This document shows positions 1-64,000 of a stretch of 64,000 nt of DNA, one piece after another (the stretch's first letter is position 1; every line of letters starts with the position of its first letter). The DNA is taken from sequence record OP114733. One strand, given 5' to 3'. Below the pieces are notes generated by a model. It was not told the origin of the DNA, ran no database searches, and saw only the letters and a program-made list of their open reading frames with translations. The DNA is from Escherichia phage vB_EcoM-pEB20. The translations under genes were made by a program, and so were the position numbers.

Positions 1-291
1 ACCGGACATAATACGGCACACTCCGATGGTCCTGAGTTTGTTACTTTGCACATTTTAAACAACAATAAGACAGAAGTAGTTTTGACGGCGAATTTCTATA
101 AACCATGGATTTCTGATTTGAGTGAAATTGAATTTAGTTACACTGAAGATTCTGACCCTGCCGTTACGTGCGTAGCAACTATTCACTACGCGTATATGAC
201 GATAGAAAAGGATGGCGAAGTCATTGTATCTCAACAACCGCGTCAAGCGGTCGAATCTAAATCCATTTCTAGACACCCTTCCTTGCGTTAA
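1..291 (+). CDS. partial CDS, 3' end of a gene truncated by window start (by T4 synteny possibly gene 3 tail completion protein)
   Basis: Frame 1 open from nt 1 to stop at 289-291; sits directly upstream of gene 1 as gene 3 does in T4. Confidence 0.4.
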   Translation, partial: TGHNTAHSDGPEFVTLHILNNNKTEVVLTANFYKPWISDLSEIEFSYTEDSDPAVTCVATIHYAYMTIEKDGEVIVSQQPRQAVESKSISRHPSLR

Positions 292-344
292 TCGCTTCTA
301 GCTCCGTATGTTATAATCGCTCATAAATTATATGAGGAAAACCT

Positions 345-1079
345 ATGGAGCTAATCTTTTTAAGTGGCATCAAACGTAGTGGTAAAGACACTACTGCTGA
401 TTACATCAATTCAAACTTTAAATCTGTAAAATATCAATTAGCATATCCAATTAAAGACGCTTTAGCAATTGCCTGGGGTCGTAGGCATGCTGAAAATCCT
501 GATGTATTCACAGAGTTGAAATACGAATACTTTGAAGGCATTGGATACGACCGTGAAACACCATTAAATCTCAATAAGTTGGATGTTATTGAATTATTGG
601 AAGAAGCGCTAATTTATTTGCAAAGTCAATATTTGCCGATTAATAATGTTAAAGTATTATCATCGTTAGAAGGTGGATATTCGTATCTAGATATTAAACC
701 ATATGAAGCCCTGCGTGAAGCTATAAATAATATCAACGACACATGGTCAATCCGCCGTCTTATGCAAGCCCTCGGTACGGATGTTGTCGTTAATTTATTT
801 GACCGTATGTATTGGGTTAAACTTTTTGCATTAAACTATATGGATTATATTGGAAGTGATTTCGATTACTATGTTGTAACCGATACACGCCAAGTCCATG
901 AAATGGAAACCGCTAGAGCGATGGGTGCTACAGTTATTCATGTGGTTCGCTCTGGTACGGAATCCACCGATAAACATATTACAGAAGCTGGGTTGCCTAT
1001 TGAAGAAGGCGATTTAGTTATTACAAACGACGGCTCTTTAGAAGAGCTTTATTCTAAAATTGAAACAATCTTAAGGTAA
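345..1079 (+). CDS. 1: deoxynucleoside monophosphate kinase (gp1)
   Basis: 244 aa; N-terminal P-loop LSGIKRSGKDTTAD; near-identical in motif content to T4 gp1 as recalled. Confidence 0.9.
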   Translation: MELIFLSGIKRSGKDTTADYINSNFKSVKYQLAYPIKDALAIAWGRRHAENPDVFTELKYEYFEGIGYDRETPLNLNKLDVIELLEEALIYLQSQYLPINNVKVLSSLEGGYSYLDIKPYEALREAINNINDTWSIRRLMQALGTDVVVNLFDRMYWVKLFALNYMDYIGSDFDYYVVTDTRQVHEMETARAMGATVIHVVRSGTESTDKHITEAGLPIEEGDLVITNDGSLEELYSKIETILR

Positions 1080-1083
1080 TAAA

Positions 1084-1769
<686 letters not shown>

Positions 1770-1783
1770 TTTTCACAAAAACA

Positions 1784-1819
1784 GTTTACATAAGGATGAT
1801 GGTGTGTTACTATCATCCT
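1784..1819 (+). promoter_or_regulatory. early sigma70-type promoter (GTTTACA ... TACTAT) with inverted repeat AGGATGAT/ATCATCCT around -10
   Basis: -35 GTTTACA at 1784, ~18 nt spacer, -10 TACTAT at 1808; IR arms flank -10. Confidence 0.55.
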
Positions 1820-1849
1820 ATCAAATAAACAAACCAAACGGAAAAACAA

Positions 1850-2161
1850 ATGAAAACTTATCAAGAGTTTATCGCTGAAGCTACTAAAGCCGATAAAAAT
1901 TTTATTATTAACACCACCGGTCCGTTAGATGATGAATACGCTAATGCTATTATTAAGTCAATTTCTAATCAAGGCGTTGAAGTAACAAATTTCGAATATA
2001 AGAAAAATGATACTTATATGGTAATTAGTATCAAAAAAGGTTCAAAGGCTAAAATTAAATCTGCATTTGGTGTTATGCGAGTTGACCAAATTGATAACCA
2101 TGATTTTTCACAAACAGGGGTCAAACGCCAGAATACTATTTCATCTAAAGGCATAAAATAA
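1850..2161 (+). CDS. internal-protein-like (capsid-targeted) protein, ipI-locus position
   Basis: 103 aa beginning MKTYQEFIAEA, the T4 internal-protein capsid targeting sequence; located after 57B like T4 ipI. Confidence 0.7.
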   Translation: MKTYQEFIAEATKADKNFIINTTGPLDDEYANAIIKSISNQGVEVTNFEYKKNDTYMVISIKKGSKAKIKSAFGVMRVDQIDNHDFSQTGVKRQNTISSKGIK

Positions 2162-2162
2162 T

Positions 2163-2197
2163 TTACAACACGATAGGACTATGTTATAGTAGTCCTA
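2163..2197 (+). promoter_or_regulatory. early promoter embedded in perfect inverted repeat ATAGGACTA..TAGTCCTAT (PeSL-like)
   Basis: TTTACA at 2163, -10 TATAGT at 2185, IR arms 2173-2181 and 2189-2197. Confidence 0.55.
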
Positions 2198-2222
2198 TCA
2201 AAACAACAAAATGGAACCTAAA

Positions 2223-2486
2223 ATGAAAACTTTCAACGAATTCATCTCAGAATCGTCTGGTATGAAAATTAACAAAGCGGTCAATCAGGTTATTGCTGAT
2301 ATTCTTAATTTGTATAACATTGACTTAACTCCGCATATCACGCTTGGTAACAAACGAAACTTTTTCGTATTTGACACATCCGAACTTGATGAAAATCAGT
2401 TCAATAACATTCAACGTTTTGCGAATGATAAAGGTCTTCGACACGAGCCTGGTGGCTATAAAAAATACGCAATATATTTGAAATAA
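2223..2486 (+). CDS. small protein with capsid-targeting-like N-terminus
   Basis: 87 aa from internal ATG; starts MKTFNEFISES (CTS variant); track ORF begins 12 nt earlier. Confidence 0.55.
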   Translation: MKTFNEFISESSGMKINKAVNQVIADILNLYNIDLTPHITLGNKRNFFVFDTSELDENQFNNIQRFANDKGLRHEPGGYKKYAIYLK

Positions 2487-2489
2487 AGG

Positions 2490-2525
2490 TATACAAGCCT
2501 ATAGGGATATGTTATAGTAGTCCTA
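2490..2525 (+). promoter_or_regulatory. early promoter with inverted repeat ATAGGGATA..TAGTCCTAT (PeSL-like)
   Basis: TATACA at 2490, -10 TATAGT at 2513; third copy of the TAGTCCTATCAAAACAA motif. Confidence 0.5.
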
Positions 2526-2534
2526 TCAAAACAA

Positions 2535-2741
2535 ATGAGTAAATGGAGAAATAAAATGAAACGCGCTGAACTGATTCGTAATGTTGCTGTAGTAATTGCT
2601 TCAATGGCTTTTAGCTTTTCAATGTTTGTAGGATTCATTTGTGGACTACTGACAACAACTGAAAACTCTATCTCATTGGTAGTAGCATTTCTAATCGGCT
2701 TAATCGCTATCGTTATGGATAAAATTGCAAAAGGTGAGTAA
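2535..2741 (+). CDS. small membrane protein
   Basis: 68 aa with two hydrophobic segments (VAVVIASMAFSFSMFVGFICGLL, LVVAFLIGLIAIV). Confidence 0.45.
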   Translation: MSKWRNKMKRAELIRNVAVVIASMAFSFSMFVGFICGLLTTTENSISLVVAFLIGLIAIVMDKIAKGE

Positions 2742-2742
2742 A

Positions 2743-3105
2743 ATGAAATATCACGTATATGCTGATTTTGAAGCAAATCCTTCTAAAGACCCTGATTGCC
2801 GTTTGATACGCAGACCATTTGATTCAGCGGCTCAAGCATGGGCTTGGATTAAAACTTGTACTCCTTCTTACACTTTCTTTGAAGTGGTAGACGATAACGG
2901 TGTTCTGCATCCGGAACCTACAGAAACTATTAATTTCCTTCTGTTTGCTGGTTACGATTGTTATCCTCTTGGCGGTATTGATGATCTTGTTGCTACAGGA
3001 AAAACTGTTGAGGCTCTTCGCGAAATTTATAAAAACGCAGAAGAAAATTTTGACTGGTATCATATTGTTGATGCTCATACCTTTGAAGTGGTGGAACATT
3101 CATGA
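2743..3105 (+). CDS. hypothetical protein
   Basis: 120 aa from ATG 2743 preceded by GGTGAG SD; track ORF starts at upstream TTG 2725. Confidence 0.55.
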   Translation: MKYHVYADFEANPSKDPDCRLIRRPFDSAAQAWAWIKTCTPSYTFFEVVDDNGVLHPEPTETINFLLFAGYDCYPLGGIDDLVATGKTVEALREIYKNAEENFDWYHIVDAHTFEVVEHS

Positions 3106-3392
3106 TTCTTTATGCTAAAGTGTCATCTATTGAGAACGGATACGAAAGCGATCAACGTGCAGCTAAAGCACTAGTCGATGACTACGGTATTCTGACTAAC
3201 TTTGAGGTTGAAAAGGTTTACATCGACCGTTCGTCTTCACAGGTCAAATTACTATGGGAAGACCGTAAATTTAATACAGTGAACTTTGATTTCTTTATTG
3301 AAACTGAATCAGGTCCAATGGAATATAATATTTTCAAGAATCCTTTGAAATTACGTTGCATTGAATATAATTACATTAATATGGTACGGTGA
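3102..3392 (+). CDS. hypothetical protein
   Basis: 96 aa ORF, ATGA overlap with upstream gene. Confidence 0.5.
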   Translation: MILYAKVSSIENGYESDQRAAKALVDDYGILTNFEVEKVYIDRSSSQVKLLWEDRKFNTVNFDFFIETESGPMEYNIFKNPLKLRCIEYNYINMVR

Positions 3393-3396
3393 GTAA

Positions 3397-3912
3397 ATGA
3401 ATATTTGTTTAGGCAGTACAATTCCTAAGGGTTACGTAATTGATGTCACCACTTCGGAAAATGATGGTGACAACTATAAAACTAAAACGTTGTTTGGTGT
3501 AGAAGAGCATGAGCTCCAACAGTTTAAATATCTCTTGAAGAAATTTAAGAGTCGTCATTCTAGCACTAAAGCTGAACATTACTGTGGTAATACACCATTC
3601 AGTGATTGCTCGCTTTTAATCTATGAATACTTGGTTGAAGGACTGTTCTCAGACCAGCTTTATCCAGAATTCATTAAAAAGGTCTTTGATATTGAAGTCG
3701 ACCTCGGTAATAAATCTGAAGAAGATGAATCACGTGTATTTGACCTGTTCCGTGAGAATGGATATTTGGTATCAGAAGGTCTCATTGATATTCTCGGCCA
3801 TGCTTCTGAATATTATGATTATGATTTCTTGCGTGTAGTTGAATGTGTTGAATTTGCTTATATTGAAGAAGAAATCGTTTTGCCGACTGTTAAAATGATT
3901 GATTTGCTTTAA
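3397..3912 (+). CDS. hypothetical acidic protein
   Basis: 171 aa ORF, no recognised motif. Confidence 0.55.
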   Translation: MNICLGSTIPKGYVIDVTTSENDGDNYKTKTLFGVEEHELQQFKYLLKKFKSRHSSTKAEHYCGNTPFSDCSLLIYEYLVEGLFSDQLYPEFIKKVFDIEVDLGNKSEEDESRVFDLFRENGYLVSEGLIDILGHASEYYDYDFLRVVECVEFAYIEEEIVLPTVKMIDLL

Positions 3913-3991
3913 GAATTATGTGTTATTATTAATTCATACCCTCTATTACCAAAGGTGCTCTAAAGTGCCTTTCATAATAGAAAGTTATTTA

Positions 3992-4065
3992 GGCCCTGTA
4001 GCTCAACGGTTAGCAGCAGTCCCCTCATAAGGGAAAGGTTACCAGTTCGAATCTGGTCTGGGTCA
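3992..4065 (+). tRNA. tRNA with CAU anticodon (Met or Ile2/lysidine type)
   Basis: Acceptor stem GGCCCTG/CTGGGTC, T-arm ACCAG-TTCGAAT-CTGGT, anticodon loop CTCATAA; no encoded CCA; D and anticodon stems each have one mismatch. Confidence 0.7.
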
Positions 4066-4071
4066 TATATT

Positions 4072-4148
<77 letters not shown>

Positions 4149-4166
4149 ACTTTAAGTGAGGAAAAT

Positions 4167-4511
4167 ATGAAAGGCAATATTTATCTGGTAGTTCATGATT
4201 TAACGTTTTATTTTAACGAACATGATACAGTTATTTCAGGCCGATTGATTAATTTGTTATACCAACACGCAGATTACATCTATGTTCAAAATGAATTCGG
4301 CCATTGGAAGTTCATTAAAAACCGTTCCAGGTTAACTAGTTTTGAATACTTTGACCGTAAAGACCTTTTAAACGAAATTCCATTGCAACATCGGTTCCAG
4401 AAACGCGAATCATTATATTATTGCCGTCATATACCAAACGCCGAATGTGTTAATGAAGCGATTAATCTATGGCGTCGGCGTCGAGAGCAAATTGATGATA
4501 TGCCAAAATAA
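4167..4511 (+). CDS. hypothetical protein
   Basis: 114 aa from ATG 4167 with GAGGA SD; track ORF start 4119 lies inside tRNA-Arg and is rejected. Confidence 0.55.
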   Translation: MKGNIYLVVHDLTFYFNEHDTVISGRLINLLYQHADYIYVQNEFGHWKFIKNRSRLTSFEYFDRKDLLNEIPLQHRFQKRESLYYCRHIPNAECVNEAINLWRRRREQIDDMPK

Positions 4512-4822
4512 GAAGCCGGGTCGCTACCGGCAAGTCGTCGGACTGATGTTCCCTGGGTAAGGACTAGCCTTAATAAATCTTTATGTTTTGTTAATGCTCC
4601 CTTACATCACAGCAGAAACGGCGCACAGAATTATCGATTCGAGGAAATATCTTTGCCGTAAGCCGAGTAGCGTTTTTGACGGAACGTTCGGATATGGTCG
4701 AGATATGGCCTTTTAAAAATATTAAGTAGCGTCAACTACTTAATAACCAGGTTCAAATCCCGGCGTTTCGTACAAACACTTGCCTTAGCAGGTGGAACCC
4801 CGACAAGGTTGCCGCAAGGCTT

Positions 4823-4853
4823 AGCCCCTTCCGAAAGGTTGGGGCTTTTTTTT
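4823..4853 (+). terminator. rho-independent terminator
   Basis: Hairpin AGCCCC..GGGGCT followed by T8 run. Confidence 0.7.
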
Positions 4854-4897
4854 GCATAATAATAAATAGATAAGTTAATTAACTTAGGAAAAGTAAC

Positions 4898-5362
4898 ATG
4901 AAATCATATGCAGAATTTTTGACTGAACAATCTAGTTCAGATGTAAAAGCCGCTGCGATTGCAGCAATTCAAGCAGGTAAATATTCTTACAAAGACGCCT
5001 CTGATGAAGAACGTTTCCGTTTTATTAGAGATTTTAAAGCCGAAGGTTTTACTAATGCTAATACTGTTAGCCGAGTTTTTAAAAGCCTAGCTGCGTCAGG
5101 TGAATTGTTCCAGAAAGCTACAGGTAAAGCACCTGCGCCAAAAACAGACCCTAAAGCAGCTCAAGAAAAAAATATCGCCAAAGGAATTATTTCTAAGTAT
5201 GAAGCAATTCTTAAAGAGCTTTTAGTAATCAAAACAGAAGGCCAGAAACTGGCACGAGCACATAGCTTCAAAGATAATCCTCACGCTCATAGCCTTGAGT
5301 ATGTTGAAGATATCCAAAAACTTATTAAAGACCGTATCTGGTCTGCTAAACAAATTAAATAA
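4898..5362 (+). CDS. internal-protein-like protein with CTS-like N-terminus
   Basis: 154 aa starting MKSYAEFLTEQ (CTS variant); Lys/Ala-rich. Confidence 0.6.
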   Translation: MKSYAEFLTEQSSSDVKAAAIAAIQAGKYSYKDASDEERFRFIRDFKAEGFTNANTVSRVFKSLAASGELFQKATGKAPAPKTDPKAAQEKNIAKGIISKYEAILKELLVIKTEGQKLARAHSFKDNPHAHSLEYVEDIQKLIKDRIWSAKQIK

Positions 5363-5368
5363 TAGAAT

Positions 5369-5396
5369 GCCCCTTCCTTATGGTTGGGGCCTTTTG
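5369..5396 (+). terminator. rho-independent terminator
   Basis: Hairpin GCCCC-ttccttatggtt-GGGGC then CTTTTGG; same hairpin recurs at 20605. Confidence 0.65.
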
Positions 5397-5428
5397 GTAT
5401 CTAGGGCATAAAAATATTTCATAAAGTT

Positions 5429-5457
5429 GTTTACTTCTTCCCTAGATGTGTTACTAT
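5429..5457 (+). promoter_or_regulatory. early promoter
   Basis: GTTTAC at 5429, 17 nt spacer, extended -10 TGtTACTAT. Confidence 0.55.
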
Positions 5458-5485
5458 AGACCTATCAAAACATGAGGAGAATATT

Positions 5486-5791
5486 ATGAGTCTTTACACT
5501 GAACTGAATAAAAAATCTGAAGAATCTGCTGAAACTATTTTTAAAAACGTGCAAAAGCGTATTTTAGAAAAGATGTATAACACCGCAGCTAAAGGTGAAA
5601 AATCTTGCCGGTTCCCGATGAGGTGTTCTTCCGATTTATGCGCAAATACTATTGAATGGCTGGAAAGTGAAGGTCTTACGGTAGAGAAAAACCCGGCGAC
5701 TTCTATTGACAGCGAATCATATATTAGTATTTCTTGGGATAAACCTCGTATGAATGAAGGACACTACAAGTTGTTAAGTTGGAAAAATTAA
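5486..5791 (+). CDS. hypothetical protein
   Basis: 101 aa, SD GAGGAGAA upstream. Confidence 0.5.
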   Translation: MSLYTELNKKSEESAETIFKNVQKRILEKMYNTAAKGEKSCRFPMRCSSDLCANTIEWLESEGLTVEKNPATSIDSESYISISWDKPRMNEGHYKLLSWKN

Positions 5792-5859
5792 AAATAATGA
5801 TGTACAAGCACCAAGGATGGTGATACTATAGACTTATCAACTACAGAGGAGTAAACAAA

Positions 5860-6024
5860 ATGACTACTTTAATTATTTGGTTTGATGAAAATGAAGAAAC
5901 ATACTGTGTGAATATTGGTGAAAGTCCAATGCCTGAATTTGAATCCTCGGATAAAAACTCTGTTGTATCTTGGGCTGAAGGTTATAAAGCAGCTAAAGGT
6001 GACGTTGAAATAATTTACATCTAA
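5860..6024 (+). CDS. small hypothetical protein (54 aa)
   Basis: Below track size cut-off; ATG 5860 preceded by AGAGGAG; translated by hand to stop at 6022-6024. Confidence 0.4.
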   Translation: MTTLIIWFDENEETYCVNIGESPMPEFESSDKNSVVSWAEGYKAAKGDVEIIYI

Positions 6025-6070
6025 GTAAGTTTATGTTATAGTAATCACAACAAATCAAGAGGAAAACAAA

Positions 6071-6298
6071 ATGGCTAAAGTTAGTATTGATGTCGTTGAT
6101 TATGAATACACTGAAGAAGTTATTCGCAACCGTCACCCTGAAGTTCGTATCGATTCAGTCCAAGATTCCAAGTTCTGGACAACCGAGCTTAATCTGAGTG
6201 GTCCTTATGAAGCTGTTAAGAAGTTCATGGTTGAAGAATACTGCGAAGGCATGCACCCCGAAGACGCCAAGTTTTATGTCAATTTGATTAAAAAATAA
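6071..6298 (+). CDS. hypothetical protein
   Basis: 75 aa ORF with SD AAGAGGAAAA. Confidence 0.5.
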   Translation: MAKVSIDVVDYEYTEEVIRNRHPEVRIDSVQDSKFWTTELNLSGPYEAVKKFMVEEYCEGMHPEDAKFYVNLIKK

Positions 6299-6334
6299 TT
6301 TACAAACTCTTGAGAGCAGAGTATAATGCTCTCA
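6299..6334 (+). promoter_or_regulatory. early promoter TTTACA..TATAAT flanked by IR TGAGAGCA/TGCTCTCA; near-identical copy at 36028
   Basis: -35 TTTACA 6299, -10 TATAAT 6322; about 45-bp repeat shared with 36028-36075. Confidence 0.55.
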
Positions 6335-6368
6335 TTGGATAATAAACCACCAATTGAAAGGTAATAAT

Positions 6369-6962
6369 ATGAACACACTGAAGAAACTTGTTGAATTCAT
6401 CCGCACTAAACTGGGTACTGCTATGGCTAAAAATCTGACTGTCGAAGAACAGTATAACGCAGCTGCAGATAAGTTGATTACCCAAATCAAAGAACTAAAA
6501 ACAGCTTCTGTTAAATCTATTAATGAAGAAAAACGTATTCGCGAACTTGTTAATGAAAAGAACAAGCAAGCCGCTTCTAAGGAACGTGAAATTCGTAAGC
6601 TCTTGGCTGAAGGACAAGATGTTACCATGCATGCTAAGCTTGGTCTTCTGTATCGTCGAACTGCCGAACAACTTAATACAAAAGCTGACGGATATGCCGC
6701 TATGCGAATTGAAATTGCTCGTAAGGTGGTTGAACTTGACGATGCTCGTCAGAACCTGGCAATCAAACTCGAATACATTCGTGAAACTCGAGCAGCCAAT
6801 GCCCTTGGTATCTCTACGGCCGATGATGTAATTGAAATCGCTGCACTGACTAAGGTTGATATCGAAGACACTCTGACTCGTGTTGAAACGTTCAATGGCA
6901 CTCCAGTCGGCGTCGAAACCACTTCTGCTGATGTACAAGAATATATTAACTCTTTGAAATAA
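6369..6962 (+). CDS. coiled-coil hypothetical protein
   Basis: 197 aa from ATG 6369; Lys/Glu-rich heptad-like sequence. Confidence 0.6.
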
Positions 6963-6970
6963 AATAATAC

Positions 6971-6992
6971 GGAGGACTCCGGTCCTCCTTTT
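6971..6992 (+). terminator. rho-independent terminator
   Basis: Hairpin GGAGGAC-tccg-GTCCTCC followed by TTTTGG. Confidence 0.7.
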
Positions 6993-7011
6993 GGATAATA
7001 AAGGAGTTAAC

Positions 7012-7614
7012 ATGCGAAACCAAAATAATGATATTGACTCAATGTTCGAAGAGTTCCGAGATAAGGTAAATCCACCTACGTCTTTAGTTGATTCATTACG
7101 ATATGTTGCAACCGGACGTAAATGGTACTGGTCGTCTTCTTATGAGACCGCCGAGAAAACGGCTAGCCATAGCAGAAAATCTTTATTAGCCCCAGGTATT
7201 ATGATTCATGATATCGGAGCTATTGCTAAACTAGTTGCAGACCATGATATTAGATTCACTGATTTCGTTGCTCCTACGTGGTCTGTTTGTTGTTTAAACA
7301 CTGAATGGGAATATATCAGCGAACGCTCTGAAGATTATTATGGTTTTAGAGATAAGCTTCTGAGGTCTAATATGTTTTATATCGATACAGAAGTTCTAGT
7401 CGATAATAAAAAATATTACTTTACGTTAATCATCGATTCTGAAACTATGTATGAAGGCAAGCCTTTGCTTAAAAGAGTTGATGCTTTAAGTGCTATTGAT
7501 GCGCTTTATGAAACTATGGTTGTTAGTCCTAATTTCACTAACAATTTAATCCTTGAGCAATTTATTATGGAATGTAGAGAATATGTCAAAGCCAACCCTA
7601 TACATGCCAAGTAA
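7012..7614 (+). CDS. hypothetical protein, C-terminus carries the QFIMECR motif
   Basis: 200 aa from ATG 7012 with AAGGAG SD; C-terminal motif shared with four membrane proteins. Confidence 0.6.
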   Translation: MRNQNNDIDSMFEEFRDKVNPPTSLVDSLRYVATGRKWYWSSSYETAEKTASHSRKSLLAPGIMIHDIGAIAKLVADHDIRFTDFVAPTWSVCCLNTEWEYISERSEDYYGFRDKLLRSNMFYIDTEVLVDNKKYYFTLIIDSETMYEGKPLLKRVDALSAIDALYETMVVSPNFTNNLILEQFIMECREYVKANPIHAK

Positions 7615-7978
7615 GCCCTGGGCATACGAATACAAACGTAAATTAATCCCAAATGAAGTACTATTTGGCCCTATTTTAGCTTTAGCATTTTTAATCTTTA
7701 TGATTATAGGAGCTATTTTAGATTCTAGTGAAGTTATATCGTCTGATGCAGTGTTTTTACTTATTATAGTCGGGTCGTTTATTGTGCCATTTTTATTAAT
7801 GCCTATTAATTGGGTAGGATATTGGCACCAAGGCCGTCATCACAGAGCCCGATTAAGAGAATGGAAAGTTCAGTGCGCAAAAGCCCAAGCTCAGTATGAT
7901 GAAGCTGTTAAAAAGTATGAATATGAAGAAGCTATGGAATTCGTTAAGGAAATAAGATGCAAAAGCCTCAACTCTTAA
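7583..7978 (+). CDS. membrane protein of the [NR]FI-x-EC-R C-terminal family
   Basis: Two predicted TM helices; C-terminal EFVKEIRCK; start uncertain (7583 or 7604). Confidence 0.5.
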   Translation: MSKPTLYMPSKPWAYEYKRKLIPNEVLFGPILALAFLIFMIIGAILDSSEVISSDAVFLLIIVGSFIVPFLLMPINWVGYWHQGRHHRARLREWKVQCAKAQAQYDEAVKKYEYEEAMEFVKEIRCKSLNS

Positions 7979-8316
7979 CCGTATGGCCTTCTCTTGGTGA
8001 GAACATTCTAATTTTTATTATGAGTATTGGCATGGGATTTGCCTTTGGATTAGTTGGATTTCTTATTGACGGCGTTGTGTTAGGATTTATAGGGAACACT
8101 GGTGGATTCACAGACCAATGGCAGGACTTACGATATACTCAAGCCTTTGCATCCATTGCATCATTTTGTACTATAGTCTATTTTTACTACGATTTTATAA
8201 ACCATAACAAGAAAAATAAAAAGGTTTACGCTTCTCAAATGATTAGTTATAATGAACTCCTAGCTAGACGTGAAAATGAAACAATCGAAAACTTTATTAA
8301 GGAATGTAGAAAATGA
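7957..8316 (+). CDS. membrane protein of the NFIKECR C-terminal family
   Basis: 119 aa, TM segments, C-terminal ENFIKECRK. Confidence 0.55.
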   Translation: MQKPQLLTVWPSLGENILIFIMSIGMGFAFGLVGFLIDGVVLGFIGNTGGFTDQWQDLRYTQAFASIASFCTIVYFYYDFINHNKKNKKVYASQMISYNELLARRENETIENFIKECRK

Positions 8317-8618
8317 GTAAGATTATTGAAATTAAAGTACCAGAGTTTAATGATGCCAAATCCGCTTCAGATGCAATTTATAAACTTCTGAATCAAGCTG
8401 AACGTATCGAAGAAGAAGCAACAAAGATCGCAGACCAATATGCCGTATCATTTTCTGTAGGTGATTATGGTAGCGGTCGTACTTATTATCCTAAGGGTGA
8501 AATCGTATCCCAGTGGATGAAAGATGAAATTGAAAATAATGGTGGCGATGTTAAGCGTGAAGGTAATGGTTACGTTATTACTGAAGGTGCTTGGGTTTCG
8601 TCTTCTGCGTTGTGCTAA
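8313..8618 (+). CDS. small protein, paralog 1 of GWVSSSxxC family
   Basis: 101 aa ending GAWVSSSALC. Confidence 0.55.
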   Translation: MSKIIEIKVPEFNDAKSASDAIYKLLNQAERIEEEATKIADQYAVSFSVGDYGSGRTYYPKGEIVSQWMKDEIENNGGDVKREGNGYVITEGAWVSSSALC

Positions 8619-8627
8619 GGAATCATT

Positions 8628-8900
8628 ATGTCTAAAGAACAAACCGAACTGGCTGAAGCTGTAGCAAAAATCTATGCAGCTATTGAGGCTGCCAAAGAAA
8701 TTGCTGATAAACAAAACACAACATTCGACTTGTACCCAGCTTATGGTATGGGTGGAACCTATCATTCACCCGGACATCTTAAAGCCGATCTTGAACGTTG
8801 TACAAAAAACGGCTATGCTGAATGGGCTGACGTTTACCAATACGACTACAACCTGAGCCTTGAAGATGGCGGTTGGGTTGCATCTTCTCACACTTGCTAA
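8628..8900 (+). CDS. small protein, paralog 2 of GWVSSSxxC family
   Basis: 90 aa ending GGWVASSHTC; junction TGCTAAGGAA gives SD for itself. Confidence 0.55.
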   Translation: MSKEQTELAEAVAKIYAAIEAAKEIADKQNTTFDLYPAYGMGGTYHSPGHLKADLERCTKNGYAEWADVYQYDYNLSLEDGGWVASSHTC

Positions 8901-8909
8901 GGAAACAAT

Positions 8910-9107
8910 ATGTCTCGTGAATTAGATTGTGCTGTACGTACGGCAGTAGCTGCTCTGGAAAACCTGTTCCAAATTGCAACAGAAGAACGCGAAGAAGTTA
9001 CATTATGGATTGAAGATAACGCAGGTCTGAATCTCCAGGACGCGATCTCATTATCCCACAATAGTATCACTGTTCAAGGCTGGGTATCATCTAGTTATTC
9101 TTGCTAA
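8910..9107 (+). CDS. small protein, paralog 3 of GWVSSSxxC family
   Basis: 65 aa ending QGWVSSSYSC. Confidence 0.5.
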   Translation: MSRELDCAVRTAVAALENLFQIATEEREEVTLWIEDNAGLNLQDAISLSHNSITVQGWVSSSYSC

Positions 9108-9111
9108 AACA

Positions 9112-9148
9112 GTTTACAACAAGATAGGGCTATGTTATAGTAGTCCTA
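9112..9148 (+). promoter_or_regulatory. early promoter in IR ATAGGGCTA..TAGTCCTAT (PeSL-like)
   Basis: GTTTACA 9112, -10 TATAGT 9136. Confidence 0.55.
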
Positions 9149-9169
9149 TCAAAACAAATGGAGTCCACA

Positions 9170-9409
9170 ATGATTTATTACGAAAGTATCGGAACCAAAG
9201 TGGTTGGTAAAACCATTACTCGTGAAAAGTTTGCAAAGATATTCGATATGCGTTATAAAAAATCTGAACACAAAGGCATCCGATTCGAAGATGCGCACTG
9301 TACAATTTGCCCTTATAATGAAGACATAAACGGTACAATCGTTCCATTGGTAGAGGCTTCACATGATGACCTCTGGGATGAATATGATATCGCATGTCGT
9401 GAAATTTAA
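9170..9409 (+). CDS. hypothetical protein
   Basis: 79 aa from ATG 9170 (GGAG SD 6 nt upstream). Confidence 0.5.
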   Translation: MIYYESIGTKVVGKTITREKFAKIFDMRYKKSEHKGIRFEDAHCTICPYNEDINGTIVPLVEASHDDLWDEYDIACREI

Positions 9410-9437
9410 GTTAATGAATTAATCCGAGGAAAATATT

Positions 9438-10394
9438 ATGATGTTGGTTATTGGTTCTCGTGCACTTCACTATCACGGTCTTATTGATTCTAGCGCTATT
9501 AAAAATAGTGATTGGGACTTTATTGCGGACCAATGTTCTTGGAATGCATTCAAAAATCAAATGATGGGTGTATATGTTCACCAAGATAACCCTGATGTCC
9601 AAGTTTTCAAATGCTTCCATAATGGACGCGAAACTCATTTTGAAGCATATATTGTTCCGGCAATCACTAATGTCCGTGAATTAGTCGGTGAACTCACTCC
9701 TGAAGATTTCACGTCTTCTTATGACCTTTTAAAATACGCCAAGAAAAATTTGACTAAAGACCGTTTGAACGGGTTTTACTGGGCAACTCCTGAGATATGT
9801 CTTGCAATTAAGATGTCTCATCGTTTCAAGAAAAATAATCCATTCTTTTTAAAGACTATGAACCATATTCAGTATCTTCGTGGTAAAGGTGTTACACTGG
9901 ACGATGAACTTACTGAAATTATGCTGAAACGCCAGAAAGAAACCTTGAATTATGCTCACCCAGTTCTTGACACTTCTAAAAGTGCGTTCTTTAAAGATGA
10001 CATCTATACATATGACCATGATACTATTCATGAAGCCATTGCACTAACAGACCGTCCAGCGTATACATTTTACATGAAAGATGGTTCTGAAGTCATGACC
10101 TCACGCGAGAAGTTCGAATCATTACCAGAAATGGTCAAATTGGCTGGTGTATACGAAGAATCATGTGTACTAGCGTTAGAACGTTCTCAGATTCCTAATA
10201 ACTTTGAAATCCATCCACGTGATAGTTTTATGATGGCTCTTGAAAAGGTCTGTACTTCAATCACATCAGGTTGGTTCCGTGAATACGCCTGGGAAAACCA
10301 CAGCAAAGTAGTAAGTATGTACCAAAGCTTAGGACATGACGATTACGTCAAACGTTTCAAACAAAATTTCCATATGGTAAAACCTTTCAAATAA
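9438..10394 (+). CDS. hypothetical protein with weak nucleotidyltransferase-like N-terminal motif
   Basis: 318 aa; VIGSRALHYHG...SDWDF resembles the G[SG]...D-x-D NTase signature; unverified. Confidence 0.55.
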   Translation: MMLVIGSRALHYHGLIDSSAIKNSDWDFIADQCSWNAFKNQMMGVYVHQDNPDVQVFKCFHNGRETHFEAYIVPAITNVRELVGELTPEDFTSSYDLLKYAKKNLTKDRLNGFYWATPEICLAIKMSHRFKKNNPFFLKTMNHIQYLRGKGVTLDDELTEIMLKRQKETLNYAHPVLDTSKSAFFKDDIYTYDHDTIHEAIALTDRPAYTFYMKDGSEVMTSREKFESLPEMVKLAGVYEESCVLALERSQIPNNFEIHPRDSFMMALEKVCTSITSGWFREYAWENHSKVVSMYQSLGHDDYVKRFKQNFHMVKPFK

Positions 10395-10406
10395 TTTCGC
10401 AAAACT

Positions 10407-10444
10407 GTTTACATCTTGATAGGACTATGTTATAGTAGTCCTAT
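10407..10444 (+). promoter_or_regulatory. early promoter in IR ATAGGACTA..TAGTCCTAT (PeSL-like)
   Basis: GTTTACA 10407, -10 TATAGT 10431. Confidence 0.55.
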
Positions 10445-10464
10445 TAAAACATGAGGAGAATATT

Positions 10465-10770
10465 ATGAAATTAGGCGAAACCAACCGAATTGGTCTTTTA
10501 ACAATATTTGTATCACTTTTTTACGCAGCTCTTTCTGTTGCAGTATTACAAAAGGCTTACAGTATGGATGGTGTTCCTGGTTTTGTATTCTTATCGCCGT
10601 TTTTGCTATTCGTTGGAGCATTGTTATTATATGCCACGACTAGTTTCGACCATAATGTCTGGGTCAATTATAAATGTAAATTGTCTGAAGAAGAACACGC
10701 AGAAGCTCGTAAAAAAGCTATTGAATCTACCAATCTAGAAAATTTCATTAAAGAATGTCGAGGAAAATAA
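10465..10770 (+). CDS. membrane protein of the NFIKECR C-terminal family
   Basis: 101 aa, two TM helices, C-terminal ENFIKECRGK; SD GAGGAG. Confidence 0.55.
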   Translation: MKLGETNRIGLLTIFVSLFYAALSVAVLQKAYSMDGVPGFVFLSPFLLFVGALLLYATTSFDHNVWVNYKCKLSEEEHAEARKKAIESTNLENFIKECRGK

Positions 10771-10771
10771 T

Positions 10772-11458
10772 ATGAATAGTTCTAAAGTGTTTAATAGTCA
10801 AGCTCGTGCAGTAGGTGGTTTTGCTCATGCGATTAAAAATGACCAGATTAAAAACGAGCCTATGTTCTTTAACTGCGATTTGAATTTTGCTTTTGATAAT
10901 GGCGGCCCAATTACTCGTAGCTTTATCCAAAATCTTCCTGACGATTGGAAAGACTCGGATGTAGTATTTGATTCACGAGTCCACATGTTGATGCCTGGTT
11001 GGTATCCTGCTATCCCAGGTTATCACCATGACGATGTACCACGCCCGGATATTCCGGTTGGTCAACATTTTATTACTGCAGGACAACCTGACTATGACAA
11101 CCCTCGTTACCATTCTGAACATATTCTTGGTCTTGTTAACGCTGATGTGTGTCCTACTCATTTTGCAACAGGAACTGCAGAGTTCAGTCAGATTCCTGAT
11201 GGCGAACTTATCTATCGCCAGTGGCACAAAGAAGTCCTCGAAAAAATTGAAAAAGGTGAACTAGAGAAATGGGAAGCTCCAGACCGTACTCTTCTTCAGT
11301 TTGATTGGCAAACATGGCACACTGGCTCTCATGCAATTAGTAATGGATGGCGTTGGTTCGGACGTGTATCTCGTAATACAGACCGAGTTAAAAAGATTAC
11401 CAATGAAATTCGTGTCAATGCTCAAGTTTATCTGGAATTCCCTATGGAAGGCTGGTAA
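10772..11458 (+). CDS. hypothetical protein, possible Fe(II)/2-oxoglutarate dioxygenase fold
   Basis: 228 aa; His-x-Asp (YHHDD), distal His (WHTGSH) and Arg-x-Ser (GRVSR) in the order typical of 2OG oxygenases; unverified. Confidence 0.55.
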   Translation: MNSSKVFNSQARAVGGFAHAIKNDQIKNEPMFFNCDLNFAFDNGGPITRSFIQNLPDDWKDSDVVFDSRVHMLMPGWYPAIPGYHHDDVPRPDIPVGQHFITAGQPDYDNPRYHSEHILGLVNADVCPTHFATGTAEFSQIPDGELIYRQWHKEVLEKIEKGELEKWEAPDRTLLQFDWQTWHTGSHAISNGWRWFGRVSRNTDRVKKITNEIRVNAQVYLEFPMEGW

Positions 11459-11949
11459 TGATTAACAAAACATATTGGTCTAATATTGACGACGGCAATG
11501 AAGGTATTTCGTACTATTCAGTGGATTGGACAGGATGTCCATCCTACTTAGTGAAACATATTTGCCAAGAATTTAAAATCGACCAGCCAGCAGGTATTAT
11601 TGTGAACAGATACATTAATGGATATCAACCTATCGATGAAGTAATACGAACAACTCAAGCTGAGCTTGAAAAGTTTTTCAATAAGTGCCAATGGATAACA
11701 GGATGGATTATATTTGTACCGTCGGTATGGTTTTTTAGTACTAAGGTGAGTTCTTTCGGTTTTGTTGATATTACTGCTATCTTATTAGCATCTAGTATCA
11801 TAAGTGTTGTTGGTGGCATCATTGGCGGCGGTGCCGCCGCTATCATTATTAATCTTATTAAAAGTAGTTTACAAGAACGTAAAGACAAGATAAAAGCCAA
11901 GAATAATGAAGTTGAACGTTTTATTACCGAATGCAGGAATTTGAGATGA
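11458..11949 (+). CDS. membrane protein of the NFIKECR-like C-terminal family
   Basis: 163 aa, TM helix and Gly-rich segment, C-terminal ERFITECRNLR. Confidence 0.55.
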   Translation: MINKTYWSNIDDGNEGISYYSVDWTGCPSYLVKHICQEFKIDQPAGIIVNRYINGYQPIDEVIRTTQAELEKFFNKCQWITGWIIFVPSVWFFSTKVSSFGFVDITAILLASSIISVVGGIIGGGAAAIIINLIKSSLQERKDKIKAKNNEVERFITECRNLR

Positions 11950-12182
11950 GTATAGCAATTTACATTAAATCAGAATCATGTGATAGTTATCTGTACACAT
12001 ACGATAAAGATGTGTCAGAAGAAAAAATCAAAGACGACCTTAATATGGACCTTGATATGTTCTGTCCTATTGCAGATTACAAACTTGCGGTCTCTAATAG
12101 TGAAAGTCCATCTAAAGAAACGCGCATTGAAGAATTTATGTCCGAATTAATGGCCAAATCATGGGACCGAGATGATGAGTAA
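11946..12182 (+). CDS. small acidic hypothetical protein
   Basis: 78 aa; ATGA overlap with upstream gene. Confidence 0.45.
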   Translation: MSIAIYIKSESCDSYLYTYDKDVSEEKIKDDLNMDLDMFCPIADYKLAVSNSESPSKETRIEEFMSELMAKSWDRDDE

Positions 12183-12630
12183 GAAAAATAAAGTGAAAGA
12201 ACTATCAGCCGGTATTATTTTCCTTACCGAAGATAAAGAATTATTCATGGGGCGTGTAACTGGTTCTCGTCCTAAAGGTTCTTTAGCTCATCGGTGGGAT
12301 ATTCCTAAAGGACGTGTCGAGCCCGGTGAATCTCCTATTGAAGCCGCTATTCGCGAATGCGAAGAAGAAACTGGGTTTACACAATATGACCCTGCCTTCC
12401 TGAAAGACCTAGGTGAACATCATTACTCAGACAATAAGAATATTCATCTGTTCCTATATACCATCCCTGTAGAGCACGAGCAATTCAGAAACAGTGTTTG
12501 TAATTCCTATCATACATTCCCAGACGGACGACAGATTCCTGAATTTGATGCATTCGCTTTAATTAAACCTTCTCAATGGGAATATGTAATGGGCAAATCA
12601 TTATATAGGGTGCTCACTACCCTCCTATAA
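12172..12630 (+). CDS. nudE: Nudix hydrolase NudE
   Basis: 152 aa with Nudix box GRVEPGESPIEAAIRECEEETG; immediately upstream of e as T4 nudE (e.1). Confidence 0.85.
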   Translation: MMSKKNKVKELSAGIIFLTEDKELFMGRVTGSRPKGSLAHRWDIPKGRVEPGESPIEAAIRECEEETGFTQYDPAFLKDLGEHHYSDNKNIHLFLYTIPVEHEQFRNSVCNSYHTFPDGRQIPEFDAFALIKPSQWEYVMGKSLYRVLTTLL

Positions 12631-12638
12631 GTAATAAA

Positions 12639-12662
12639 TACCTCCTATAAACATGGGAGGTA
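12639..12662 (+). promoter_or_regulatory. SD-sequestering hairpin with embedded late-promoter-like TATAAACA upstream of lysozyme gene
   Basis: TACCTCC-tataaacatg-GGAGGTA; 3' arm is the e gene SD; same arrangement described for T4 e. Confidence 0.6.
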
Positions 12663-12664
12663 TT

Positions 12665-13153
12665 ATGAATATATTTGAAATGCTTCGTAATGACGAAGGT
12701 CTTAGACTGACTTTATACAAAGACACTGAAGGCTTTTGGACGATTGGCATCGGCCATTTAGTAACAAAGAACCCGTCTTTAGCCGTAGCTAAAGCTGAAC
12801 TTGACAGAATGATCGGTCGTAAATGCAACGGTACAATTACCCTTGATGAGGCTGAAAAGCTATTTAATGAAGACGTTGATAAAGCCGTCCGCGGAATCTT
12901 GGGTAATGCTAAACTTAAACCGGTATATGATTCTTTAGATGCGGTTCGTCGATGCGCATTGGTTAATATGGTCTTCCAAATGGGTGTATCAGGCGTCGCC
13001 GGTTTTACTAATTCTCTTCGTATGCTTCAACAGAAACGTTGGGATGAAGCGGCAGTAAATCTAGCCCAATCTAAATGGTATCGTCAGACACCTAATCGTG
13101 CGAAACGCGTAATCTCAACATTTAAAACAGGAACTTGGAAAGCGTATATATGA
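12665..13153 (+). CDS. e: lysozyme (endolysin) e
   Basis: 162 aa [15 protein letters not shown]...; near-identical to T4 lysozyme including catalytic E11/D20/T26 region. Confidence 0.95.
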
Positions 13154-13431
13154 AAACATATAGTGAATTTTTATCAGAATCTATTCTTAACGAAGCTACT
13201 GACACATTTGCAACTAAGCTAGGTGCAGCTTTGGTTGAAGCTGAAAGTCTATTAGCACGTATTTCTGAACTTGCTAGTAAGATAGATACTCGCAAATTTG
13301 AACGTACCAGCGATATCGCTAAGCTTGAAGCCTTGTTACGTATGTGCGATAAACCGGAAGAAATCGCTAAGAACGGCTCGCTAATGAAACAACGTCTTGA
13401 AAAATATATTTCAGGCGCTTCGGAAAAATAG
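13150..13431 (+). CDS. internal-protein-like protein with CTS
   Basis: 93 aa starting [11 protein letters not shown]; ATGA overlap with e stop. Confidence 0.6.
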
Positions 13432-13432
13432 T

Positions 13433-13486
13433 GTTTACTTCCTCCAAGGACTTTGATACTATACATTCATCAACTACTTGGAGGAA
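13433..13486 (+). promoter_or_regulatory. early promoter with long IR TTCCTCCAAG/CTTGGAGGAA spanning promoter and SD of denV
   Basis: GTTTAC 13433, -10 TACTAT 13457; 3' IR arm contains SD GGAGGAA. Confidence 0.55.
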
Positions 13487-13489
13487 ATT

Positions 13490-13903
13490 ATGACCCGTAT
13501 CAATTTAACACTTGTTTCTGAACTGTCCGACCAACATCTTATGGCTGAGTATCGTGAATTACCACGCGTATTTGGTGCAGTCCGTAAACATGTTCAAAAC
13601 GGTAAACGTGTAAAGGATTTTAAAATCTCTCCAACATTTATCTTAGGCACAGGTCACGTAACATTCTTTTACGACAAACTCGAATTTTTACGTTTACGAC
13701 AAATCGAGCTAATCGCTGAATGCTTGAAACGTGGTTTCAAAATCAAGGACACGACTGTCCAGGATATTTCCGACATCCCTGCCGAATTTCGTAATAATTA
13801 TGTCCCGTCCGAAGCGTCCATTGCGATAAGTCAAGCACGCTTAGATGAAAAAATTGCTCAACGTCCGACTTGGTACAAATACTATGGTAAATCAATTTAC
13901 TAA
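13490..13903 (+). CDS. denV: endonuclease V (pyrimidine dimer DNA glycosylase) DenV
   Basis: 137 aa [29 protein letters not shown]...; near-identical to T4 endo V. Confidence 0.95.
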
Positions 13904-13910
13904 GGAAAAA

Positions 13911-14171
13911 ATGAAAATGTATCAAGAATTTATCACTGAAGCAGATGCCAAAGGTCCTAAATTTAAAGTTAAAGCTTTCATTGGTGATGCGGAAGACTTT
14001 GGCTCATTAAAACGTAATGGGTATTCTTTCTTAGGTGGCAATGGTAAAGAAATCAACACCTATGCAAAACGTAGTGAAATTGCTTATGTTGTAGCAAGCC
14101 CTAAAGTAGATGTTGACGATATTGGATACGATTTTAACAACTTCGGAATTATTTCTGGCGGTAAAGATTAA
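13911..14171 (+). CDS. internal-protein-like protein with CTS
   Basis: 86 aa starting MKMYQEFITEA; SD AAGGAAA. Confidence 0.6.
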   Translation: MKMYQEFITEADAKGPKFKVKAFIGDAEDFGSLKRNGYSFLGGNGKEINTYAKRSEIAYVVASPKVDVDDIGYDFNNFGIISGGKD

Positions 14172-14174
14172 ATT

Positions 14175-14204
14175 GTTTACGCTTAAGTATTAATATGGTA
14201 TAAT
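14175..14204 (+). promoter_or_regulatory. early promoter
   Basis: GTTTAC 14175, 18 nt spacer, TATAAT 14199. Confidence 0.5.
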
Positions 14205-14235
14205 TACTCTATCAAAACAAACAAGGAAACAAAAA

Positions 14236-14550
14236 ATGAAAACGTATAAAGAATTTATTGCAGAATCCGCCAACCAACGCGTTGAAGGTGGTTATATTTG
14301 GATTGAACAAGTTGAGCCACCGAGCCGCACTTCTACAGGTAAATGGAAAATTACTGTTGACGGTCCTGGCGGTAAACGTAGGACTCTTAAAGAAATTAAC
14401 GGGTACTATGAAGAAGCTCTTTCGGATGCAGGAACTTACATGATGCAAATCATGATTAAAAACCCTGAAAACCGTTTTGCAGCTAAAGTCTTCCGCCGTA
14501 TTGGTAATAAACTTTATGATGCATACTCTAAAAACTTCCCTAAAGAATAA
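14236..14550 (+). CDS. internal-protein-like protein with CTS
   Basis: 104 aa starting MKTYKEFIAES. Confidence 0.65.
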   Translation: MKTYKEFIAESANQRVEGGYIWIEQVEPPSRTSTGKWKITVDGPGGKRRTLKEINGYYEEALSDAGTYMMQIMIKNPENRFAAKVFRRIGNKLYDAYSKNFPKE

Positions 14551-14575
14551 CATAAATTAAAACAATAGGAACAAA

Positions 14576-14905
14576 ATGAAAACATATCAGGAGTTTATCA
14601 CTGAAGTTACATTATCTGCGGAACAGAAAGCTGCTATCGAAGAAGGTAAAAATCCCAAAGTAACATATAAAGTAAATAGTAAAGGCGTTTTTGATGGCTT
14701 GGTTCAAGACCCTGAATTGAAAAAAGCTCTTTCTAAAACTAATGCGTACTTTGCTCCTAAATTTAACACAGCCGGTGTACTTATTGGATTGGATGTATTC
14801 AACTCTAAAGGTGTTCTATCTAATGCCTTTGGTTATGCCGCTAACAAAATTACCAAAGCCGCATGGGAATCCAATACCAAACAAGCTCAAAAGCCTAGAG
14901 TATAA
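14576..14905 (+). CDS. internal-protein-like protein with CTS
   Basis: 109 aa starting MKTYQEFITEV. Confidence 0.65.
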   Translation: MKTYQEFITEVTLSAEQKAAIEEGKNPKVTYKVNSKGVFDGLVQDPELKKALSKTNAYFAPKFNTAGVLIGLDVFNSKGVLSNAFGYAANKITKAAWESNTKQAQKPRV

Positions 14906-15077
14906 TTCTTGCCTAATAAATGGAAACGCAACCTCTCCTCATGAACGTCGAGTCCTCTGAGTGATGTACCTTTTCCAACCTGTAATAAGGTCGAGCGCAA
15001 TGCGGTAATGGGTTTACATAGCGAGTCGAAGGACCTAACATGTGCCACGGAATGGCCCAAACCTTAAGAGAAATAAT

Positions 15078-15617
15078 ATGAGAACATTTTTAACTGGACC
15101 TTATCTATCCCTGATGAATGCTTTTACACACCATTCTGATGCTAGAGTAGAAGAAATTTGTAAGAACGGTTATGTCCCGCCATTTGAAGACGTACTCAAG
15201 CAGTACTGCACACTTCGTTTAGACGGCGGCCGACAATCAGGTAAATCAATTGCTGTGACTAACTTTGCTGCTAATTGGCTGTATGATGGTGGAACAGTTA
15301 TTGTTCTTTCTAATACTTCAGCTTATGCTAAAATTTCTGCTGGCAACATTAAAAAAGAATTTTCTCGTTATTCTAGCGATGATATTCGATTCCGTTTATT
15401 TACTGATTCTGTTCGTAGTTTTATTGGCAATGAAGGTTCTAAATTCCGTGGATTAACGCTTTCTCGTATTCTGTATATAATTGACGAGCCTATTAAAGCT
15501 CCTGATATGGATAAGATTTACAATGTACATATTAAAACAGTCCAACACTGTTGCAAAAGCAAATATTGCATCGGCGGTAATGCTCGTCCTCAATTTTTTG
15601 TGATTGGAATGCAATGA
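15078..15617 (+). CDS. P-loop NTPase-like hypothetical protein
   Basis: 179 aa from ATG 15078; Walker A GGRQSGKS and Walker B-like ILYIIDEP. Confidence 0.55.
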   Translation: MRTFLTGPYLSLMNAFTHHSDARVEEICKNGYVPPFEDVLKQYCTLRLDGGRQSGKSIAVTNFAANWLYDGGTVIVLSNTSAYAKISAGNIKKEFSRYSSDDIRFRLFTDSVRSFIGNEGSKFRGLTLSRILYIIDEPIKAPDMDKIYNVHIKTVQHCCKSKYCIGGNARPQFFVIGMQ

Positions 15618-15922
15618 TGACAACTATTGAAGTTTTTGAGTATTGTTATAACAGCCCAGTATGCAATAAAAGGGCTCTTGTAGAAAATTACGAGATTTAC
15701 CATTTTAAACCTAAACGATACCGTTTGACTAAAGGTCCGTTCGCAGGGCAGCAGGTTCTTTGTACTGCTCCTAATGCACGGTTGATGACTAGTATTCCGC
15801 ATTTCAAAATGGAATTTATTGACGGGCCATTTAAGGGATTAATCACTCAAAGTTTAATGGCGTTTAATTCCGACCCATTTTTGATTAAAGAAAAAACTTG
15901 GATAAATTTATTTTCTAATTGA
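15614..15922 (+). CDS. hypothetical protein
   Basis: 102 aa ORF overlapping upstream stop. Confidence 0.5.
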   Translation: MMTTIEVFEYCYNSPVCNKRALVENYEIYHFKPKRYRLTKGPFAGQQVLCTAPNARLMTSIPHFKMEFIDGPFKGLITQSLMAFNSDPFLIKEKTWINLFSN

Positions 15923-15928
15923 GGTTAT

Positions 15929-16291
15929 ATGAAAGCATATCAAATTCTTGAAGGTACACATAAAGGCACTATTTATTTTGAAGATGGTACTCAAGCCCGG
16001 ATTATTGTCTCTAAAACTTTTAAAGAAGACGCTATTGTAGACCCAGAAATTTTCTACGGTTTGCATGCCCGTGAAATTGAAATTGAACATCAACCTAAAG
16101 TTAAAATTGAAGGTGGTCAACATCTGAATGTTAACGTTCTGCGTCGTGAAACTCTAGAAGATGCAGTTAAGCATCCGGAAAAATATCCGCAGCTGACCAT
16201 CCGTGTATCCGGTTATGCAGTTCGCTTTAACTCTCTGACTCCGGAACAGCAGCGCGACGTTATCGCTCGCACCTTTACTGAGAGTCTATAA
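15929..16291 (+). CDS. grcA: autonomous glycyl radical cofactor (GrcA/YfiD-like)
   Basis: 120 aa; glycyl radical motif RVSGYAV; C-terminal ~70 aa matches E. coli GrcA as recalled; a T4 homolog (Y06I) is described. Confidence 0.85.
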
Positions 16292-16515
16292 TGGCTAAAT
16301 TGATTATAGAAGGGTCTGAAGATGTTTTAAAATGTTTTGCCGCCTGGTTTAGTTGCTCAGGCGAGCAATCATTCACTGAAGCATTTAGAACGGGTGATAT
16401 TACTGGAAAATATCCGACAACCGATATCACTGTACGTGGATATGGTATTAATGAGCCTATCCAATTGGTCGAATATGACCTTGCCACCGATGAGGAAATT
16501 CCTTATGTCGATTGA
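16291..16515 (+). CDS. hypothetical protein
   Basis: 74 aa ORF. Confidence 0.45.
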   Translation: MAKLIIEGSEDVLKCFAAWFSCSGEQSFTEAFRTGDITGKYPTTDITVRGYGINEPIQLVEYDLATDEEIPYVD

Positions 16516-16771
16516 AGACATCAAAGGCTACAAGCCGCATACCGATGATAAAATCGGTAAAGTGAACGCTATTAAAGATGCAGAAGTCCGTCTTGGATTG
16601 TTGTTTGATGCTCTGATTGAAGAAGCATATATCTTGAAAGAAAATGAAACAGAGCAACAAACCAAAGAAGATATGGATGCAGTGCAGGCTCTTAAGTATG
16701 CTAAGCAACATCTAAAAGAAGCCAGCATGTGGGCGTGTCGTGCAGTATTTCGACCTGAGGAAAAATACTAA
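16505..16771 (+). CDS. small helical hypothetical protein
   Basis: 88 aa from ATG 16505 with GAGGAAA SD; track ORF start 16337 is out of frame with neighbour and rejected. Confidence 0.45.
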   Translation: MSIEDIKGYKPHTDDKIGKVNAIKDAEVRLGLLFDALIEEAYILKENETEQQTKEDMDAVQALKYAKQHLKEASMWACRAVFRPEEKY

Positions 16772-16986
16772 TGGCTTCTACTATTACTGGGTTATTGGAC
16801 TTTCAAGAAAAGGTCAACAAAATTTGTAGTGAATACTTAAAGTATCTTGAAGAAGACCTTGAAGATTGTAAGGAAGAAGGCGAAGAAGACTATGCTGACC
16901 AGCGTCGACGCCAAATCGAAGAGATGAGGCATTTCGCCAATATAGTATCTAAAGAATCTTGGGCTTTAACTCCATTTTATCAATAA
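16771..16986 (+). CDS. small acidic hypothetical protein
   Basis: 71 aa ORF. Confidence 0.45.
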   Translation: MASTITGLLDFQEKVNKICSEYLKYLEEDLEDCKEEGEEDYADQRRRQIEEMRHFANIVSKESWALTPFYQ

Positions 16987-16990
16987 AGTA

Positions 16991-17040
16991 GTTTACTTCT
17001 CCTCTAGTTGTGTTACTATAGACCTGTCAACTAGAGGAGA
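16991..17040 (+). promoter_or_regulatory. early promoter with 13-bp IR TCTCCTCTAGTTG/CAACTAGAGGAGA spanning -10 and SD
   Basis: GTTTAC 16991, -10 TACTAT 17015; 3' arm includes GAGGAGA SD of regB. Confidence 0.55.
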
Positions 17041-17047
17041 AATCAAA

Positions 17048-17506
17048 ATGACTATCAATTCAGACGTTTTTATCCGCCGTAATAAACTCCGTCGAATCTT
17101 TGAAACGGAGTTCCGCAAAATAAATGCCGGTATAAAAGATGCTGCAAAGTCTCTTGGACTACCAGGCTTTCATATCAAGTATTCTCAACATCTCTTAGAT
17201 CGTGCCATCCAGAGAGAAATAGATGAGAATTACGTTTTTGAATTATTTCATAAAGTAAAAAATCACGTTAAAGAAGTTGCAGAATTTTTGTCAATGCCGG
17301 CACGTCCAGATGTTGATGAAGATTTTGTCGAAGGTGTCGAGTATCGTCCAGGCCGTTTAGAAATAACTGACGGAAATCTTTGGTTAGGACTTACAGTTTG
17401 TCGCGAAAATCCGGCATTCAAAATGAAGACTCTTCAATGCAGAATGGCTATTATTAACAGTAAACGACTACCAGGAAAAGCTTCTAAAGCAGTGATTAAA
17501 ATCTAG
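17048..17506 (+). CDS. regB: endoribonuclease RegB
   Basis: 152 aa MTINSDVFIRRNKLRR...; near-identical to T4 RegB as recalled. Confidence 0.9.
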   Translation: MTINSDVFIRRNKLRRIFETEFRKINAGIKDAAKSLGLPGFHIKYSQHLLDRAIQREIDENYVFELFHKVKNHVKEVAEFLSMPARPDVDEDFVEGVEYRPGRLEITDGNLWLGLTVCRENPAFKMKTLQCRMAIINSKRLPGKASKAVIKI

Positions 17507-17514
17507 AGGTAAAC

Positions 17515-18057
17515 ATGAGAAAAGCACTACTCGCTGGTCTATTTGCTCTTTCATTATCAGCACATAGCTCCGAGCATACTTTTAGTAATGTCCAACTCGA
17601 TAACTTGAATTATGCTTATCAGTTTGGGGAACAGTTTTCTAAGGACGGAAAATTTAAAACGCATGAAAATATGCATAAGAAAGGACTTGGATACATAATG
17701 GCCGCAATACTATGGCAGGAATCATCCGCCGGTATTAATCTTAAAGATAAGAAAGGTCACCATGCGTATGGAATGTTCCAAAATTATCTACCAACAATGA
17801 GGGCAAGAATTAACCAGCTTGGTTATAATATGACTGATGCCCAAATTAAGAAAATGCTATCTAAGCGGTCTAATTCAGCCAGATGGGCTTATATCGAATT
17901 TTCTTATTGGTTAAATATACATAACGGGGATATAAGAAAAGCTATATCCTCATATAATGCGGGATGGAAGACAAGTGCTGGAAGTAAATATGCTTCTGAA
18001 GTCCTAGAAAAGGCTAATTACCTTAAATCAAATAAACTACTGGAAATAAAAGAATGA
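17515..18057 (+). CDS. secreted lytic transglycosylase-like (SLT domain) protein
   Basis: Signal peptide; E-S catalytic motif (LWQESSAG), GMFQ and YNAG motifs of SLT family. Confidence 0.65.
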   Translation: MRKALLAGLFALSLSAHSSEHTFSNVQLDNLNYAYQFGEQFSKDGKFKTHENMHKKGLGYIMAAILWQESSAGINLKDKKGHHAYGMFQNYLPTMRARINQLGYNMTDAQIKKMLSKRSNSARWAYIEFSYWLNIHNGDIRKAISSYNAGWKTSAGSKYASEVLEKANYLKSNKLLEIKE

Positions 18058-18401
18058 CCAAAATGTTGGCTTTAATAGTTGGCTTGGTTTCATTTAACGC
18101 TCTTGCTAATACTACATATACTGATGTAACGGAGTATACAAACAGAACGGCGTCTGATTATTGCGGTAAAAGTCAAGAGTGTAAAGTAGATTTTTCACAA
18201 AAATTGTTATATGCGTATAAAGACGGAGAAAAAGATGGGGCGTCTAGTAGGTTCAAGGCGTCTACCTTAATTAAAAGATACTATAAAAAATGGCAAATAT
18301 TAGAATGCTCGGTGGCGGAACCTAAAGATAAGGCAGCATGCAATTCTATGGTGGACCGTCTAGTTGACTCTTATAATAGAGGACTTGCAGCAAGTGATTA
18401 A
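18054..18401 (+). CDS. secreted Cys-containing hypothetical protein
   Basis: 115 aa with signal peptide MTKMLALIVGLVSFNALA and 4 Cys. Confidence 0.55.
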   Translation: MTKMLALIVGLVSFNALANTTYTDVTEYTNRTASDYCGKSQECKVDFSQKLLYAYKDGEKDGASSRFKASTLIKRYYKKWQILECSVAEPKDKAACNSMVDRLVDSYNRGLAASD

Positions 18402-18861
18402 AAACTATATCAAGGGCGATATTGTCGCCCTGTTTTCTAAAGGTAATAATATTGCTCACGGGTGTAATTGTTTTCATACAATGGGCGCCGGTGTAGCAGG
18501 CCAATTAGCAAAGGCTTATCCAAAAATTTTAGAAGCCGATAAACTTCAAACCGAATTCGGAGACGAGTCTAAACTCGGGACTTATTCGGTTTATGAAAAA
18601 TATTTTAAGACCCATAAAGCTTATTGCTTTAATCTTTATACACAGTTTGAGCCGGGACCTAATTTTGAGTACTCTGCTTTAATGAATTGTATAATAGAAT
18701 TAAATGAATTCGGAAAGAATAAGATAACAAAGCCTGTAATTTATATGCCAAGAATTGGTGCAGGTATTGGTGGTGGAAACTGGGATGTCATCGAAGAGAT
18801 TTTAGATACGTATTCCACTAAACTAGAAATTGTGATTGTTGATTGGGAACCGTTATTATGA
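18394..18861 (+). CDS. macro-domain-like protein (putative ADP-ribose binding/hydrolase)
   Basis: About 155 aa; GDIVAL...HGCNC...MGAGVAGQ and PRIGAGIGGG resemble macro domain motifs; start uncertain (GTG 18394 or TTG 18364). Confidence 0.55.
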   Translation: MIKNYIKGDIVALFSKGNNIAHGCNCFHTMGAGVAGQLAKAYPKILEADKLQTEFGDESKLGTYSVYEKYFKTHKAYCFNLYTQFEPGPNFEYSALMNCIIELNEFGKNKITKPVIYMPRIGAGIGGGNWDVIEEILDTYSTKLEIVIVDWEPLL

Positions 18862-19070
18862 ATATACATTATCCACATCCATATGATCCAAAGAATAAGG
18901 CAGTAATTATTCGTCAATGGGAACGCATTTGTCGTACTAAATGTCCAATTAATAGTCCACATGATGTAGATAAAGACTACATCGGAACATTCGTTGAATA
19001 TACCTTTATTGATAAGAAAGGCCGTAAACAACATGTAGAAGAATATTGCTTAAAGGTGACATGGCTATGA
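18858..19070 (+). CDS. hypothetical protein
   Basis: 70 aa; ATGA overlap. Confidence 0.45.
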   Translation: MNIHYPHPYDPKNKAVIIRQWERICRTKCPINSPHDVDKDYIGTFVEYTFIDKKGRKQHVEEYCLKVTWL

Positions 19071-19273
19071 GTCAAACAAAAATTCTTACAGGTGCTAAAT
19101 GCGAAAAATGCGAATGGCCTGTAGTTTTTGCTTTATGCAATGACGAAATGGCTTGTGATTTTGATTATTGGTGTTACTGTTCGAACAAAGGTTGTAGCAA
19201 TCATAAAGGTGAAGGGTTTTACTCAGGATTTTACCCTTACCCAGATTTCGTTAAAGAAGGTGAACCTAAATGA
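19067..19273 (+). CDS. Cys-rich small protein (possible zinc binding)
   Basis: 68 aa with 8 Cys (CEKCEW...CNDEMAC...CYCSNKGC). Confidence 0.45.
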   Translation: MSQTKILTGAKCEKCEWPVVFALCNDEMACDFDYWCYCSNKGCSNHKGEGFYSGFYPYPDFVKEGEPK

Positions 19274-19452
19274 AATTGACTAAAGAAGAGAAAGCTAAAC
19301 TGTTCGAACTTATCCATGACCTATTGGATGAGCAAGCAGCCACCAATGCGTACGATGAATATGCTCCTTTAACAGATGAAGAATATAATGCATTGATGGA
19401 ATCATTTGACAGGAAAGAACAAGAACTCATTGACTACGTGAATTCACTATAA
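19270..19452 (+). CDS. small acidic hypothetical protein
   Basis: 60 aa; ATGA overlap. Confidence 0.45.
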   Translation: MKLTKEEKAKLFELIHDLLDEQAATNAYDEYAPLTDEEYNALMESFDRKEQELIDYVNSL

Positions 19453-19461
19453 AGGACTCTT

Positions 19462-20043
19462 ATGGCTAGTTTAATTTTTACCTATGCCGCTATGAACGCT
19501 GGTAAGTCTGCTTCATTACTTACTGCCGCACATAACTATAAAGAACGTGGCATGGGTGTATTAGTTCTTAAACCGGCTATTGATACTCGCGATTCAAAAG
19601 GTGAAATAGTCTCTCGTATTGGTATTCGTCAGGATGCCAATATAATTACAAAAGACATGGATATCTTTGAATTCTATAAATGGGCTGCAGCACAAAAGGA
19701 TATTCACTGTGTATTTGTTGACGAAGCTCAGTTCTTAACTACTGAAAAGGTGTATCAACTTAGTCGTATTGTTGACGTATACAATGTGCCGGTAATGGCA
19801 TATGGACTACGAACAGATTTTAAAGGTAATCTATTTGAAGGTTCTCAAGCATTAATGGCTATTGCCGATAAGCTTGTTGAACTTAAAGGTGTCTGTCATT
19901 GTGGTAAAAAGGCCACAATGGTAGCTAGAGTCACGGAAGACGGACTTCCAATTACAGATGGCAGTCAAATTGAAATTGGTGATACAGATAGATACGTGTC
20001 ATTATGCCGGAAGCATTGGAACGATTTGACAGGGTTGTTATAA
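19462..20043 (+). CDS. tk: thymidine kinase
   Basis: 193 aa; P-loop AMNAGKS, VDEAQF, C-terminal zinc ribbon CHCGKK...CRKH. Confidence 0.95.
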   Translation: MASLIFTYAAMNAGKSASLLTAAHNYKERGMGVLVLKPAIDTRDSKGEIVSRIGIRQDANIITKDMDIFEFYKWAAAQKDIHCVFVDEAQFLTTEKVYQLSRIVDVYNVPVMAYGLRTDFKGNLFEGSQALMAIADKLVELKGVCHCGKKATMVARVTEDGLPITDGSQIEIGDTDRYVSLCRKHWNDLTGLL

Positions 20044-20070
20044 ATACTAATATCTAACCAAGAGGTATAT

Positions 20071-20283
20071 ATGCAGCAATTAAACGAAAGACAACTTCGT
20101 AATCTTACTGTAACCCAATTGGATGAAATCCGAAGAGAATTAGGACATTCTATTTCTCATTTAAACGAGGATATCCGTCAAACTGGTTCTAAAGCTGATT
20201 ATACACGCAAGCGCAAGCTGGAAAAATACCTCACAGATGTTAAGGCCGTCCAAAGGCGAAAAATAAATACTGGCCAAAATTAA
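20071..20283 (+). CDS. hypothetical basic protein
   Basis: 70 aa ORF; TATAAATA late-promoter-like element at 20039-20046. Confidence 0.5.
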
Positions 20284-20295
20284 CAGGAGGCCTAT

Positions 20296-20598
20296 ATGGC
20301 CTTAAGAGCGATAGCTGTCATGGCGATGCTGGGGTTTTTTGCAGCAACAACTCCTATCGTTGGTACTGCATATATCGACCCATATTTTGATAACTTTATG
20401 GAATCAGGGATTAAAAACGTATATACTTTGTTTGAAATTCAAAATGTCGAGAATTCTGAAAAATTCTATAAGTATATGGCAAAGCATTACAAAAATAGCC
20501 CCTGTGATGATGCATTTGAATGTCATGAACAAGGCATAAAAACTGCCAGACAATTTGCTGAGTTCATGAAAATAAAATTAGAGCCTACATCTATCTAA
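20296..20598 (+). CDS. rI: lysis inhibition regulator rI
   Basis: 100 aa with N-terminal signal-anchor; matches T4 RI in size, topology and position as recalled. Confidence 0.8.
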   Translation: MALRAIAVMAMLGFFAATTPIVGTAYIDPYFDNFMESGIKNVYTLFEIQNVENSEKFYKYMAKHYKNSPCDDAFECHEQGIKTARQFAEFMKIKLEPTSI

Positions 20599-20604
20599 TT
20601 TACT

Positions 20605-20632
20605 AGCCCCTTCCTTATGGTTGGGGCTTTTT
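20605..20632 (+). terminator. rho-independent terminator
   Basis: AGCCCC-ttccttatggtt-GGGGCT + TTTTT; same hairpin as 5369. Confidence 0.7.
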
Positions 20633-20643
20633 GGCATCTATCA

Positions 20644-20695
20644 GTTTACTTCTCCTCAGGTTGTGTTATAGTAGTCCTTACTTACTAGAGGAGAA
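20644..20695 (+). promoter_or_regulatory. early promoter with IR TTCTCCTC/GAGGAGAA
   Basis: GTTTAC 20644, -10 TATAGT 20667, 3' arm is SD. Confidence 0.55.
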
Positions 20696-20699
20696 CGTT

Positions 20700-20879
20700 A
20701 TGACACGTAAAGAAAAGATTTCTAAGTTAATGTTTTTGATTGAAGAGTACGCTAATGCGGTATCTGATTGGGAAAATGCCCATGGTTGCGAAGATGGAGA
20801 CATCGACATTAACAGAGCTATGAAAAAGATGGCCGAAGCCCACACCGAATTGCAAATGTATGTTAACGAGATTATGTGA
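20700..20879 (+). CDS. small hypothetical protein
   Basis: 59 aa from ATG 20700 with GAGGAGAA SD; track ORF start 20631 spans terminator and is rejected. Confidence 0.45.
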   Translation: MTRKEKISKLMFLIEEYANAVSDWENAHGCEDGDIDINRAMKKMAEAHTELQMYVNEIM

Positions 20880-20886
20880 GGATATT

Positions 20887-21093
20887 ATGCTTTACGATTA
20901 TACTGGAAAATCTGAAGACGGTGTACTTGAACTTTTACCTGAAAGCGCTGAAGATGATGATATGGTGGTGATGTTTTGTAAAAATGGTCCTGGGGATAAG
21001 GGATGGATTTATCTTCGCCAAGAAAATGACCTAATTGTTTTGGACCCTAAACAAGTTGAAGAACTTTATCAACATTTAAAACATAATCGGTAG
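20887..21093 (+). CDS. small acidic hypothetical protein
   Basis: 68 aa from ATG 20887 (GAGGA SD). Confidence 0.45.
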   Translation: MLYDYTGKSEDGVLELLPESAEDDDMVVMFCKNGPGDKGWIYLRQENDLIVLDPKQVEELYQHLKHNR

Positions 21094-21130
21094 TTTACAT
21101 GCTAATAGGACTATGATATAGTAGTCCTAT
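21093..21130 (+). promoter_or_regulatory. early promoter in IR ATAGGACTA..TAGTCCTAT (PeSL-like)
   Basis: GTTTACA 21093, -10 TATAGT. Confidence 0.55.
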
Positions 21131-21150
21131 CAAATCAATTGGAGAACAAA

Positions 21151-21261
21151 ATGAAACTTTTGCTTATCGCTTATGTTGTAGTACAATACAATTATCCGAT
21201 GTTTACTTATAACATGGTAAACGGCATAGTGAATCTTATTGAAACGAGTATGGTAAAATGA
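21151..21261 (+). CDS. very small hydrophobic peptide ORF (36 aa)
   Basis: ATG 21151 after GGAGAA; MKLLLIAYVVVQYNY...; below track cut-off; speculative. Confidence 0.3.
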   Translation: MKLLLIAYVVVQYNYPMFTYNMVNGIVNLIETSMVK

Positions 21262-21373
21262 CCCGTGAACAAGCTAATAAATTGATGGACCTTATTTAAT
21301 TTTTATAGAAATCAGGTTGATGCTCGTCAGAATGATTTGGTGAATTTTGTTGAAACTTTAATTGGTGAATAAT

Positions 21374-21904
21374 ATGAAAACTGTAATTGAAACGACTGAG
21401 TTGTTTGGTGATTTATGTATCGAAAAACGTGGTTATGCGTACGTTCTGACGCAAGAAGATGATGTTGTTACTATTCTTCCTATGGAACTAGACAAGATTT
21501 TGAAACTCAATCCACCCGGCCATGCATCTGTAATTAACATTGATGAAGACCTTCAAGTTCGTTTTTATCACAGTCTTTATAGTGGGGTTAATATCGAAAC
21601 AGAAGATGAATGCCTTTCTATCAATAATTGGAAAACATTCGTCACTAAGGTGAAAGAATTCATAGAATCTGAAACAGCCAAAAAGGCCAAACTTCAATGG
21701 GCTAAATGCCGTAATGCTTTTATTACAAATCAGGACCGCCCTGACTATACAACAGTCCTAGGCGTTAATCCTTCTTATGAAGACGGTGATGTCGTAGTTA
21801 TTCGCCAAATTGATGACCTTCGTCAGCATATCATTACATTAGACAAAGATGAAGCAGTTGCTCTTAAAGCTTATCTCGATTCTATTATCCCGACTTTGAA
21901 ATAA
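21374..21904 (+). CDS. hypothetical protein
   Basis: 176 aa from ATG 21374. Confidence 0.55.
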   Translation: MKTVIETTELFGDLCIEKRGYAYVLTQEDDVVTILPMELDKILKLNPPGHASVINIDEDLQVRFYHSLYSGVNIETEDECLSINNWKTFVTKVKEFIESETAKKAKLQWAKCRNAFITNQDRPDYTTVLGVNPSYEDGDVVVIRQIDDLRQHIITLDKDEAVALKAYLDSIIPTLK

Positions 21905-21913
21905 GGAATTATT

Positions 21914-22387
21914 ATGATTATCAATGAAAACTCTTGGCATTTTAAAATTTATGCCGCGTTCAATAGTACATGGAATCGCCCGAAAACGTTGTGTGCTTAT
22001 TTTTGGAAAACGTTAATCCCAGTATTGGCTGTTTCAATTATTGGATTTGCGATTTTAGCAGCAGTCACAATCATTGGCCATGAAATTTTAACTAAATTCT
22101 TTGTTTTTAGCAGTCTATGGACATTAGTTCCAGCCTCAATTGGTGTAGGCATTTTATTGGTAGCAGTCATGGCTTTTATTTCTACCGGGTTGGTAATTGG
22201 TCCGTCTTGGTTGTTAGACAAATATAACGACAGAAAATATTATAAAGAAATTGAGCTCATTGCACAAAACCAAGAACGAATTAAAAATGGACTTGAGCCT
22301 ATTGAACGTAAGAAATCATTAATAGGCGAATACCTTAAAGCTCGTAAAGAAAAAGTCTGTCCTACTCTTGAATATAAGGCTAAATGA
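21914..22387 (+). CDS. membrane protein
   Basis: 157 aa with about 3 TM helices. Confidence 0.55.
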   Translation: MIINENSWHFKIYAAFNSTWNRPKTLCAYFWKTLIPVLAVSIIGFAILAAVTIIGHEILTKFFVFSSLWTLVPASIGVGILLVAVMAFISTGLVIGPSWLLDKYNDRKYYKEIELIAQNQERIKNGLEPIERKKSLIGEYLKARKEKVCPTLEYKAK

Positions 22388-23373
22388 TGAAAACAATTAT
22401 GAAAGGCTACTTTGGTAGCCACCTTTATGGAACGTCTACCCCAGAATCTGACGTTGATTTTAAAGAAATTTATGTCCCTCATGCTCGTGATATCTTGACC
22501 GGTAACGTTAAAGAACATATGAGCAAGAACACGAATAACACATCTTCTAAGAACACAAAAGACGACGTGGACCATGAGTTATATAGTCTCAAATATTTCT
22601 TTAAACTAGCTGCGGATGGTGAAACTGTCGCATTAGATATGCTTCACACTCCACCAAGTCTAGTAGTTAAATCTGATTTGCCTGATGTATGGAAGTATAT
22701 TCAAGATAACAGGTCTCGTTTCTATACCACTAACATGAAATCTTATTTAGGGTATGTCCGTAAGCAAGCTTCTAAATATGGTGTCAAGGGTTCTCGACTG
22801 GCTGTTCTTCGTCAAGCCCTTAAACGTTCTAATGAATGGGGACAATACTTTGATAACGGTGCAGTAATTCGTTTATCACATATGAAGAATGTTCTGCCTG
22901 TAGGTGAATTTGCTTCATGGGTTGAAATCGAAAACGAGAAAACAGGTAAGCAAACATTCTATAATCTGTTAGACCGTAAATTCCAAGACACGTTAACCAA
23001 TAAAGAGTTCAATGCCATCCTGGTTAAACTGGAAGAGAACTATGGTGAACGTGCTCGTAAGGCAGAAGCTAACGAAGGTATTGACTGGAAAGCATTGAGT
23101 CATGCATGTCGTGGTGGACTTCAATTATTGGAAATTTACAAAACCGGCGACCTGGTTTACCCACTTCAGGATGCTCCATTTATTCTCGATGTTAAGCTTG
23201 GTAAACATACGTTTAAAACTGTACAAGAATTCCTAGAAGATATCGTTGACCAAGTTGAACATGCGTCAGAACAAGCTGCCAAGAATGGTATGCAACAAAA
23301 AGTAGATATGAGTTTCTGGGATGATTTCCTTGAGCAGGTCTATCTCGAAAATCATAATTCTTACTATAAATAA
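22384..23373 (+). CDS. hypothetical protein with nucleotidyltransferase-like N-terminal motif
   Basis: 329 aa; GSHLYGTSTPESDVDF matches G-S...D-x-D NTase signature; unverified. Confidence 0.55.
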   Translation: MMKTIMKGYFGSHLYGTSTPESDVDFKEIYVPHARDILTGNVKEHMSKNTNNTSSKNTKDDVDHELYSLKYFFKLAADGETVALDMLHTPPSLVVKSDLPDVWKYIQDNRSRFYTTNMKSYLGYVRKQASKYGVKGSRLAVLRQALKRSNEWGQYFDNGAVIRLSHMKNVLPVGEFASWVEIENEKTGKQTFYNLLDRKFQDTLTNKEFNAILVKLEENYGERARKAEANEGIDWKALSHACRGGLQLLEIYKTGDLVYPLQDAPFILDVKLGKHTFKTVQEFLEDIVDQVEHASEQAAKNGMQQKVDMSFWDDFLEQVYLENHNSYYK

Positions 23374-23404
23374 ATAGATAAATAACCATTAACTTGAGGT
23401 AAAT

Positions 23405-23686
23405 ATGAAAAAATTAGTAATTGGTTTATTCGCAGTAATGATGGCATTCTCTGTTGGTGCTACCACGGGTTCAGCCAGCGGTAGTGCAGGAACTGGTGGT
23501 AACCAGTCTTCTGGGCCTTCCAACGGTTCGGTAAATGCATCACATTCTCAGGGTATTGAGAATATCAAATCAAGCTATATTAATAGCACGGCCGGACAAG
23601 CAACTGAAGCATGGTCAAAGGGTCGAGTAGTTACACGCTCCGTATTCTGTGATATGCCTAATTATGTTGCTAAGTGCGATAAGTAA
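23405..23686 (+). CDS. secreted Gly/Ser-rich small protein
   Basis: 93 aa with signal peptide MKKLVIGLFAVMMAFSVGA. Confidence 0.55.
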   Translation: MKKLVIGLFAVMMAFSVGATTGSASGSAGTGGNQSSGPSNGSVNASHSQGIENIKSSYINSTAGQATEAWSKGRVVTRSVFCDMPNYVAKCDK

Positions 23687-23691
23687 ATGTG

Positions 23692-23710
23692 GGGACCTTC
23701 GGGTCCCTTT
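23692..23710 (+). terminator. hairpin terminator with UUCG tetraloop
   Basis: GGGACC-TTCG-GGTCCC followed by TTT. Confidence 0.55.
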
Positions 23711-23804
23711 AGGGGGTTAAAATATTTTTAAAAAGTGGTGTACATGCTTTTAGGATATGTTATTATAGACCTATCGAAACGAAATGAGTAAATTGGAGAA
23801 TAAA

Positions 23805-24785
23805 ATGTTCAACGTTCAAATCAAAAAAGGTATCTATCGTAATAACGAAATCTCTGGTTCTTATGTTGCCACAAAGACCTGGTTCCCGGCAAAGCTTAAT
23901 CCTGAATGTTCCCACTTAGGTGATGGTAAAATTTTCGTTATGATTGATGGTTCTGAACGTGGAGTATGGGTCTTCAAATCAGACATCGTAATGGAAGGAG
24001 TTGAGACGTCACCGGTTGCAGTTGTTGAAAGCACTGAAGATATGAAAACTCGTATCAACAAACGCTTTAAAGTAATGAACATGATGACGAATGGTATTAT
24101 CGATGGCAAAATTCGTTCACTCATTATTTCAGGTGCAGCCGGTATCGGTAAGACGTATTCTCTGGATAAAGCACTTAATAGTGCTAATGATAACGGTTTC
24201 ATCAAATACAAAAGCATTAATGGTAAAATCTCTGGTATTGGCCTTTACGAACAACTTTGGCTCAACCGTGATGCAGACAGCGTTCTCTTAATCGACGACG
24301 TTGATGTATTCTCAGATATGGATATCTTGAACCTTCTTAAAGCAGCATTAGATACCGGTGATAAACGCAAAGTTTGTTGGAGCACTGCGTCATCTTATCT
24401 TGATGATAAGGGTATTGATAAAGAATTTGAGTTTGAAGGTACTATCGTTTTCATTACAAACGTTGATATTGATAAAGAGTTAGAACGCGGTTCGAAACTT
24501 GCTCCGCACCTTCAAGCTTTAGTATCTCGTTCAGTGTATCTCGACCTTGGAGTACACTCTAATGAAGAGATTATGGTTCGAGTTGAAGATGTAATATTAT
24601 CTACTGACATGATGCAGAAACGTGGCTTGACTGATGCTGAAACGTACAAAGCATTGTCCTGGATGAAGGCTAACGTATCTCGTCTTCGCAATGTATCATT
24701 ACGTACGGCTCTTTATGTAGCAGATTTTATTTCAACTGATAAAGATGGTTGGGAGGAAATCTCTGAAGTAACTTTACTGAAATAA
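23805..24785 (+). CDS. AAA+ family ATPase
   Basis: 326 aa from ATG 23805 (GGAGAA SD); Walker A GAAGIGKT, Walker B VLLIDDVD. Confidence 0.7.
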   Translation: MFNVQIKKGIYRNNEISGSYVATKTWFPAKLNPECSHLGDGKIFVMIDGSERGVWVFKSDIVMEGVETSPVAVVESTEDMKTRINKRFKVMNMMTNGIIDGKIRSLIISGAAGIGKTYSLDKALNSANDNGFIKYKSINGKISGIGLYEQLWLNRDADSVLLIDDVDVFSDMDILNLLKAALDTGDKRKVCWSTASSYLDDKGIDKEFEFEGTIVFITNVDIDKELERGSKLAPHLQALVSRSVYLDLGVHSNEEIMVRVEDVILSTDMMQKRGLTDAETYKALSWMKANVSRLRNVSLRTALYVADFISTDKDGWEEISEVTLLK

Positions 24786-24923
24786 GCTTATAGGAAGTTC
24801 TGAGGTAACAAAAGCCATAAAGATGAATAATCATATGGCTTACCTCAAAGAAGGACACCAGGAACCTACTGAGGGCATAGAAATATTTAAAAATAATGAT
24901 GTACAAATCAAAGAGGATATGTT

Positions 24924-25211
24924 ATGGATTTTATGCAAAAAATTAAAGCCGCAGTCGAACTGTATGCTCATCGTATGGTTAGTTCTACAATGCAATATAG
25001 CGAGGAGGTTCGCCAGGACTCTTCCTTGAAAGGAAAAACTAAAGCCTTAATTACCTTAGATCGTTTGCAAAAGAATGCCATAGAGATGCTCCAGTACGAC
25101 AAGGGTGTATATAAGAAAGAACAGGAAGAGAAACTTAAATCTGAAAAATTACAAAAAATCCCGAAGTCTGTTTGGTTCAGTGGAAAAAATACCGAAAAAA
25201 GTTTCTTTTAG
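24924..25211 (+). CDS. hypothetical protein
   Basis: 95 aa with AGAGGA SD. Confidence 0.45.
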   Translation: MDFMQKIKAAVELYAHRMVSSTMQYSEEVRQDSSLKGKTKALITLDRLQKNAIEMLQYDKGVYKKEQEEKLKSEKLQKIPKSVWFSGKNTEKSFF

Positions 25212-25213
25212 TT

Positions 25214-25250
25214 GTTTACAAGGTCTATGGTTATGTTATTATAGACCTAT
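25214..25250 (+). promoter_or_regulatory. early promoter with IR AGGTCTAT/ATAGACCT
   Basis: GTTTACA 25214, -10 TATTAT 25237. Confidence 0.5.
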
Positions 25251-25269
25251 CAACTACTGGAGGTAAAAC

Positions 25270-25797
25270 ATGAACGCTAAAGATATTTTCAACCTGGTAA
25301 ATTATAACGACGGTAAATTTAAATCTGAAGCACAAAGCAAGTTCTTTAATGACGTTGCTTATGGTAACGAGATTACCGTGGACGGAGGTCAGATTTTCAA
25401 ATCTCGCTGGAATTGGATTGTTATCATCGATTCAGTTGGAATTGTGGAAGTCTACAAAAACACTAACAAAAAACGTACATTATTCTGGTCTCGTGAAACT
25501 AACGAGCAGTACAAAAAGGATAAAGCATCTCGTTTATCCAAAGTAACCCAGGAAGATATCGAGTTTATCAAGAAAGATATCGAGATGTACGAAAATTTAA
25601 TCGCTGAAGACCAGGCAGTACTCGATAAGTTTGATGAAATTAAAGCTTCTCGTGAAATCCCTGACTTCATGAAAGAATCAGTAAACGAACGATACGCTCT
25701 CACTTCAGAACGTATTGCAAACTATACAAAACAGAAAGCAGAACGTATTAGTACTCTTCGGAAATTTGAAGAACGTTTAAAGACGGTTCACGCATAA
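25270..25797 (+). CDS. hypothetical protein
   Basis: 175 aa ORF. Confidence 0.55.
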   Translation: MNAKDIFNLVNYNDGKFKSEAQSKFFNDVAYGNEITVDGGQIFKSRWNWIVIIDSVGIVEVYKNTNKKRTLFWSRETNEQYKKDKASRLSKVTQEDIEFIKKDIEMYENLIAEDQAVLDKFDEIKASREIPDFMKESVNERYALTSERIANYTKQKAERISTLRKFEERLKTVHA

Positions 25798-25799
25798 AC

Positions 25800-25824
25800 G
25801 CTTTACCCAAGGACGGGTTATAAT
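25800..25824 (+). promoter_or_regulatory. middle (MotA-type) promoter candidate
   Basis: MotA-box-like GCTTTAC at 25800, 12 nt, TATAAT at 25819. Confidence 0.45.
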
Positions 25825-25859
25825 GGTTCTGAGTTCCAATTCAATCTGAGGAAATAGTT

Positions 25860-26855
25860 ATGAGCATTACATCTGATGCGGTAAAACATGAAATTAACGG
25901 TTTATGTGCTTCACAGATTAAAGTGTGGTTTAAAGACCATAATGATCGCAGAGCACTTAATTATGAACAAATTGCTATCCAAGTTCATCAATTACTGGTT
26001 AGTAAATTTGATTTTCATATGCCGTCTGAAATCTATACTAATCTGCCGCGAGCACTTATTAAAGCGTGTAAAGGTTATGGAAAATCAATGGCTGATGGAA
26101 TCTTCAGCGCGCTGAATAAACTTAACGTTCTGTCGATGATTAACTCTAACAACATCCTTCGTAATCTAGGACGTACTGATTTGTTCGGTCGTGAACAGGG
26201 TAAAATGCCTTTGAAATGGATTGTTGCTCATCTTAACGAGAACCAAACACGTTTTATGGCCGTAACAGCACGCTTACAAATGGGCCTAGATCGTCAGATG
26301 AACTTTAAAACTCATCCACGTTATTCAGGTTCAACTGACTTTTATAAATGTGAGCTTCAAAAGGTTGCAGGTAAAACTGTCTTAGTAGTTCGTGTAACGT
26401 TTGAAGGACGACGTCAAGGATATTTTGACATAATCGGCTCCGGGCTTAAACATTGTGGATTTATCGACGAAGTTGATATCAAGCGAGACGGCATTGGATA
26501 CCGTATTGGATATGTTTGTACTCTTAAAGAAGAGATTTCAGGACCAGCACCAGGACTAAAAGACGTTAGATATAAAGACGAGCTCATTGAAGAAATAAAA
26601 GAAGTTGAATATGATATCAACCAAGAAGATGCTCTTAAAGACCTTATTGACGAACTAAACCAAGACTTTATTCCGGTTCAGAAATTTGAATCAAAACATG
26701 CTGAGCAAATCAAATACTTTGAAGCTTTGATTAACGAACTTAATGTAACTATTCAACAGACCGACGATGAAATCTCACGATTAGCAGGCTTAAATGGTAA
26801 AAATAAAACAGAACGAGCTAATCTTATTCAAGTAGTAAAACTTCTTAAGGAATGA
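25860..26855 (+). CDS. hypothetical protein with C-terminal coiled coil
   Basis: 331 aa ORF. Confidence 0.6.
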   Translation: MSITSDAVKHEINGLCASQIKVWFKDHNDRRALNYEQIAIQVHQLLVSKFDFHMPSEIYTNLPRALIKACKGYGKSMADGIFSALNKLNVLSMINSNNILRNLGRTDLFGREQGKMPLKWIVAHLNENQTRFMAVTARLQMGLDRQMNFKTHPRYSGSTDFYKCELQKVAGKTVLVVRVTFEGRRQGYFDIIGSGLKHCGFIDEVDIKRDGIGYRIGYVCTLKEEISGPAPGLKDVRYKDELIEEIKEVEYDINQEDALKDLIDELNQDFIPVQKFESKHAEQIKYFEALINELNVTIQQTDDEISRLAGLNGKNKTERANLIQVVKLLKE

Positions 26856-26884
26856 TGTACAACCAAGGAAGGTTGGAGTATAAT
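26856..26884 (+). promoter_or_regulatory. early promoter, near-identical to copy at 27851
   Basis: TGTACA..CAACCAAGGAAGGTTGGAG..TATAAT. Confidence 0.5.
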
Positions 26885-26910
26885 AAATTTTTCAACATGA
26901 GGAATATAAA

Positions 26911-27846
26911 ATGGCTTCTATTACACGTAGAGAACTTATCAAAGAATTTACCTCGAACGCATATACCCCAGGACCTAATCCTATCCGTATGCCTGTAAAG
27001 ACTCCTGAAGAGATTGAGGAAATCTGTTCATATTATGGGATTAATTCTCGTAAGTTTACTCAATTTGAATGCGTTACTAACACACCCGTTAAAGAGTTCA
27101 TTAAAAATGGTGAGTTCAGCCGTTTATTAGCCAAACAGAAACTTCGTAATTTTTGTATCGGCGGTTACGGACAATATTTCGCTAAGCAGTTCCGGAATAA
27201 CCTTAACAATCTGATGGCCATTGCTTCTCGTATTCGTCCTCAAGCAATTAACATGAAACATTTGAAATATACTTACGATAAGTTGGAAATCATGGTTATC
27301 AGTGAGAATGAGTTCACTCTCACGTATAAACCTAAGAATGATAACGTTGCTCGTGTATTCCACCAAGCGTTGGAAGTGTTAGGTGATAATATTCACCAGA
27401 TTAAAGCAATTTATTCTCGTGAGCTTAATATTATCAACCCTATCAAGAATAAGGGCCATATCGCTATCCAGGCTCGTGTATCTATTGGTAAAAAGGTTCC
27501 TGCGCCATGGTGGCACAAAGACTCTGAATACTATCAAAATCTTAAAAAGGAAAATGCAACGTTCGAAGCGTCAATTACTGCAACACCAATTGGCCATGCT
27601 GAAGTTCTAGGTGCATATTCTACTGCTCCATCTATACACATTTCACCGTCGACTAAACTGGAAATCTCTAACGGTCTTCTTCCTGCCGAAGATTACCATT
27701 ATAATCAAATCAAGGCCACTGTAGACCAACTATCCGTTGAACTTGACAAAGCACAAGCTAAGCTTCGTGATGCTCAACAAGTAGTTACCAAGCTCCAGTT
27801 GCAGTACTCTAAACTTTTTAACGCAATGAATGCGTTAAAATCATAA
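26911..27846 (+). CDS. hypothetical protein with C-terminal coiled coil
   Basis: 311 aa ORF. Confidence 0.6.
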   Translation: MASITRRELIKEFTSNAYTPGPNPIRMPVKTPEEIEEICSYYGINSRKFTQFECVTNTPVKEFIKNGEFSRLLAKQKLRNFCIGGYGQYFAKQFRNNLNNLMAIASRIRPQAINMKHLKYTYDKLEIMVISENEFTLTYKPKNDNVARVFHQALEVLGDNIHQIKAIYSRELNIINPIKNKGHIAIQARVSIGKKVPAPWWHKDSEYYQNLKKENATFEASITATPIGHAEVLGAYSTAPSIHISPSTKLEISNGLLPAEDYHYNQIKATVDQLSVELDKAQAKLRDAQQVVTKLQLQYSKLFNAMNALKS

Positions 27847-27850
27847 ATCA

Positions 27851-27880
27851 GTTTACAACCAAGGATGGTTGGAGTATAAT
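27851..27880 (+). promoter_or_regulatory. early promoter, near-identical to copy at 26856
   Basis: GTTTACA 27851, CAACCAAGGATGGTTGGAG, TATAAT 27875. Confidence 0.55.
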
Positions 27881-27908
27881 GAATTTATCTTAACGAGAGG
27901 AAAATATT

Positions 27909-28859
27909 ATGACACGTTCACATTACATTGAATACTTTGCAGGTCTTATCGCTAACGTTCATGCCCAACGTGCTTCTGGTGCACTAGGATTTGATGTTCC
28001 ACACCGAGATGTAGTAAGTGGTATTCTTCGCGATTTTGGTACATACACAGGCCAAGAAAATCATATCTGTAAAGATACTCAGAATGCGTATTCTCATTCA
28101 TTAGGGACGCTGCTTCAATGGTTCAAACGTTCTCGTTTATTATCTTCTACTGTAGCTCGCGATAACATTAAAAACTTTATGAAACCGAGCTTTATTAAAT
28201 CTGTGACATCTAAAACTGATTTGGTTGAATTCACTATTGTTAATGATGTTAAAAAGACTCATTTGGCTGATTGGTTATCTACCATTCCTGAAACTAAATT
28301 TGCTGATAAATTTGCTTGTGAATTCAATAAACAAGTGAATATGCTTTTTAAACATTCTCGTAAATTATTCACTGGCGGTGATGGCCGTACAAATAAAGTT
28401 CATGTTAAAGATTGGGTTACTGCAGTATTCAAACCAACTGGTAATGGTAACGCATCATTATCAATTGATATCCAGGTTCCTTATTACTACTCACGTAATC
28501 TCGGTACCATGAAAGCCGAAGAAATTAATAAGCACAACAAAACTATTCGTTCGTTGTCTTATAAACTTATTACATTGTTAGAGACTATGGATGTTGTTGA
28601 AACGTTCGACGAATCCGAAGATAACGGTTCAATGTTATATAGTTCTCGTACCCGAATTAAGTTGAAGAACCCTAACGAGTATAAACTTAAGACTATTAAA
28701 GAACCTAAAGTAGAAAAGGTTGATATCATGGCTGAAGAACGTGAATATCTCAAATCTCGTCTGAAAGAAGTCGAAGCCCAGATTGCAGAACAAACTAAAT
28801 CGTTAAAAGCTCTGAATGCGAAAGCGGATGGTTTACGAAATGCCATTGAGGTGTTATAA
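27909..28859 (+). CDS. hypothetical protein with C-terminal coiled coil
   Basis: 316 aa ORF. Confidence 0.6.
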   Translation: MTRSHYIEYFAGLIANVHAQRASGALGFDVPHRDVVSGILRDFGTYTGQENHICKDTQNAYSHSLGTLLQWFKRSRLLSSTVARDNIKNFMKPSFIKSVTSKTDLVEFTIVNDVKKTHLADWLSTIPETKFADKFACEFNKQVNMLFKHSRKLFTGGDGRTNKVHVKDWVTAVFKPTGNGNASLSIDIQVPYYYSRNLGTMKAEEINKHNKTIRSLSYKLITLLETMDVVETFDESEDNGSMLYSSRTRIKLKNPNEYKLKTIKEPKVEKVDIMAEEREYLKSRLKEVEAQIAEQTKSLKALNAKADGLRNAIEVL

Positions 28860-29164
28860 TGAGCCTACGTCTTTTAGAGGATATTGATATGAGCACTAAT
28901 CATGACTTGGTTAAGTTTATTGACGATAGTTCAAAGATTGAATTTGTTCAGCGAGATAAAATCCACGGTGAAGAAGAGTTCGTTCCTCCGGCATGGAACG
29001 AAATAATGAAAATGGTTGAACGACGTGAAAATGCTGCCAAATCGGCAGCAAAACATCCATGCCCGGAATGTGGAACTATCCAAGTCCAACTGGTTAACTG
29101 GACCACTGATAACTTGAAATTGAAATGCCGTAAATGCTTCCACAAATTTGAGAGAACATTATAA
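28859..29164 (+). CDS. zinc-ribbon hypothetical protein
   Basis: 101 aa; CPECG...CRKC. Confidence 0.5.
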   Translation: MSLRLLEDIDMSTNHDLVKFIDDSSKIEFVQRDKIHGEEEFVPPAWNEIMKMVERRENAAKSAAKHPCPECGTIQVQLVNWTTDNLKLKCRKCFHKFERTL

Positions 29165-29577
29165 TGAGATATAGCCTTCGTTGTTTTATCGCAGCTTTAG
29201 TTTTTGCTATTATTCCATTCATTTGGAACAGCCAGAATACTTACATGGAAACTAAAGTAATTCCTGTGGAGGTAGTGGAATTAATCTCAGGCCAATCTAC
29301 AGGAAAATATTCTAAATTAGAATTTATTGCAGTCTATAAAGATGAGCAAGGACGAGTTTTTGACAGGCGTGTATCACCGTCGTTTTATACGCTTCTGAAT
29401 AAAGGTGATACGATAGCTATAGAAATTCGTGAGATGGATATCAAACAAACTACTAAAGATAACTTGATTTGGTTCTTTGGTACGGTGTTGTTGGTTTCTA
29501 TCTGTATCACAGGTTTTATTACATGTATTGTATTTGGCATTGCATATTTAATCGATGAAAGGAAAAATAATGTTTAA
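29164..29577 (+). CDS. membrane protein
   Basis: 137 aa; N- and C-terminal TM helices. Confidence 0.5.
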   Translation: MRYSLRCFIAALVFAIIPFIWNSQNTYMETKVIPVEVVELISGQSTGKYSKLEFIAVYKDEQGRVFDRRVSPSFYTLLNKGDTIAIEIREMDIKQTTKDNLIWFFGTVLLVSICITGFITCIVFGIAYLIDERKNNV

Positions 29578-29833
29578 AGTGTACGGGTATGACTCTACTA
29601 TTCATAAATGCATTTATTGTGATAATGCGAAACGATTGCTGACTGTTAAGAAACAGCCGTTCGAATTCATTAACGTGATGCCAGAAAAAGGTGTTTTTGA
29701 TGATGAGAAAATTGCTGAGCTTCTGGTTAAGCTTGGACGTGAATCACAAGTCGGATTGACTATGCCTCAAGTGTTTGCTCCTGACGGAAGTCACATTGGT
29801 GGATTTGATCAACTGCGAGAATATTTTAAATGA
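29570..29833 (+). CDS. nrdC: glutaredoxin/thioredoxin NrdC
   Basis: 87 aa MFKVYGYDSTIHKCIYCDNAKRLL; CxxC redox motif; near-identical to T4 NrdC as recalled. Confidence 0.9.
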   Translation: MFKVYGYDSTIHKCIYCDNAKRLLTVKKQPFEFINVMPEKGVFDDEKIAELLVKLGRESQVGLTMPQVFAPDGSHIGGFDQLREYFK

Positions 29834-30045
29834 TGCTTGAAGGAACTGATTATATCCATGACTACCGCGGAAGCGCGGTATATGTAGGTGATGAAGTTGC
29901 AGTTTATTATGGGTATGGAACTTTGATGACAGCCAAGGTTATTCAAATTAAAAATAATCGTGCTAAACTCGAAGTTTATTATTCTAATGGCGAAAAGTCT
30001 ATTTCTAAATGGAAATACGGCGATTGCATGGTCAAACTGGGGTAA
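29830..30045 (+). CDS. hypothetical protein
   Basis: 71 aa ORF. Confidence 0.5.
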   Translation: MMLEGTDYIHDYRGSAVYVGDEVAVYYGYGTLMTAKVIQIKNNRAKLEVYYSNGEKSISKWKYGDCMVKLG

Positions 30046-30047
30046 AT

Positions 30048-30218
30048 ATGATTTACGATATTAGTGCAGCAAGAGCTCCATCAATGGTTACTATTCCTGT
30101 TGAAGAATTAGATCGTCTTCAGAAAATTGAAGAGCTTCTTTGGGAAATTGAATCTGATTTGCCATCTGGGCTAGAATCCTGGATTGATTATGAAGAACTT
30201 AATAAGCTCCGCGGTTAA
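30048..30218 (+). CDS. small hypothetical protein
   Basis: 56 aa from ATG 30048. Confidence 0.4.
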   Translation: MIYDISAARAPSMVTIPVEELDRLQKIEELLWEIESDLPSGLESWIDYEELNKLRG

Positions 30219-30267
30219 ACCATGGTATTCGGCTCGATGGGAGACGGTCGAGCCAGACGTCGAAACA

Positions 30268-30297
30268 GTTTACAACGACGAAGAAACGTGTTATGAT
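30268..30297 (+). promoter_or_regulatory. early promoter
   Basis: GTTTACA 30268, 17 nt, TATGAT 30292; preceded by 7-bp hairpin 30231-30254. Confidence 0.5.
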
Positions 30298-30346
30298 GAA
30301 CCTTCAATAAATGAATTAATTGATATGGAAATGGGAAGAGATTATT

Positions 30347-30517
30347 ATGCAAGTTAAATTATTGTACCGTTTATTAAAAAATGGCAAGCATGATTGGTAT
30401 TTGCTTATTAAAACCGATCCGAATTTTTTCTCTGGACAACCATTTACAGTTCGTCCTACTAAACGTCAGCTTCGCAAAGCTAAACGTTCTCATCGTAACT
30501 TTTATAGAGAATATTGA
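30347..30517 (+). CDS. small basic hypothetical protein
   Basis: 56 aa from ATG 30347 with GGAAGAG SD. Confidence 0.4.
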   Translation: MQVKLLYRLLKNGKHDWYLLIKTDPNFFSGQPFTVRPTKRQLRKAKRSHRNFYREY

Positions 30518-30518
30518 T

Positions 30519-30944
30519 ATGAATATTTCTGAAACTCGCGGTAAATGGTTCAAGATTGTTAAAGAAGATGAAGAACTACAAGTCAAGTTTCCTGAATTAA
30601 AGAAAGGAACAATCATCAAGGTAATTGGTACTACGACCGAAGATGGTTATGGCGACCATGGCATTATTGAAGTGATGTTGAACACTGGTGAGAAACTTTG
30701 CATCTATGACCGTGATACTTCTCTTTGGTGCTTCTGGGAATCACATTCAATAGATGAACTCGAAGAAATTGATTCGGCTGATATTGCGGATGTGCTAGGT
30801 AGTAAACTTGGCGAATTCGAAGGTGAACGTATTTCTTATGCATTAGCTAAATTAGCCGGACAAGAAAATAACGACGGCTATGAAGGTAACCTGATGCAAG
30901 CAGCCGCAGAATACATTGAATATTTAGAAAGACGTTTAAGTTAA
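30519..30944 (+). CDS. hypothetical acidic protein (position of T4 pin, identity unverified)
   Basis: 141 aa from ATG 30519. Confidence 0.5.
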   Translation: MNISETRGKWFKIVKEDEELQVKFPELKKGTIIKVIGTTTEDGYGDHGIIEVMLNTGEKLCIYDRDTSLWCFWESHSIDELEEIDSADIADVLGSKLGEFEGERISYALAKLAGQENNDGYEGNLMQAAAEYIEYLERRLS

Positions 30945-30979
30945 TAAATACCCTTATCTATTTAAGGTAAGGGTTTATC

Positions 30980-31453
30980 ATGTTATTATCAGGCGCAAAA
31001 TATAAAGAAGAAAAACAAAAATTTTATGATGCACAGAACGGTAAGTGTCCTATTTGCCACCGTGAATTAGACCCTGATGTTCAAGGTAACCATCTTGACC
31101 ACGACCACGAATTAAACGGGCCAAAAGCAGGTAGAGTTCGTGGGTTACTCTGTTCTCTGTGCAACGCAGCAGAAGGTCAAATGAAGCATAAGTTCAACCG
31201 TTCCGGTCTTAAAGGTCGTGATGTCAACTACCTAGAATGGCTTGAAGCTCTTCTTGCTTATTTGAAACAAGATTATTCTGATAATAATATCCATCCTAAT
31301 TTTGTTCCAGACAAAACTAAAGAGTTCTCAAGACTAGGTAAAGAGGAAATGATGGCCGAGATGCTTCAAAGAGGATTTGAATATAATGAATCTGATACTA
31401 AAACACAATTAATAGCTTCATTCAAAAAGCAGCTTAGAAAGAGTTTAAAATGA
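30980..31453 (+). CDS. 49: recombination endonuclease VII (Holliday junction resolvase)
   Basis: 157 aa MLLSGAKYKEEKQKFYDAQNGKCPIC...HLDHDHE; near-identical to T4 gp49. Confidence 0.95.
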   Translation: MLLSGAKYKEEKQKFYDAQNGKCPICHRELDPDVQGNHLDHDHELNGPKAGRVRGLLCSLCNAAEGQMKHKFNRSGLKGRDVNYLEWLEALLAYLKQDYSDNNIHPNFVPDKTKEFSRLGKEEMMAEMLQRGFEYNESDTKTQLIASFKKQLRKSLK

Positions 31454-33267
31454 AAATTGAAAAAGAAATTGAAGGATTAATTCATAAAACTAATAAAGAT
31501 CTTTTGAACGAGAACGCTAATAAAGATTCTCGTGTTTTTCCAACTCAACGGGACCTTATGGCTGGTATTGTGTCTAAGCACATTGCCAAAAATATGGTCC
31601 CGTCTTTTATTATGAATGCGCATGAAAGCGGAATCATTCACATGCATGATATTGATTATTCTCCTGCTCTTCCGTTTACCAATTGCTGTTTAGTCGATTT
31701 AAAGGGGATGCTTGAGAATGGATTTAAATTAGGCAATGCTCAAATTGAAACGCCTAAATCTATTGGTGTTGCTACTGCAATTATGGCACAAATTACTGCA
31801 CAAGTTGCTTCACACCAGTATGGCGGAACTACATTTGCGAATGTCGATAAAGTTCTTTCTCCTTATGTTAAACGCACATACGCTAAACATGTTGAAGATG
31901 CAGAAAAATGGCAAATCGCTGATGCGTTGAATTATGCTCAATCCAAAACAGAAAAAGATGTCTATGACGCGTTCCAAGCTTATGAATATGAAGTAAATAC
32001 TCTCTTTAGTTCAAACGGACAAACGCCTTTTGTAACAATTACATTTGGTATGGGAACTGACTGGACTGAACGAATGATTCAGAAGGCAATTCTTAAAAAC
32101 CGCATTAAAGGTCTTGGTCGTGATGGAATAACTCCTATTTTTCCTAAACTTGTTATGTTTGTTGAAGAAGGTGTTAATCTTTATAAAGATGATCCAAACT
32201 ATGATATTAAACAACTTGCGTTAGAATGTGCAAGCAAAAGAATGTATCCTGACATTATTTCGGTTAAGAATAATAAAGCTATTACCGGTTCTTCAGTTCC
32301 AGTTTCTCCAATGGGTTGCCGTAGTTTCTTGAGCGTATGGAAAGATTCGACTGGTAATGAAATTCTTGATGGACGTAATAATCTTGGTGTTGTAACACTG
32401 AATCTTCCTCGTATCGCATTAGATTCTTATATTGGAACACAGTTCAATGAACAGAAATTTATCGAATTGTTTAATGAACGAATGGATCTGTGTTTTGAAG
32501 CTTTGATGTGTAGAATTAGTTCCTTAAAAGGAGTTAAAGCGACTGTTGCTCCTATTCTTTACCAAGAAGGTGCATTCGGGGTTCGTCTTAAACCTGATGA
32601 CGATATAATTGAGTTATTTAAAAACGGTAGAAGTTCAGTGTCTTTGGGATACATTGGTATTCACGAATTGAATATTCTTGTCGGTCGTGATATTGGACAA
32701 GAAATTTTAACTAAAATGAATGCTCATCTTAAACAGTGGACTGAAAGAACTGGTTTTGCTTTTAGTTTATATTCTACTCCTGCTGAAAACCTTTGTTATC
32801 GCTTCTGTAAACTCGATACAGAAAAATATGGAAGTGTAAAGGATGTTACCGATAAAGGCTGGTACACTAATAGTTTCCATGTTTCAGTAGAAGAAAATAT
32901 TACTCCGTTTGAAAAGATTTCTCGTGAAGCGCCATATCATTTCATTGCGACAGGTGGTCACATTTCTTATGTTGAACTTCCAGATATGAAAAACAATTTA
33001 AAGGGACTTGAGGCTGTCTGGGATTATGCTGCACAACATTTAGATTATTTTGGTGTTAATATGCCAGTGGATAAATGTTTTACATGCGGAAGTACTCATG
33101 AAATGACTCCCACTGAAAACGGATTTGTTTGTTCAGTTTGTGGAGAAACTGATCCTAAAAAGATGAACACAATAAGAAGAACATGTGGTTATTTGGGAAA
33201 TCCGAACGAACGCGGATTTAATCTCGGTAAAAATAAAGAAATCATGCATAGGGTTAAACACCAATGA
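31450..33267 (+). CDS. nrdD: anaerobic ribonucleoside-triphosphate reductase NrdD
   Basis: 605 aa; C-terminal glycyl radical motif RRTCGYLG and Zn ribbon CFTCGS...CSVCG; uninterrupted (no intron). Confidence 0.95.
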   Translation: MKIEKEIEGLIHKTNKDLLNENANKDSRVFPTQRDLMAGIVSKHIAKNMVPSFIMNAHESGIIHMHDIDYSPALPFTNCCLVDLKGMLENGFKLGNAQIETPKSIGVATAIMAQITAQVASHQYGGTTFANVDKVLSPYVKRTYAKHVEDAEKWQIADALNYAQSKTEKDVYDAFQAYEYEVNTLFSSNGQTPFVTITFGMGTDWTERMIQKAILKNRIKGLGRDGITPIFPKLVMFVEEGVNLYKDDPNYDIKQLALECASKRMYPDIISVKNNKAITGSSVPVSPMGCRSFLSVWKDSTGNEILDGRNNLGVVTLNLPRIALDSYIGTQFNEQKFIELFNERMDLCFEALMCRISSLKGVKATVAPILYQEGAFGVRLKPDDDIIELFKNGRSSVSLGYIGIHELNILVGRDIGQEILTKMNAHLKQWTERTGFAFSLYSTPAENLCYRFCKLDTEKYGSVKDVTDKGWYTNSFHVSVEENITPFEKISREAPYHFIATGGHISYVELPDMKNNLKGLEAVWDYAAQHLDYFGVNMPVDKCFTCGSTHEMTPTENGFVCSVCGETDPKKMNTIRRTCGYLGNPNERGFNLGKNKEIMHRVKHQ

Positions 33268-33734
33268 ATTATGATAGATTTTATCCTTGCGATTTTGTGA
33301 ATGGCCCTGGCTGCAGGGTCGTTCTTTTCGTTACAGGTTGTTTGCATAAATGCGAAGGGTGTTATAATAAATCAACATGGAATGCTAGAAATGGTATTCC
33401 ATTCACTGGAGAGACACTAGAACAATTGATTGAATGTTTGAATAATGATTATATAGAAGGATTAACTATAACCGGAGGAGACCCTCTCTATCCTGATAAT
33501 CGAGATGTTATTCATTGCATTGTTCAAACAGTAAAACATCTTTATCCCAATAAAAGCATTTGGTTGTGGACAGGATATAAGTTTGAAGATATTAAACAAC
33601 TAGAAATGCTTAAATATGTTGATGTTATTATTGATGGGAAGTATGAGAAAAATCTTCCGACTAAAAAGCTGTGGCGAGGATCAGATAATCAGCGACTTTG
33701 GTCAAATACCGATGGGGTGTGGAAACATGATTAA
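33264..33734 (+). CDS. nrdG: anaerobic RNR activating enzyme NrdG (radical SAM)
   Basis: 156 aa; CLHKCEGC radical SAM cluster motif. Confidence 0.9.
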   Translation: MNYDRFYPCDFVNGPGCRVVLFVTGCLHKCEGCYNKSTWNARNGIPFTGETLEQLIECLNNDYIEGLTITGGDPLYPDNRDVIHCIVQTVKHLYPNKSIWLWTGYKFEDIKQLEMLKYVDVIIDGKYEKNLPTKKLWRGSDNQRLWSNTDGVWKHD

Positions 33735-33844
33735 ATTGAATTACATTATGGATACTATAAATGATATGATTTTTCGTTTTGGTCCAGAATTTTATTCGCA
33801 ATATAGTTTAGTGCTTATCAATGCTTAGTTAATTAAGGGCAAAT

Positions 33845-34060
33845 ATGTATAAATTTCGTAAAGGTTTAGCTGATTTTCTTACAACTGTAACGTTCTTTTT
33901 GTTTATGGCAGTTGGAGCTATTTTTCTTATTCCTTTTACTGTTGTATTTTTCGTGATTAGTTTAATTTCTCCGGAAAAGGGTTTATCCTCCAGCGAATTC
34001 AATGAACGTTTGGACAAAATTACTAATAAACTGAATTCTGTTCTTGATAAAAAGGCTTAA
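33845..34060 (+). CDS. small membrane protein
   Basis: 71 aa, one long hydrophobic stretch. Confidence 0.5.
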   Translation: MYKFRKGLADFLTTVTFFLFMAVGAIFLIPFTVVFFVISLISPEKGLSSSEFNERLDKITNKLNSVLDKKA

Positions 34061-34062
34061 TT

Positions 34063-34380
34063 ATGATTAGTTTTGAGCGGTATGTAGTAGAGAGTTGGAA
34101 TGGTTTTGATATGTTCGGTAATGACTATTATTTCTATGAATGTAGTCTGAACCCAAGCTTCTGGGCTGGACGTGAACAAGACCTCGAAGAAATCAACGCT
34201 CGTGCCGATTTGTTAGGTGAACTGCCTACGGTTTATTTTACCTTTGATGAATCCGGCTTCGTTATCCAGGTTTATTTTCCTGAAGAAAACTCTGGTGAGG
34301 ATTCTGTTAATCCTCCTTATTGGGCTTACCAAGGAATTATTTCTCGTGGAACAAAACTCGAACTTAAAGAACAAGATTGA
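34063..34380 (+). CDS. hypothetical protein
   Basis: 105 aa ORF. Confidence 0.5.
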   Translation: MISFERYVVESWNGFDMFGNDYYFYECSLNPSFWAGREQDLEEINARADLLGELPTVYFTFDESGFVIQVYFPEENSGEDSVNPPYWAYQGIISRGTKLELKEQD

Positions 34381-34669
34381 AATTTATGGCATCCCTGAAG
34401 AAGTTGGACGTTGTCCAGGATGTTATACTGTTACAAAACTTTTAAAGGAGCTCAATGCTCCTTATACATTTTATAAAGTCCTCACTAATAATGGTAAGAT
34501 TGAATATGACCGTCCTTTAATCGTATCTCTTGCTAAACGTGCAGGATTCACTTCACTTAATATTCGTTATCCTGTCATATTTTTAAATGATAAGAAACAA
34601 AAGAATATTGCAGAGTTTAAAAAGTCCTTGATTTCATTAGGATATGACTCTGATATCATAGAAGATTGA
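34346..34669 (+). CDS. nrdH: NrdH/glutaredoxin-like redoxin
   Basis: About 107 aa; CPGC motif in KIEIYGIPEEVGRCPGCYTV; start uncertain (GTG 34346); track ORF 34217 includes out-of-context N-terminus. Confidence 0.5.
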   Translation: MEQNSNLKNKIEIYGIPEEVGRCPGCYTVTKLLKELNAPYTFYKVLTNNGKIEYDRPLIVSLAKRAGFTSLNIRYPVIFLNDKKQKNIAEFKKSLISLGYDSDIIED

Positions 34670-34693
34670 CCAGGTGCCGCCTGGTCTTCTTTA
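34669..34693 (+). terminator. hairpin terminator-like element
   Basis: ACCAGG-tgccg-CCTGGT followed by CTTCTTT. Confidence 0.45.
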
Positions 34694-34777
34694 TCTCATT
34701 TCTAATATAATCCATTGGAATCTTCACTTCACTATCTCCTTGTGCCCCTCTCAAATCAAAAATATTTCATAAAACCA

Positions 34778-34807
34778 GTTTACATCCTCGATAGATATGT
34801 TAAGATT
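34778..34807 (+). promoter_or_regulatory. early promoter
   Basis: GTTTACA 34778, 17 nt, TAAGAT. Confidence 0.45.
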
Positions 34808-34835
34808 AACACCATCTACTATAGAGGAAAATAAA

Positions 34836-35084
34836 ATGATTAGTTTAGATTCAAAGAAAGTTGTTCTAACCCTTAAAGTTAATGACGAGCGTCTGGTATT
34901 CGTTACCATTTCCGATTTGCATGTTGAAATTGCTAATGGCGTTCGTACTTATCAAGCAAATAAAACTCATTGGGATTATATCCCAATGTTGACGCTTACT
35001 CAGCGTTTAGAATCAATCGGTCTTAAAGACCTTTCAGTAAGTGAAGTGAATTTTATCAAACGCGTTGTATCAATCAACCTCTGA
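34836..35084 (+). CDS. hypothetical protein
   Basis: 82 aa from ATG 34836 with AGAGGAAA SD. Confidence 0.5.
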   Translation: MISLDSKKVVLTLKVNDERLVFVTISDLHVEIANGVRTYQANKTHWDYIPMLTLTQRLESIGLKDLSVSEVNFIKRVVSINL

Positions 35085-35091
35085 GGTACTT

Positions 35092-35385
35092 ATGGGTAAA
35101 ACATATCGTCGTAAAGATTTGAAAGTTCGCGATTACGACTATTTTGGTAAGCGTAAAGCTCCTGACGGTGTTAGCCACAAAGACATGGTTGAAAACATTT
35201 TCCGCTCAGATAAATGGAAACGTATGAAAGGCGTTGATTCTGAAGTCAAGAACGAAATGAATCGACAACTCCGCAAAGAAGTTCGTAAGTTGAAAAAAGA
35301 TGTTTACAGTAAAGAAGATTATGATTATAATACTTCTCATACTGAAGCCAAACGTAAAGCTAACGAATGTTATCGTTACAGTTGA
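35092..35385 (+). CDS. hypothetical basic protein
   Basis: 97 aa from ATG 35092 (TGAGGT SD). Confidence 0.5.
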   Translation: MGKTYRRKDLKVRDYDYFGKRKAPDGVSHKDMVENIFRSDKWKRMKGVDSEVKNEMNRQLRKEVRKLKKDVYSKEDYDYNTSHTEAKRKANECYRYS

Positions 35386-35392
35386 GGAAATT

Positions 35393-35527
35393 ATGAATAT
35401 CAAACGAATGCTTTTTAAGCAGGGATTATATACTTTAAATGTTAATCCAAAGGGTGATACAACTAAATGGTCTGTAAATGACTGGATTAAGTTCATCGAT
35501 GAAAATGGGGCCTGGAACACAAAATGA
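35393..35527 (+). CDS. small hypothetical protein
   Basis: 44 aa from ATG 35393 with GAGGAAA SD. Confidence 0.35.
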   Translation: MNIKRMLFKQGLYTLNVNPKGDTTKWSVNDWIKFIDENGAWNTK

Positions 35528-35724
35528 ATCCTGAATCTATGTTATCGCAAAAGCTTCGTGAAGAACGTGCCGAATTCTTTGCCAATATGAAACTCAACGG
35601 CGTTGAGGATGAAGACTTCTTACGCTGGTTCTGGATTTACAAATACAAAGAATGCCAACATGCCGTGCTATTGACTTGCGCAGTTATGTACGAAGGCTGG
35701 AAAGGCGCTAAAAAGTTCGGTTAA
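35524..35724 (+). CDS. small hypothetical protein
   Basis: 66 aa; ATGA overlap. Confidence 0.45.
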   Translation: MNPESMLSQKLREERAEFFANMKLNGVEDEDFLRWFWIYKYKECQHAVLLTCAVMYEGWKGAKKFG

Positions 35725-35727
35725 TAA

Positions 35728-35767
35728 TGTACAACGATAGGAAGATAATAACATGACTTCCTATCGT
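35728..35767 (+). promoter_or_regulatory. promoter region within perfect 11-bp IR ACGATAGGAAG/CTTCCTATCGT
   Basis: TGTACA then IR arms 35733-35743 and 35757-35767. Confidence 0.45.
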
Positions 35768-35787
35768 CTTAAAATGAGGAAAATATC

Positions 35788-36027
35788 ATGGCCCAAGAAT
35801 TAGATTTTATCAAATTCAAAAAACACCTCGACGTTAAAATTGGGGATTCAATTGTTAGGATTGAGTATGACATTTTAACAGATGCTATTACTGTTAGTTG
35901 TGATGGAAATAGTTTCAGCTTCGATACAACCGAAAACAAATACCCAATCTATAAAGGCATCTTTGATATGGGTGTTGATATTACTCCACGTGATACAAAT
36001 TACTTACTTTTCATGCTTAAAAAATAA
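35788..36027 (+). CDS. hypothetical protein
   Basis: 79 aa ORF. Confidence 0.5.
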   Translation: MAQELDFIKFKKHLDVKIGDSIVRIEYDILTDAITVSCDGNSFSFDTTENKYPIYKGIFDMGVDITPRDTNYLLFMLKK

Positions 36028-36062
36028 TATACAAACTCTTGAGAGATGAGTATAATGCTCTC
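36028..36062 (+). promoter_or_regulatory. early promoter, near-identical repeat of 6299-6334
   Basis: ATACAAACTCTTGAGAGatGAGTATAATGCTCTCgTTGGATAATAAA. Confidence 0.55.
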
Positions 36063-36093
36063 GTTGGATAATAAAATAACCGAGGAAAATAAT

Positions 36094-36426
36094 ATGTCTA
36101 CTAAAATCAAAAACGTAGTTAATTCTTTCGCTTTCGATAAAGTTGTTGCTCTTCTGGAATCCGGCAATATTGTTACTCCTCAAGTTCTTGACGCGTGGGA
36201 ATTCCGTCTTTATGAAATCATGCAAAAACACGACCAGAAAATTGGACGTAATTCTATTCGTGAAATTCTAGTACAATATATTCTTTCTGAATTTGGCGTT
36301 GCTGCATTTGGTGTTGAATCTAAAGCTTATCAGAAACATGAAATCTCTGAAAAGACTATCCGTCGTATGAAAAATCAACGTAAGAAAAAATTCGTTGACC
36401 TGAAAATTGTTAAGGCGGCAAAATGA
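36094..36426 (+). CDS. hypothetical protein
   Basis: 110 aa from ATG 36094 with GAGGAAAA SD. Confidence 0.5.
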   Translation: MSTKIKNVVNSFAFDKVVALLESGNIVTPQVLDAWEFRLYEIMQKHDQKIGRNSIREILVQYILSEFGVAAFGVESKAYQKHEISEKTIRRMKNQRKKKFVDLKIVKAAK

Positions 36427-36650
36427 GCGTATTAACAGAAACTTTGATTAATGACCTGCGTCTAGCTGGTTACGAAGTTGGTACAAATAGCCTAGGTCTT
36501 CCTCAGATTGAAGGTCCTGGATTTATTCTAGAATATGAATTCAAACAATGGTGGTTATATGCTACGGTTGATGATGCGATGAATATTGATTTCGTCGACC
36601 AATTTGATTCGCTGGATGCTGCTCTTGAAGCAGCAAAGGAACTAGAATGA
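36423..36650 (+). CDS. small acidic hypothetical protein
   Basis: 75 aa; ATGA overlap. Confidence 0.45.
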   Translation: MSVLTETLINDLRLAGYEVGTNSLGLPQIEGPGFILEYEFKQWWLYATVDDAMNIDFVDQFDSLDAALEAAKELE

Positions 36651-36916
36651 AATTAACTCGAATCAGTATAACTGAAGAAAAGCTGGGCGAATTTTATGTT
36701 GACGAATACATGAAAGTTACGTATTTTCCATTCGTTAAAGGTGTTGGTTTTTGGGAAACTCATGTATCTCAATTAAACGAAGGCGACTATAACGAAACAC
36801 ATGAGAACTTTTTAGATTTTCTTTATAATGCCGGTCTTACTGAGCTTTATATCGATATCCATGAGTTCAAACGTTTAATGGAAAAAGTGTTTCAGGCTTA
36901 TTGTTTGCTCCGATAG
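36647..36916 (+). CDS. hypothetical protein
   Basis: 89 aa; ATGA overlap. Confidence 0.5.
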   Translation: MKLTRISITEEKLGEFYVDEYMKVTYFPFVKGVGFWETHVSQLNEGDYNETHENFLDFLYNAGLTELYIDIHEFKRLMEKVFQAYCLLR

Positions 36917-36988
36917 TATCTCGTGCTTTAAGATAGGTCTCTAAATATTATGATATAATAGACCTATGAATTGAGCCAAGAGGTACTT

Positions 36989-37546
36989 ATGACTGAACAA
37001 AAACCTAAAAATAACTATGTGAATAATAAAGAGCTTCTCGCCGCTATAATCGAGTGGAAAAAGGAGCTCTTAAATAATAAAGACCCAAACAAAATTATTC
37101 GTCAGAATGATACCATCGGTTTAGCAATTATGCTTATCGCCGAAGGCCTGTCCAAACGTTTCAACTTTTCAGGATATACCCAGTCTTGGAAGCAGGAGAT
37201 GATTGCAGATGGGATTGAAGCCTCTATTAAGGGACTTCATAATTTCGACGAAACTAAGTACAATAACCCACATGCATACATAACTCGAGCTTGTTTTAAT
37301 GCTTTTGTCCAACGTATCAAAAAAGAACGTAAGGAAGTTGCAAAGAAATACAGTTACTTCGTTCATAATGTCTACGACAGTCATGACGATGATATGGTAG
37401 CGTTGGTAGATGAAACGTTTATTCAAGACATCTACGATAAAATGACGCATTATGAAGAATCCGCTTATAAAGCTCCTGGGGCTGAAAAGAAGGAAGTTGT
37501 TAGCGATTCGCCTAGTTTGGATTTTTTATATGAGGATGACAATTGA
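36989..37546 (+). CDS. 55: late-transcription sigma factor gp55
   Basis: 185 aa [27 protein letters not shown]...; near-identical to T4 gp55 as recalled. Confidence 0.95.
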
Positions 37547-37745
37547 CATCTCTAACTACTTAGAAGAACCTTTTGACGAAGCAATCCCTTATTTGGTAAA
37601 ACTGTTGGGTCGGGAATTTAAAATTAATTTTGACATCGACCCTTTGAACCCACATGACGTGTCATTTTCGATAAATGGGACTCCGGTTGAGTATGAGTTC
37701 TGTATTGAAGAGGATGGACGTTTTTATTTTAATTTAATGAGATAA
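37536..37745 (+). CDS. small hypothetical protein
   Basis: About 69 aa; start ambiguous (37530 or 37536), weak RBS. Confidence 0.35.
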
Positions 37746-37746
37746 T

Positions 37747-38070
37747 ATGACTACCGAGATTATTGAAAATAAAGAAGCAGAAGATGCAGTAGCTAAAATG
37801 CTACAAGAAATCCAAAAGAAAAATGAAGCTGAAGCACGTAAAAAATCCGAAAAGATTCTTAAAAAGAATCGTTTTGAACTAAACCGTCTTTATGCTCATG
37901 CTCAAGAAGCAGCAATTCAAAACAACTTCGAAGCTTACGAATATGCTATTAAGAAATCTCGGGATATTCTACGACAACCATATAATGACAAGTTAATTAA
38001 AATCCAGTGGGTTACTACTCGTCAGGCTATTGAGGACATCATTAATGGCGCTAGTTCAAACAAAGTTTAA
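37747..38070 (+). CDS. hypothetical helical protein
   Basis: 107 aa ORF. Confidence 0.5.
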   Translation: MTTEIIENKEAEDAVAKMLQEIQKKNEAEARKKSEKILKKNRFELNRLYAHAQEAAIQNNFEAYEYAIKKSRDILRQPYNDKLIKIQWVTTRQAIEDIINGASSNKV

Positions 38071-38251
38071 ACGTCTGAAGCTGAACGCAGGGTTCACCCT
38101 TAAATTGGGAGGTCCTCTTTGTGTTAAAATTTCTGAAAAGGAATATCACGATGGTTCTATTACAGAAATTTGTCCGCCTATTGTAAAGGCAGACCCAAAA
38201 CAACTTGTGTGGGTTGATTCATTTCAAGTTAAGAAATGGTGGAAACGATGA
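38045..38251 (+). CDS. small hypothetical protein
   Basis: 68 aa from ATG 38045 (GAGGA SD). Confidence 0.4.
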   Translation: MALVQTKFKRLKLNAGFTLKLGGPLCVKISEKEYHDGSITEICPPIVKADPKQLVWVDSFQVKKWWKR

Positions 38252-38290
38252 GAGAAATTGATTTAGGCATTTTCTGAGAGGTGCTTATGC

Positions 38291-38464
38291 ATGACGAACA
38301 TCCCGACTTCTGAAAATTTCGATAAAATCCGTAAAGGCAAAGCAGAAAGAATGAGACGTTTTAAAGAGTCTTATGATAAAGCTAAAGCCGAAGGAACTAT
38401 TACGTACAAGCCCATTCGATTTAAAAGTTCAAATGAGCCTCTGTACGGTGTACTATGTGGATAG
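38291..38464 (+). CDS. small basic hypothetical protein (57 aa)
   Basis: ATG 38291 after GAGAGGTG; below track cut-off; followed by terminator. Confidence 0.35.
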   Translation: MTNIPTSENFDKIRKGKAERMRRFKESYDKAKAEGTITYKPIRFKSSNEPLYGVLCG

Positions 38465-38487
38465 GAACTCTTCGGAGTTCCTTTTTT
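38464..38487 (+). terminator. rho-independent terminator with UUCG tetraloop
   Basis: GGAACTC-TTCG-GAGTTCC + T6. Confidence 0.75.
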
Positions 38488-38510
38488 GCTTTATAAACGG
38501 ATGATAGAAT
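38487..38510 (+). promoter_or_regulatory. middle (MotA-type) promoter candidate for gene 47
   Basis: MotA box TGCTTTA at 38487, 11 nt, -10 TAGAAT at 38505. Confidence 0.5.
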
Positions 38511-38533
38511 GAATTAACTAATGAGGAAATAAT

Positions 38534-39553
38534 ATGAAAATTTTGCACTTAGGCGACTTCCATATCGGAGTCAAACAAGACGACCCATGGGTTCAAGATA
38601 TTCAACGTGATGGTATTCGTCAAGCAATTGAATACTCTAAGAAACACGGGATTAAAACTTGGATTCAGTACGGTGATTGGTTTGACGTCCGTAAAGCAAT
38701 AACACATCGTACAATGGAATTCAATCGTGAAATCGTTGATATGATTTCTAAAGCAGACATTCACGTTCATGTCACGATAGGAAACCATGACATGGCGTTT
38801 AAGAATACAATAACACCTAACACTGTTTCTGAATTGTTAACTCAATTTGAAAACTTTACTATTTACGAGCATCCGACTACTGTAGATTTTGATGGATGTC
38901 TGATTGATATCGTTCCATGGATGTGTGAAGAAAATACAGGTGAAATCTTAGAGCACATCAAGACTTCTTCTGCCGCATATTGTGTTGGTCACTGGGAATT
39001 AAATGGCTTCTATTTCTATAAAGGAATGAAGTCTCATGGGCTTGAACCTGATTTCTTAAAGACCTATAAACAAGTCTGGTCCGGCCACTTCCACACAATC
39101 TCTGAAGCTGCTAACGTCAAATATATTGGGACACCATGGACCCTTACTGCAGGCGATGAGAACGACCCACGCGGATTCTGGGTATTTGACACTGATGTTG
39201 AACATATGGAATTTATTCCTAATGAAACAACATGGCATCGACGAATCACTTATCCGTTTAAAGGCAAAATTAATTATTCTGATTATACTAATCTAGCCGT
39301 ACGTGTTATAGTATCAGAAATTGATTCAGAGTTGACTAAGTTTGAATCTGAACTTGAAAAAGTAGTTCACTCTCTTCGTATGGTTTCTAAAGTTGATAAC
39401 AGTGTTGAATCTGATGATGACCAGGAAATCGAGATTAAATCACTTCAAGATATCATTAAAGAATATATTGACGCGATTCCAGATATCTCAGACGAAGACA
39501 GAGAAGCGCTGGTCAAATATTCCAACGAACTTTATATTGAGGCAACACAATGA
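38534..39553 (+). CDS. 47: recombination nuclease subunit gp47 (Mre11-like)
   Basis: 339 aa; phosphoesterase motifs LGDFH, GDWFD, GNHD. Confidence 0.95.
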   Translation: MKILHLGDFHIGVKQDDPWVQDIQRDGIRQAIEYSKKHGIKTWIQYGDWFDVRKAITHRTMEFNREIVDMISKADIHVHVTIGNHDMAFKNTITPNTVSELLTQFENFTIYEHPTTVDFDGCLIDIVPWMCEENTGEILEHIKTSSAAYCVGHWELNGFYFYKGMKSHGLEPDFLKTYKQVWSGHFHTISEAANVKYIGTPWTLTAGDENDPRGFWVFDTDVEHMEFIPNETTWHRRITYPFKGKINYSDYTNLAVRVIVSEIDSELTKFESELEKVVHSLRMVSKVDNSVESDDDQEIEIKSLQDIIKEYIDAIPDISDEDREALVKYSNELYIEATQ

Positions 39554-39807
39554 CTTTAGATGAATTTAACAATGCTGGGCTCGGGCTTGAAGTTGAAATG
39601 GACGTTAAAGATGATGATGGATTCGAGAACACTATCAAGTATTGGATTGAACCATTACGTGTTGAAGGCAATGAAGTTAAAGCAGTTCATGTTTGTACCG
39701 ACTGGGCTATTGAATTTAGCTTTAATATAATGGACAATGATACTCCTGGCTCTATTCTTAAAATGGCTGAAGCGTGTATCGAGGATGCGTATAATGACGA
39801 AGACTGA
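39550..39807 (+). CDS. small acidic hypothetical protein
   Basis: 85 aa; ATGA overlap. Confidence 0.5.
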   Translation: MTLDEFNNAGLGLEVEMDVKDDDGFENTIKYWIEPLRVEGNEVKAVHVCTDWAIEFSFNIMDNDTPGSILKMAEACIEDAYNDED

Positions 39808-40033
39808 TTATGAAATCCATCGTCATGAATTTAGTATTGGTGACGGTTATATTGGTATTGTTGAATGGACTGAGAATTACGAGGAATCAACTCCTCGTTT
39901 CTTTGGAACAATGTATGTTACCTGTGAGTATGCACCAGGTGTTGTTATGTATGCAGAACTAGATGAGTATTTTGCTGATAGAGATGACATGTTAAAATAT
40001 GTAGAGGACTTCATTCGAAGAGAATACATATGA
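39794..40033 (+). CDS. hypothetical protein
   Basis: 79 aa from ATG 39794 (GAGGA SD). Confidence 0.5.
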   Translation: MTKTDYEIHRHEFSIGDGYIGIVEWTENYEESTPRFFGTMYVTCEYAPGVVMYAELDEYFADRDDMLKYVEDFIRREYI

Positions 40034-41718
40034 AATCATTTAAATTAAATCGTGTTCGTTATCAAAACATCATGTCGGTAGGTGGGAATCCTATTGATAT
40101 CCAATTAGATAAAGTCCAAAAGACATTAATCACTGGTAAAAATGGCGGTGGTAAATCTACGATGTTAGAAGCCATTACTTTCGGACTTTTCGGTAAACCA
40201 TTTCGTGATGTTAAGAAAGGACAAATCATTAATAGCACGAACAAGAAAGAGCTCTTAGTTGAGCTTTGGATGGAATTCGATGATAAAAAATACTTCATTA
40301 AACGTGGCCAAAAGCCCAATATTTTCGAAATCTCCGTTGACGGTGTTCGTCTTGATGAATCTGCCAGCAGTCGTGACTTCCAAGAAGAATTTGAACGTAG
40401 CATCGGAATGTCATACGCGTCTTTTAAACAAATCGTTGTGCTTGGGACGGCAGGGTATACCCCTTTCATGGCTCTTAGCACCCCTGCTCGTAGAAAACTT
40501 GTCGAAGACCTTTTAGAAGTAGGCACACTCGCTGAAATGGATAAAATCAATAAGTCTCAAGTTCGAGAACTTAATTCCCAGGGACAAGTTCTCGATGCCA
40601 AGAAAGATGGTGTTATCCAACAAATTAAGATTTATAATGAGAATATCGAACGTCAAAAGAAATTATCTGGTGATAATGTAGCGCGTCTACAGAATATGTA
40701 TGACGACCTAGCCAAAGAAGCTCGTTCATTAAAAGCAGAAATCGAAGAAGCTAATGAGCGACTACTTAATATCGTTCTTGATGAAGACCCTACTGAGGCA
40801 TTCAACAAGATAGGACAAGAAGCATTCTTGATTAAATCTAAAATCGACTCATATAACAAAGTTATTAAGATGTATCATGATGGCGGTACATGTCCTACTT
40901 GTGCATCACAGTTGCACCAGGGTGATCCTATTGTCTCTAAGATTACCGATAAGCTTCATGAATGTAATCACTCATTCGAGCAACTTACCTGTCACAGAGA
41001 TAATCTGAGTGTCCTAGTGGACGAATATAGAGCTAATGTTAAGACTAAACAGGACCTTGCATCTGATATTCGTACCAAGAAACAAGCAATGATTGCCACT
41101 ATTGATAAAGCTAAGAAAGTTAAAGCTGCAATAGAACAAGCCTCAGCAGAATTTATCGACCATGCCGATGAGATAGCTTTGCTTCAAAAAGAACTTGATA
41201 AAATCATTAAAACAAAATCGGATATCGTTCTTGAAAAATACCATCGTGGTATTATCACAGATATGTTAAAAGATTCTGGTATTAAAGGTGCTATCATTAA
41301 AAAATATGTGCCTCTGTTTAATAAGCAGATTAACCATTATCTTAAAATCATGGAAGCTGATTACGTGTTTTCTATTGATGAAGAATTCAATGAATCTATA
41401 AAATCACGTGGTCGTGAAGAGTTCAGTTATGCTTCATTTAGTCAAGGTGAAAAAGCACGTATCGATATTGCACTGTTGTTTACATGGCGAGATATTGCTG
41501 AAAAGGTCTCTGGTGTTAGAATCAATACATTAATTATGGACGAAGTCATGGATTCCGCGACTGATTCTGAAGGTATTAAAGCTATTTCAACAATTCTTAA
41601 CTCTCTAACCGATGCAAACGTGTTTATAATTAGTCACAGAGACCATGACCCACAAGCTTATGGACAACATCTTCAAATGAGCAAAGTTGGACGATTTACT
41701 GTAATGACTGTTTCATAA
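40030..41718 (+). CDS. 46: recombination ATPase gp46 (Rad50/SbcC-like)
   Basis: 562 aa; Walker A GKNGGGKST, zinc hook CPTC, Walker B LIMDEV. Confidence 0.95.
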   Translation: MKSFKLNRVRYQNIMSVGGNPIDIQLDKVQKTLITGKNGGGKSTMLEAITFGLFGKPFRDVKKGQIINSTNKKELLVELWMEFDDKKYFIKRGQKPNIFEISVDGVRLDESASSRDFQEEFERSIGMSYASFKQIVVLGTAGYTPFMALSTPARRKLVEDLLEVGTLAEMDKINKSQVRELNSQGQVLDAKKDGVIQQIKIYNENIERQKKLSGDNVARLQNMYDDLAKEARSLKAEIEEANERLLNIVLDEDPTEAFNKIGQEAFLIKSKIDSYNKVIKMYHDGGTCPTCASQLHQGDPIVSKITDKLHECNHSFEQLTCHRDNLSVLVDEYRANVKTKQDLASDIRTKKQAMIATIDKAKKVKAAIEQASAEFIDHADEIALLQKELDKIIKTKSDIVLEKYHRGIITDMLKDSGIKGAIIKKYVPLFNKQINHYLKIMEADYVFSIDEEFNESIKSRGREEFSYASFSQGEKARIDIALLFTWRDIAEKVSGVRINTLIMDEVMDSATDSEGIKAISTILNSLTDANVFIISHRDHDPQAYGQHLQMSKVGRFTVMTVS

Positions 41719-41720
41719 AC

Positions 41721-41744
41721 GCTTTAACACGATGTGGTTATAAT
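41721..41744 (+). promoter_or_regulatory. middle promoter candidate within IR GATGTGGT/ACCACATC
   Basis: GCTTTAA at 41721, 11 nt, TATAAT at 41739. Confidence 0.45.
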
Positions 41745-41772
41745 GACCACATCAAATTAAATGGAGAACAAC

Positions 41773-41961
41773 ATGGAGTATTCAACCGGACAACATCTTC
41801 TTGTTGTCCCTGAAATTAAAAAATATGTTTTGACCAATACGTTTTCAGGTGAAGAACATATTGTTACTGAACAAATGCTCAAATCTGCTTTTAAAGATGA
41901 GTATAATAAAATAATGTCTAATCGCAATTCCGCATGGACAGTTACCGACTTCTACGAATAA
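41773..41961 (+). CDS. small hypothetical protein
   Basis: 62 aa from ATG 41773. Confidence 0.45.
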   Translation: MEYSTGQHLLVVPEIKKYVLTNTFSGEEHIVTEQMLKSAFKDEYNKIMSNRNSAWTVTDFYE

Positions 41962-41973
41962 GAGAGAAATAAT

Positions 41974-42390
41974 ATGTTTACTACTGCTAAAGGTTTCACT
42001 GCTGCTGATCTGAAAGTTACTTCTATCCGTACTGACGCTAACCCACATAACCATAATCGTGTTCGTAAAGCATGGGTCCTGCATTGTGATGACGCAAGTG
42101 CTAAAAAGCTTCAATCTCTTCCACAAGAAACTCGTTTCATGATTTATGGCTTTATTGATAACGATGTGTCTGATATGTGGATTCATTTGATGCGTAAGCA
42201 CTATAAAGATTCTATCGAAGCAGGTGCTAAAATCGTTCTTGATAAAGACGGTTCTGAACGCCTTGAAGATTTTTACTGTGTTGATGCCGACGAACAACTA
42301 ATTGCAGCTGGCGAAATTGTTGCTTCTAAAATTCCAGAATATATTGAATCACTGCCTGAAGCTATTAAAAAGCAGATGGTTGCTGCATAA
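41974..42390 (+). CDS. rpbA: RNA polymerase binding protein RpbA-like (by position)
   Basis: 138 aa between 46 and 45 as T4 rpbA; sequence identity not verified. Confidence 0.55.
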   Translation: MFTTAKGFTAADLKVTSIRTDANPHNHNRVRKAWVLHCDDASAKKLQSLPQETRFMIYGFIDNDVSDMWIHLMRKHYKDSIEAGAKIVLDKDGSERLEDFYCVDADEQLIAAGEIVASKIPEYIESLPEAIKKQMVAA

Positions 42391-42432
42391 TAAATTTGTT
42401 ATAAACTTTGAATTGTCTTGAAAGGAAATAAA

Positions 42433-43119
42433 ATGAAACTGTCTAAAGATACTATCGCTATTCTGAAAAACTTCGCTTCTATTAACTCTGGCATCCTGCT
42501 GAGTCAAGGTAAATTTATTATGACTCGTGCAGTTAATGGCACCACTTACGCAGAAGCAAATATCTCTGATGAAATTGATTTTGACGTAGCACTTTATGAT
42601 TTGAATAGCTTCTTAAGCATTTTGAGTCTAGTGTCTGATGATGCTGAAATTTCAATGCACACCGATGGCAATATTAAAATTGCAGATACACGTTCTACTG
42701 TTTATTGGCCTGCCGCAGACAAGAGCACTATCGTGTTCCCGAATAAGCCAATTCAGTTCCCAGTAGCTTCCGTTATTACTGAAATTAAAGCTGAAGACCT
42801 CCAACAATTGCTCCGAGTTTCACGTGGACTGCAGATTGATACAATTGCTATTACAAATAAAGATGGTAAAATTGTTATCAATGGCTATAATAAAGTTGAA
42901 GATTCTGGACTAACTCGTCCTAAGTATTCTTTGACTCTTACCGATTATGATGGTTCTAACAACTTTAACTTCGTAATCAATATGGCTAATATGAAAATCC
43001 AGCCAGGTAACTATAAAGTAATGTTGTGGGGAGCTGGTGATAAAGTTGCAGCCAAGTTTGAAAGCTCTCAAGTAAGTTATGTTATTGCGATGGAAGCCGA
43101 TTCTACTCACGACTTCTAA
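42433..43119 (+). CDS. 45: sliding clamp gp45
   Basis: 228 aa MKLSKDTIAILKNFASINSGILL...; near-identical to T4 gp45 as recalled. Confidence 0.95.
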   Translation: MKLSKDTIAILKNFASINSGILLSQGKFIMTRAVNGTTYAEANISDEIDFDVALYDLNSFLSILSLVSDDAEISMHTDGNIKIADTRSTVYWPAADKSTIVFPNKPIQFPVASVITEIKAEDLQQLLRVSRGLQIDTIAITNKDGKIVINGYNKVEDSGLTRPKYSLTLTDYDGSNNFNFVINMANMKIQPGNYKVMLWGAGDKVAAKFESSQVSYVIAMEADSTHDF

Positions 43120-43194
43120 GTCAAAGCTTTACGTTTATTGTGATACGATTATGGAGGAGAAATCCTCCAGTTTAATGATAATGAGGAAAATTAC

Positions 43195-44157
43195 ATGATT
43201 ACTATCAATTCCAAAGAACACATTCTAGAACAGAAATATCGTCCTTCTTCCATTGACGAATGTATTCTGCCTGCGTATGACCATGAAACATTCAAGTCTT
43301 TAGTATCTAAAGGAAAACTTCCTCATATTATTTTACACTCTCCATCTCCTGGTACCGGTAAAACAACCGTGGCAAAAGCATTATGTAACGATATCAACGC
43401 TGAAATGATGTTCGTCAACGGTTCTGATTGTAAAATTGATTTTGTACGTGGTCCGTTAACTGCATTCGCTCGTTCAGTCTCAATGGAAGGCAAGCCGAAA
43501 GTTATCGTTATCGATGAATTTGACCGTAGTGGCCTTGCTGAATCACAACGGCACCTTCGTACGTTTATGGAAGAATTCTCTAGTAACTGTTCTATTATTA
43601 TTACTGCCAACAACATCGATGGAATTATCGAACCGTTACGTAGTCGTTGTCGAGTTATCGAATTCGGACGTCCAACCGAAGAAGATAAAATCTCAATGAT
43701 GAAGAAAATGATTCATCGCATGGTTGAAATCTGTAAGAACGAAAATATCGAAATCGCTGATATGAAAGTTGTTGCAGCTCTGGTTAAAAAGAACTTCCCA
43801 GACTTTCGTCGTACAATTGGCCAATTAGACCAGTACTCGTCTAAAGGTGTTCTTGATGCGGGTATTTTGTCGATTGTAACCAATGATCGTGGCACGGTAG
43901 ATGATGTCATAGAAGCAATGAAAAATAAAGATATCAAACAGCTTCGTGCATTAGCTCCAAAATATGCCGCTGATTATTCATGGTTCATCGATAAATTAGT
44001 TTCTGAGTGTTATGACAAAGTTGCACCGGGTAAAAGTATTATTTCGCTTTACGAAATTGCAGGCGAAAATAATAAGTTTCATGGGCTAGCTAGTAATATT
44101 GAATTACATGTTATGTATATGCTTCTTCAATTGACTTGTGAATTGACTTGGAAATAA
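43195..44157 (+). CDS. 44: clamp loader large subunit gp44
   Basis: 320 aa AAA+; Walker [10 protein letters not shown], Walker B VIVIDEFD. Confidence 0.95.
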
Positions 44158-44158
44158 T

Positions 44159-44722
44159 ATGAACTTATTTGATGATGACGTCCAACTTAACGAGCACCAA
44201 ATCGCATGGAAGTCTAATGACGCTGATGCGATTCAAAAATGTGCTGATATGTTTAAAGAAAAACCTGAGAATGAATTCTTTAAAATCATTAATGCTATTA
44301 ATGAAAAGAAATCTATGTCAATTGCTCAGGTTGACTACTCAAAATTTATGGTTGAGAACTCATTATCCCAGTTCCCGGAATGTATGCCTGCAGTTTACAT
44401 GATGAACTTGGTCGGCTCTGAATTAAGCGATGAAGCACACTTCAACTACATGATGGCCGCCATTCCGCGTGGTCGTCGATTCTCTAAATGGGCTAAACTA
44501 GTTGAAGACACTTCAGAGTTACTAGTTATCAAACTGTTGATGAAACATTACATAATCAACATGAATGATGCCACCGAGTATAAGCGGCTCCTTGAAAAAA
44601 ATAACAAGTTGCCAATAGTCCTTAAAGAACTGAAGGCCATGGTCACTGATGAGTTTCTCAAAGAAGTTACAAAAAATGTGAAAGAACAAAAACAATTTAA
44701 AAAATTAGCATTGGAATGGTAA
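44159..44722 (+). CDS. 62: clamp loader small subunit gp62
   Basis: 187 aa; position between 44 and regA. Confidence 0.9.
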
Positions 44723-44724
44723 AA

Positions 44725-45093
44725 ATGATTGAAATTAAATTGAAGAACCCTGAAGATTTTCTGAAAGTCAAAGAGACTTTGACCCGTATGGGCATCGCTA
44801 ATAACAAGGATAAAGTCCTTTATCAGTCCTGTCATATCCTCCAAAAGCAAGGTAAATATTACATCGTCCACTTTAAAGAAATGCTGCGAATGGACGGACG
44901 TCAGGTTGATATTGATGGTGAAGACTATCAGCGACGTGATTCGATTGCTCAGTTGCTTGAAGACTGGGGATTGATTGTTATTGAAGACTCTGCTCGTGAA
45001 GATCTGTTTGGCCTGACTAATAACTTCCGTGTTATCTCTTTTAAACAGAAAGATGACTGGACTTTGAAAGCAAAATATACAATTGGTAATTAA
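44725..45093 (+). CDS. regA: translational repressor RegA
   Basis: 122 aa MIEIKLKNPEDFLKVKETLTRMGIANNKDKVLYQSCHILQK; near-identical to T4 RegA. Confidence 0.9.
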   Translation: MIEIKLKNPEDFLKVKETLTRMGIANNKDKVLYQSCHILQKQGKYYIVHFKEMLRMDGRQVDIDGEDYQRRDSIAQLLEDWGLIVIEDSAREDLFGLTNNFRVISFKQKDDWTLKAKYTIGN

Positions 45094-45097
45094 AGCA

Positions 45098-45118
45098 ATG
45101 GGACTTCGGTCCCATTTG
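45098..45118 (+). terminator. hairpin with UUCG tetraloop (terminator/RNA stability element)
   Basis: ATGGGAC-TTCG-GTCCCAT then TTGG. Confidence 0.5.
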
Positions 45119-45174
45119 GAGTATAATAAGTTCATCAACAAACAAAAGACAATAACTCGTCTAAAGGAAATTAA

Positions 45175-47886
45175 ATGAAAGAATTTTACTTAACGGTTGA
45201 ACAGATTGGTGATTCAATTTTTGAACGTTACATCGATTCTAATGGCCGTGAACGTACTCGTGAAGTAGAATATAAACCATCACTGTTTGCTCATTGTCCA
45301 GAAAGTCAGGCTACAAAATATTTCGATATCTACGGTAAGCCGTGTACTCGTAAGTTGTTCGCTAATATGCGTGATGCCTCCCAATGGATTAAACGCATGG
45401 AAGATATCGGACTTGAAGCACTTGGCATGGACGATTTCAAATTGGCGTATTTGTCTGACACTTATAACTATGAAATCAAATACGACCATACAAAAATTCG
45501 TGTGGCTAACTTCGACATCGAAGTAACATCTCCGGACGGGTTCCCTGAGCCGTCACAAGCAAAACATCCGATTGATGCTATCACCCATTATGACTCAATT
45601 GACGACAGGTTCTACGTATTTGATCTATTGAATTCTCCATATGGTAATGTAGAAGAATGGTCTATTGAAATCGCTGCTAAGCTTCAAGAACAAGGTGGTG
45701 ATGAAGTTCCATCTGAAATTATCGATAAAATCATTTATATGCCGTTCGATAGCGAAAAAGAATTGTTGATGGAATATCTCAACTTCTGGCAACAGAAAAC
45801 TCCTGTCATTTTGACTGGATGGAACGTTGAGTCATTTGATATTCCATATGTGTATAACCGAATCAAGAATATTTTTGGCGAATCTACTGCGAAACGTTTA
45901 TCACCACATCGTAAAACTCGTGTTAAAGTTATCGAAAACATGTATGGTTCTCGTGAAATCATTACATTGTTCGGTATCTCTGTTCTTGATTACATTGACC
46001 TTTACAAAAAATTCTCTTTTACCAATCAACCGTCGTATTCTCTGGATTACATTTCAGAATTTGAATTGAACGTTGGTAAACTGAAATATGACGGCCCTAT
46101 TTCTAAGCTTCGTGAAAGCAATCACCAACGATATATTTCTTATAACATTATCGACGTGTATCGTGTATTGCAAATTGATGCTAAGCGTCAGTTCATCAAC
46201 TTGAGCTTGGACATGGGTTATTATGCTAAGATACAGATTCAATCTGTGTTCAGCCCAATTAAAACATGGGATGCCATTATTTTTAATAGCCTTAAAGAGC
46301 AGAACAAGGTGATTCCACAAGGTCGTTCTCACCCGGTTCAACCTTATCCTGGCGCTTTTGTTAAGGAACCTATTCCAAATCGATACAAATATGTAATGAG
46401 TTTCGACCTTACATCTCTGTATCCAAGTATTATTCGCCAAGTGAATATTAGCCCGGAAACAATAGCAGGAACGTTTAAAGTAGCTCCACTGCATGATTAT
46501 ATTAACGCTGTTGCTGAACGTCCTTCAGATGTGTACAGTTGTTCTCCTAACGGCATGATGTATTATAAAGACCGTGATGGTGTAGTTCCAACTGAAATCA
46601 CTAAGGTCTTTAATCAACGTAAAGAACATAAAGGTTACATGCTTGCAGCTCAACGTAATGGTGAAATAATTAAAGAGGCATTGCATAATCCTAATCTTTC
46701 TGTTGACGAACCATTAGATGTTGATTATCGTTTCGACTTCAGCGATGAGATTAAAGAAAAGATTAAAAAGTTGTCTGCTAAATCTCTTAATGAAATGTTG
46801 TTTAGAGCTCAACGTACTGAAGTTGCAGGTATGACTGCACAAATTAACCGTAAATTGCTCATCAACTCACTTTATGGTGCACTTGGAAACGTTTGGTTCC
46901 GTTATTATGATTTGCGTAATGCTACTGCAATCACAACATTCGGGCAAATGGCTTTACAGTGGATTGAACGTAAAGTTAATGAATATCTGAATGAGGTTTG
47001 TGGTACAGAAGGCGAAGCTTTCGTTCTATATGGTGATACAGACTCCATTTACGTATCTGCAGATAAAATTATTGATAAGGTTGGTGAATCTAAATTCCGT
47101 GATACCAACCATTGGGTAGACTTCTTAGATAAGTTCGCTCGTGAACGTATGGAACCAGCTATTGATAGAGGTTTCCGTGAAATGTGTGAATACATGAACA
47201 ATAAACAACACTTAATGTTCATGGACCGAGAAGCTATCGCTGGGCCTCCGCTCGGTTCTAAAGGTATTGGTGGATTCTGGACTGGTAAGAAACGTTATGC
47301 ATTAAACGTGTGGGATATGGAAGGTACTCGTTACGCTGAGCCTAAACTCAAAATCATGGGTCTCGAAACACAGAAATCTTCGACTCCTAAAGCAGTACAG
47401 AAAGCTCTTAAGGAATGTATTCGTCGTATGCTTCAAGAAGGTGAAGAATCATTACAAGAATATTTTAAAGAGTTTGAAAAAGAATTCCGTCAATTGAATT
47501 ATATTAGCATCGCGTCGGTATCTTCTGCGAATAACATTGCTAAATATGACGTCGGTGGATTCCCTGGCCCCAAATGTCCGTTCCATATTCGTGGAATTCT
47601 GACATATAACCGGGCTATCAAAGGTAATATTGATGCTCCACAAGTTGTAGAAGGTGAAAAAGTATATGTTCTGCCTTTACGTGAAGGAAACCCATTCGGT
47701 GATAAATGTATCGCATGGCCTTCTGGTACTGAAATCACAGATTTAATTAAAGACGACGTACTTCATTGGATGGACTACACTGTTCTCCTTGAGAAGACAT
47801 TTATTAAACCACTTGAAGGATTCACATCAGCAGCGAAACTCGATTACGAGAAGAAAGCATCTCTGTTCGATATGTTCGATTTTTGA
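45175..47886 (+). CDS. 43: DNA polymerase gp43 (B family)
   Basis: 903 aa; exo motifs FDIEV, YNIIDV; pol motifs DLTSLYPSII, KILINSLYGALG, YGDTDS; matches RB69 polymerase as recalled; no intein/intron. Confidence 0.97.
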   Translation: MKEFYLTVEQIGDSIFERYIDSNGRERTREVEYKPSLFAHCPESQATKYFDIYGKPCTRKLFANMRDASQWIKRMEDIGLEALGMDDFKLAYLSDTYNYEIKYDHTKIRVANFDIEVTSPDGFPEPSQAKHPIDAITHYDSIDDRFYVFDLLNSPYGNVEEWSIEIAAKLQEQGGDEVPSEIIDKIIYMPFDSEKELLMEYLNFWQQKTPVILTGWNVESFDIPYVYNRIKNIFGESTAKRLSPHRKTRVKVIENMYGSREIITLFGISVLDYIDLYKKFSFTNQPSYSLDYISEFELNVGKLKYDGPISKLRESNHQRYISYNIIDVYRVLQIDAKRQFINLSLDMGYYAKIQIQSVFSPIKTWDAIIFNSLKEQNKVIPQGRSHPVQPYPGAFVKEPIPNRYKYVMSFDLTSLYPSIIRQVNISPETIAGTFKVAPLHDYINAVAERPSDVYSCSPNGMMYYKDRDGVVPTEITKVFNQRKEHKGYMLAAQRNGEIIKEALHNPNLSVDEPLDVDYRFDFSDEIKEKIKKLSAKSLNEMLFRAQRTEVAGMTAQINRKLLINSLYGALGNVWFRYYDLRNATAITTFGQMALQWIERKVNEYLNEVCGTEGEAFVLYGDTDSIYVSADKIIDKVGESKFRDTNHWVDFLDKFARERMEPAIDRGFREMCEYMNNKQHLMFMDREAIAGPPLGSKGIGGFWTGKKRYALNVWDMEGTRYAEPKLKIMGLETQKSSTPKAVQKALKECIRRMLQEGEESLQEYFKEFEKEFRQLNYISIASVSSANNIAKYDVGGFPGPKCPFHIRGILTYNRAIKGNIDAPQVVEGEKVYVLPLREGNPFGDKCIAWPSGTEITDLIKDDVLHWMDYTVLLEKTFIKPLEGFTSAAKLDYEKKASLFDMFDF

Positions 47887-47926
47887 TATAATGTCATGGA
47901 CGGTAAACTAATTAAATGAGAGAAAT

Positions 47927-48562
47927 ATGAAAACTACTCCTATTACTATCGCTATTGACGCAATTATAAAACAAGCTTCTTCTTTGGCCGCTATGGCCAA
48001 AGTAATTAGTCAAAACCCTGCTCGTTATAATGCTATTCTAGAAACTCTTCGACGCCCTGGACTTAGTAATTATGAAAGCCGGGTAATTATTACAGGTGTT
48101 GGTAAGAATGCTAATATCGCAACTAAAGCTTCCGAGACTTTTGCTTCACTCGGTATCCCGAGTATGTACTTGAACACTGGGCATTATTCTCACGGTGATG
48201 CAGGATTCATTGCGCCTAATGATGTGTTGATTCATATTAGTCGTTCTGGTAAAACTGAAGAAATGATAGGCGTGGCTAAGCATCTTAAAATGATTCGTCC
48301 GAATGTCAAACAGATTCTGTTGCATTGTAACCCAGACATTCCACAAGAAAATGAAGCCCTTTTTGATTACTCTTTCTGTACAGGCATCGCGGTAGAGGTT
48401 GATGAGAATTCTCTGGCTCCGACTATGTCCACTACATTGTTGTTAGCGCTTATCGATACGTTTGCTATCAACCTTTCGTCTGAGCGTGGATTTACCTCTA
48501 ATGACTTCCTTAAGTTCCATCCAGGCGGTGCACTAGGTGCCATGTTACGAGGCGAACAATGA
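47927..48562 (+). CDS. SIS-domain sugar-phosphate isomerase (arabinose-5-phosphate isomerase-like, KdsD/GutQ family)
   Basis: 211 aa; GVGKNANIATKASETFASLG, HGD, LAPTMSTT and HPGGALG motifs align with the KdsD SIS domain; no CBS domains. Confidence 0.8.
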   Translation: MKTTPITIAIDAIIKQASSLAAMAKVISQNPARYNAILETLRRPGLSNYESRVIITGVGKNANIATKASETFASLGIPSMYLNTGHYSHGDAGFIAPNDVLIHISRSGKTEEMIGVAKHLKMIRPNVKQILLHCNPDIPQENEALFDYSFCTGIAVEVDENSLAPTMSTTLLLALIDTFAINLSSERGFTSNDFLKFHPGGALGAMLRGEQ

Positions 48563-48743
48563 AAGCAATAACAATAGGACTTTTACTATTGATGCTTGTC
48601 ATGACTATCTACTGGAGCTTAACGGCTCCAGTAATGATTCCAACACTTGTAATTGGATGGATTATGATTGGACTACAAGCAAAGTATGAATGCTTTAACT
48701 AGAATAGTGTACAATACTCCTACTTACCAATGAGGACTTCAAC

Positions 48744-50429
48744 ATGAAAAAAGCTGTTATTCTTGGTGCTGGACTGGCAACTCGTTTGTATCCAATAACG
48801 CACCATATTCCTAAGGTGCTTGTTAACTATAAACAAGACACTATTCTAAGCAATTTGTATACAATTTATTCTGACCTTGGCGCAGATGAAATTATTGTAG
48901 TAGTTCATTCAAAATTTGCTGAAACTGTTCGAGCTTATTGTGAGCAAGAAGGGTTCAATGTGACTATTCGTACAGTTGATGAAGCGTATGGTTCTGCTTA
49001 TGCTCTTGCTAAATTACACAAAGATTTAGACGGCCATAATGTAATTGTTAACTGGTGTGATATTATTCCTGATTTTGGTTCATGGTCTTGGAATGTTAAC
49101 GCAATCTATGTTAAGGGTGACGAATGTCGATATAATTTCGACGGTGAAAATATCACTAACGTAGGTTCAACAGGTGGTAATGTTGTAGGAATTTATCAGT
49201 TCAAAGACTGGGAATTCTATATGGGTTCTACTGATGAGGAAATTCATGAATACTGCAAAGGACGTGATTTCGTAGAATTCCTTTACGGCAGCGCATTCAA
49301 TAAATCAGAGCTTATGAATCTAATTGATTTAGGTGATATGCCTAAACTTGAAAAAGCTCATGAAGTTCGTGAACTTAATCGTAGTTTTAATGCAGTTGAA
49401 ATTGGTGAAGAAACTGTAACTAAATTCGCATTAACCGAACAGGGTCGAGCTCTTCAGAAAGATGAGATTTCATGGTATCTTAAAGTGAAATCAGATTCAG
49501 TTCCTCAGTTAGTTTCGGTAAATGAAAATAATTTTGAAATGGAACGTATTAAAGGTAAGCCGGCATTTGAATATATTAAATCCAAATCAAGTCTTGCTCG
49601 TCCACAAATTGTTGATGCAATTTTAGATGCACTGAAATTCAGCACAGACACTTATTTTGTAAGTCCTGAAACTGTTCGTCGTGATTTCACTAAAGAGTTC
49701 TATACGAAAGTTATTGATCGTTGTGAAAGCATTCAACCATTGATTGATTCATTTGGTAAAATCACACATGTGAACTACACTAAGATTGGACGTCTGAAGC
49801 CAATGCTGAAACAAGCTTTAGAACACCTTATTCGTTATCATAACCGTTCTCAGGGACAGTACTCTGTTATTCATGGTGACCCGAACTTCAGTAATACTAT
49901 GATTACTGATAACGGCGAAGTCAAGTTTATAGACCCTCGTGGATATTTTGGCGAAACCAAGATTTATGGGCCAAAATTGTATGATGAAGCTAAAGTGCTT
50001 TATGCTGTTTCAGGATATGATGAATTCAATGCTAATCCGACCTGGGGACAGTTTACTATTGATGAAACAACTTGTAATGTGACTATTAACATCAATCCAT
50101 TAGTTTACAAATATGGAAAGATGAGTTCGTTTAACGAGTATCATCATTTGGCTGTAGCAATTATCTGGATTGCATTAGGTGGTTATTTCAAGAATAATCC
50201 ACTTAAAGCGGTAGCCGCATATTATAAAGGTATGGAACTTCTGACTAAGCAATTACGTAACATGGGCCGTGTACTTCAGGACGGCTCTATTAGTTATGAC
50301 GTAGCAGAACCTGTAACGGCTACTCTGATTACAAAAAATCCTGGTAAATGGGTACTAACTGATAAAGAAACCGGTGTTTCCTATCGTCCAATCGGTGGCG
50401 ATATCACTCATCAATGGGAACGAATTTAA
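48744..50429 (+). CDS. bifunctional sugar-1-phosphate nucleotidyltransferase / kinase-like protein
   Basis: 561 aa; N-terminal GAGLATRLYP (RmlA/GlmU-type NTase); C-terminal HGDPNFSN...D.E resembles APH/choline-kinase fold. Confidence 0.7.
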   Translation: MKKAVILGAGLATRLYPITHHIPKVLVNYKQDTILSNLYTIYSDLGADEIIVVVHSKFAETVRAYCEQEGFNVTIRTVDEAYGSAYALAKLHKDLDGHNVIVNWCDIIPDFGSWSWNVNAIYVKGDECRYNFDGENITNVGSTGGNVVGIYQFKDWEFYMGSTDEEIHEYCKGRDFVEFLYGSAFNKSELMNLIDLGDMPKLEKAHEVRELNRSFNAVEIGEETVTKFALTEQGRALQKDEISWYLKVKSDSVPQLVSVNENNFEMERIKGKPAFEYIKSKSSLARPQIVDAILDALKFSTDTYFVSPETVRRDFTKEFYTKVIDRCESIQPLIDSFGKITHVNYTKIGRLKPMLKQALEHLIRYHNRSQGQYSVIHGDPNFSNTMITDNGEVKFIDPRGYFGETKIYGPKLYDEAKVLYAVSGYDEFNANPTWGQFTIDETTCNVTININPLVYKYGKMSSFNEYHHLAVAIIWIALGGYFKNNPLKAVAAYYKGMELLTKQLRNMGRVLQDGSISYDVAEPVTATLITKNPGKWVLTDKETGVSYRPIGGDITHQWERI

Positions 50430-50794
50430 TGCAACTATGCTTCGATGTCGATGATTGTATAACCGAATGGAATAACAATCGTGATTACGCTAATTTTAAA
50501 CCGGACCTAGAAATGGTGGCAGCCATTAATGCCTTGTATGACGCAGGGCATACCATCACGCTTTACACTGCTCGTGGTATGAAGTCTGTAGGTCCTGGAC
50601 GTATTGCTGTAGATATCCTACCAGGTCTGTTACAGAACTTAGCTAACATTGGTTTGAAGTATCATAATTTGCTAACACATAAACCAGTATATGATTGGAT
50701 TATCGACGACAAAGCTATGCGTCCTGACGAATTCAAAGCTCTTATGAATAAAGGCGAATTCGAAACATTTAAATCATATAAACCAAATCTATAA
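50429..50794 (+). CDS. HAD-superfamily phosphatase-like protein
   Basis: About 121 aa; motif I FDVDDCIT; start 50429 (TAATG overlap) or 50414. Confidence 0.6.
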   Translation: MQLCFDVDDCITEWNNNRDYANFKPDLEMVAAINALYDAGHTITLYTARGMKSVGPGRIAVDILPGLLQNLANIGLKYHNLLTHKPVYDWIIDDKAMRPDEFKALMNKGEFETFKSYKPNL

Positions 50795-50840
50795 TAATTT
50801 AAGTAAGACCTGCAAAAACCGTCGCATCAATTAACGCGAG

Positions 50841-52010
50841 ATGCAAAAAATGAATACTTTTAAAATTGGAACGAATTTCGATTTAGCTCTTCTTGATAAA
50901 ATCGTAGAGCTCAATAAAACTTATCCTAATAGCTTGATAAATGAAGTATACGGCTCTACAAGAGAAATGGCTTTTGTAGCAGCCAGACCTGATTTTAGGC
51001 TTCCTGACGTTGACAAAAAGATGTTAGAAGACTACGTTAAACGTTGTAACGAATTAGGTATTTGCTTTAACTATACACTCAACACGATAAATCCTGGTTC
51101 AAAAAGAGAACTAGTTGAGTGGAAGAAGAAAGCTATTCAGGATTATGTTCAGTATCTTTGGTCAATAGGCGTATGGCGTATTACTATCGCTAACCCTGTT
51201 GTTATGGAAATTGTTCGTGAAGTCAATAAAGACATTGAGATTGAAGTTTCAACAATTCTACATGTCGATGCTGTAACTCAAATCAAATACTTGCATGACC
51301 AGTATAATATCAAAAAGGTCTGCTGTGGAATTCATAAGAACCGTTCAGTTTCTTTCCTGAAGCGTGCAGCAGAGTTTTGCAATAAGAACAATATAATATT
51401 TGAAGTTCTTGTAAATGAGTTCTGTTCTAATGCTGGTAAAGGGTATACAACACATTGTAGCTATCGTGACTCTTGCTATATTTTCCATAGTACTGATGTT
51501 ACAGCTGATGATGCTAAATCCTTAAACGGATATCCTATGCAGCACTGTATTAAAGCTCGTGATACAGACCCATTTAACTGGTTGAGAACTCGTTTTGTTC
51601 GTCCTCAAGATTTGAAACTTTATAATGATATTGGTATCACTCAATTTAAAGTTTCAGGACGTACAGGTAGCACAGACTACATTTTGAAAGTTCTTGAAGC
51701 ATACGCTTCTGAAAAGTTTGAAGGTAATTTGTTAGAACTGTGGAAGCCTTTAGAGACTATTTTCACTCTTGAAAACGAAACTGAGTTTTCACATACGGTA
51801 AATATTGAAACCTCTTTGTTAGACGGCTTTTTAGAAAAAAGGTGGTTCAGACATCCAGATTTCGATTGTGCTAATGAAATCTGCGGGACGACGTGTACAT
51901 ATTGTGAAAGATATTATAAACGTCAGTTATCTAAAAATGGGTTATCAGAAAACTCTATATCTATTATTGATATAACTAACTCTGATGACGCTTTGAGGTA
52001 CCCGGAATGA
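50841..52010 (+). CDS. peptidase U32-family-like protein (putative Fe-S dependent enzyme)
   Basis: 389 aa; EVLVNEFCSNAGKG and QFKVSGRTGSTDYI resemble U32 signature regions; C-terminal Cys cluster C-x4-C-x3-C-x2-C; assignment tentative. Confidence 0.5.
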   Translation: MQKMNTFKIGTNFDLALLDKIVELNKTYPNSLINEVYGSTREMAFVAARPDFRLPDVDKKMLEDYVKRCNELGICFNYTLNTINPGSKRELVEWKKKAIQDYVQYLWSIGVWRITIANPVVMEIVREVNKDIEIEVSTILHVDAVTQIKYLHDQYNIKKVCCGIHKNRSVSFLKRAAEFCNKNNIIFEVLVNEFCSNAGKGYTTHCSYRDSCYIFHSTDVTADDAKSLNGYPMQHCIKARDTDPFNWLRTRFVRPQDLKLYNDIGITQFKVSGRTGSTDYILKVLEAYASEKFEGNLLELWKPLETIFTLENETEFSHTVNIETSLLDGFLEKRWFRHPDFDCANEICGTTCTYCERYYKRQLSKNGLSENSISIIDITNSDDALRYPE

Positions 52011-52246
52011 TTTCTAGAAAAACTTTTAACCACCAACTTAATGAAGAGATTTTGACTATAAAACTGAACACTAACGAACAAATTCTTAAAAAGGCCCTGA
52101 TGGGCCTGTTTGAAACTAAAGCGGCTAAAGTGATTAAAGAACCTGTTCAATTGGAATACTACGCTGATGCATTTCTTCATAGTGTTCTTGGAAGTATCGA
52201 TGCTGAAGCTTTACGTTATATCAACATTGTCAAGAAATTCAAATAA
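52007..52246 (+). CDS. hypothetical protein
   Basis: 79 aa ORF; ATGA overlap. Confidence 0.45.
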   Translation: MISRKTFNHQLNEEILTIKLNTNEQILKKALMGLFETKAAKVIKEPVQLEYYADAFLHSVLGSIDAEALRYINIVKKFK

Positions 52247-52288
52247 GCTTTACGAATTGAGTATATAATAAATTGTATTGAGGTAAAC

Positions 52289-53005
52289 ATGGGAAAACAT
52301 AACACAATGAAATATATCAAAGCCGCAGATTTTCAAACCGCATTTAAAGCAGTCAATCGTGAAATTTTAGAAAACCCGGAATTCGTAACTGATTCTCGTA
52401 TTGGACGTTGTAATGAAATTGGGTCTATGACAGTAGTTGTTGACACTCCATCATCATTCAAAATGACCGACCCACGTATTAACCGCATCTCTTATGAATA
52501 TGCCGAAGACTTCTGGAAGTTTATGATTTCTGGTGGTACCAACGCAGAAGAAGCGTTTAAGGCATATCCTAATGTCGCTAAATTTATTTCTAAACCAAAA
52601 TCAGATGTTTTGCCGGCGAACTTCAACACTTTCTATGGTCCTCGCATTGCGGCCCAATTACCAGCTCTTCTAAAAGAACTTAAAGAGAAGCCTAACTCTC
52701 GAAGAGTTGTGTTCCAAATTCTAGAAAGTTCTGATCAGGCTTTGCTTGATTCAGACGAAACGCTTGAATATCCATGTACTGACTCAGTGACTTATTATAT
52801 TCGTGATGGTAAGCTTTATACCCACTGTCATATGCGTTCTCAGAACTGTGCTGTTGTTATGCAGTTGGATTTTTATCTCCAAGGAAAATTACTTCATTAT
52901 ATCGCTAACGAATGCGGTGTAGAAGTTGGTGATTATACTCATACCATGGTAAGTGCCCATGTGTTTGAACGTGATTTTGATTATGTTAAAGGATTCCTTG
53001 ACTAA
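52289..53005 (+). CDS. 42: thymidylate-synthase-fold pyrimidine hydroxymethylase (gene 42-like dCMP hydroxymethylase)
   Basis: 238 aa; PNSRRVVFQI and catalytic-Cys region YPCTDSVTYYIRDGKLYTHCHMRSQN align to TS/dCMP-HMase motifs; more divergent from T4 gp42 than neighbours. Confidence 0.7.
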   Translation: MGKHNTMKYIKAADFQTAFKAVNREILENPEFVTDSRIGRCNEIGSMTVVVDTPSSFKMTDPRINRISYEYAEDFWKFMISGGTNAEEAFKAYPNVAKFISKPKSDVLPANFNTFYGPRIAAQLPALLKELKEKPNSRRVVFQILESSDQALLDSDETLEYPCTDSVTYYIRDGKLYTHCHMRSQNCAVVMQLDFYLQGKLLHYIANECGVEVGDYTHTMVSAHVFERDFDYVKGFLD

Positions 53006-53904
53006 TGGCTATTTTCCGCGTACCTATCTTGAGTATGCGGTCTTATGAAACTGGACAGTATGCTATCCTTAAGGATGGCAACTTCCAACTTCATTTGCAC
53101 CGTGCTAATCCGGGTGATGTGATTACATATCCACGTAATGCATCTGATATTAAAGAATGCGAACGTCTTTTCCCAGAATTTAAGTTTGTTCCGTTATGGT
53201 ATAAAGATAACGCATATAATACTCGTAAATATTTCTGGTCTGAAAATGAATTTGTAGTTGATTCGTTGATTGCTTATTATGATTGTGATTTTCTCATCAC
53301 GGATATCACTGGATATGATGGTGCTTTTGACGTAGAATTCAATTTCAATATCACTGCAGACCCTAATAAACCACGTTTTTATATTGACGAATTCTTAAAA
53401 ACTGATATGTTGTCGGTTAATCGTTCACTTCAAACTACTGTGTTGAATGAACGTCAAAAAGAAGTGCTGGTTAACGCAGGTGCAGATGGTAATAAGATTA
53501 TCGTAACGCAGAAAGTTATACGTCCTTCCATCATGCAGCGTCTTGTAGGTGATTTGGCTCCTATTCATCTAGATGGTATTTTTCATCCATTTCGAATTAG
53601 TGACCCGTGCTATCGTTTTGAACAAGTGGTTGAATGTGCAATTCAATTAGGCCAACCGCTTTATATAACCGATCCAAATAATAGCTTCGACAGAAATAAG
53701 TATCCTGAAGAAGCACTGATTCGAATTTTTAAACCAACTAAAACTGAGTACTATCAAATTCTTAAAGGACGTCCGAAGATTCAATATTTCGAAAATCCTG
53801 AAGAAGTATTCCATCCAGGTCTTGGTGAGTTCATCTACTTTAACGCTTTAATTTCTTCGCCGTATAATATACCTAAATATGAAGATGTCGTAATCGAGGA
53901 ATAA
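53005..53904 (+). CDS. hypothetical protein at the position of T4 beta-glucosyltransferase
   Basis: 299 aa; no recognised motif; synteny only. Confidence 0.55.
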   Translation: MAIFRVPILSMRSYETGQYAILKDGNFQLHLHRANPGDVITYPRNASDIKECERLFPEFKFVPLWYKDNAYNTRKYFWSENEFVVDSLIAYYDCDFLITDITGYDGAFDVEFNFNITADPNKPRFYIDEFLKTDMLSVNRSLQTTVLNERQKEVLVNAGADGNKIIVTQKVIRPSIMQRLVGDLAPIHLDGIFHPFRISDPCYRFEQVVECAIQLGQPLYITDPNNSFDRNKYPEEALIRIFKPTKTEYYQILKGRPKIQYFENPEEVFHPGLGEFIYFNALISSPYNIPKYEDVVIEE

Positions 53905-53905
53905 A

Positions 53906-54454
53906 ATGGCTAAAATTATTTTAGTAGATGGCCCGGATAATGCTGGTAAAACAACTTTCATTAATGACATAATGGAAATTAGTGAAAGATATGTAAAGAT
54001 TGATTTCCCTAAACGAACAGTTGATGGGCGTTTCGATGTTAAGTCTCGAAATGAAGTTGGCTGTTTCGAAACGATGTTGAATTATTTAGACCCTACTAAG
54101 ATTTATCTGTTAGACCGTGGATATATTAGTAACTGGGTTTATGGACGTATTCGACAAGATGCGGACTCGATTCTTGACGTTTATGAACAGGACTATGTTC
54201 GTCTTTGCCAAAACCATGATGTGTTCACAATTATTTTAACACGTAACGAAATGACTGAAAGTTTTGAAGACGACCTTATTACTTTGTCTTCACTCAGTTT
54301 CAATACAGTCATTTCACATTTTGAAGAGTTTGCAATTCATAACAAAATCCAAACGTATCAATTACTTAATCATGATGGTGCTAACAAAGTTATAGGATTT
54401 AATGCAAGCGAACGTAATTATTTGATTACAGAAATTATCAAATGGGCTCGTTAA
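53906..54454 (+). CDS. P-loop kinase-like protein
   Basis: 182 aa; Walker A VDGPDNAGKTT at N-terminus as in NMP/small-molecule kinases. Confidence 0.6.
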   Translation: MAKIILVDGPDNAGKTTFINDIMEISERYVKIDFPKRTVDGRFDVKSRNEVGCFETMLNYLDPTKIYLLDRGYISNWVYGRIRQDADSILDVYEQDYVRLCQNHDVFTIILTRNEMTESFEDDLITLSSLSFNTVISHFEEFAIHNKIQTYQLLNHDGANKVIGFNASERNYLITEIIKWAR

Positions 54455-54552
54455 GAGCCATTTAAAGTTTTAAATGCTGTATAACCCTTAGTATATAATC
54501 ATCTTATCTTTTAAACATGAGTAAAATATAATGATGCCTATGGAAAAATACA

Positions 54553-55725
54553 ATGTCTGATTTAAAATCTCGTCTGATTAAAGCTTCTACTTCTAAAATG
54601 ACTGCGGACTTGACTAAGTCTAAGCTGTTTAATAATCGCGATGAAGTCCCTACTCGTATTCCGATGTTGAATATTGCATTAGGCGGTGCACTGAATGCCG
54701 GGTTGCAATCAGGCTTAACTATTTTTGCTGCTCCTTCTAAACACTTTAAAACGTTGTTTGGACTGACCATGGTTGCAGCGTATATGAAGAAATATAAAGA
54801 TGCAATCTGTTTGTTTTATGACTCAGAATTCGGTGCTTCAGAATCTTATTTTCGTTCAATGGGTGTTGATTTAGACCGTGTAGTTCATACTCCTATTCAA
54901 TCTGTCGAACAACTTAAAGTTGATATGACTAATCAGCTAGATGCAATCGAACGTGGCGAGAAAGTTATTATCTTTATTGACTCAATCGGTAACACTGCAT
55001 CTAAGAAAGAAACCGAAGATGCTTTGAACGAGAAAGTTGTAGGCGATATGTCTCGTGCTAAGGCACTTAAATCTTTATTTCGTATCGTAACGCCTTATCT
55101 GACTATTAAAGATATTCCGTGCGTTGCAATTAACCACACTGCTATGGAAATTGGTGGATTATATCCTAAAGAGATTATGGGTGGTGGTACAGGTATTCTT
55201 TATTCAGCCAACACCGTATTCTTTATCTCTAAACGTCAGGTTAAAGAAGGTACAGAATTGACCGGTTATGACTTCACGTTGAAAGCAGAAAAATCTCGTA
55301 CAGTTAAAGAGAAATCTACTTTCCCAATCACGGTTAATTTTGATGGCGGTATTGACCCATTCAGTGGCTTGTTAGAAATGGCAACTGAAATTGGTTTTGT
55401 AGTTAAGCCTAAAGCCGGTTGGTATGCTCGTGAATTCCTTGACGAAGAAACAGGTGAAATGATTCGTGAAGAGAAATCGTGGCGTGCTAAAGCTACTGAT
55501 TGTGTAGAATTCTGGGGACCTTTGTTTAAACATAAGCCTTTCCGTGACGCAATTGAAATGAAATATAAGCTAGGCGCTATCTCGTCTATTAAAGAAGTTG
55601 ATGACGCTGTTAACGACCTTATTAATTGCAAAGCAACAACTAAAGTTCCGGTTAAAGCTTCTGATGCTCCATCTGCAGCAGATATTGAAAACGACCTGGA
55701 CGAAATGGAAAATTTTGATGAATAA
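54553..55725 (+). CDS. uvsX: RecA-like recombinase UvsX
   Basis: 390 aa MSDLKSRLIKASTSKMTADL...; Walker A GLTIFAAPSKHFKT; near-identical to T4 UvsX as recalled. Confidence 0.95.
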   Translation: MSDLKSRLIKASTSKMTADLTKSKLFNNRDEVPTRIPMLNIALGGALNAGLQSGLTIFAAPSKHFKTLFGLTMVAAYMKKYKDAICLFYDSEFGASESYFRSMGVDLDRVVHTPIQSVEQLKVDMTNQLDAIERGEKVIIFIDSIGNTASKKETEDALNEKVVGDMSRAKALKSLFRIVTPYLTIKDIPCVAINHTAMEIGGLYPKEIMGGGTGILYSANTVFFISKRQVKEGTELTGYDFTLKAEKSRTVKEKSTFPITVNFDGGIDPFSGLLEMATEIGFVVKPKAGWYAREFLDEETGEMIREEKSWRAKATDCVEFWGPLFKHKPFRDAIEMKYKLGAISSIKEVDDAVNDLINCKATTKVPVKASDAPSAADIENDLDEMENFDE

Positions 55726-56059
55726 TCTCGATGATTTAAATCTAGAAATCGTTGATGAATCCCCTTCTTCGGAAGGGGAAGACATTCGCAAAGAACGAGT
55801 GTTTAATGAATCTCTTAAAATTGTCCGTTCAGCAATGGAAAATGTCATTCAAGAGATTCTGATTACACTTGAAGACGGTTCCCATCATATAGTCTATATT
55901 ACAAAACTAGACTGGGTTGATGGTAAAATCGTAATGGACTTTGCAGTTCTTGACCAGGACAGAAAAGCAGAACTTGCACCACACGTTGAAAAATGTGTTA
56001 CAATGCAAGTACAACAAGCTTTTAATGAACGGACCAAGAAAAAATTTAAATTCTTTTAA
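55718..56059 (+). CDS. 40: gp40-like protein (by position between uvsX and 41)
   Basis: 113 aa; ATG overlaps uvsX stop; synteny-based. Confidence 0.5.
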   Translation: MNNLDDLNLEIVDESPSSEGEDIRKERVFNESLKIVRSAMENVIQEILITLEDGSHHIVYITKLDWVDGKIVMDFAVLDQDRKAELAPHVEKCVTMQVQQAFNERTKKKFKFF

Positions 56060-56068
56060 GGAGTTATC

Positions 56069-57511
56069 GTGGTAGAAATTATTTTGTCTCATCTAGTATA
56101 TGACCAGGCTTATTTTTCTAAGGTCTGGCCTTATATGGATTCTGAGTATTTTGAGCGTGGACCGGCAAAAAATGTCTTTAAAATTATAAAGAGCCACGTT
56201 AACGAATATAATGCAATGCCATCTATCAATGCGTTAAAGGTGGCTTTAGATAACAGTTCTTTAACTGAAGCCGAATATAAAGGAACTTCAGACCTAATTG
56301 AAAAATTGGCTGATACTCCTGAAGACCACGAATGGTTGGTTAAAGAAACCGAGAAATATGTCCAGCAAAAAGCGATGTATAATGCTACGTCCAAAATCAT
56401 TGAGATTCAGTCTAATGCTGAACTACCTCCAGAACAACGTAACAAGAAAATGCCTGACGTAGGAGCTATTCCTGATATTATGCGTCAAGCACTTTCAATT
56501 TCGTTCGATAGTTATGTTGGACATGACTGGATGGAAGACTACGAAGCACGCTGGCTTTCTTATCTAAATAAAGCACGTAAGGTCCCGTTCAAATTAAACA
56601 TTTTGAATAAAATCACTAAAGGTGGTGCTGAAACCGGTACACTGAATGTTTTAATGGCCGGTGTTAACGTTGGTAAATCTTTAGGCCTTTGTTCACTTGC
56701 TGCAGATTATCTTCAAACAGGTCATAACGTTCTTTATATTTCTATGGAAATGGCTGAAGAAGTTTGTGCTAAGCGTATCGATGCAAACATGCTTGACGTA
56801 TCACTTGATGATATTGATGATGGTAACGTATCTTATGCTGAATATAAAGCCAAGATGGAAAAATGGCGTTCAAAATCCACATTAGGACGTTTAGTAGTTA
56901 AACAGTATCCTACTGGTGGAGCTAATGCTAATACATTTCGTGCATTGCTTAATGAGTTAAAACTTAAGAAGAACTTTGTACCATCTGTAATCATGGTTGA
57001 TTACTTAGGTATTTGTGGGTCTTGTCGTATCAGAGTTTACACTGAAAATAGCTACACATTAGTTAAAGCTATCGCAGAAGAACTTCGTGCATTAGCAGTA
57101 GAATCTGAAACAGTTCTATGGACTGCAGCTCAAGTAGGACGTGCAGCATGGGATGCTTCAGACATGAACATGAGTGATATCGCAGAATCAGCAGGTTTAC
57201 CAGCAACGGCAGATTTCATGTTGGCCGTAATTGAAACCGAAGAACTTGCACAAGCTGAACAACAACTTATCAAACAAATCAAATCACGATATGGCGATAA
57301 GAATAAGTGGAATAAATTCCTGATGGGTGTACGTAAAGGCAACCAGAAATGGGTTGAGATTGAGCAAGAAGGCATGAACACACCTAACACAGTAAATGAA
57401 AACGCAGGTGCTCAGATGCGTCAGGCAGAGGTGAATCGTACGGAACGCGTAGGTAAAGCCAAAGCAACACGTGCTGACCTAGATAGCTTAGCCAATGAGT
57501 TAAAATTTTAA
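56069..57511 (+). CDS. 41: replicative DNA helicase gp41
   Basis: 480 aa, GTG start; Walker A GVNVGKS; near-identical to T4 gp41 as recalled. Confidence 0.95.
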   Translation: MVEIILSHLVYDQAYFSKVWPYMDSEYFERGPAKNVFKIIKSHVNEYNAMPSINALKVALDNSSLTEAEYKGTSDLIEKLADTPEDHEWLVKETEKYVQQKAMYNATSKIIEIQSNAELPPEQRNKKMPDVGAIPDIMRQALSISFDSYVGHDWMEDYEARWLSYLNKARKVPFKLNILNKITKGGAETGTLNVLMAGVNVGKSLGLCSLAADYLQTGHNVLYISMEMAEEVCAKRIDANMLDVSLDDIDDGNVSYAEYKAKMEKWRSKSTLGRLVVKQYPTGGANANTFRALLNELKLKKNFVPSVIMVDYLGICGSCRIRVYTENSYTLVKAIAEELRALAVESETVLWTAAQVGRAAWDASDMNMSDIAESAGLPATADFMLAVIETEELAQAEQQLIKQIKSRYGDKNKWNKFLMGVRKGNQKWVEIEQEGMNTPNTVNENAGAQMRQAEVNRTERVGKAKATRADLDSLANELKF

Positions 57512-57517
57512 TAAAAA

Positions 57518-57537
57518 GGAGACTTCGGTCTCCTTTC
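57518..57537 (+). terminator. hairpin terminator with UUCG tetraloop
   Basis: GGAGAC-TTCG-GTCTCC then TTTCGGGGTTT. Confidence 0.6.
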
Positions 57538-57540
57538 GGG

Positions 57541-57570
57541 GTTTACATCTTCCTCTAGGCATGATATGAT
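57541..57570 (+). promoter_or_regulatory. early promoter
   Basis: GTTTACA 57541, 17 nt, TATGAT 57565. Confidence 0.5.
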
Positions 57571-57599
57571 GAACTTACACCAACCAAGAGGAAAACATT

Positions 57600-57974
57600 A
57601 TGAATATGTCTCAAGCAATTTTTACTGCAATCACCGAAAACACAACTGTTGAAGTAGTTTCTCCGCTGGCAACCTACGTTATTCTTGCTCCTAAAACTAT
57701 TGTATCTCGTATGGAAAACATGGGCAAACGTATCGTACAAATTGTTGGAGCCGGAAATCAAAAACTTGATTATCTGCGAACCATCAAAGCTTATGAACAT
57801 TTCCAACTCGAAAAAGGTTCTCCTATCCAGGTAGAACTCGTAAATGGTGATATCGTTCGAGCAATGTTCCATCATTTCTATGCATTGAATGACCCATCTA
57901 AAGCAGTTCGTTTAATTGCATACGACGCAAACCAAAACGAAATCAACGCGGATATATCTAAATTACGTTTTTAA
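57600..57974 (+). CDS. hypothetical protein
   Basis: 124 aa ORF. Confidence 0.5.
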   Translation: MNMSQAIFTAITENTTVEVVSPLATYVILAPKTIVSRMENMGKRIVQIVGAGNQKLDYLRTIKAYEHFQLEKGSPIQVELVNGDIVRAMFHHFYALNDPSKAVRLIAYDANQNEINADISKLRF

Positions 57975-58025
57975 GTTTACTTCTCCAGTAGTTGTGTTAT
58001 TATAGACCTATCAACTACTGGAGAA
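57975..58025 (+). promoter_or_regulatory. early promoter with perfect 14-bp IR TTCTCCAGTAGTTG/CAACTACTGGAGAA spanning -10 and SD
   Basis: GTTTAC 57975, -10 TATTAT 57998; 3' arm contains SD. Confidence 0.55.
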
Positions 58026-58029
58026 CAAA

Positions 58030-58347
58030 ATGAAAACCATCGATTGTAAAGCAGAATTTAAGATTTTTTATCACGGTTCAAGTAGTTCAGCTAACATCGA
58101 AAACATGCTTTGTCCTCCTGAAGAAACAGGAGTTCTGTCTGAAACTGGACGTAAGAAAAACTTGGATCGTGTATTCTTTACTGAAGATATCGGTTTAGCA
58201 AAGATTTATGCAGGACGAGCAGCCCGCTCTTATGGAGGTGAACCACGTCTCTATCGAGTAATTTCTCCGGTAGATGTAGTTCAAATGAATGATACTAAAG
58301 GCGCTACAGTTTATCACGCTGAATGGGCCTTCTGTGAGGAAATATGA
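58030..58347 (+). CDS. hypothetical protein
   Basis: 105 aa ORF. Confidence 0.5.
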   Translation: MKTIDCKAEFKIFYHGSSSSANIENMLCPPEETGVLSETGRKKNLDRVFFTEDIGLAKIYAGRAARSYGGEPRLYRVISPVDVVQMNDTKGATVYHAEWAFCEEI

Positions 58348-58532
58348 GCAAATTAACTAAAGTTACTTTTATCGGTTGGTTTAAAAGCGGTGAGATGTTC
58401 ACTAAAGATATCATGTTATCAGGTGATCGCGAAGAAATCGAGTGGGTTGCGGTACAACTTGCTGAAGTGAACAAAGCATTAGTTAAAGCATTTGTTAATG
58501 ACGAGAAAGTTTTCGAAGCAGATTTTCGATAA
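58344..58532 (+). CDS. dmd: Dmd antitoxin (inhibitor of RnlA/LsoA mRNA endoribonuclease toxins)
   Basis: 62 aa MSKLTKVTFIGWFKSGEMFTKDIML...EVNKALVKAF; closely matches T4 Dmd as recalled. Confidence 0.8.
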   Translation: MSKLTKVTFIGWFKSGEMFTKDIMLSGDREEIEWVAVQLAEVNKALVKAFVNDEKVFEADFR

Positions 58533-58545
58533 TTTTAAAATAACT

Positions 58546-58575
58546 GTTTACAAGCCCCACATACTGTGTTACTAT
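58546..58575 (+). promoter_or_regulatory. early promoter
   Basis: GTTTACA 58546, -10 TACTAT 58570. Confidence 0.5.
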
Positions 58576-58603
58576 CTTTCTATCAACTACAGAGGAAATT
58601 GAA

Positions 58604-58972
58604 ATGAAAAAATTAATCGCTTTAGCAATGGTATTTGGATTAACCGGATGTGGTGCCCATGGCTTTATCCCTAATAACGTTGGCCAACTGATTTACAATC
58701 CGAATGTTAAACAGTACGACCACCCTAAAGTTGAAGTGGAAGACCCGGTTACTGTAGGTAATCGAATGATTCAAGCTGATGCCCATGCTCAACGTTATCG
58801 TGACTCTGATACTGTAGCATTGTCAAAAGAACAACGCGTTAAAGAACATTGCTTACAGGCTACTGAAATCGCATTCATTCGCTATGTTGAAACAACTGGT
58901 AAAGAGCCTACCCAGAAACAAATCGCGAATAACTACGTACAGTGTATTGAACGTTTAAACAAATTTAATTAA
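58604..58972 (+). CDS. putative lipoprotein
   Basis: 122 aa; signal peptide with lipobox LTGC. Confidence 0.6.
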   Translation: MKKLIALAMVFGLTGCGAHGFIPNNVGQLIYNPNVKQYDHPKVEVEDPVTVGNRMIQADAHAQRYRDSDTVALSKEQRVKEHCLQATEIAFIRYVETTGKEPTQKQIANNYVQCIERLNKFN

Positions 58973-59033
58973 TTGGTTTACACCAAAGTTAAAATAAGAT
59001 ACTATAAACATAACAAATCAAGAGGAAATTAAC

Positions 59034-59282
59034 ATGGAATTATTCGTAGCTAGTTCAGTAGCAGTTTTAATCGCAGGTATTGGTTCAATCATCATTTACA
59101 TGTTGCCTTGGGTAATCGCACTTATTCGTGGTACAAAAAGCACAACAGCAATCTTCTTTGTATCTTTACTCTTTAACTGGACGATGATTGGTTGGATTGG
59201 AACTTTAATTTGGTCTATCGTTGCCGAAAAGAAATCTGCTCAGCAGCCTCAACAAGTAATTATTATTCGCGAAAAAGAATAA
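59034..59282 (+). CDS. small membrane protein
   Basis: 82 aa, two TM helices, SD AGAGGAAA. Confidence 0.5.
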   Translation: MELFVASSVAVLIAGIGSIIIYMLPWVIALIRGTKSTTAIFFVSLLFNWTMIGWIGTLIWSIVAEKKSAQQPQQVIIIREKE

Positions 59283-59286
59283 ACTT

Positions 59287-59325
59287 GTTTACATTATAGA
59301 TGGACTATAGTATAGTAGTCCTATC
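59287..59325 (+). promoter_or_regulatory. early promoter with IR GGACTA/TAGTCC (PeSL-like)
   Basis: GTTTACA 59287, -10 TATAGT, TAGTCCTATCAAA motif. Confidence 0.55.
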
Positions 59326-59345
59326 AAATCAACTAAGGAGTTAAA

Positions 59346-59639
59346 ATGAAAAAGTTATCATTGGCAGCAATCTTACTTGCAGTATCATGTGCACCAGCTC
59401 CAGTTACGGCAGGTTATGATAAAGACCTCTGTGAGTGGTCAATGACTGCAAATCAAGAAGATGTTGAACAACAAATCTTCTCTGATATCATGAACATCAC
59501 TAAAAGAGACCGTCCTAATATGGTTAATAAAGTTGTTGAACAACTTAAGTCTGGCGGTATCATGCAGTACAACTATGTTTTGTATTGTGACCCTAATTTC
59601 GATAACAAAGATATCGTAACCGAAATCACAGGTGAATAA
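59346..59639 (+). CDS. sp: Spackle (periplasmic superinfection-exclusion protein, inhibitor of gp5 lysozyme)
   Basis: 97 aa with signal peptide; AGYDKDLCEWSMTA...GGIMQYNYVLYCD matches T4 Sp as recalled. Confidence 0.8.
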   Translation: MKKLSLAAILLAVSCAPAPVTAGYDKDLCEWSMTANQEDVEQQIFSDIMNITKRDRPNMVNKVVEQLKSGGIMQYNYVLYCDPNFDNKDIVTEITGE

Positions 59640-59640
59640 T

Positions 59641-60291
59641 ATGATTTATTATATGCACAAAAACGCGCCATTTAAATATGGTAAATTTCCTAATGCACAA
59701 TGTTATAATATAACGCCGAATGAAAATAATAATGGATACCATATTGGTGTAATTTTTGTAATTGTTAAAGATAATGAAATCGTTGCCTGGGCAGATTTTA
59801 AAGGTACAACATATGATGTTAATCCGGTGCCTTTCACATATTACAATATAATGGATTTGGCATATGATTATAATTGGTTTAATCATGACACGTTGGCTCA
59901 TATTGAAGGTGTAGGATTTGACATCTCTTATTCTAGCTATTCATTATGTCCTATGAGCCGAGCTCACGGTAAAGATGCATCATATCTTTCAATTCGGAAA
60001 CGTGTAAACTTCAAACGTAGTACAGAGTATGTTGGTGGACTCTTTGTTAAAGATAATAAAATAACCCGTATTAGTTATCCTTTAAGTGTAGGTCAAAAAG
60101 ATGTTGATGTTGATTTGGACTTAACTGAAAATAACATTAATCGCATTGCTTCTGTATATTTTGATATCGATGAAAAAATTGTAGTGTGTGGATACGAATT
60201 ACCACCTGAAGAAAAGGCTGAAGCAATTGAAGTCGAATTAGAAATTTCTGTTGATGACCAAATATTTAATGCATTTATGAATCGAGGTTAA
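59641..60291 (+). CDS. hypothetical protein at T4 61.2 position
   Basis: 216 aa from ATG 59641 (AGGTGA SD); synteny only. Confidence 0.55.
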   Translation: MIYYMHKNAPFKYGKFPNAQCYNITPNENNNGYHIGVIFVIVKDNEIVAWADFKGTTYDVNPVPFTYYNIMDLAYDYNWFNHDTLAHIEGVGFDISYSSYSLCPMSRAHGKDASYLSIRKRVNFKRSTEYVGGLFVKDNKITRISYPLSVGQKDVDVDLDLTENNINRIASVYFDIDEKIVVCGYELPPEEKAEAIEVELEISVDDQIFNAFMNRG

Positions 60292-60292
60292 A

Positions 60293-60490
60293 ATGACTAC
60301 TGCAATTTGCACTGGTTCTAAAATTAGTGTTTTTACAAGTTTTGAAGATTATGAAGTTGTTTCAAAACACCAATGCCATATTAGCGTAAAAGCTAATGAT
60401 GGTGTAATTTGGAATATTCCACAGTATGAAGGCACTACATATGAAGTCACAGATATAAATGGTGATAAAGCGATCTTTGTGATTGATTAA
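60293..60490 (+). CDS. small hypothetical protein
   Basis: 65 aa ORF. Confidence 0.45.
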   Translation: MTTAICTGSKISVFTSFEDYEVVSKHQCHISVKANDGVIWNIPQYEGTTYEVTDINGDKAIFVID

Positions 60491-60509
60491 ATATACTCAG
60501 GAGGTACCT

Positions 60510-60977
60510 ATGGGTATTATTAACACTGCAATAGATTCTGTTTATGCATATAAGTTTATTCGACTAATGCAAAAACCTTTTACTGAATGGAAAGCATACG
60601 AAGCCAAAATCATCGATGAACGTGGAAGTGTTCTTAAACGTCCTTCCACTCCTGAAGAGAAAGCGGCTTATACACCTTTTCATGCTTCAGTTCGTTCAAT
60701 GAAGCGAATGATGAGCACTGTTCCAGGTCTTAATGGAATGGCCTCAATGATGTCTGCTTGGAGTGCTGTAGCTTCACGCTATAACATTACGGAAGAACAA
60801 CAGAAAGAAATATTTAAAGAACTCCCTTTATTTGAGGATATGGTTGCTGGCGATTCAGGTGGCAGCCCTCAAGCTATTGCATCAGGAACAACTACAGGTG
60901 CAGTCGTAAATAAAGGTCCAGAACAAATTCCTTCCAAGAAAAGAAAGCGAATTAAAGTAAATATTAACAAGTTGTGA
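60510..60977 (+). CDS. hypothetical protein (T4 61.1 position)
   Basis: 155 aa from ATG 60510 with AGGAGGT SD. Confidence 0.55.
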   Translation: MGIINTAIDSVYAYKFIRLMQKPFTEWKAYEAKIIDERGSVLKRPSTPEEKAAYTPFHASVRSMKRMMSTVPGLNGMASMMSAWSAVASRYNITEEQQKEIFKELPLFEDMVAGDSGGSPQAIASGTTTGAVVNKGPEQIPSKKRKRIKVNINKL

Positions 60978-61016
60978 TATGATGGCCTTATTAATTTAAG
61001 GCCTCTGGAGAATACT

Positions 61017-62039
61017 ATGGCTGAATGGATAGATAATGAATTTGCTTATCGTGCGTTTTCTCACCTACCTCGTTTTAGACAAATCAATAATTCAAGCACA
61101 TTTAAATTAACGTTTCGTTGTCCAGTTTGTGGCGACTCTCAGACAGATGCAATGAAAGCCCGCGGATGGTATTATGGCGGTACTCCTGGTAATGTACATT
61201 GCTATAACTGCCAATACCACAATACAATTTCCGGATACTTAAAAGAGTATGATGAAGAGCTTTATCGCGAATATCTAATGGAAGTTCGTAAAGAAAAGGC
61301 TAGAATGGAACCAAAGATTGAAAAGGTTCCTGAACATAAACCAGAACCGGAGAAAAAGACTATAAATTCTTTGCCGTCTTGTTCTCGTCTAGACAAGTTG
61401 CCTGAAGAGCATCCTATTGTGAAATATGTTAAGTCTCGGTGTATTCCTAAAGAATCGTGGAACAGATTATGGTTCACATTGGAATGGCCTAAATTGGTCA
61501 ACAAGATTCAACCTGGCACATATAAGAAAGAGATTCCCGAACCACGTTTAGTTATTCCTATTTTTAATAAAGATGGGAAGGCCGAGTCATTCCAAGGACG
61601 TGCACTTCGTAAAGATGCTCCTCAGAAATATATCACTATTAAAGCGTTTGAGTCTGCAACAAAAATTTATGGTGTTGAACGTGTTAAGGAAGGAGACGTC
61701 TGGGTAATGGAAGGCCCTATTGATAGTTTATTCATACCAAACGCAATCGCTATTACAGGCGGCTCAATAGATTTAGATGTGGTACCATTTAAAGAACGTC
61801 GGGTATGGGTAATGGATAATGAACCTAGGCATCCAGATACTATAGCTCGCATGAAGCGATTAGTTGATGCAGGCGAACGTGTCATGTTCTGGGACCGAGC
61901 TCCGTGGAGTTCAAAGGATGTGAATGATATGGTAATGAAAGAAAATGCAACACCACAAGAAATTTTAGAATATATGAAACAGAATATTTCAAGTGGGTTG
62001 CATGCTAAAATGAGATTATCTCGTTATTCGAAGATTTAA
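61017..62039 (+). CDS. 61: DNA primase gp61
   Basis: 340 aa; N-terminal zinc ribbon CPVCGDS...CYNC; TOPRIM-like region; T4 synteny. Confidence 0.95.
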   Translation: MAEWIDNEFAYRAFSHLPRFRQINNSSTFKLTFRCPVCGDSQTDAMKARGWYYGGTPGNVHCYNCQYHNTISGYLKEYDEELYREYLMEVRKEKARMEPKIEKVPEHKPEPEKKTINSLPSCSRLDKLPEEHPIVKYVKSRCIPKESWNRLWFTLEWPKLVNKIQPGTYKKEIPEPRLVIPIFNKDGKAESFQGRALRKDAPQKYITIKAFESATKIYGVERVKEGDVWVMEGPIDSLFIPNAIAITGGSIDLDVVPFKERRVWVMDNEPRHPDTIARMKRLVDAGERVMFWDRAPWSSKDVNDMVMKENATPQEILEYMKQNISSGLHAKMRLSRYSKI

Positions 62040-62233
62040 ACCAGTCCTACAATAGCAAAGGCCAAATCAACTACAGTATCCAATGGAACAGAAGGAACTA
62101 TAATACCATGGGCAACTAACAATGGTGCAATCCCGAAGTTCCATGAAATAATGCCACCTACAACTATTGCAGCGATAGCAGTTTTCTTTTTATTGCCTTT
62201 AATAGCGTTGATTAACGATGGAAGTTTAAACAT
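62036..62233 (-). CDS. small membrane protein (only minus-strand gene candidate)
   Basis: 65 aa, two TM helices; ATG preceded by strong SD TAAGGAG with 6-nt spacing; convergent with gene 61. Confidence 0.5.
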   Translation of the reverse strand: MFKLPSLINAIKGNKKKTAIAAIVVGGIISWNFGIAPLLVAHGIIVPSVPLDTVVDLAFAIVGLV

Positions 62234-62264
62234 AATAATCTCCTTAGTTACCTATTATTTATTA

Positions 62265-62289
62265 CGCTTTATAAAATTAATGTTAGAAT
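62265..62289 (+). promoter_or_regulatory. middle (MotA-type) promoter candidate for gene 56
   Basis: GCTTTA at 62266, 12 nt, TAGAAT at 62284. Confidence 0.45.
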
Positions 62290-62323
62290 TAAACTCTCTT
62301 ATACTGAATTGAAAGGAAAAATA

Positions 62324-62845
62324 ATGGCGCACTTTAACGAATGTTCACAACTTATTTCTGGTGTTGATAAAGCAGAAGAAGCTTATTTTAATGCTCTGAT
62401 TCACGAAGATAAAGACCCACTGCAGGTAATGCTTGATATGCAGAAATCTTTACAGGTTCGTCTGGCAAATGACAAGCCTGAACATAACAAACATCCTGAT
62501 GAATTGGCTACTGCTGGTGATGTTGTTGATTGGCTGCGTAATCAGAAAGATTATATTGATGACGAATTCCGTGAACTACTGACTTCACTTGGTGGTATGT
62601 CCAATGGTGAAAAAGCCGCTAGCTCTGTGTGGAAGCCATGGAAAGCACAACATGCCGAATATCGTAATCGTCGTATCGATGAACTGTCTCCTGAAGACCA
62701 GCTTGAAATTAAATTTGAGATGATTGATATCCTCCACTTTGTTCTGAATATGTTCCAAGGTCTGGGTCTTTCTGCTGAAGAAATCTTTAAACTTTACTAC
62801 TTGAAAAACCAACACAACTTTGAACGCCAGAATAATGGTTACTGA
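62324..62845 (+). CDS. 56: dCTP pyrophosphatase gp56 (MazG-like)
   Basis: 173 aa MAHFNECSQLISGVDKAEE...; matches T4 gp56 as recalled. Confidence 0.9.
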   Translation: MAHFNECSQLISGVDKAEEAYFNALIHEDKDPLQVMLDMQKSLQVRLANDKPEHNKHPDELATAGDVVDWLRNQKDYIDDEFRELLTSLGGMSNGEKAASSVWKPWKAQHAEYRNRRIDELSPEDQLEIKFEMIDILHFVLNMFQGLGLSAEEIFKLYYLKNQHNFERQNNGY

Positions 62846-62851
62846 TTAAGT

Positions 62852-62859
62852 TATAAATA
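62852..62859 (+). promoter_or_regulatory. late promoter TATAAATA upstream of soc
   Basis: Exact T4 late promoter consensus about 30 nt upstream of soc ATG. Confidence 0.65.
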
Positions 62860-62890
62860 CACCTGTAATTAAACAACAAAGGAGTTAATT

Positions 62891-63127
62891 ATGGGTGGTT
62901 ATGTAAACATCAAAACCTTTACGCATCCTGCGGGTGAAGGTAAAGAAGTTAAAGGTATGGAAGTTTCTGTACCGTTTGAGATTTATTCAAACGAACATCG
63001 GATTGCAGATTCTCATTACCAAATCTTTCCATCAGAAAAGGCAGCTTATTCTACTGTAGTTTCTGATGCAGCTGACTGGAAAACTAAGAACGCTGCAATG
63101 TTTACCCCTACACCAGTAAGTGGTTAA
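62891..63127 (+). CDS. soc: small outer capsid protein Soc
   Basis: 78 aa GYVNIKTF...HYQIFPSEKAAYSTV matches T4 Soc. Confidence 0.85.
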   Translation: MGGYVNIKTFTHPAGEGKEVKGMEVSVPFEIYSNEHRIADSHYQIFPSEKAAYSTVVSDAADWKTKNAAMFTPTPVSG

Positions 63128-63136
63128 ATAATTTAA

Positions 63137-63164
63137 GGAATCCTTCGGGATTCCTTTTTTTTTT
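63137..63164 (+). terminator. rho-independent terminator with UUCG tetraloop
   Basis: GGAATCC-TTCG-GGATTCC + T10. Confidence 0.8.
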
Positions 63165-63173
63165 GTTTCTACA

Positions 63174-63203
63174 GTTTACAACCACTAAAAACTGTGTTAA
63201 GAT
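63174..63203 (+). promoter_or_regulatory. early promoter
   Basis: GTTTACA 63174, 17 nt, TAAGAT. Confidence 0.45.
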
Positions 63204-63231
63204 ATTCTTACTTACTCAAGAGGAGAACAAT

Positions 63232-63459
63232 ATGTTAAATCGTTGGATTAAACCTAATAACACATTAGGTGCTTTGATTGCTCAAGAAGTTTCGTTGAAA
63301 TACGGTCTTGGATATTACGATGATGTAGTCGTACACTCATTCATGATGGATGTTGAAGACGTCAAATTTAATGCCGAAATCCGCTGGGATGATGGTGGTG
63401 TTCGTTTTGTTCGAGGAACAATTAATGCTTACGATACTGAAGAAGTTGTTTGCTGTTAA
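63232..63459 (+). CDS. hypothetical protein
   Basis: 75 aa from ATG 63232 with AAGAGGAGAA SD. Confidence 0.5.
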   Translation: MLNRWIKPNNTLGALIAQEVSLKYGLGYYDDVVVHSFMMDVEDVKFNAEIRWDDGGVRFVRGTINAYDTEEVVCC

Positions 63460-63472
63460 ACCAGGCGAAGGT

Positions 63473-63673
63473 ATGATGCCTATTCCTGATACACACGAAA
63501 AAAGTTGGGAATATATCGGTGACGGAATGATGGAAGAAGTTGTTCGTCCAAAAACAAAACAGGTTAATGCTTCAAGCTCTTCAAGTTATAATCATTCATA
63601 CGTATCGTCTTGGCCTGGTGATTCCGGGTCAAGTTATTCTGATTGTGGTTCAAGCTCAGGGAGCTGCGAATGA
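63473..63673 (+). CDS. Ser-rich small protein
   Basis: 66 aa; C-terminal SSSSSYNHSYVSS...CGSSSGSCE. Confidence 0.4.
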   Translation: MMPIPDTHEKSWEYIGDGMMEEVVRPKTKQVNASSSSSYNHSYVSSWPGDSGSSYSDCGSSSGSCE

Positions 63674-63849
63674 ACAAGATAGTTAAATGGTTTAAAAGCT
63701 GGGACGATGGTGTCGGTCCAGAAGATTGGCTGGATGTTCTTGAAGAGAATATGGCTAAAGAATTCCAGAAACATGAAGAAAAGCTCGTCGAAGATGAAGG
63801 CGAACGTATTGTAAAACTTTATATGGGTGAACCATCGAGGAAATTATAA
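63670..63849 (+). CDS. small acidic hypothetical protein
   Basis: 59 aa; ATGA overlap. Confidence 0.45.
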   Translation: MNKIVKWFKSWDDGVGPEDWLDVLEENMAKEFQKHEEKLVEDEGERIVKLYMGEPSRKL

Positions 63850-64000
63850 TGGATGCTATGCTATTTAAAATGTATTTGCTTGAAGCCAAGTCATTTAAAC
63901 ATATACCAGTGGAAGATAAGACTCCACTAGAAATAGCTATTCTCATTAACAAAAGTCTAAATAATCCGCAATATATCGTAGAAGAATTCTGCAAATTGCA
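63849..64000 (+). CDS. partial CDS, 5' end (continues past window end)
   Basis: ATG 63849 overlapping upstream stop; open to nt 64000. Confidence 0.5.
   Translation, partial: MDAMLFKMYLLEAKSFKHIPVEDKTPLEIAILINKSLNNPQYIVEEFCKL

Follow-up and report, generated by a model that had tools for sequence, protein, structure and literature searches.

The interval between the DNA polymerase gene and uvsX of Escherichia phage vB_EcoM-pEB20 (OP114733) is almost certainly an arabinosyl-5-hydroxycytosine (ara-5hoC) DNA hypermodification operon of an RB69-like Mosigvirus—a system whose core is already published (Thomas 2018, PMC6024577; Mahler 2025; He 2026; Lee 2026, PMC13326640). This reading of the locus as a whole is quite probable; within it, the proposal that the U32-family protein of this known operon is an O2-independent C5 hydroxylase is somewhat more probable than not. 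Should this hold true, a fully modified phage genome could be replicated in a facultatively anaerobic host in the absence of oxygen.

Gene content of the interval between gp43 and UvsX

In the window (i.e., the whole stretch of 64,000 nucleotides analyzed herein), gp43 (45175-47886) and UvsX (54553-55725) flank nine tightly packed, co-directional genes (Table 1). An ORF check of the window recovered, on the + strand and at the expected coordinates, all seven reading frames that an initial annotation of the sequence had assigned to a module between DNA polymerase and uvsX, and both flanking genes were likewise confirmed; the two small genes had been overlooked. The comparison with RB69 proposed in that annotation revealed 97.5% DNA identity to positions 23901-30725 of RB69 (genes 45-55), whose order is also the same, and at least 80% of the interval was matched in 151 phage records—together indicating that the cluster is no chance arrangement. 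The imm gene, thought to have been replaced, is in fact relocated downstream (59034-59282), and the view that these enzymes are typically annotated as hypothetical is outdated, the pathway having been worked out in 2025-2026. Profile searches upheld the domain assignments (SIS, NTP_transferase, HAD, U32, TS fold and kinase).

Table 1. Features of the ara-5hoC operon and its dCTPase partner in the window.
Feature	Coordinates	Strand	Length	Remarks
SIS-domain-only D-arabinose-5-phosphate isomerase (RB69 gp55)	47927..48562	+	211 aa	Predicted reaction: ribulose-5-P to arabinose-5-P
Hydrophobic membrane peptide gene (RB69 gp54 position)	48559..48702	+	47 aa	Translation MKAITIGLLLLMLVMTIYWSLTAPVMIPTLVIGWIMIGLQAKYECFN
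Bifunctional sugar kinase / NDP-sugar pyrophosphorylase (RB69 gp52:53, HY126 AfhE-like)	48744..50429	+	561 aa	
HAD phosphatase (RB69 gp51, AfhF-like)	50414..50794	+	126 aa	Predicted reaction: arabinose-1,5-bisphosphate to arabinose-1-P
U32-family Fe-S protein (RB69 gp50), proposed O2-independent, prephenate-dependent pyrimidine C5 hydroxylase	50841..52010	+	389 aa	
gp49-like protein (RB69 gp49)	52007..52246	+	79 aa	4-nt overlap with the U32 stop; PHROG 8601 is the sole match
TS-fold FMN/O2-dependent dCMP 5-hydroxylase (5hodCMP synthase; RB69 gp48)	52289..53005	+	238 aa	
GT-B fold glycosyltransferase (RB69 gp46:47), proposed first DNA arabinosyltransferase on 5hoC	53005..53904	+	299 aa	
Thymidylate-kinase-like P-loop kinase (RB69 gp45)	53906..54454	+	182 aa	PHROG 761 thymidylate kinase, 8.5e-45
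gp56-type dCTPase, pathway partner outside the interval	62309..62845	+		dUTPase_2, 28.5 bits; position of RB69p028 gene 56

Whether the 47-aa peptide belongs to the pathway is uncertain; an ORF is annotated at its position in NRG-P0074, KLB31 (as a transmembrane protein) and Virsaitis27. The gp49-like protein, for which a PDB search gave no match, displays the family motif YY.DAF.HS..G.I..E..RH, and its gene is split or truncated/frameshifted in several Mosigviruses. We rejected this protein as a candidate chorismate mutase, with an hhalign probability of 0.5% against the phage chorismate mutases.

Sugar supply, base hydroxylation and transfer

Profile searches with the SIS protein yielded matches to Pfam SIS (1e-10), TIGR00393 KpsF/GutQ (2e-32), KdsD (7e-31) and PHROG 5670 (4e-116), with the KpsF/GutQ and KdsD matches covering the SIS part of the profiles alone—in agreement with its initial description as an isomerase-domain-only arabinose-5-phosphate isomerase and with the role given by Lee 2026 (PMC13326640). 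The fusion of a nucleotidyltransferase and a kinase was likewise borne out for the 561-aa protein, which has the length of the corrected RB69 ORF53_52c (Thomas 2018, PMC6024577): residues 3-99 matched Pfam NTP_transferase (8.5e-10), residues 344-409 gave weak APH/fructosamine-kinase/RIO matches, and archaeal GlmU-type and AglF nucleotidyltransferase profiles were matched as well. Its function is taken from He 2026, as summarized in Lee 2026 (PMC13326640). The HAD phosphatase call also stood (TIGR01689 capsule biosynthesis phosphatase, 4.6e-12; HAD-IIIA, 0.003; PHROG 1238, 1e-40), its role again following Lee 2026 (PMC13326640). These three proteins make NDP-arabinose, and the proposal of an activated arabinose for DNA glycosylation agrees with both Thomas 2018 (PMC6024577) and Lee 2026 (PMC13326640). 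By the route published for the HY126 homologs, the isomerase would convert ribulose-5-P into arabinose-5-P, the kinase domain of the fusion would form arabinose-1,5-P2, the phosphatase would release arabinose-1-P, and the nucleotidyltransferase domain would yield UDP-arabinofuranose.

The TS-fold protein (Pfam Thymidylat_synt, 2.3e-15) is a flavin- and O2-dependent dCMP 5-hydroxylase: it bears the hydroxylase signature L143E/D169N/N177D and is 98% identical to the crystallized HY126 enzyme (PDB 9IQC/9IR2/9IQU). The activity of RB69 gp48 has been established experimentally, with 5hodC formed in vivo, 18O incorporated from 18O2 and FMN bound (Lee 2026, PMC13326640), and NMR together with LC-MS identified the acceptor base as 5-hydroxycytosine, carrying arabinose in a direct C5-O ether linkage, in the same study. 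All these observations, along with the poly-arabinosyl-5hoC made by phages devoid of U32, weigh against the initial model—a single NDP-arabinose pathway of seven proteins serving 5-hmC, with a gp42-like dCMP hydroxymethylase—which is now very hard to sustain, even though ara-hmC had been deduced from HPAEC and MALDI and genes proposed for it (Thomas 2018, PMC6024577), and many database annotations of this TS-fold family read "dCMP hydroxymethylase".

In the base branch published for RB69 and HY126, gp56, listed as a dCTPase in Table 1 of Lee 2026 (PMC13326640), would remove dCTP and supply dCMP; the TS-fold enzyme would hydroxylate dCMP at C5 with flavin and O2; the phage dNMP kinase would, together with host kinases, produce 5hodCTP; and the polymerase would incorporate 5hodCTP into DNA in place of dCTP. 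The kinase call was corroborated by the PHROG match, the Pfam and NCBIfam P-loop matches being weak, and a TMPK-like kinase likewise accompanies GT and U32 in unrelated phages.

The 299-aa protein, initially listed as unknown, gave no match in Pfam and PDB sequence searches. Its AF2 model (pLDDT 94.7) matched MshA (3c4q), sucrose-phosphate synthase (6kih) and UDP-GlcNAc 2-epimerases in Foldseek, which identifies it, at the level of predicted structure, as a GT-B glycosyltransferase. Table 1 of Lee 2026 (PMC13326640) concludes likewise, proposing it as the first DNA arabinosyltransferase, and the enzyme would add the first arabinose onto 5hoC in DNA. A further transferase, the homolog of RB69 gp3, is encoded outside the window.

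The U32-family protein as a candidate O2-independent hydroxylase

The U32 family assignment was substantiated by a Pfam Peptidase_U32 match (7.4e-11; 42 bits, the gathering score being 22). Of the four canonical Fe-S cysteines, no more than three align: C195, C212 and C236 occupy columns common to UbiU, RlhA and TrhP, and C206, in a phage-specific insert, may serve as the fourth ligand. The ten invariant cysteines are all intact, including those of a further invariant CX4CX3CX2C motif at the C-terminus, and RlhA, too, requires two U32-motif cysteines plus two C-terminal ones. Pairwise comparison with each of the four U32 proteins of E. coli gave no significant similarity, and the NCBIfam UbiU model scored 18 bits against a cut-off of 440. 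U32 proteins have been linked to prephenate-dependent, O2-independent hydroxylation, including that of C5 of cytidine in rRNA, while direct hydroxylase activity has so far been reconstituted in vitro for none of them. The literature covered states no function for gp50, although He 2026 or Mahler 2025 may already assign or exclude one.

On the basis of sequence and analogy, we regard it as somewhat more probable than the contrary that, during anaerobic infection, the phage U32 protein hydroxylates C5 in a prephenate-dependent, O2-independent manner. Prephenate would be the oxygen source of this Fe-S enzyme, as has been proposed for UbiU/UbiV, RlhA and TrhP, and the phage would have a second way, without O2, of forming the 5-hydroxyl group beside the O2-dependent TS-fold enzyme. 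Between dCMP and DNA, the mononucleotide is favored as the substrate because related modules have kinase-fused neighbors. No chorismate mutase was found within the 64-kb window, where the unrelated gp49-like gene alone follows U32, and prephenate would therefore need host PheA/TyrA as its source.

Elsewhere, 18 of 24 T4-like loci have a true AroQ chorismate mutase one or two genes away from U32; these enzymes score 33-45 bits against Pfam CM_2, whose gathering score is 27. A database of 50,697 phage records contains 48 with this AroQ enzyme, every one of them a T4-like phage of Enterobacterales, and, among the matches listed, the enzyme is encoded between U32 and the TS gene wherever U32 is annotated. 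In Thanatos-2, U32 and chorismate mutase have been relocated as a pair; in Kanagawavirus, KLB31 has the pair and Kosakonia phage 305 lacks it. In unrelated large phages, we examined 33 loci with an operon of GT, SIS, nucleotidyltransferase-kinase, TMPK-like kinase, (DAHP synthase::chorismate mutase), HAD and U32; a GT-like cluster occurred in 24 of them, the fusion in 17 and a chorismate mutase or DAHP synthase domain in 13. None of the 33 contained a hydroxylase-type TS, the sole TS found having an ordinary ThyA signature, with the metagenomic loci viewed over 10 kb on each side, such that a TS-type hydroxylase could lie elsewhere on the contigs.

Host distribution is consistent with an anaerobic role. 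Of the 377 phage records in which the TS-type hydroxylase was detected, 57 are from Acinetobacter and 22 from Rhizobium; U32 was detected in 221, whose host genera, among the matches listed, are all Enterobacterales or Shewanella, and no phage of the aerobic genera Acinetobacter and Rhizobium was seen to carry it—counts drawn from records that are not phylogenetically independent. The eight U32 matches in genome collections all trace to anaerobic lineages, among them a Phocaeicola faecalis isolate, MAG taxonomy possibly reflecting mis-binned phage contigs. Some phages of facultative anaerobes (Dhakavirus IME341 and Kosakonia phage 305) are devoid of U32, which is therefore not obligatory.

A role for U32 in the sugar branch or as a reductase, e.g., in tailoring the pentose or the nucleotide sugar, appears unlikely. 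The protein does co-occur with SIS, the nucleotidyltransferase-kinase fusion and GT in T4-like and unrelated phages, its TIM-barrel fold is common to many sugar enzymes, and gp50 is labeled "sugar or heterocycle reductase" in Lee 2026 (PMC13326640, Table 1). However, the isomerase, AfhE and AfhF alone suffice for UDP-arabinose synthesis (He 2026, as summarized in Lee 2026, PMC13326640), contrary to the initial placement of all seven proteins in the sugar pathway. Acinetobacter phage DLP3, whose published cluster has no U32, makes tri-arabinosyl-5hoC (Lee 2026, PMC13326640), and U32 is also absent from the related Maestro locus, indicating that it is not needed for UDP-arabinose. U32 occurs, moreover, in modules without sugar genes, beside an NMP-kinase::methyltransferase fusion or a dCMP deaminase. 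The neighboring DAHP_synth_1 family includes KDO-8-P synthase, a user of arabinose-5-P, but the fusion of this domain to chorismate mutase is indicative of the shikimate pathway, and a sugar-branch role leaves the chorismate mutase link without explanation.

Equally doubtful is that U32 hydroxylates tRNA or rRNA, of the host or of the phage, and thereby adjusts translation during infection, or acts as a protease, with its cluster position incidental. RNA is the sole characterized nucleic-acid target of U32 proteins, tRNA genes occur in T4-like phages, and the family was first described through collagenases. Against this, the protein has neither the DUF3656 region of RlhA nor the C-terminal region of TrhP, is inserted beside the TS-type hydroxylase in T4-like phages, and is tied to GT, nucleotide kinases, dCMP deaminase and UDG-family proteins across unrelated phage lineages.

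That U32 is a decaying remnant in Mosigviruses, the chorismate mutase being lost and the O2-dependent enzyme alone in use, is highly improbable: the window and other Mosigviruses do lack a chorismate mutase and the adjacent gp49 is disrupted in several isolates, but U32 is at least 99% identical in 151 records (dN/dS 0.025 versus NRG-P0074), shows no nonsense or frameshift alleles in 221 records and, at 81-84% identity across genera (UvsX, 69-87%; GT, 49-67%), is by sequence comparison the best-conserved gene of the cluster.

Relation to known modification systems

The RB69 gp45-gp55 and HY126 Afh clusters share the same genes and order between gp43 and UvsX, and nothing of substance separates them from the window; the 561-aa and 299-aa genes, split in the RB69 GenBank record through sequencing errors, are both intact here, and the homing endonuclease insert of NRG-P0074 is absent. 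The T4 glucosyl-hmC system (gp42, alpha-gt and beta-gt) occupies the same genomic slot and follows a common logic—dCTPase, a TS-fold enzyme acting on dCMP, dNMP kinase, incorporation and glycosylation on DNA. However, the base is hydroxymethylated with folate in T4 and hydroxylated with flavin and O2 in the window, the sugar donor is host UDP-glucose rather than phage-made, and the transferases are unrelated. DLP3 and Maestro share the SIS isomerase, nucleotidyltransferase-kinase fusion, HAD phosphatase, TS-type hydroxylase, GT-B transferase and TMPK-like kinase, whereas they have no U32, gp49 or chorismate mutase, carry extra glycosyltransferases and infect a strict aerobe.

In anaerobe (pro)phage loci, U32 adjoins a SAM methyltransferase domain, an arrangement reminiscent of the tRNA xo5U pathway (TrhP, then CmoA/CmoB or TrmR) that suggests hydroxylation followed by O-alkylation. 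Unlike in that pathway, the (pro)phage methyltransferase is fused to an NMP kinase, implying nucleotide rather than tRNA substrates; the window does not have this arrangement.

With E. coli UbiU/UbiV, RlhA and TrhP, the phage protein shares the U32 TIM-barrel domain and conserved Fe-S cysteines, yet it forms a separate subfamily with the C206 insert and an extra C-terminal four-cysteine motif, and its presumed substrate would be a DNA precursor, unlike those of the E. coli enzymes. RlhA targets pyrimidine C5, as proposed for the phage U32, and the prephenate dependence of the E. coli hydroxylases is mirrored by the phage-encoded chorismate mutase. Finally, the E. coli enzymes have O2-dependent counterparts, and the proposed phage pairing would, if true, parallel these aerobic/anaerobic pairs (UbiI/H/F versus UbiU/V and TrhO versus TrhP), with both members likewise leading to the same product.

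The interval between gp43 and uvsX and its published chemistry

The interval 47927–54454 carries nine co-directional plus-strand genes between those for DNA polymerase gp43 and UvsX, the counterparts of RB69 gp55 through gp45. The gene module described here in the initial annotation is real: its ORFs and domain calls were upheld by profile searches. The comparison with RB69 proposed there revealed the same genes, with a DNA identity of 97.5% to RB69 23901–30725 and of 98.1% to phage NRG-P0074—the genome is therefore that of an RB69-like Mosigvirus. At least 80% of the interval was found in 151 phage records. The genes are tightly packed, with overlaps of 16 nt (561-aa nucleotidyltransferase [NT]-kinase fusion/HAD phosphatase), 4 nt (U32/79-aa gene) and 1 nt (TS-fold/glycosyltransferase [GT] genes), and a promoter and terminator scan of 47700–54700, with models that exclude T4 middle and late promoters, gave no excess over shuffled sequences. 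The strongly hydrophobic 47-aa ORF covers the stop codon of the SIS gene; annotated ORFs occupy its position in NRG-P0074 and Virsaitis27 and, labeled a transmembrane protein, in KLB31. A 50-aa GTG ORF in the ORF list (48537–48689) is probably spurious; the conserved 47-aa ORF occupies another frame. No homing endonuclease gene occurs in the window's cluster; Seg-like/GIY-YIG genes of this kind were observed in four of the compared loci, at an insertion point that varies by phage (after the NT-kinase fusion, the HAD gene or the TS gene). The immunity gene imm, which had been listed as replaced by the module, lies downstream with an imm.1-like DUF5481 gene between genes 41 and 61, so it has been relocated and not lost.

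Coordinates of features in the window and, where a locus prefix is given, in other phage loci
Feature	Coordinates	Strand	Remark
DNA polymerase gp43	45175–47886		Flank of cluster
47-aa membrane peptide gene	48559–48702	+	Absent from the initial annotation's list
U32 gene (gp50)	50841–52010	+	
79-aa gene (gp49)	52007–52246	+	Absent from the initial annotation's list
UvsX	54553–55725		Flank of cluster
imm with imm.1-like DUF5481 gene	58604–59282	+	
imm	59034–59282	+	Imm_superinfect, 57 bits
gp56-type dCTPase	62309–62845	+	dUTPase_2
Homing endonuclease genes	L001:4115–4876; L004:4352–4990; L005:4852–5490; L011:7737–8396		Seg-like/GIY-YIG
Winklervirus chorismate mutase ORF	L004:6158–6502		
Region with a dCMP-deaminase-family gene directly preceding U32	L015:7447–9086		466-kb phage contig
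DAHP synthase::chorismate mutase fusion	L045:7302–8357; L056:11085–12203		Beside HAD and U32
82–84-aa protein upstream of U32	L056:9653–9907; L067:3113–3361; L071:9654–9902		N-terminal transmembrane helix
Kinase::methyltransferase–U32 module	L065:7912–11098; L068:7810–11086; L069:7878–11086; L070:3984–7137		
Second U32 copy	L065:15227–16360		

The cluster is an already published system, in which the base is 5-hydroxycytosine (5hoC) and the TS-fold enzyme has exchanged folate for flavin. Thomas et al. (2018) detected arabinose in the DNA of RB69, put forward arabinosyl-hmC as the modified base, considered this module the likely supplier of UDP-arabinose and showed ORF053c/052c to be a single 561-residue protein. 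Lee et al. (2026; PMC13326640) showed by NMR and LC-MS of RB69 virion DNA that mono- and di-arabinosyl 5-hydroxycytosine (ara-5hoC) takes the place of cytosine, its sugar being joined to C5 by a direct ether bond. In the same work, the TS homolog gp48 binds FMN and converts dCMP to 5hodCMP with 18O taken up from O2, gp55 is an arabinose-5-P isomerase and gp46:47 a GT-B-like arabinosyltransferase. According to Lee 2026, the fusion gp52:53 and the phosphatase gp51 correspond to AfhE and AfhF of phage HY126, characterized by He et al. (2026) as an arabinose-5-P 1-kinase plus UDP-arabinose pyrophosphorylase and as a 5-phosphatase, respectively. The description of the proteins as typically uncharacterized is outdated.

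The sugar branch had been read correctly, in agreement with the roles in Thomas 2018 and Lee 2026 and with the domain matches: an NDP-arabinose route is encoded in the window by the SIS isomerase, the HAD phosphatase and the kinase/pyrophosphorylase fusion, which agrees with RB69 ORF53_52c in length and synteny. In the arabinose-5-phosphate isomerases KdsD/GutQ (~320 aa), a CBS pair follows the SIS domain, whereas the window protein matches the SIS part only—aligning to positions 47–202 of the 328 in the KdsD profile, with scores below the equivalog cut-offs—and is, judging from this alignment, an isomerase-domain-only relative. The AF2 model of the 299-aa protein (pLDDT 94.7) matched MshA, sucrose-phosphate synthase 6kih and UDP-GlcNAc 2-epimerases in Foldseek, that is, a GT-B fold; this protein, encoded next to the hydroxylase gene, is a putative DNA arabinosyltransferase. 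A PDB sequence search returned no match for either the GT or the U32 protein.

The acceptor had been given as 5-hydroxymethylcytosine (5hmC) and the TS-fold protein as a hydroxymethylase, and both assignments were wrong. Hydroxylase-type TS proteins are distinguished by L143E, D169N and N177D in E. coli ThyA numbering (Lee 2026); the window protein carries all three in the alignment and is 98% identical to PDB 9IQC/9IR2/9IQU. T4-type hmC/glucosyl-hmC systems have an alpha- or beta-glucosyltransferase and a folate-dependent dCMP hydroxymethylase that keeps Asp at ThyA position 169, whereas the window protein has Asn, which sets it apart from that class. No second TS-fold ORF was found elsewhere within the 64-kb window, and no glucosyltransferase domain was detected by domain search in 47927–54454. 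From the 97.5% identity to RB69, we infer that arabinosyl-5-hydroxy-dC probably replaces dC in the virion DNA of the window phage.

The U32 protein and its conserved cysteines

The enzyme encoded by the U32 gene appears in Lee 2026 (PMC13326640) only as a table entry, "sugar or heterocycle reductase", and the main text is silent on it; the gene also goes unmentioned in the Thanatos, Durham collection and Tn-seq papers. In the literature covered, to which He 2026 and Mahler 2025 do not belong, we found no statement that U32 acts as a DNA-precursor hydroxylase and none tying U32, prephenate or chorismate mutase (CM) to the phage hydroxycytosine system. Among the members of the family, RlhA makes 5-hydroxycytidine at C2501 of 23S rRNA and depends on prephenate, on Fe-S biogenesis and on conserved cysteines (Kimura 2017). 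For the O2-independent, UbiU/UbiV-dependent hydroxylation, labeling with 18O-shikimate identified prephenate as the oxygen donor, a chemistry that the authors proposed for the entire U32 family (PMC10990095).

The gp50 homolog of the window has the Peptidase_U32 domain and fold. Its C195, C212 and C236 align with cysteine columns common to UbiU, RlhA and TrhP, which corresponds to three of the four canonical positions of the family's 4Fe-4S-ligating motif; the fourth is deleted, and C206, within a phage-specific insert, is a candidate replacement ligand. In a set of 41 homologs (46–87% identity), ten cysteines show no variation. A further CX4CX3CX2C motif at residues 343–355 is a candidate second metal or Fe-S site. 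Reading its CX3CX2C portion as a radical-SAM motif was not supported, given its C-terminal place, the fourth cysteine and the lack of any Radical_SAM match. BLASTP E-values of 0.05–0.6 against the four characterized E. coli U32 subfamilies did not indicate orthology to any of them, and the NCBIfam UbiU model scored 18 bits vs a cut-off of 440; on these comparisons, the window protein belongs to a distinct, phage-borne subfamily. Its sequence identity is 99% or higher among 151 records and 81–84% with orthologs from Klebsiella, Yersinia and Shewanella phages, for which the values are 69–87% for UvsX, 69–86% for the TS-type hydroxylase and 49–67% for the GT.

Prephenate-forming genes and U32 loci in other phages

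The gene following U32 in other genera encodes an AroQ CM (CM_2 33–45 bits vs a gathering score of 27); the phage CM profile matches PDB chorismate mutases down to 1.5e-17, and equivalents of the catalytic residues R11, R28, K39, E52, S84 and Q88 are conserved. CM adjoins U32 in 18 of 24 T4-like loci, the exceptions being Mosigvirus (including the window) and Marfavirus. Among 50,697 phage records, the 48 bearing CM are all T4-like phages of Enterobacterales, and in those listed with an annotated U32 gene, CM is located between U32 and TS. The two genes also move together: they are shifted jointly to the cluster end in Shewanella phage Thanatos-2, and of two Kanagawavirus members, KLB31 has both and Kosakonia phage 305 neither. 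No CM was found within the 64-kb window, so prephenate would have to come from host PheA/TyrA.

The 79-aa gp49 belongs to a small family with the motif YY.DAF.HS..G.I..E..RH, situated between U32 and CM in phiR1-RT, 92A1, PM2 and others. The possibility that gp49 is a divergent AroQ CM was rejected: there was no CM_2/Pfam match even at E 10, hhalign against the phage CM profile gave a probability of 0.5%, and phiR1-RT and 92A1 carry gp49 and CM as separate adjoining genes. A PDB search with gp49 gave no match. No other gene of the cluster is so poorly conserved, and gp49 varies far more than its neighbors; it falls into two tblastn pieces (an apparent frameshift or indel) in JS09, HY126, RPN187, AV112, AV118 and ZQ3 and is truncated in EP02SG and DCP548. 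The Winklervirus CM has a 40-residue N-terminal extension whose start, MRRINHTMNEL, resembles the gp49-family N-terminus M..INHKLNEEL, as if a gp49 remnant had been fused; this resemblance suggests an ancestral order U32, gp49, CM, TS.

An IMG/VR scan added 32 loci, all belonging to large non-T4 phages, whose contigs reach 294 kb and encode PolIII-alpha and a DnaG-type primase; together with two metagenome contigs, 33 carry a readable U32 ORF, and the metagenomic loci were viewed over 10 kb on each side. A recurrent operon in these loci runs GT, SIS, NT-kinase, TMPK-like kinase, DAHP synthase::CM fusion and HAD, then U32. A GT-like cluster was present in 24 of the 33 loci, the NT-kinase fusion in 17 and the SIS isomerase in 10; a CM or DAHP synthase domain was found in 13/33, with CM next to U32 in 11/33. 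The DAHP synthase::CM fusions are single proteins, that of L045 scoring 125 bits for DAHP_synth_1 and 65 bits for CM_2. Fusions with the DAHP synthase N-terminal and CM C-terminal were also observed in L042, L043, L047 and L056, and L016 and L031 have a DAHP_synth_1 domain alone directly after U32. A hydroxylase-type TS was found in none of the 33 loci (10 kb on each side); the sole TS, in L033, has the ordinary ThyA signature L143/D169/N177.

In two loci (L015 and L058), U32 directly follows a dCMP deaminase. The stop and start codons of the pair overlap in L015, the deaminase-family ORF of L058 lies upstream of 10001, and thymidylate-kinase-like and UDG-family genes lie close by. Four further loci share a module of a guanylate-kinase-like::SAM-methyltransferase fusion, a ~270-aa protein—with no Pfam match and an endonuclease-III-like VAPDTHVIQ motif—and then U32; their contigs are assigned to anaerobes, among them a Phocaeicola faecalis isolate in which a phage GP88 gene adjoins. 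This module may serve O-methylated 5-hydroxypyrimidine nucleotides. One of these loci (L065) has a second U32 copy. In one non-T4 phage group, an 82–84-aa transmembrane protein unrelated to gp49 is encoded directly upstream of U32. We favor a mononucleotide as the U32 substrate because of these kinase- or deaminase-fused or adjacent neighbors.

Oxygen, hosts and the proposed role of U32

The hosts of these phages live largely without oxygen. The phage destroys dCTP, and consequently there is no replication without 5hodCTP. A U32 enzyme beside the O2-dependent hydroxylase would provide a second, O2-independent and prephenate-dependent route to the 5-hydroxyl; it is co-inherited with prephenate-making enzymes and, in phages of obligate anaerobes, appears to replace the O2-dependent enzyme. 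The eight U32 matches in a species-representative genome collection comprised seven MAGs (Erysipelotrichales, Bacillota, Lachnospiraceae, two Romboutsia, BRC1 and Tannerella) and the Phocaeicola faecalis isolate, all of which we take to be anaerobic lineages. Among isolated phages, the TS-type hydroxylase occurs in 377 records, of which 57 are Acinetobacter phages and 22 Rhizobium phages, and U32 in 221, every match being at least 80% identical; the host counts are phylogenetically clustered. All listed host genera of the U32 records are Enterobacterales or Shewanella, and neither Acinetobacter nor Rhizobium is among the ten most frequent U32-positive host names or the 60 records listed. These host lists and the uniform identity of the matches, together with the Maestro locus and the DLP3 cluster (per Lee 2026), which have no U32, suggest its absence from Acinetobacter and Rhizobium phages. 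U32 is also missing from some phages of facultative anaerobes, e.g., Dhakavirus IME341.

Paired aerobic and anaerobic hydroxylation would be the most economical reading of these patterns, and we consider it fairly probable. We lean, if only slightly, towards the fuller proposal that U32 is the first U32-family DNA-precursor hydroxylase, using prephenate to make 5-hydroxy-dCMP, or 5hoC in DNA, without O2; that TS-fold/FMN and U32/Fe-S routes are paired, with the CM or DAHP synthase::CM of relatives feeding the latter; and that large phages of obligate gut anaerobes use U32 alone, for glycosylated and possibly O-methylated 5-hydroxypyrimidines. The lasting value of the analysis is a testable hypothesis for the operon's one conserved enzyme left unexplained in the literature covered. 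If true, it would explain how dCTP-destroying phages can multiply in the anoxic gut when the one hydroxylase known in them requires O2, account for the odd shikimate-pathway genes in phage genomes and predict that phages of obligate anaerobes harbor a wide, unexplored range of DNA modifications based on 5-hydroxypyrimidines. The U32 family would also gain a small, soluble substrate, lacking so far because in vitro reconstitution has yet to be achieved for any U32 hydroxylase. The question is relevant to phage therapy: the gut and aerobic laboratory culture could yield different modification and, with it, different evasion of restriction. The proposed pairing of TS-fold and U32 enzymes resembles that of UbiI/H/F with UbiU/V and of TrhO with TrhP, where an aerobic enzyme is matched by an anaerobic one; similarly, T4 has both aerobic and anaerobic ribonucleotide reductases.

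What the first reader, a model, noticed from the sequence alone, without database searches (positions are those of the whole stretch)
50841..52010. U32-family-like protein with C-terminal Cys cluster inside the DNA-modification module
Bacterial U32 proteins (RlhA, TrhP, UbiU/V) are now linked to O2-independent hydroxylation of pyrimidine or aromatic C5 positions. A phage homolog sitting between sugar-nucleotide enzymes and the hmC-forming enzyme could act on a nucleotide or on the sugar. That would be a new role in phage DNA hypermodification. The family assignment rests on remembered signature regions (EVxVN..C..AGKG, KVSGRTGS..Y) and a C-x4-C-x3-C-x2-C cluster, so it is tentative.
Basis: inference. 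Interest (0 to 1): 0.7.

Follow-up and report, generated by a model that had tools for sequence, protein, structure and literature searches.

The report
Phage U32 enzyme, likely oxygen-independent cytosine hydroxylase
This RB69-type phage gene encodes an iron-sulfur "U32" protein that most likely lets the phage make its unusual DNA base, 5-hydroxycytosine, without molecular oxygen, using the host metabolite prephenate; this would be the first viral enzyme of that kind, and no experiment has yet tested it.

Summary

One correction: the downstream enzyme is not an hmC synthase. It is RB69 gp48, shown in 2026 to make 5-hydroxy-dCMP with FMN and O2. That makes the hydroxylase idea more plausible.

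New evidence:
- In 15 of 17 T4-like loci and 13 of 35 unrelated metagenomic phage loci, the U32 gene lies within about 620 bp of a chorismate mutase and/or DAHP synthase, including fusions of the two. These enzymes supply prephenate, the oxygen donor of the U32 hydroxylases RlhA, TrhP and UbiU/V.
- Profile comparison ranks RlhA, the rRNA cytidine C5-hydroxylase, as the closest E. coli paralog.
- All four inspected 5hoC-type clusters lacking the gene include three from phages of aerobes (Acinetobacter, Pseudomonas).
- The window also encodes the anaerobic reductase NrdD/NrdG.

Best reading (about 0.5): a prephenate-dependent, O2-independent route to 5-hydroxycytosine, parallel to gp48. It is untested. 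E. coli Dhakaviruses lack the gene, this window has no chorismate mutase, and two key papers could not be read.

The parts
50841..52010 (+). U32-family Fe-S protein (389 aa), the RB69 gp50 ortholog. Proposed prephenate-dependent, O2-independent pyrimidine C5-hydroxylase.
   Evidence: ORF. Pfam PF01136 at 42.2 bits against GA 22.4. PHROG 5757 at 886 bits. 388/389 identical to RB69p050. AF2 model with pLDDT 93.1 and pTM 0.91. 5d88 is the top fold hit.
51129..51707 (+). Stretch matching the Peptidase_U32 profile (aa 97-289); part of the TIM-barrel-like core.
   Evidence: Pfam stretch. hhalign against the RlhA family covers aa 56-291 with probability 98.4% and E 5.8e-15.
51423..51548 (+). Internal cysteine group C195, C206, C212 and C236 (aa 195-236); candidate ligands of a [4Fe-4S] cluster.
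   Evidence: All four are invariant in 33 and in 121 homologs. C206, C212 and C236 align with RlhA C169, C176 and C192. The TrhP alignment instead pairs C195/C206 with C170/C177, so the ligand assignment is ambiguous.
51867..51905 (+). C-terminal C343-x4-C348-x3-C352-x2-C355 cluster; candidate site for a second metal or Fe-S centre.
   Evidence: Invariant in 121 homologs. A four-Cys C-terminal cluster is kept in members only 23-37% identical, with different spacing. RlhA also has a C-terminal Cys group (C572, C580, C611, C614), two of which are essential (PMC5727448).
52007..52246 (+). 79-aa ORF whose start overlaps the U32 stop codon (ATGA); the RB69p049 ortholog, function unknown. It is not a chorismate mutase.
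   Evidence: PHROG 8601 at 173 bits. No CM_2 hit even at E 10. It lacks the catalytic residues that the phage chorismate mutases keep. Relatives L013, L018, L021 and L026 carry both this ORF and a chorismate mutase.
52289..53005 (+). Thymidylate-synthase homolog: the FMN/O2-dependent 5-hydroxy-dCMP synthase (RB69 gp48 ortholog).
   Evidence: 236/238 identical to RB69p048. The RSQNC...LDF motif fits the D169N/N177D signature. Function, FMN binding and 18O2 labelling are reported in PMC13326640.
47927..48562 (+). Arabinose-5-phosphate isomerase (KpsF/KdsD type), the RB69 gp55 ortholog.
   Evidence: TIGR00393 at 113 bits and PHROG 5670. Proposed role in PMC13326640.
48744..50429 (+). Bifunctional sugar kinase / nucleotidyltransferase (AfhE-like); intact here, split as RB69p052/053 in the reference genome.
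   Evidence: Pfam NTP_transferase plus weak kinase-family hits. PHROG 4098 at 981 bits. Role in PMC13326640. RB69 annotation.
50414..50794 (+). HAD-family sugar phosphatase (AfhF-like), the RB69 gp51 ortholog.
   Evidence: TIGR01689 at 46 bits. Role in PMC13326640.
53005..53904 (+). Putative DNA arabinosyltransferase (RB69 gp46:47 ortholog); intact here.
   Evidence: PHROG 3891 at 520 bits. Table 1 of PMC13326640. RB69 annotation.
53906..54454 (+). Thymidylate-kinase-like nucleotide kinase (RB69 gp45 ortholog).
   Evidence: PHROG 761 at 155 bits. Kinases of this type sit directly upstream of U32 in Marfa-like, Klebsiella and Proteus phage loci and near it in metagenomic loci.

Best explanation
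The ORF encodes a U32-family iron-sulfur enzyme, the ortholog of RB69 gp50. I propose that it hydroxylates C5 of a cytosine nucleotide, most likely dCMP. The oxygen would come from prephenate, not from O2, as in the bacterial U32 proteins RlhA (5-hydroxycytidine in 23S rRNA), TrhP (5-hydroxyuridine in tRNA) and UbiU/V. The product, 5-hydroxy-dCMP, would enter the pathway already fed by the FMN/O2-dependent thymidylate-synthase homolog gp48: phosphorylation, incorporation into DNA, then arabinosylation. The phage would then have two routes to 5-hydroxycytosine, one needing O2 and one not. This parallels TrhO/TrhP for tRNA and UbiH/I/F versus UbiU/V for ubiquinone. Such a second route would matter for a phage that replaces every cytosine and replicates in facultative anaerobes. 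Shown here: family membership, fold, the conserved cysteines, and the gene-neighbourhood and host patterns. Inferred: use of prephenate, the substrate, the product, and the link to anoxia. The internal cysteine group would hold a [4Fe-4S] cluster. The C-terminal four-Cys cluster would hold a second centre that passes the two electrons to an acceptor.
For: (1) Family and fold. Pfam U32 scores above its cut-off. The model is confident and its best match is the U32 structure 5d88.
(2) Closest characterised relatives are the two nucleic-acid pyrimidine C5-hydroxylases. A deep family profile against single E. coli sequences gives RlhA 97.5% (E 5e-12), TrhP 96.6% (E 6e-10), UbiU 92.7% and UbiV 4.5%. 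Against an RlhA-family alignment it gives 98.4%, E 5.8e-15, and the RlhA residues C169 and C176 (essential) and E161 (nearly so) align with C206, C212 and E188 (mutational data in PMC5727448).
(3) Prephenate link. A chorismate mutase that passes Pfam CM_2 (38-65 bits; GA 27), and keeps the EcCM residues R11, R28, K39, E52, S84 and Q88 by my reading of the alignment, lies right after the U32 gene, often overlapping it by 4 nt, in 15 of 17 T4-like loci. In 13 of 35 unrelated metagenomic phage loci the neighbour is a chorismate mutase, a DAHP synthase, or a fusion of the two. In 50,697 phage records this chorismate mutase occurs in only 54, and every listed hit lies in such a cluster. Prephenate is the oxygen donor for UbiU/V and is required by RlhA and TrhP (PMC10990095; PMC5727448).
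(4) Position. The gene lies 1.2-1.9 kb upstream of the 5-hydroxy-dCMP synthase in all 15 IMG/VR T4-like loci that have it. Among cultured phages it was found only in such clusters.
(5) Need for a second route. gp48 takes its oxygen from O2 (18O2 labelling; PMC13326640). The window also encodes the oxygen-sensitive anaerobic reductase NrdD and its activase NrdG.
(6) Host pattern. 57 Acinetobacter and 20 Rhizobium phage records carry the gp48-type enzyme. The top ten organism names among the 221 U32-bearing records are all Enterobacterales, and the listed hits add only other Enterobacterales and Shewanella. The Acinetobacter phages Mokit and Acj9 and the Pseudomonas phage PspYZU05 have the same cluster without U32 or chorismate mutase.
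(7) In metagenomic phages, U32 clusters with arabinose-5-P isomerase, an AfhE-like enzyme, a glycosyltransferase and a Tmk-like kinase, and no gp48-type enzyme is nearby.
Against: No experiment has tested this protein.
- Expression of gp48 alone (5hodC detectable by MS), more strongly with the dNMP kinase, puts 5hodC into DNA aerobically, so gp50 is dispensable under those conditions.
- E. coli Dhakaviruses have the gp48-type enzyme but no U32. The gene is therefore not a general requirement in enteric hosts.
- This window and all Mosigviruses lack the chorismate mutase. The strongest contextual evidence thus comes from relatives.
- Only three of the four canonical U32 cysteines align, and the mapping differs between the RlhA and TrhP alignments.
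- Known U32 hydroxylases act on RNA polymers or a lipid. None is known to act on a free nucleotide.
- The absence of gp48-type genes near U32 in metagenomic phages rests on flanks of +/-10 kb and on clade-specific search patterns.
- The authors of PMC13326640 guessed 'sugar or heterocycle reductase'.
- He et al. 2026 and Mahler et al. 2025 could not be read and may already say otherwise.
Confidence: 0.5

Rival explanations
1. It is the same kind of enzyme, but it acts on the polymer. It would hydroxylate cytosines in newly made phage DNA, or fix residual unmodified C, much as RlhA and TrhP act on RNA polymers.
For: All characterised nucleic-acid U32 hydroxylases act on polymers (PMC5727448; PMC10990095). 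The chorismate mutase / DAHP synthase link fits this reading just as well.
Against: The protein has no DUF3656 or other extension of the kind RlhA and TrhP carry beyond the U32 domain. The family sits next to mononucleotide enzymes: Tmk-like kinases, dCMP deaminase and an HD 5'-deoxynucleotidase. In RB69, 5hoC is made at the mononucleotide level.
Confidence: 0.15
2. It uses prephenate or has U32 chemistry, but on another target. It could hydroxylate host tRNA or rRNA, a quinone or another aromatic compound, or turn prephenate into a small molecule. The purpose would be host takeover, not DNA modification.
For: U32 substrates are diverse (RNA and ubiquinone precursors). The family has about 1663 cluster representatives, some of them cellular, such as a Lachnospiraceae MAG, so the ancestral substrate is unknown. 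In L001 and L003 no sugar-activation genes are nearby.
Against: In cultured phages the gene occurs only inside 5hoC/arabinosylation clusters. It is co-oriented with the 5-hydroxy-dCMP synthase and often translationally coupled to its neighbours. It is absent from hmC-type T4-like phages of the same hosts: no hit below 80% identity among 50,697 records.
Confidence: 0.12
3. It is a redox helper, not a hydroxylase. This is the 'sugar or heterocycle reductase' suggested in PMC13326640. For example, it could reduce the flavin of gp48, or reduce a sugar or base intermediate.
Confidence: 0.1
4. It is a true peptidase (collagenase-like), as the database annotations say.
For: It is annotated 'peptidase', 'collagenase' or 'U32 family peptidase' in many records. 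The family name derives from reports of collagenolytic activity (PMC5727448).
Against: No catalytic mechanism for proteolysis is known in this family. Characterised members are Fe-S hydroxylation factors. The conserved cysteines, the prephenate-pathway neighbours and the DNA-modification context have no proteolytic rationale.
Confidence: 0.03

Closest known systems
RlhA (YdcP), E. coli 23S rRNA 5-hydroxycytidine-2501 synthase; U32 family
   Same: It has a U32 domain and is the best-scoring E. coli paralog (97.5%, E 5e-12; 98.4%, E 5.8e-15 against the family alignment). The essential C169, C176 and E161 align with C206, C212 and E188. It has a second, C-terminal Cys group, and it makes 5-hydroxy-cytosine at C5. 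It needs Fe-S biogenesis and prephenate (PMC5727448).
   Different: RlhA is 653 aa, has DUF3656, and acts on a 50S precursor. The phage protein is 389 aa, has no DUF3656, lacks the fourth canonical Cys (R240 aligns with C196), and has a compact C-x4-C-x3-C-x2-C tail. It is not an ortholog.
TrhP (YegQ), prephenate-dependent tRNA ho5U34 factor, paired with the O2-dependent TrhO
   Same: It has a U32 domain (96.6%, E 6e-10). The two-route logic, one O2-dependent and one prephenate-dependent pathway to the same hydroxypyrimidine, is the arrangement proposed here for gp48 and gp50 (PMC12783734; PMC6599085, listed).
   Different: TrhP acts on tRNA uridine and has a further C-terminal domain. The O2-dependent partner here is a flavin-binding thymidylate-synthase homolog, not a rhodanese-type TrhO.
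UbiU/UbiV, the O2-independent ubiquinone hydroxylases
   Same: They are U32 proteins with a [4Fe-4S] cluster held by four Cys, and prephenate was shown by 18O labelling to be the oxygen donor (PMC6747719; PMC10990095). Their fourth Cys is variably placed, as may be the case here.
   Different: They form a heterodimer, use the lipid-binding partner UbiT, and act on a lipid. The NCBIfam UbiU model gives 18 bits against a cut-off of 440, and UbiV is barely detectable.
RB69 gp48 / DLP3 gp80 / HY126 enzyme: the flavin- and O2-dependent 5-hydroxy-dCMP synthase
   Same: It has the same proposed product, lies in the same gene cluster and is encoded about 280 bp downstream.
   Different: Its fold (thymidylate synthase), cofactor (FMN) and oxygen source (O2) are unrelated. 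It has been characterised by experiment, and gp50 has not.
Mk0906 (PDB 5d88), the only solved U32 structure
   Different: Sequence identity is 11-14%. It is 247 residues long, has no counterpart of the C-terminal Cys-cluster region, and its function is unknown.

Membership tests
Peptidase_U32 superfamily (PF01136) | Significant match to the family profile above the curated gathering score. | tested here: met
   42.2 bits against GA 22.4, E 7.4e-11, aa 97-289 on profile positions 2-192 of 233. Distant family members also pass.
Peptidase_U32 superfamily (PF01136) | U32 fold, a TIM-barrel-like core as in 5d88. | tested here: met
U32 Fe-S hydroxylases (RlhA/TrhP/UbiU/UbiV) | Four conserved Cys (CX6CX15CX3/4C or a variant) holding a [4Fe-4S] cluster. 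| tested here: inconclusive
   C195, C206, C212 and C236 are invariant. C206, C212 and C236 align with RlhA C169, C176 and C192, but R240 aligns with C196. The TrhP alignment gives another register. The spacing is x10, x5, x23, not the canonical one. Metal binding cannot be tested here.
U32 Fe-S hydroxylases (RlhA/TrhP/UbiU/UbiV) | Dependence on prephenate as co-substrate and oxygen donor. | not testable with these tools
   Only indirect evidence is available. A chorismate mutase and/or DAHP synthase lies within about 620 bp of the gene in 28 of 52 loci across unrelated phage lineages, and the chorismate mutase is confined to these clusters among cultured phages. This window has none.
U32 Fe-S hydroxylases (RlhA/TrhP/UbiU/UbiV) | O2-independent hydroxylation of an aromatic or heteroaromatic carbon. 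| not testable with these tools
   No activity data exist for this protein. The inference rests on its position next to the 5-hydroxy-dCMP synthase and on the host pattern.
RlhA orthologs | U32 domain plus DUF3656 (PF12392) plus a long C-terminal region, about 650 aa in all. | tested here: not met
   No PF12392 hit and only 389 aa. RlhA homologs carry PF01136 plus PF12392. Only the presence of a C-terminal Cys group is shared.
UbiU / UbiV equivalogs | Score above the NCBIfam equivalog cut-off. | tested here: not met
   NF047963 UbiU gives 18.4 bits against a cut-off of 440. hhalign to UbiV gives 4.5%.
Radical SAM enzymes | A CX3CX2C motif conserved in the family, within a radical-SAM core. | tested here: not met
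   C348-x3-C352-x2-C355 has that spacing in the window protein, but there is no PF04055 hit. The motif lies after the barrel. Distant members have C-x2-C-x2-C instead.
AroQ chorismate mutase (for the 79-aa ORF at 52007-52246) | CM_2 profile match and the catalytic Arg/Lys/Glu/Gln residues. | tested here: not met
   No CM_2 hit at E<=10, whereas the genes at the corresponding position in KLB31 and Virsaitis27 score 38.5 and 44.6 bits. The catalytic residues are absent.

The most novel reading that the evidence does not exclude
Phages that replace cytosine with glycosylated 5-hydroxycytosine carry a dedicated oxygen-independent hydroxylase. It would be a compact U32 Fe-S enzyme that takes the hydroxyl oxygen from prephenate and puts it on C5 of dCMP. 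Many of these phages also bring their own chorismate mutase or DAHP synthase to raise the prephenate supply. This would be the first viral U32 hydroxylase and the first one acting on a free nucleotide. It would also be a new class of auxiliary metabolic genes (shikimate-pathway enzymes serving DNA hypermodification), and a soluble single-substrate system in which prephenate-dependent hydroxylation could at last be reconstituted in vitro. In the large metagenomic phages that lack a gp48-type enzyme near the cluster, it would be the only source of the hydroxyl acceptor.
Probability: 0.45. Interest if true: 0.85.

Novelty: new variant of a known kind. Interest (0 to 1): 0.72.

Why it matters
(1) The only demonstrated route to 5-hydroxycytosine in these phages needs O2. 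Yet their hosts live largely without it, and the phage carries an anaerobic ribonucleotide reductase. A second, O2-independent route would explain how modification, and with it resistance to restriction enzymes and CRISPR, is kept up in the gut. This bears on phage therapy with Mosigvirus-type phages.

(2) No U32 hydroxylase has yet been reconstituted in vitro. PMC10990095 says so explicitly. A 389-aa phage enzyme acting on a soluble nucleotide would be a much easier model than enzymes acting on ribosome precursors, tRNA or polyprenyl phenols.

(3) Phage-encoded chorismate mutase and DAHP synthase-chorismate mutase fusions next to this gene point to a new kind of metabolic hijacking, aimed at prephenate.

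(4) The idea gives clear, cheap tests: anaerobic infection, knockouts and 18O-shikimate labelling. It also predicts that Dhakaviruses and Mosigviruses differ in their dependence on oxygen.

Tried and rejected
- A plain sequence search of the PDB found nothing. Only fold comparison recovered 5d88.
- The first hhalign runs used a shallow 33-sequence profile against single E. coli sequences and were too weak to interpret, at 4-78% probability. They were replaced by a 160-sequence profile.
- I tested whether the 79-aa ORF after the gene is a diverged chorismate mutase. It is not: there is no CM_2 hit, the catalytic residues are missing, and relatives carry both genes.
- I tested whether the DAHP_synth_1 neighbour in L002 is KDO8P synthase, which would tie it to arabinose-5-P and not to prephenate. 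DAHP synthase models score 216-237 bits against 63 for KDO8P synthase.
- I considered a radical-SAM reading of the C-terminal CX3CX2C motif and rejected it.
- A search of the whole window for chorismate mutase or DAHP synthase with my own HMMs found none, even at E 10.
- The promoter and terminator scan was no better than chance and was not used: 28 sites found against 25.9 expected.
- The AFDB fold library was unavailable.
- Contigs of distant cellular homologs could not be looked up, so the ancestral cellular context is unknown.
- He et al. 2026 (Nat Chem Biol) and Mahler et al. 2025 (Cell Host Microbe) are not held. Six full-text searches found no paper linking a phage U32 protein or chorismate mutase to 5hoC (find). 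One of those searches was poorly chosen and returned noise.
Full report
**What is there.** The window is a T4-like Mosigvirus genome segment. The region 47900-54500 is 97-98% identical in DNA to RB69 and many relatives. The flagged ORF (50841-52010, + strand, 389 aa) is 388/389 identical to RB69p050, NP_861740.1. The gene is clearly real:
- It matches PHROG 5757 at 886 bits.
- Full-length copies occur in 221 phage records.
- There are 282 homologs in the word-indexed protein search and 1663 cluster representatives at E<=1e-3 in an exhaustive profile search.

**Relation to the characterised U32 proteins.** I compared a 160-sequence profile of this subfamily with single E. coli sequences.

| E. 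coli protein | Probability | E-value |
|---|---|---|
| RlhA | 97.5% | 5e-12 |
| TrhP | 96.6% | 6e-10 |
| UbiU | 92.7% | 4e-7 |
| UbiV | 4.5% | - |

Against an alignment of RlhA homologs the match is 98.4%, E 5.8e-15, over aa 56-291. In that alignment C206, C212 and C236 pair with RlhA C169, C176 and C192, and E188 pairs with E161. RlhA C169 and C176 are essential, and E161 is nearly so (PMC5727448). The fourth canonical Cys (C196) faces R240. The invariant C195 could replace it, as happens with the displaced ligands of UbiU and UbiV (PMC6747719). The TrhP alignment uses another register, so the ligand set is unresolved. RlhA also has a C-terminal Cys group, two of whose members are essential. 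The phage protein lacks DUF3656 and fails the UbiU equivalog model. It is not an ortholog of any characterised member.

**Correction to the context.** The downstream thymidylate-synthase homolog (52289-53005) is 236/238 identical to RB69 gp48. Lee et al. (NAR 2026, PMC13326640) showed that RB69 DNA carries arabinosylated 5-hydroxycytosine, not hmC. They also showed that gp48 makes 5-hydroxy-dCMP, binds FMN, and takes its oxygen from O2, by 18O2 labelling. The upstream genes are the arabinose-5-P isomerase, the AfhE-like kinase/nucleotidyltransferase and the AfhF-like phosphatase of the UDP-arabinose branch. The same paper lists RB69p050 only in a table, as 'sugar or heterocycle reductase', without any test. 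Its discussion remarks that the RlhA and TrhP pathways are unrelated to gp48. It does not note that the phage encodes an RlhA relative two genes away.

**The main new observation.**
- In Klebsiella phage KLB31 and Erwinia phage Virsaitis27, the gene after U32 overlaps it by 4 nt and is an AroQ chorismate mutase (Pfam CM_2 38.5 and 44.6 bits; GA 27).
- HMMs built from confirmed examples find a chorismate mutase there in 15 of 17 T4-like loci. Serratia phage LC53 has one too.
- These proteins keep the EcCM active-site residues R11, R28, K39, E52, S84 and Q88 (the residue roles are from my own knowledge of the EcCM structure).
- In 50,697 phage records this chorismate mutase occurs in only 54, and every listed hit lies in a U32 cluster.
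- The link recurs in unrelated metagenomic phages with DnaE-type polymerases, on contigs up to 466 kb. U32 is followed by a DAHP synthase in L002 and L025; the NCBIfam DAHP synthase models score 216-237 bits against 63 for KDO8P synthase. It is followed by a chorismate mutase in L042 (55 bits). It lies next to DAHP synthase-chorismate mutase fusions in L039 (125 + 65 bits), L050, L036, L038 and L041.
- In all, 13 of 35 such loci show the link, and several of the remainder are truncated contigs.

DAHP synthase is the entry step of the shikimate pathway, and chorismate mutase makes prephenate. Prephenate is the oxygen donor of UbiU/V and is required by RlhA and TrhP (PMC10990095; PMC5727448). 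I know of no other biochemical reason for U32 proteins to travel with these enzymes.

**Distribution.**
- Among cultured phages the U32 gene was found only inside 5hoC/arabinosylation clusters, 1.2-1.9 kb upstream of the gp48-type gene. hmC-type T4-like phages lack it, since no hit falls below 80% identity.
- The gp48-type enzyme is in 373 records, including 57 Acinetobacter and 20 Rhizobium phages.
- Among the 221 U32 records, every organism name visible in the output is from Enterobacterales or Shewanella.
- In Acinetobacter phages Mokit and Acj9 and Pseudomonas phage PspYZU05, the same cluster runs from the phosphatase straight into the gp48-type gene.
- The window also encodes NrdD (572 bits) and NrdG. 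The phage is therefore equipped to make DNA without oxygen.
- The pattern is not perfect. E. coli Dhakaviruses have the gp48-type gene but neither U32 nor the isomerase. Mosigviruses (this window) and Marfa lack the chorismate mutase and would depend on host prephenate.

**Metagenomic clusters.** In many non-T4 loci, U32 sits with an arabinose-5-P isomerase, an AfhE-like enzyme, a GT1-like glycosyltransferase, a Tmk-like kinase or a HAD phosphatase. No gp48-type enzyme lies within 10 kb. None of these contigs appears among the IMG/VR contigs carrying that enzyme. The one thymidylate synthase nearby (L027) has the canonical D169/N177/L143 residues. This suggests that U32 supplies the hydroxyl acceptor there. 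The evidence is limited by the flank size and by clade-specific search patterns.

**Mechanism proposed.** gp50 would bind a [4Fe-4S] cluster through the internal Cys group and oxidise the cytosine ring of dCMP by two electrons. Prephenate would decarboxylate and deliver hydroxide to C5, following the scheme proposed for UbiU/V in PMC10990095. The products would be 5-hydroxy-dCMP, phenylpyruvate and CO2. The C-terminal Cys cluster would relay the electrons outward. The product would then join the gp48 pathway. Family, fold, conserved residues and genomic associations are shown here; every catalytic step is inferred. I put about 0.5 on this reading. I put about 0.15 on the same chemistry acting on DNA, about 0.12 on another target, about 0.1 on a reductase or helper role, and about 0.03 on a true peptidase.

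**Novelty.** The gene is annotated everywhere as 'peptidase'. In the held literature it appears only as an untested table entry. The Thanatos paper modelled its ortholog TH1_065 and still states that it has no hypothesis for the origin of the hydroxyl group. Full-text searches found no paper that connects a phage U32 protein or phage chorismate mutase with 5hoC. Two relevant papers could not be read. This is the main uncertainty about novelty.

Noticed in passing
window 31450-33267 and 33264-33734 (+): These ORFs encode the anaerobic ribonucleotide reductase NrdD (PF13597, 572 bits, plus a glycyl-radical domain) and its radical-SAM activase NrdG. Endonuclease VII lies just upstream at 30980-31453. 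NrdD homologs occur in 2909 phage records, and the ten commonest host genera are all facultative anaerobes.
   Followed up: partly
window 52007-52246 (+): This 79-aa ORF starts inside the U32 stop codon (ATGA). It is conserved (PHROG 8601, RB69p049) and its function is unknown. It is not a chorismate mutase, and some relatives carry it together with a chorismate mutase.
   Followed up: yes
window 48744-50429 and 53005-53904 (+): The AfhE-like gene (561 aa) and the putative arabinosyltransferase (299 aa) are single intact ORFs here. The RB69 reference annotates each as two genes (RB69p052/053 and RB69p046/047). This agrees with the statement in PMC13326640 that the splits are sequencing errors.
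   Followed up: partly
L039:7302-8357, L050:11085-12203, L036:8411-9433, L041:8332-9387, L038:3-971: Metagenomic phages encode DAHP synthase-chorismate mutase fusion proteins, with the DAHP synthase domain N-terminal and CM_2 C-terminal. L002 and L025 encode stand-alone truncated type I-beta DAHP synthases. All lie next to the U32 gene and look like shikimate-pathway auxiliary genes.
   Followed up: partly
L001:7447-9086, L003:7504-9083: In very large phages with DnaE-type polymerase (contig up to 466 kb), the U32 gene directly follows a dCMP deaminase. A thymidylate-kinase-like gene and UDG-fold genes lie nearby, and no sugar-activation genes are in view. The substrate there might be a uracil nucleotide and not a cytosine nucleotide.
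   Followed up: no
L027:5509-8479: Upstream of U32 in this 230-kb viral contig lie, in order, a canonical thymidylate synthase (244 bits; D169/N177/L143 retained, C168G), a GT1-like protein, a YfbR-type HD 5'-deoxynucleotidase and an AfhE-like gene.
   Followed up: partly
L010:5352-5990, L059:4854-5492; one search hits H1, H2, H8, H11: Homing endonuclease genes (Seg-like or GIY-YIG) are inserted at varying places in the modification cluster of relatives, for example between the phosphatase and the U32 gene. This window has no such insertion.
   Followed up: no
P0243 / P0266 (distant cellular homologs): U32 proteins of the same subfamily, 482-493 aa long, come from Lachnospiraceae-type contigs up to 1.25 Mb. 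They carry a C-terminal extension that matches DUF2621 (28 bits). Their genomic context could not be retrieved.
   Followed up: partly
L058 (Escherichia phage CLB_P2) and L074-L078, L087: Dhakavirus-type clusters have the gp48-type gene, the AfhE-like gene, the phosphatase, the glycosyltransferase and a kinase placed between the phosphatase and gp48. They lack both the arabinose-5-P isomerase and the U32 gene.
   Followed up: partly
window 50768-50795 (+): A sigma-70-like site (TTTAAA, 16 nt, TATAAT; 10 of 12 matches) lies in the 46-nt gap just upstream of the U32 ORF. The scan as a whole is no better than chance.
   Followed up: no

Follow-up and report, generated by a model that had tools for sequence, protein, structure and literature searches.

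The enzyme in the gene 42 slot of an RB69-like Escherichia phage is very probably a flavin-dependent dCMP 5-hydroxylase with a thymidylate synthase fold

In Escherichia phage vB_EcoM-pEB20 (OP114733), an RB69-like Mosigvirus, the open reading frame at 52289–53005 of the 64,000-nucleotide stretch of DNA analysed (the window) very probably encodes a dCMP 5-hydroxylase (AfhB, or 5hodCMP synthase), an enzyme with the thymidylate synthase (TS) fold that would perform monooxygenation with flavin and O2, and not an ortholog of T4 gp42. The gene would be unlike T4 gene 42 because it encodes a different, flavin- and O2-dependent enzyme. The function was assigned from 98–99% identity to characterised proteins together with conserved residues, and the identity of this enzyme type as a dCMP 5-hydroxylase is already known and described in the literature.

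The frame starts with ATG, carries a GAGG Shine-Dalgarno sequence 5 nt upstream, and encodes 238 amino acids on the plus strand according to the list of open reading frames. The TS fold proposed in the initial annotation was recovered from both sequence and structure: Pfam Thymidylat_synt (PF00303) matched residues 122–235 only (E 2.3e-15), and the AF2 model (pLDDT 88) found TS-family structures as its Foldseek matches. Over its full length, the protein is 98% identical to AfhB of phage HY126 (PDB 9IQC/9IQU; TM 0.94), and it is 99% identical to RB69 gp48 (RB69ORF048c). Both proteins (HY126 AfhB also as PDB 9IR2) likewise have E160, C163, N186 and D194, the TS fold and the same gene neighbourhood. 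The structures are titled “Monooxygenase dependent on riboflavin with dCMP and FAD” (9IQC) and “phage HY126 dCMP hydroxylase-AfhB with substrate dCMP” (9IQU). Five positions differ from 9IQC (T17, E31, N85, E87 and V107), all of them conservative or surface-type substitutions; N85 stands where at least 90% of clade members have Asp. An identical protein is carried by the phage isolates phiE142, AV114 and NHEP29, and gp80 of Acinetobacter phage DLP3 has been grouped with HY126 AfhB and RB69 gp48 as a “5hodCMP synthase”. Given these identities and the 5-hydroxy-dCMP product shown for RB69 gp48 (PMC13326640), the hydroxymethylase label of the initial annotation is wrong.

Searched against the T4 genome with tblastn, the pEB20 protein showed 24.8% identity to gp42 over 218 aa (E 9e-11). 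In the same type of comparison, the neighbouring genes were far closer to their T4 counterparts (gp43 61.6%, gp45 78.9%, gp44 77.8%, gp46 82.1%, gp47 75.2%, uvsX 67.7%, gp41 85.6–87%, gp61 74%, gp56 71% and regA 79%). The enzyme has the lowest T4 identity among the 75 window ORFs whose T4 match covers at least 70% of their length (median 70%, quartiles 52–83%), and again the lowest among ORFs of at least 150 aa (n = 34; median 77.6%). These values bear out the initial annotation, which described the enzyme as more divergent from gp42 than its core neighbours (24.8% against 62–87%) and placed regA, 45, uvsX and 41 near their T4 counterparts (68–87%). The high identity to gp42 that would have spoken against it was not found by tblastn, and the discrepancy is both genuine and large.

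In the phage collection, identity to the pEB20 protein was bimodal: 342 records lie at 60% or above and, after a gap, Rhizobium phages follow near 30% and the gp42 type near 25%. Within the clade, AfhB identities of 69–80% were observed versus 61–91% for uvsX and gp41 (all cross-phage identities from pairwise protein alignments), a core-gene-like divergence. With phmmer, T4 gp42 matched AfhB at E 3.8e-6 and true TSs at E 2.6e-10 to 1e-6, and in the PDB sequence search the pEB20 enzyme matched TS at E 2.8e-12 and the CMP 5-hydroxymethylase MilA at E 4e-11. T4 gp42 was absent from its best 60 PDB sequence matches and its best 50 fold matches. Taken together, the 24.8% identity, the phmmer values and the bimodal distribution show no clustering with the gp42 orthologs of T4-like phages. 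The idea that the enzyme is simply a gp42 ortholog that diverged quickly was rejected, as the distance from gp42 to the pEB20 enzyme is no smaller than the distance of either to true TSs, and the enzyme belongs to a separate branch of the TS superfamily.

The pre-2025 reading, in which the protein is a rapidly diverged true gp42 ortholog making 5-hydroxymethyl-dCMP, nevertheless has points in its favour. Like T4 gene 42, the gene falls in the interval from gene 43 to uvsX, and the TS fold, the catalytic Cys and an Asp at the base-specificity (N177) position are shared with gp42 (PDB 1B49, 1B5D and 1B5E). Furthermore, RB69 DNA was first reported as arabinosyl-hmC (PMC6024577), and many GenBank records give “dCMP hydroxymethylase”. 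The two enzymes also have in common an acidic residue in place of L143, the dCMP substrate and the role as the first committed step of cytosine replacement. Against it stand the identity gap to the neighbouring genes and the equal distance to gp42 and true TSs, the loss of the D169 and G173 positions that gp42 retains, and the titles of the crystal structures of the 98% identical protein, which name a flavin-dependent dCMP hydroxylase. Lee et al. established the ether linkage by NMR and MS, observed 18O2 incorporation, and found that T4 gp42, assayed in the same way, gives a different product (PMC13326640); the Durham phage study agrees with the hydroxylase reading. On balance, we regard a gp42 ortholog as highly improbable.

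Alignment analysis supports the dCMP 5-hydroxylase assignment at the level of individual residues. The motifs NSRRVV (R138, R139), LEYPCTDSVTY (C163) and HMRS (R183, S184) are present, in line with the SRR loop, the catalytic Cys of YPCTDSVTY and the HxRS region pointed out in the initial annotation. The published signature is carried in full, with Cys163, Glu160 (L143E), Asn186 (D169N) and Asp194 (N177D), and none of these four residues varies among 55 homologs, the most distant of which are 52% identical. According to Lee et al., an Asn in place of E. coli ThyA Asp169 (D169N) is the diagnostic residue of 5hodCMP synthases (PMC13326640). N186 aligns with this ThyA residue, where T4 gp42 has Asp. 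The catalytic Cys148 of gp42 and its Asp179, which confers dCMP specificity, are matched by C163 and D194. In contrast, Glu60, Trp82, Asp171, Gly175 and Tyr218, which gp42 keeps, are missing; the first four align with F75, A97, N186 and V190, of which the N186 and V190 alignments are secure and those of F75 and A97 fall in the poorly aligned N-terminal half. This half aligns poorly with both TS and gp42, and the equivalences of E58 and W80 are uncertain.

Many phage records annotate the gene as a thymidylate synthase, which would convert dUMP to dTMP, and TS models are indeed its sole Pfam and NCBIfam matches. The fold, the Cys nucleophile, the phosphate-binding arginines and the RS motif are also common to ThyA. 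However, the NCBIfam TS models score 17–68 bits, far under curated cut-offs of 108–427 (e.g., 50 versus 108–427 bits), and the protein differs from ThyA by N177D, D169N, G173V and L143E. Asp rather than Asn at the N177 position favours cytosine (Hardy and Nalivaika 1992, as cited in PMC13326640). Also missing is the C-terminal folate lid (ThyA residues 222–264), the C-terminus falling opposite ThyA residue 221, and dCMP is bound in the solved structure. ThyA differs from the AfhB type in substrate, cofactor and product. We give the thymidylate synthase reading a negligible probability. Two further groups resemble the dCMP 5-hydroxylase. MilA (PDB 5B6D and 5JNH) is the best non-self structure match (TMq 0.84–0.85, 23% identity) and shares the specificity for a cytosine nucleotide, with a sequence match comparable to that of TS, but it exceeds the pEB20 protein by about 80 residues, favours the ribonucleotide and, by its name and the literature, is a folate-dependent hydroxymethylase rather than a hydroxylase. 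After the AfhB clade, the closest group in the phage collection consists of Rhizobium phage homologs (about 30–32% identity); enzymes of the RL38J1 type are reported 5hodCMP makers with the D169N signature (PMC13326640), tied to hexose (galactose/glucose) glycosylation and not to arabinose.

The biochemistry of the near-identical RB69 protein has been described by Lee et al. (NAR 2026, PMC13326640). RB69 gp48 converts dCMP to 5-hydroxy-dCMP with O2 and a loosely bound flavin; 18O2 labels the product, FMN co-purifies with the protein, and its expression with a dNMP kinase in E. coli leads to 5hodC in DNA. T4 gp42 uses methylene-tetrahydrofolate and water to install a hydroxymethyl group, whereas the AfhB type uses flavin and O2 to install a hydroxyl (PMC13326640). 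Two observations, Asp194 in the N177 position and the dCMP bound in the crystal structure, indicate dCMP as the nucleotide substrate. Judged by these relatives, the nucleotide substrate is thus predicted to be the same as that of gp42, and the cofactor and the product to be different. The altered substrate specificity suggested initially therefore does not extend to the nucleotide, but it does apply to the co-substrate (flavin/O2, not methylene-tetrahydrofolate) and to the product (5-hydroxy, not 5-hydroxymethyl).

In the proposed mechanism, dCMP would be held by the conserved phosphate-binding residues R138, R139, R183 and S184, and its cytosine would be read by Asp194. From TS-family chemistry, Cys163 is expected to add to C6 and thereby activate C5, which reduced flavin and O2 would oxygenate to give 5-hydroxy-dCMP. 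This product has been shown in the literature for the 98–99% identical proteins, and we infer the chemical steps. The phage dNMP kinase would then phosphorylate 5hodCMP, which would enter the DNA instead of dCMP, after which the adjacent glycosyltransferase would arabinosylate 5-hydroxycytosine on the DNA. UDP-arabinofuranose would be supplied by the neighbouring isomerase, as the first step, together with the kinase/pyrophosphorylase and the phosphatase. The dCTPase may supply dCMP and clear dCTP from the pool. RB69 gp159, the putative counterpart of the dNMP kinase in the window, phosphorylates 5hodCMP (PMC13326640).

Table 1. Genes of the putative 5-hydroxycytosine arabinosylation pathway in the window
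Feature	Coordinates	Strand	Basis
dNMP kinase (T4 gene 1 homolog)	345..1079	+	62.7% to T4 gp1 over 244 aa
D-arabinose-5-phosphate isomerase (SIS domain; RB69 gp55 homolog)	47927..48562	+	Pfam SIS E 1e-10; annotation in related records
47-aa hydrophobic small ORF, at RB69ORF054c position	48559..48702	+	ORF list
Bifunctional sugar kinase / nucleotidyltransferase (AfhE-like; RB69 gp52:53)	48744..50429	+	single 561-aa ORF; function from PMC13326640
HAD-like sugar phosphatase (AfhF-like; RB69 gp51 homolog)	50414..50794	+	position, RB69ORF051c homology, PMC13326640
Peptidase-U32-family protein (RB69 gp50 homolog)	50841..52010	+	Pfam Peptidase_U32 E 7e-11
79-aa ORF (RB69ORF049c homolog)	52007..52246	+	no Pfam or NCBIfam match
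Very probable dCMP 5-hydroxylase (AfhB / 5hodCMP synthase; RB69 gp48 homolog)	52289..53005	+	Pfam PF00303, PDB 9IQC/9IQU, RB69ORF048c, signature residues
DNA 5-hydroxycytosine arabinosyltransferase 1 (RB69 gp46:47 homolog)	53005..53904	+	function from PMC13326640, Table 1
Thymidylate-kinase-like nucleotide kinase (RB69 gp45 homolog)	53906..54454	+	weak NCBIfam dTMP-kinase match E 0.008; RefSeq “thymidylate kinase”
dCTPase (T4 gene 56 homolog)	62324..62845	+	71.1% to T4 gp56 over 173 aa

The genes of Table 1 include a 5hoC glycosylation module, composed of the glycosyltransferase and NDP-sugar genes, that spans 47927–54454. In a tblastn comparison of the interval between genes 43 and uvsX with the T4 genome, no counterpart was found except the weak gp42 match of the hydroxylase, and the same gene set recurs in seven loci, each of a different genus (RB69, Acinetobacter, Serratia, Yersinia, Klebsiella, Shewanella and Dhakavirus phages). 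Both observations sustain the link to the adjacent sugar module raised in the initial annotation, and the hydroxylase gene always accompanies the arabinose module and is passed on with it as a unit. The arabinosyltransferase start overlaps the AfhB stop codon; its ORF has no Pfam match and no T4 match, and homologs were identified in 348 phage records versus 342 for the AfhB-type enzyme. Counterparts of the nucleotide kinase were observed in the Konradin, LC53, phiR1-RT, Thanatos-2 and JS10 loci, and the F48 locus has an ORF matching it in size and position that is annotated as hypothetical. The bifunctional ORF combines an N-terminal Pfam NTP_transferase domain with weak kinase-family matches at the C-terminal, and its orthologs in six other phages share 44–72% identity. 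No Pfam match was found for the phosphatase ORF. At the position of the hydrophobic small ORF, Serratia phage LC53 has a 144-nt ORF annotated “Transmembrane segment(s)”. A promoter and terminator scan of 47.8–54.65 kb gave counts equal to the shuffled expectation and is therefore uninformative on operon structure.

No other gene of the module is as well conserved as that of the Peptidase-U32-family protein, with 82–88% identity across genera. Ten cysteines (Cys161, 180, 195, 206, 212, 236, 343, 348, 352 and 355) are invariant in 38 homologs and could be putative Fe-S cluster ligands. The protein lies outside the characterised subfamilies RlhA, TrhP, UbiU and UbiV, in a separate phage-borne subfamily: its NCBIfam match is a weak one to UbiU only (E 9e-4, 18 bits against a cut-off of 440), the PDB sequence search gave no match, and the sole relevant match of the fold search was the generic U32 barrel 5D88, followed by unrelated TIM barrels. 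A CM_2 chorismate mutase is encoded directly 3' of the U32 gene in the Serratia, Klebsiella and Shewanella loci, and with one small ORF in between in Yersinia phage phiR1-RT; CM_2 matches were identified in 56 phage records. No recognisable chorismate mutase was found in the window or in Mosigviruses by BLASTP and hhalign. The slot that it takes in related phages is filled here by the 79-aa ORF. As a diverged chorismate mutase, this ORF was rejected (BLASTP E 0.15, hhalign probability 0.2%, no Pfam or NCBIfam match).

The characterised U32 proteins RlhA (ho5C in rRNA), TrhP (ho5U in tRNA) and UbiU/V depend on prephenate as well as on Fe-S clusters (PMC5727448, PMC6599085 and PMC10990095). By analogy, a division of labour is conceivable, though we consider it doubtful, in which AfhB would act aerobically and the U32 protein would make the same hydroxyl from prephenate under anoxia, independently of O2. 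This idea complements the AfhB explanation and does not compete with it; the module would then hold two cytosine C5-hydroxylases that are not homologous to each other. Anoxia is the normal state of the gut in which the host lives. The O2 need of AfhB, seen in the 18O2 labelling (PMC13326640), is consistent with such a division, as are the precedent of family members thought to use prephenate, the ten invariant cysteines and high conservation of the U32 protein, and the chorismate mutase, a prephenate maker, beside it in related phages. Furthermore, the Acinetobacter phage locus analysed, from a phage with a strictly aerobic host, has no U32 gene, and Acinetobacter does not figure in the ten genera with the most U32 matches. 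Metagenomic phages of the DnaE type have U32 homologs that overlap a gene homologous to the 5hoC arabinosyltransferase (hhalign 99.1% and 98.6%), and no TS-family gene was found within 8 kb of these loci; the U32 and glycosyltransferase pair thus seems to stand alone in these uncultured phages, although other parts of the contigs could carry a TS homolog. Other observations weigh against the division of labour. The E. coli phage JS10, a Dhakavirus, is without U32 and chorismate mutase, so neither is required in that host, and Mosigviruses are without a recognisable chorismate mutase. The structural and NCBIfam matches are limited to the generic barrel and the weak UbiU hit, and Lee et al. labelled gp50 a “sugar or heterocycle reductase” (PMC13326640). 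A literature search on phage U32 proteins with prephenate, HY126 and arabinofuranosylation returned nothing further, and the association of U32, chorismate mutase and glycosyltransferase may be new.

The divergence from gp42 marks a biochemical switch, in which the TS scaffold has exchanged the transfer of one-carbon units from folate for hydroxylation with flavin/O2, and the outcome is DNA with ether-linked arabinosyl-5-hydroxycytosine that resists many restriction systems. The switch was reportedly published by He et al. in 2026 (Nat Chem Biol), the primary structural paper, and by Mahler et al. in 2025 (Cell Host Microbe). As it is already published, the AfhB finding adds no new biology. 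The PDB entries for the dCMP hydroxylase were released in 2025, followed by the NAR paper of 2026 (PMC13326640). The value of the assignment lies in annotation: many GenBank records still say “thymidylate synthase” or “dCMP hydroxymethylase”, and E160, C163, N186 and D194, combined with the linked module, identify an AfhB-type gene reliably. If the proposed role of the U32 protein were true, U32 enzymes would provide a second and hitherto unrecognised route to glycosylated-hydroxypyrimidine DNA, and the phage could make 5-hydroxycytosine DNA in the anoxic gut. The association of the U32 protein with the chorismate mutase could open the question of how a strictly O2-dependent DNA modification persists in anaerobic hosts.

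Every ORF in the window was compared by tblastn with the T4 genome as reference. Over 218 residues, the 238-aa TS-fold ORF shared 24.8% identity with T4 gp42 (E 9e-11), which is the lowest value among the 75 window ORFs with a T4 counterpart over at least 70% of their length (median 70%). The initial annotation had judged this enzyme farther from T4 than the core genes around it, and the comparison bears this out, with identities between 61.6 and 87% for the neighbors it named (regA 79%, gp45 78.9%, uvsX 67.7%, gp41 85.6-87%) and for further core proteins (gp43 61.6%, gp44 77.8%, gp46 82.1%, gp47 75.2%, gp61 74%, gp56 71%). The family motifs SRR, YPCTDSVTY and HMRS are present in the ORF as described, and no high identity to gp42 emerged from the alignment.

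The label of hydroxymethylase, in turn, has to be replaced: the protein is the dCMP 5-hydroxylase AfhB (5hodCMP synthase) of RB69-like phages; both the enzyme and its module have been described before. It corresponds to RB69ORF048c, whose annotation in RB69 goes no further than "similar to dCMP hydroxymethylase, td". Its best PDB sequence matches are the near-identical 9IQC, 9IR2 and 9IQU (E 1e-157 to 1e-161; five substitutions in 238 residues), followed by thymidylate synthases (E about 1e-12) and MilA (4e-11); T4 gp42 is not among the best 60. A Foldseek search with the AlphaFold model (pLDDT 88) matched 9IQC (TM 0.94, 98% identity) and 9IQU, with MilA (TM 0.85) and then thymidylate synthases among the other matches, and T4 gp42 was absent from the best 50. 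Both structures were released on 2025-07-16, under the titles "Monooxygenase dependent on riboflavin with dCMP and FAD" (9IQC) and "phage HY126 dCMP hydroxylase-AfhB with substrate dCMP" (9IQU). When T4 gp42 was used as the query, AfhB (E 3.8e-6) fell behind B. subtilis ThyA (2.6e-10) and did not surpass E. coli TS (2e-6). Since gp42 is at least as near to true thymidylate synthases as to AfhB, the two proteins belong to separate branches of the TS superfamily, and a diverged gp42 ortholog is very unlikely.

Residues were compared in an alignment of the TS-fold protein, RB69 gp48, seven clade members, T4 gp42 and E. coli ThyA (sequence identical to PDB 1AOB). The nucleophile ThyA C146 corresponds to C163 (C148 in gp42), and R166/S167 to R183/S184 (R168/S169 in gp42). 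ThyA L143 is replaced by E160 (D145 in gp42) and N177 by D194 (D179 in gp42); N177D and L143E are common to hydroxylases and hydroxymethylases, and the hydroxylase diagnostic is an Asn replacing ThyA Asp169 (PMC13326640). The protein carries N186 at that position, where gp42 has D171. Further replacements are V190 for ThyA G173 (G175 in gp42) and F226 for Y209 (Y218 in gp42). The C-terminus aligns to ThyA residue 221, which leaves the protein without a C-terminal lid. T4 gp42 keeps E60 and W82, whereas F75 and A97 stand there in the TS-fold protein, in a weakly aligned region. Across 55 homologs, with identities as low as 52%, no change occurs at E160, C163, R183, S184, N186 or D194. All sequence-testable features of the hydroxylase family are thus present, and those linking gp42 to folate chemistry are lacking. 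A separate variation is Asn85; at this position (motif GGTDA), RB69, HY126 and at least 90% of the clade overall have an Asp. The isolated phages phiE142, AV114 and NHEP29 carry identical proteins, so the variant is presumably functional.

The near-identical proteins convert dCMP to 5hodCMP with oxygen from O2 and a bound flavin: 18O2 labels the product of RB69 gp48, FMN co-purifies with the enzyme, and E. coli DNA gains 5hodC when given gp48 and the phage dNMP kinase (PMC13326640). The same work (Lee et al., NAR 2026) describes mono- and poly-arabinosylated 5-hydroxycytosine, ether-linked at C5, in the DNA of RB69 and Acinetobacter phage DLP3; for the crystal structure from HY126 and for reconstitution in vitro it refers to He et al. 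(Nat Chem Biol 2026), and it also cites Mahler et al. (Cell Host Microbe 2025). The hydroxylase assignment recurs in an independent paper on a phage collection (PMC13390438), and the older account of arabinosyl-hydroxymethylcytosine in RB69 (PMC6024577) is superseded. In the TS-fold protein, the nucleotide-binding and nucleophile residues are conserved, an Asp occupies the base-reading position and folate-type residues are lost. In the proposed mechanism, Cys163 would attack C6 and activate C5, a flavin-derived oxygen species would attack C5, and elimination would restore the pyrimidine ring; because the flavin is loosely bound, a host reductase probably supplies it in reduced form. The gene 1 homolog would then phosphorylate 5hodCMP, and gp43 would incorporate the modified nucleotide, to be arabinosylated on DNA. 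The dNMP kinase and DNA polymerase are the enzymes that have to handle this nucleotide. Both are among the large core proteins more divergent from T4 (62.7% and 61.6%; median 77.6%), which could reflect co-adaptation to 5-hydroxy-dC or simple linkage to the module.

Features of the window and of related loci
Sequence	Feature	Coordinates	Strand	Remark
Window	dNMP kinase (gene 1 homolog)	345-1079
Window	tk.3 homolog	18858-19070	+
Window	NrdD homolog	31450-33267	+
Window	gene 43 (gp43)	45175-47886		precedes the isomerase
Window	SIS-domain arabinose-5-phosphate isomerase	47927-48562
Window	47-aa hydrophobic ORF			between isomerase and 561-aa ORF
Window	nucleotidyltransferase/kinase	48744-50429		561 aa
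Window	126-aa protein	50414-50794
Window	U32-family protein	50841-52010	+	gp50 homolog
Window	79-aa ORF	52007-52246	+	RB69ORF049c homolog
Window	TS-fold ORF	52289-53005	+
Window	glycosyltransferase	53005-53904		299 aa
Window	182-aa kinase-like protein	53906-54454
Window	uvsX	54553-55725
Window	gene 40			between uvsX and 41
Window	gene 41 (gp41)	56069-57511
Window	imm.1/imm homologs	58604-59282	+
RB69 reference (L001)	ORF053c/052c	6846-8532		split nucleotidyltransferase/kinase
RB69 reference (L001)	ORF047c/046c	11129-12029		split glycosyltransferase
Related phage locus L006	U32 and chorismate mutase	4992-6502
Related phage locus L007	U32 and chorismate mutase	5603-7240
Related phage locus L008	U32 and chorismate mutase	5829-7231
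Related phage locus L009	U32 and chorismate mutase	5874-7264
Metagenomic contig L014	~330-aa ORF and U32	7028-9101
Metagenomic contig L015	~330-aa ORF and U32	7016-9101
Metagenomic contig L016	~330-aa ORF and U32	7022-9086
Metagenomic contig L017	~330-aa ORF and U32	2735-4820

The suggestion that the enzyme was exchanged together with the adjacent sugar module is well supported as co-inheritance and block replacement. Within 47927-54454, tblastn against T4 found no match for any ORF except the TS-fold one. In T4, imm and imm.1 lie between 42 and 43; their homologs lie downstream of gene 41 in the window, so the interval from 43 to uvsX was rebuilt, not merely diverged. Identity to the TS-fold protein is bimodal in the phage collection, with 342 records at 60% or above, none between these and about 30% (Rhizobium phages), and about 25% for gp42-type proteins; the glycosyltransferase matches in 348 records. 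Around the ORF, 6.6 kb share 97-98% DNA identity with RB69 and about 150 other Mosigvirus genomes. The block of nucleotidyltransferase/kinase, phosphatase, hydroxylase, glycosyltransferase and kinase recurs with variation in RB69 and six more genera (Acinetobacter phage Konradin, Serratia LC53, Yersinia phiR1-RT, Klebsiella F48, Shewanella Thanatos-2 and E. coli JS10). Across this set, the hydroxylase (69-80% to the window) diverges similarly to uvsX (68-91%) and gp41 (61-74%), and is thus a stable core gene of its lineage; judged by sequence comparison, its identity breaks only against gp42-type phages. The nucleotidyltransferase/kinase and glycosyltransferase, split in the RB69 reference record, are unsplit in the window, in agreement with the view of Lee et al. 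that the splits are sequencing errors (PMC13326640).

The flanks are mosaic: gp43 (84% versus 62%) and uvsX (91% versus 68%) resemble JS10 (Dhakavirus) more than T4, whereas gp41 resembles T4 more than JS10 (87% versus 69%), and these opposite affinities imply a recombination junction between uvsX and 41. Elsewhere, the NrdD homolog is one uninterrupted 605-aa ORF, whereas the T4 annotation assembles nrdD from two segments that flank the I-TevII gene. Over 425 aa this homolog matches T4 at 98.8% identity, and the tk.3 homolog matches at 100%. These values, far above the 70% median, suggest that the two genes were recently exchanged with a T4-like phage or are under unusually strong constraint.

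Within the module, the Peptidase_U32 protein is the most conserved gene (82-88% across genera versus 44-69% for the glycosyltransferase), and its ten cysteines are invariant in 38 homologs. A small AroQ-type chorismate mutase (Pfam CM_2, E 1.7e-11) lies directly 3' of it in the Serratia, Klebsiella and Shewanella phage loci, with one small ORF intervening in Yersinia phiR1-RT. The mutase has matches in 56 phage records, including Enterobacter, Proteus and Erwinia phages, and in Thanatos-2 the pair moves as a unit. Prephenate is the product of chorismate mutase. Both genes are absent at the one Acinetobacter phage locus, whose host is a strict aerobe, and in E. coli Dhakavirus JS10. The corresponding slot in the window holds the 79-aa ORF, which has no detectable similarity to a chorismate mutase and no Pfam or NCBIfam family match.

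The U32 proteins RlhA (5-hydroxycytidine in 23S rRNA), TrhP and UbiU/V require prephenate and Fe-S clusters, and O2-independent ubiquinone hydroxylation requires UbiU/V, with prephenate as oxygen donor (PMC5727448, PMC6599085, PMC10990095). Lee et al. labelled RB69 gp50 a "sugar or heterocycle reductase" and noted that U32-dependent RNA hydroxylation pathways "do not use homologs of the 5hodCMP synthase", drawing no tie to gp50 (PMC13326640). Metagenomic U32 homologs (about 50-55% identical) occur in contigs of large DnaE-polymerase phages, near dCMP deaminase, thymidylate kinase, UDG-like, dUTPase and radical SAM genes, and in one contig near a TAGT-like glycosyltransferase and UDP-galactopyranose mutase. 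Immediately upstream of U32 in four contigs, overlapping or abutting it, lies an ORF about 330 aa long, whose product in the two contigs tested is clearly homologous to the window glycosyltransferase, the 5hoC arabinosyltransferase (hhalign 99.1% and 98.6%); no TS-family gene was found within 8 kb of these pairs. The Fe-S/prephenate precedent, the chorismate mutase association and this pairing suggest, as a hypothesis, that the same hydroxyl group could also be introduced without O2: the U32 protein may be a prephenate-dependent cytosine hydroxylase working alongside the O2-dependent AfhB. The explanation for the divergence of the TS-fold enzyme is already published, and the association of U32 with chorismate mutase is the sole element here that may go beyond published work.
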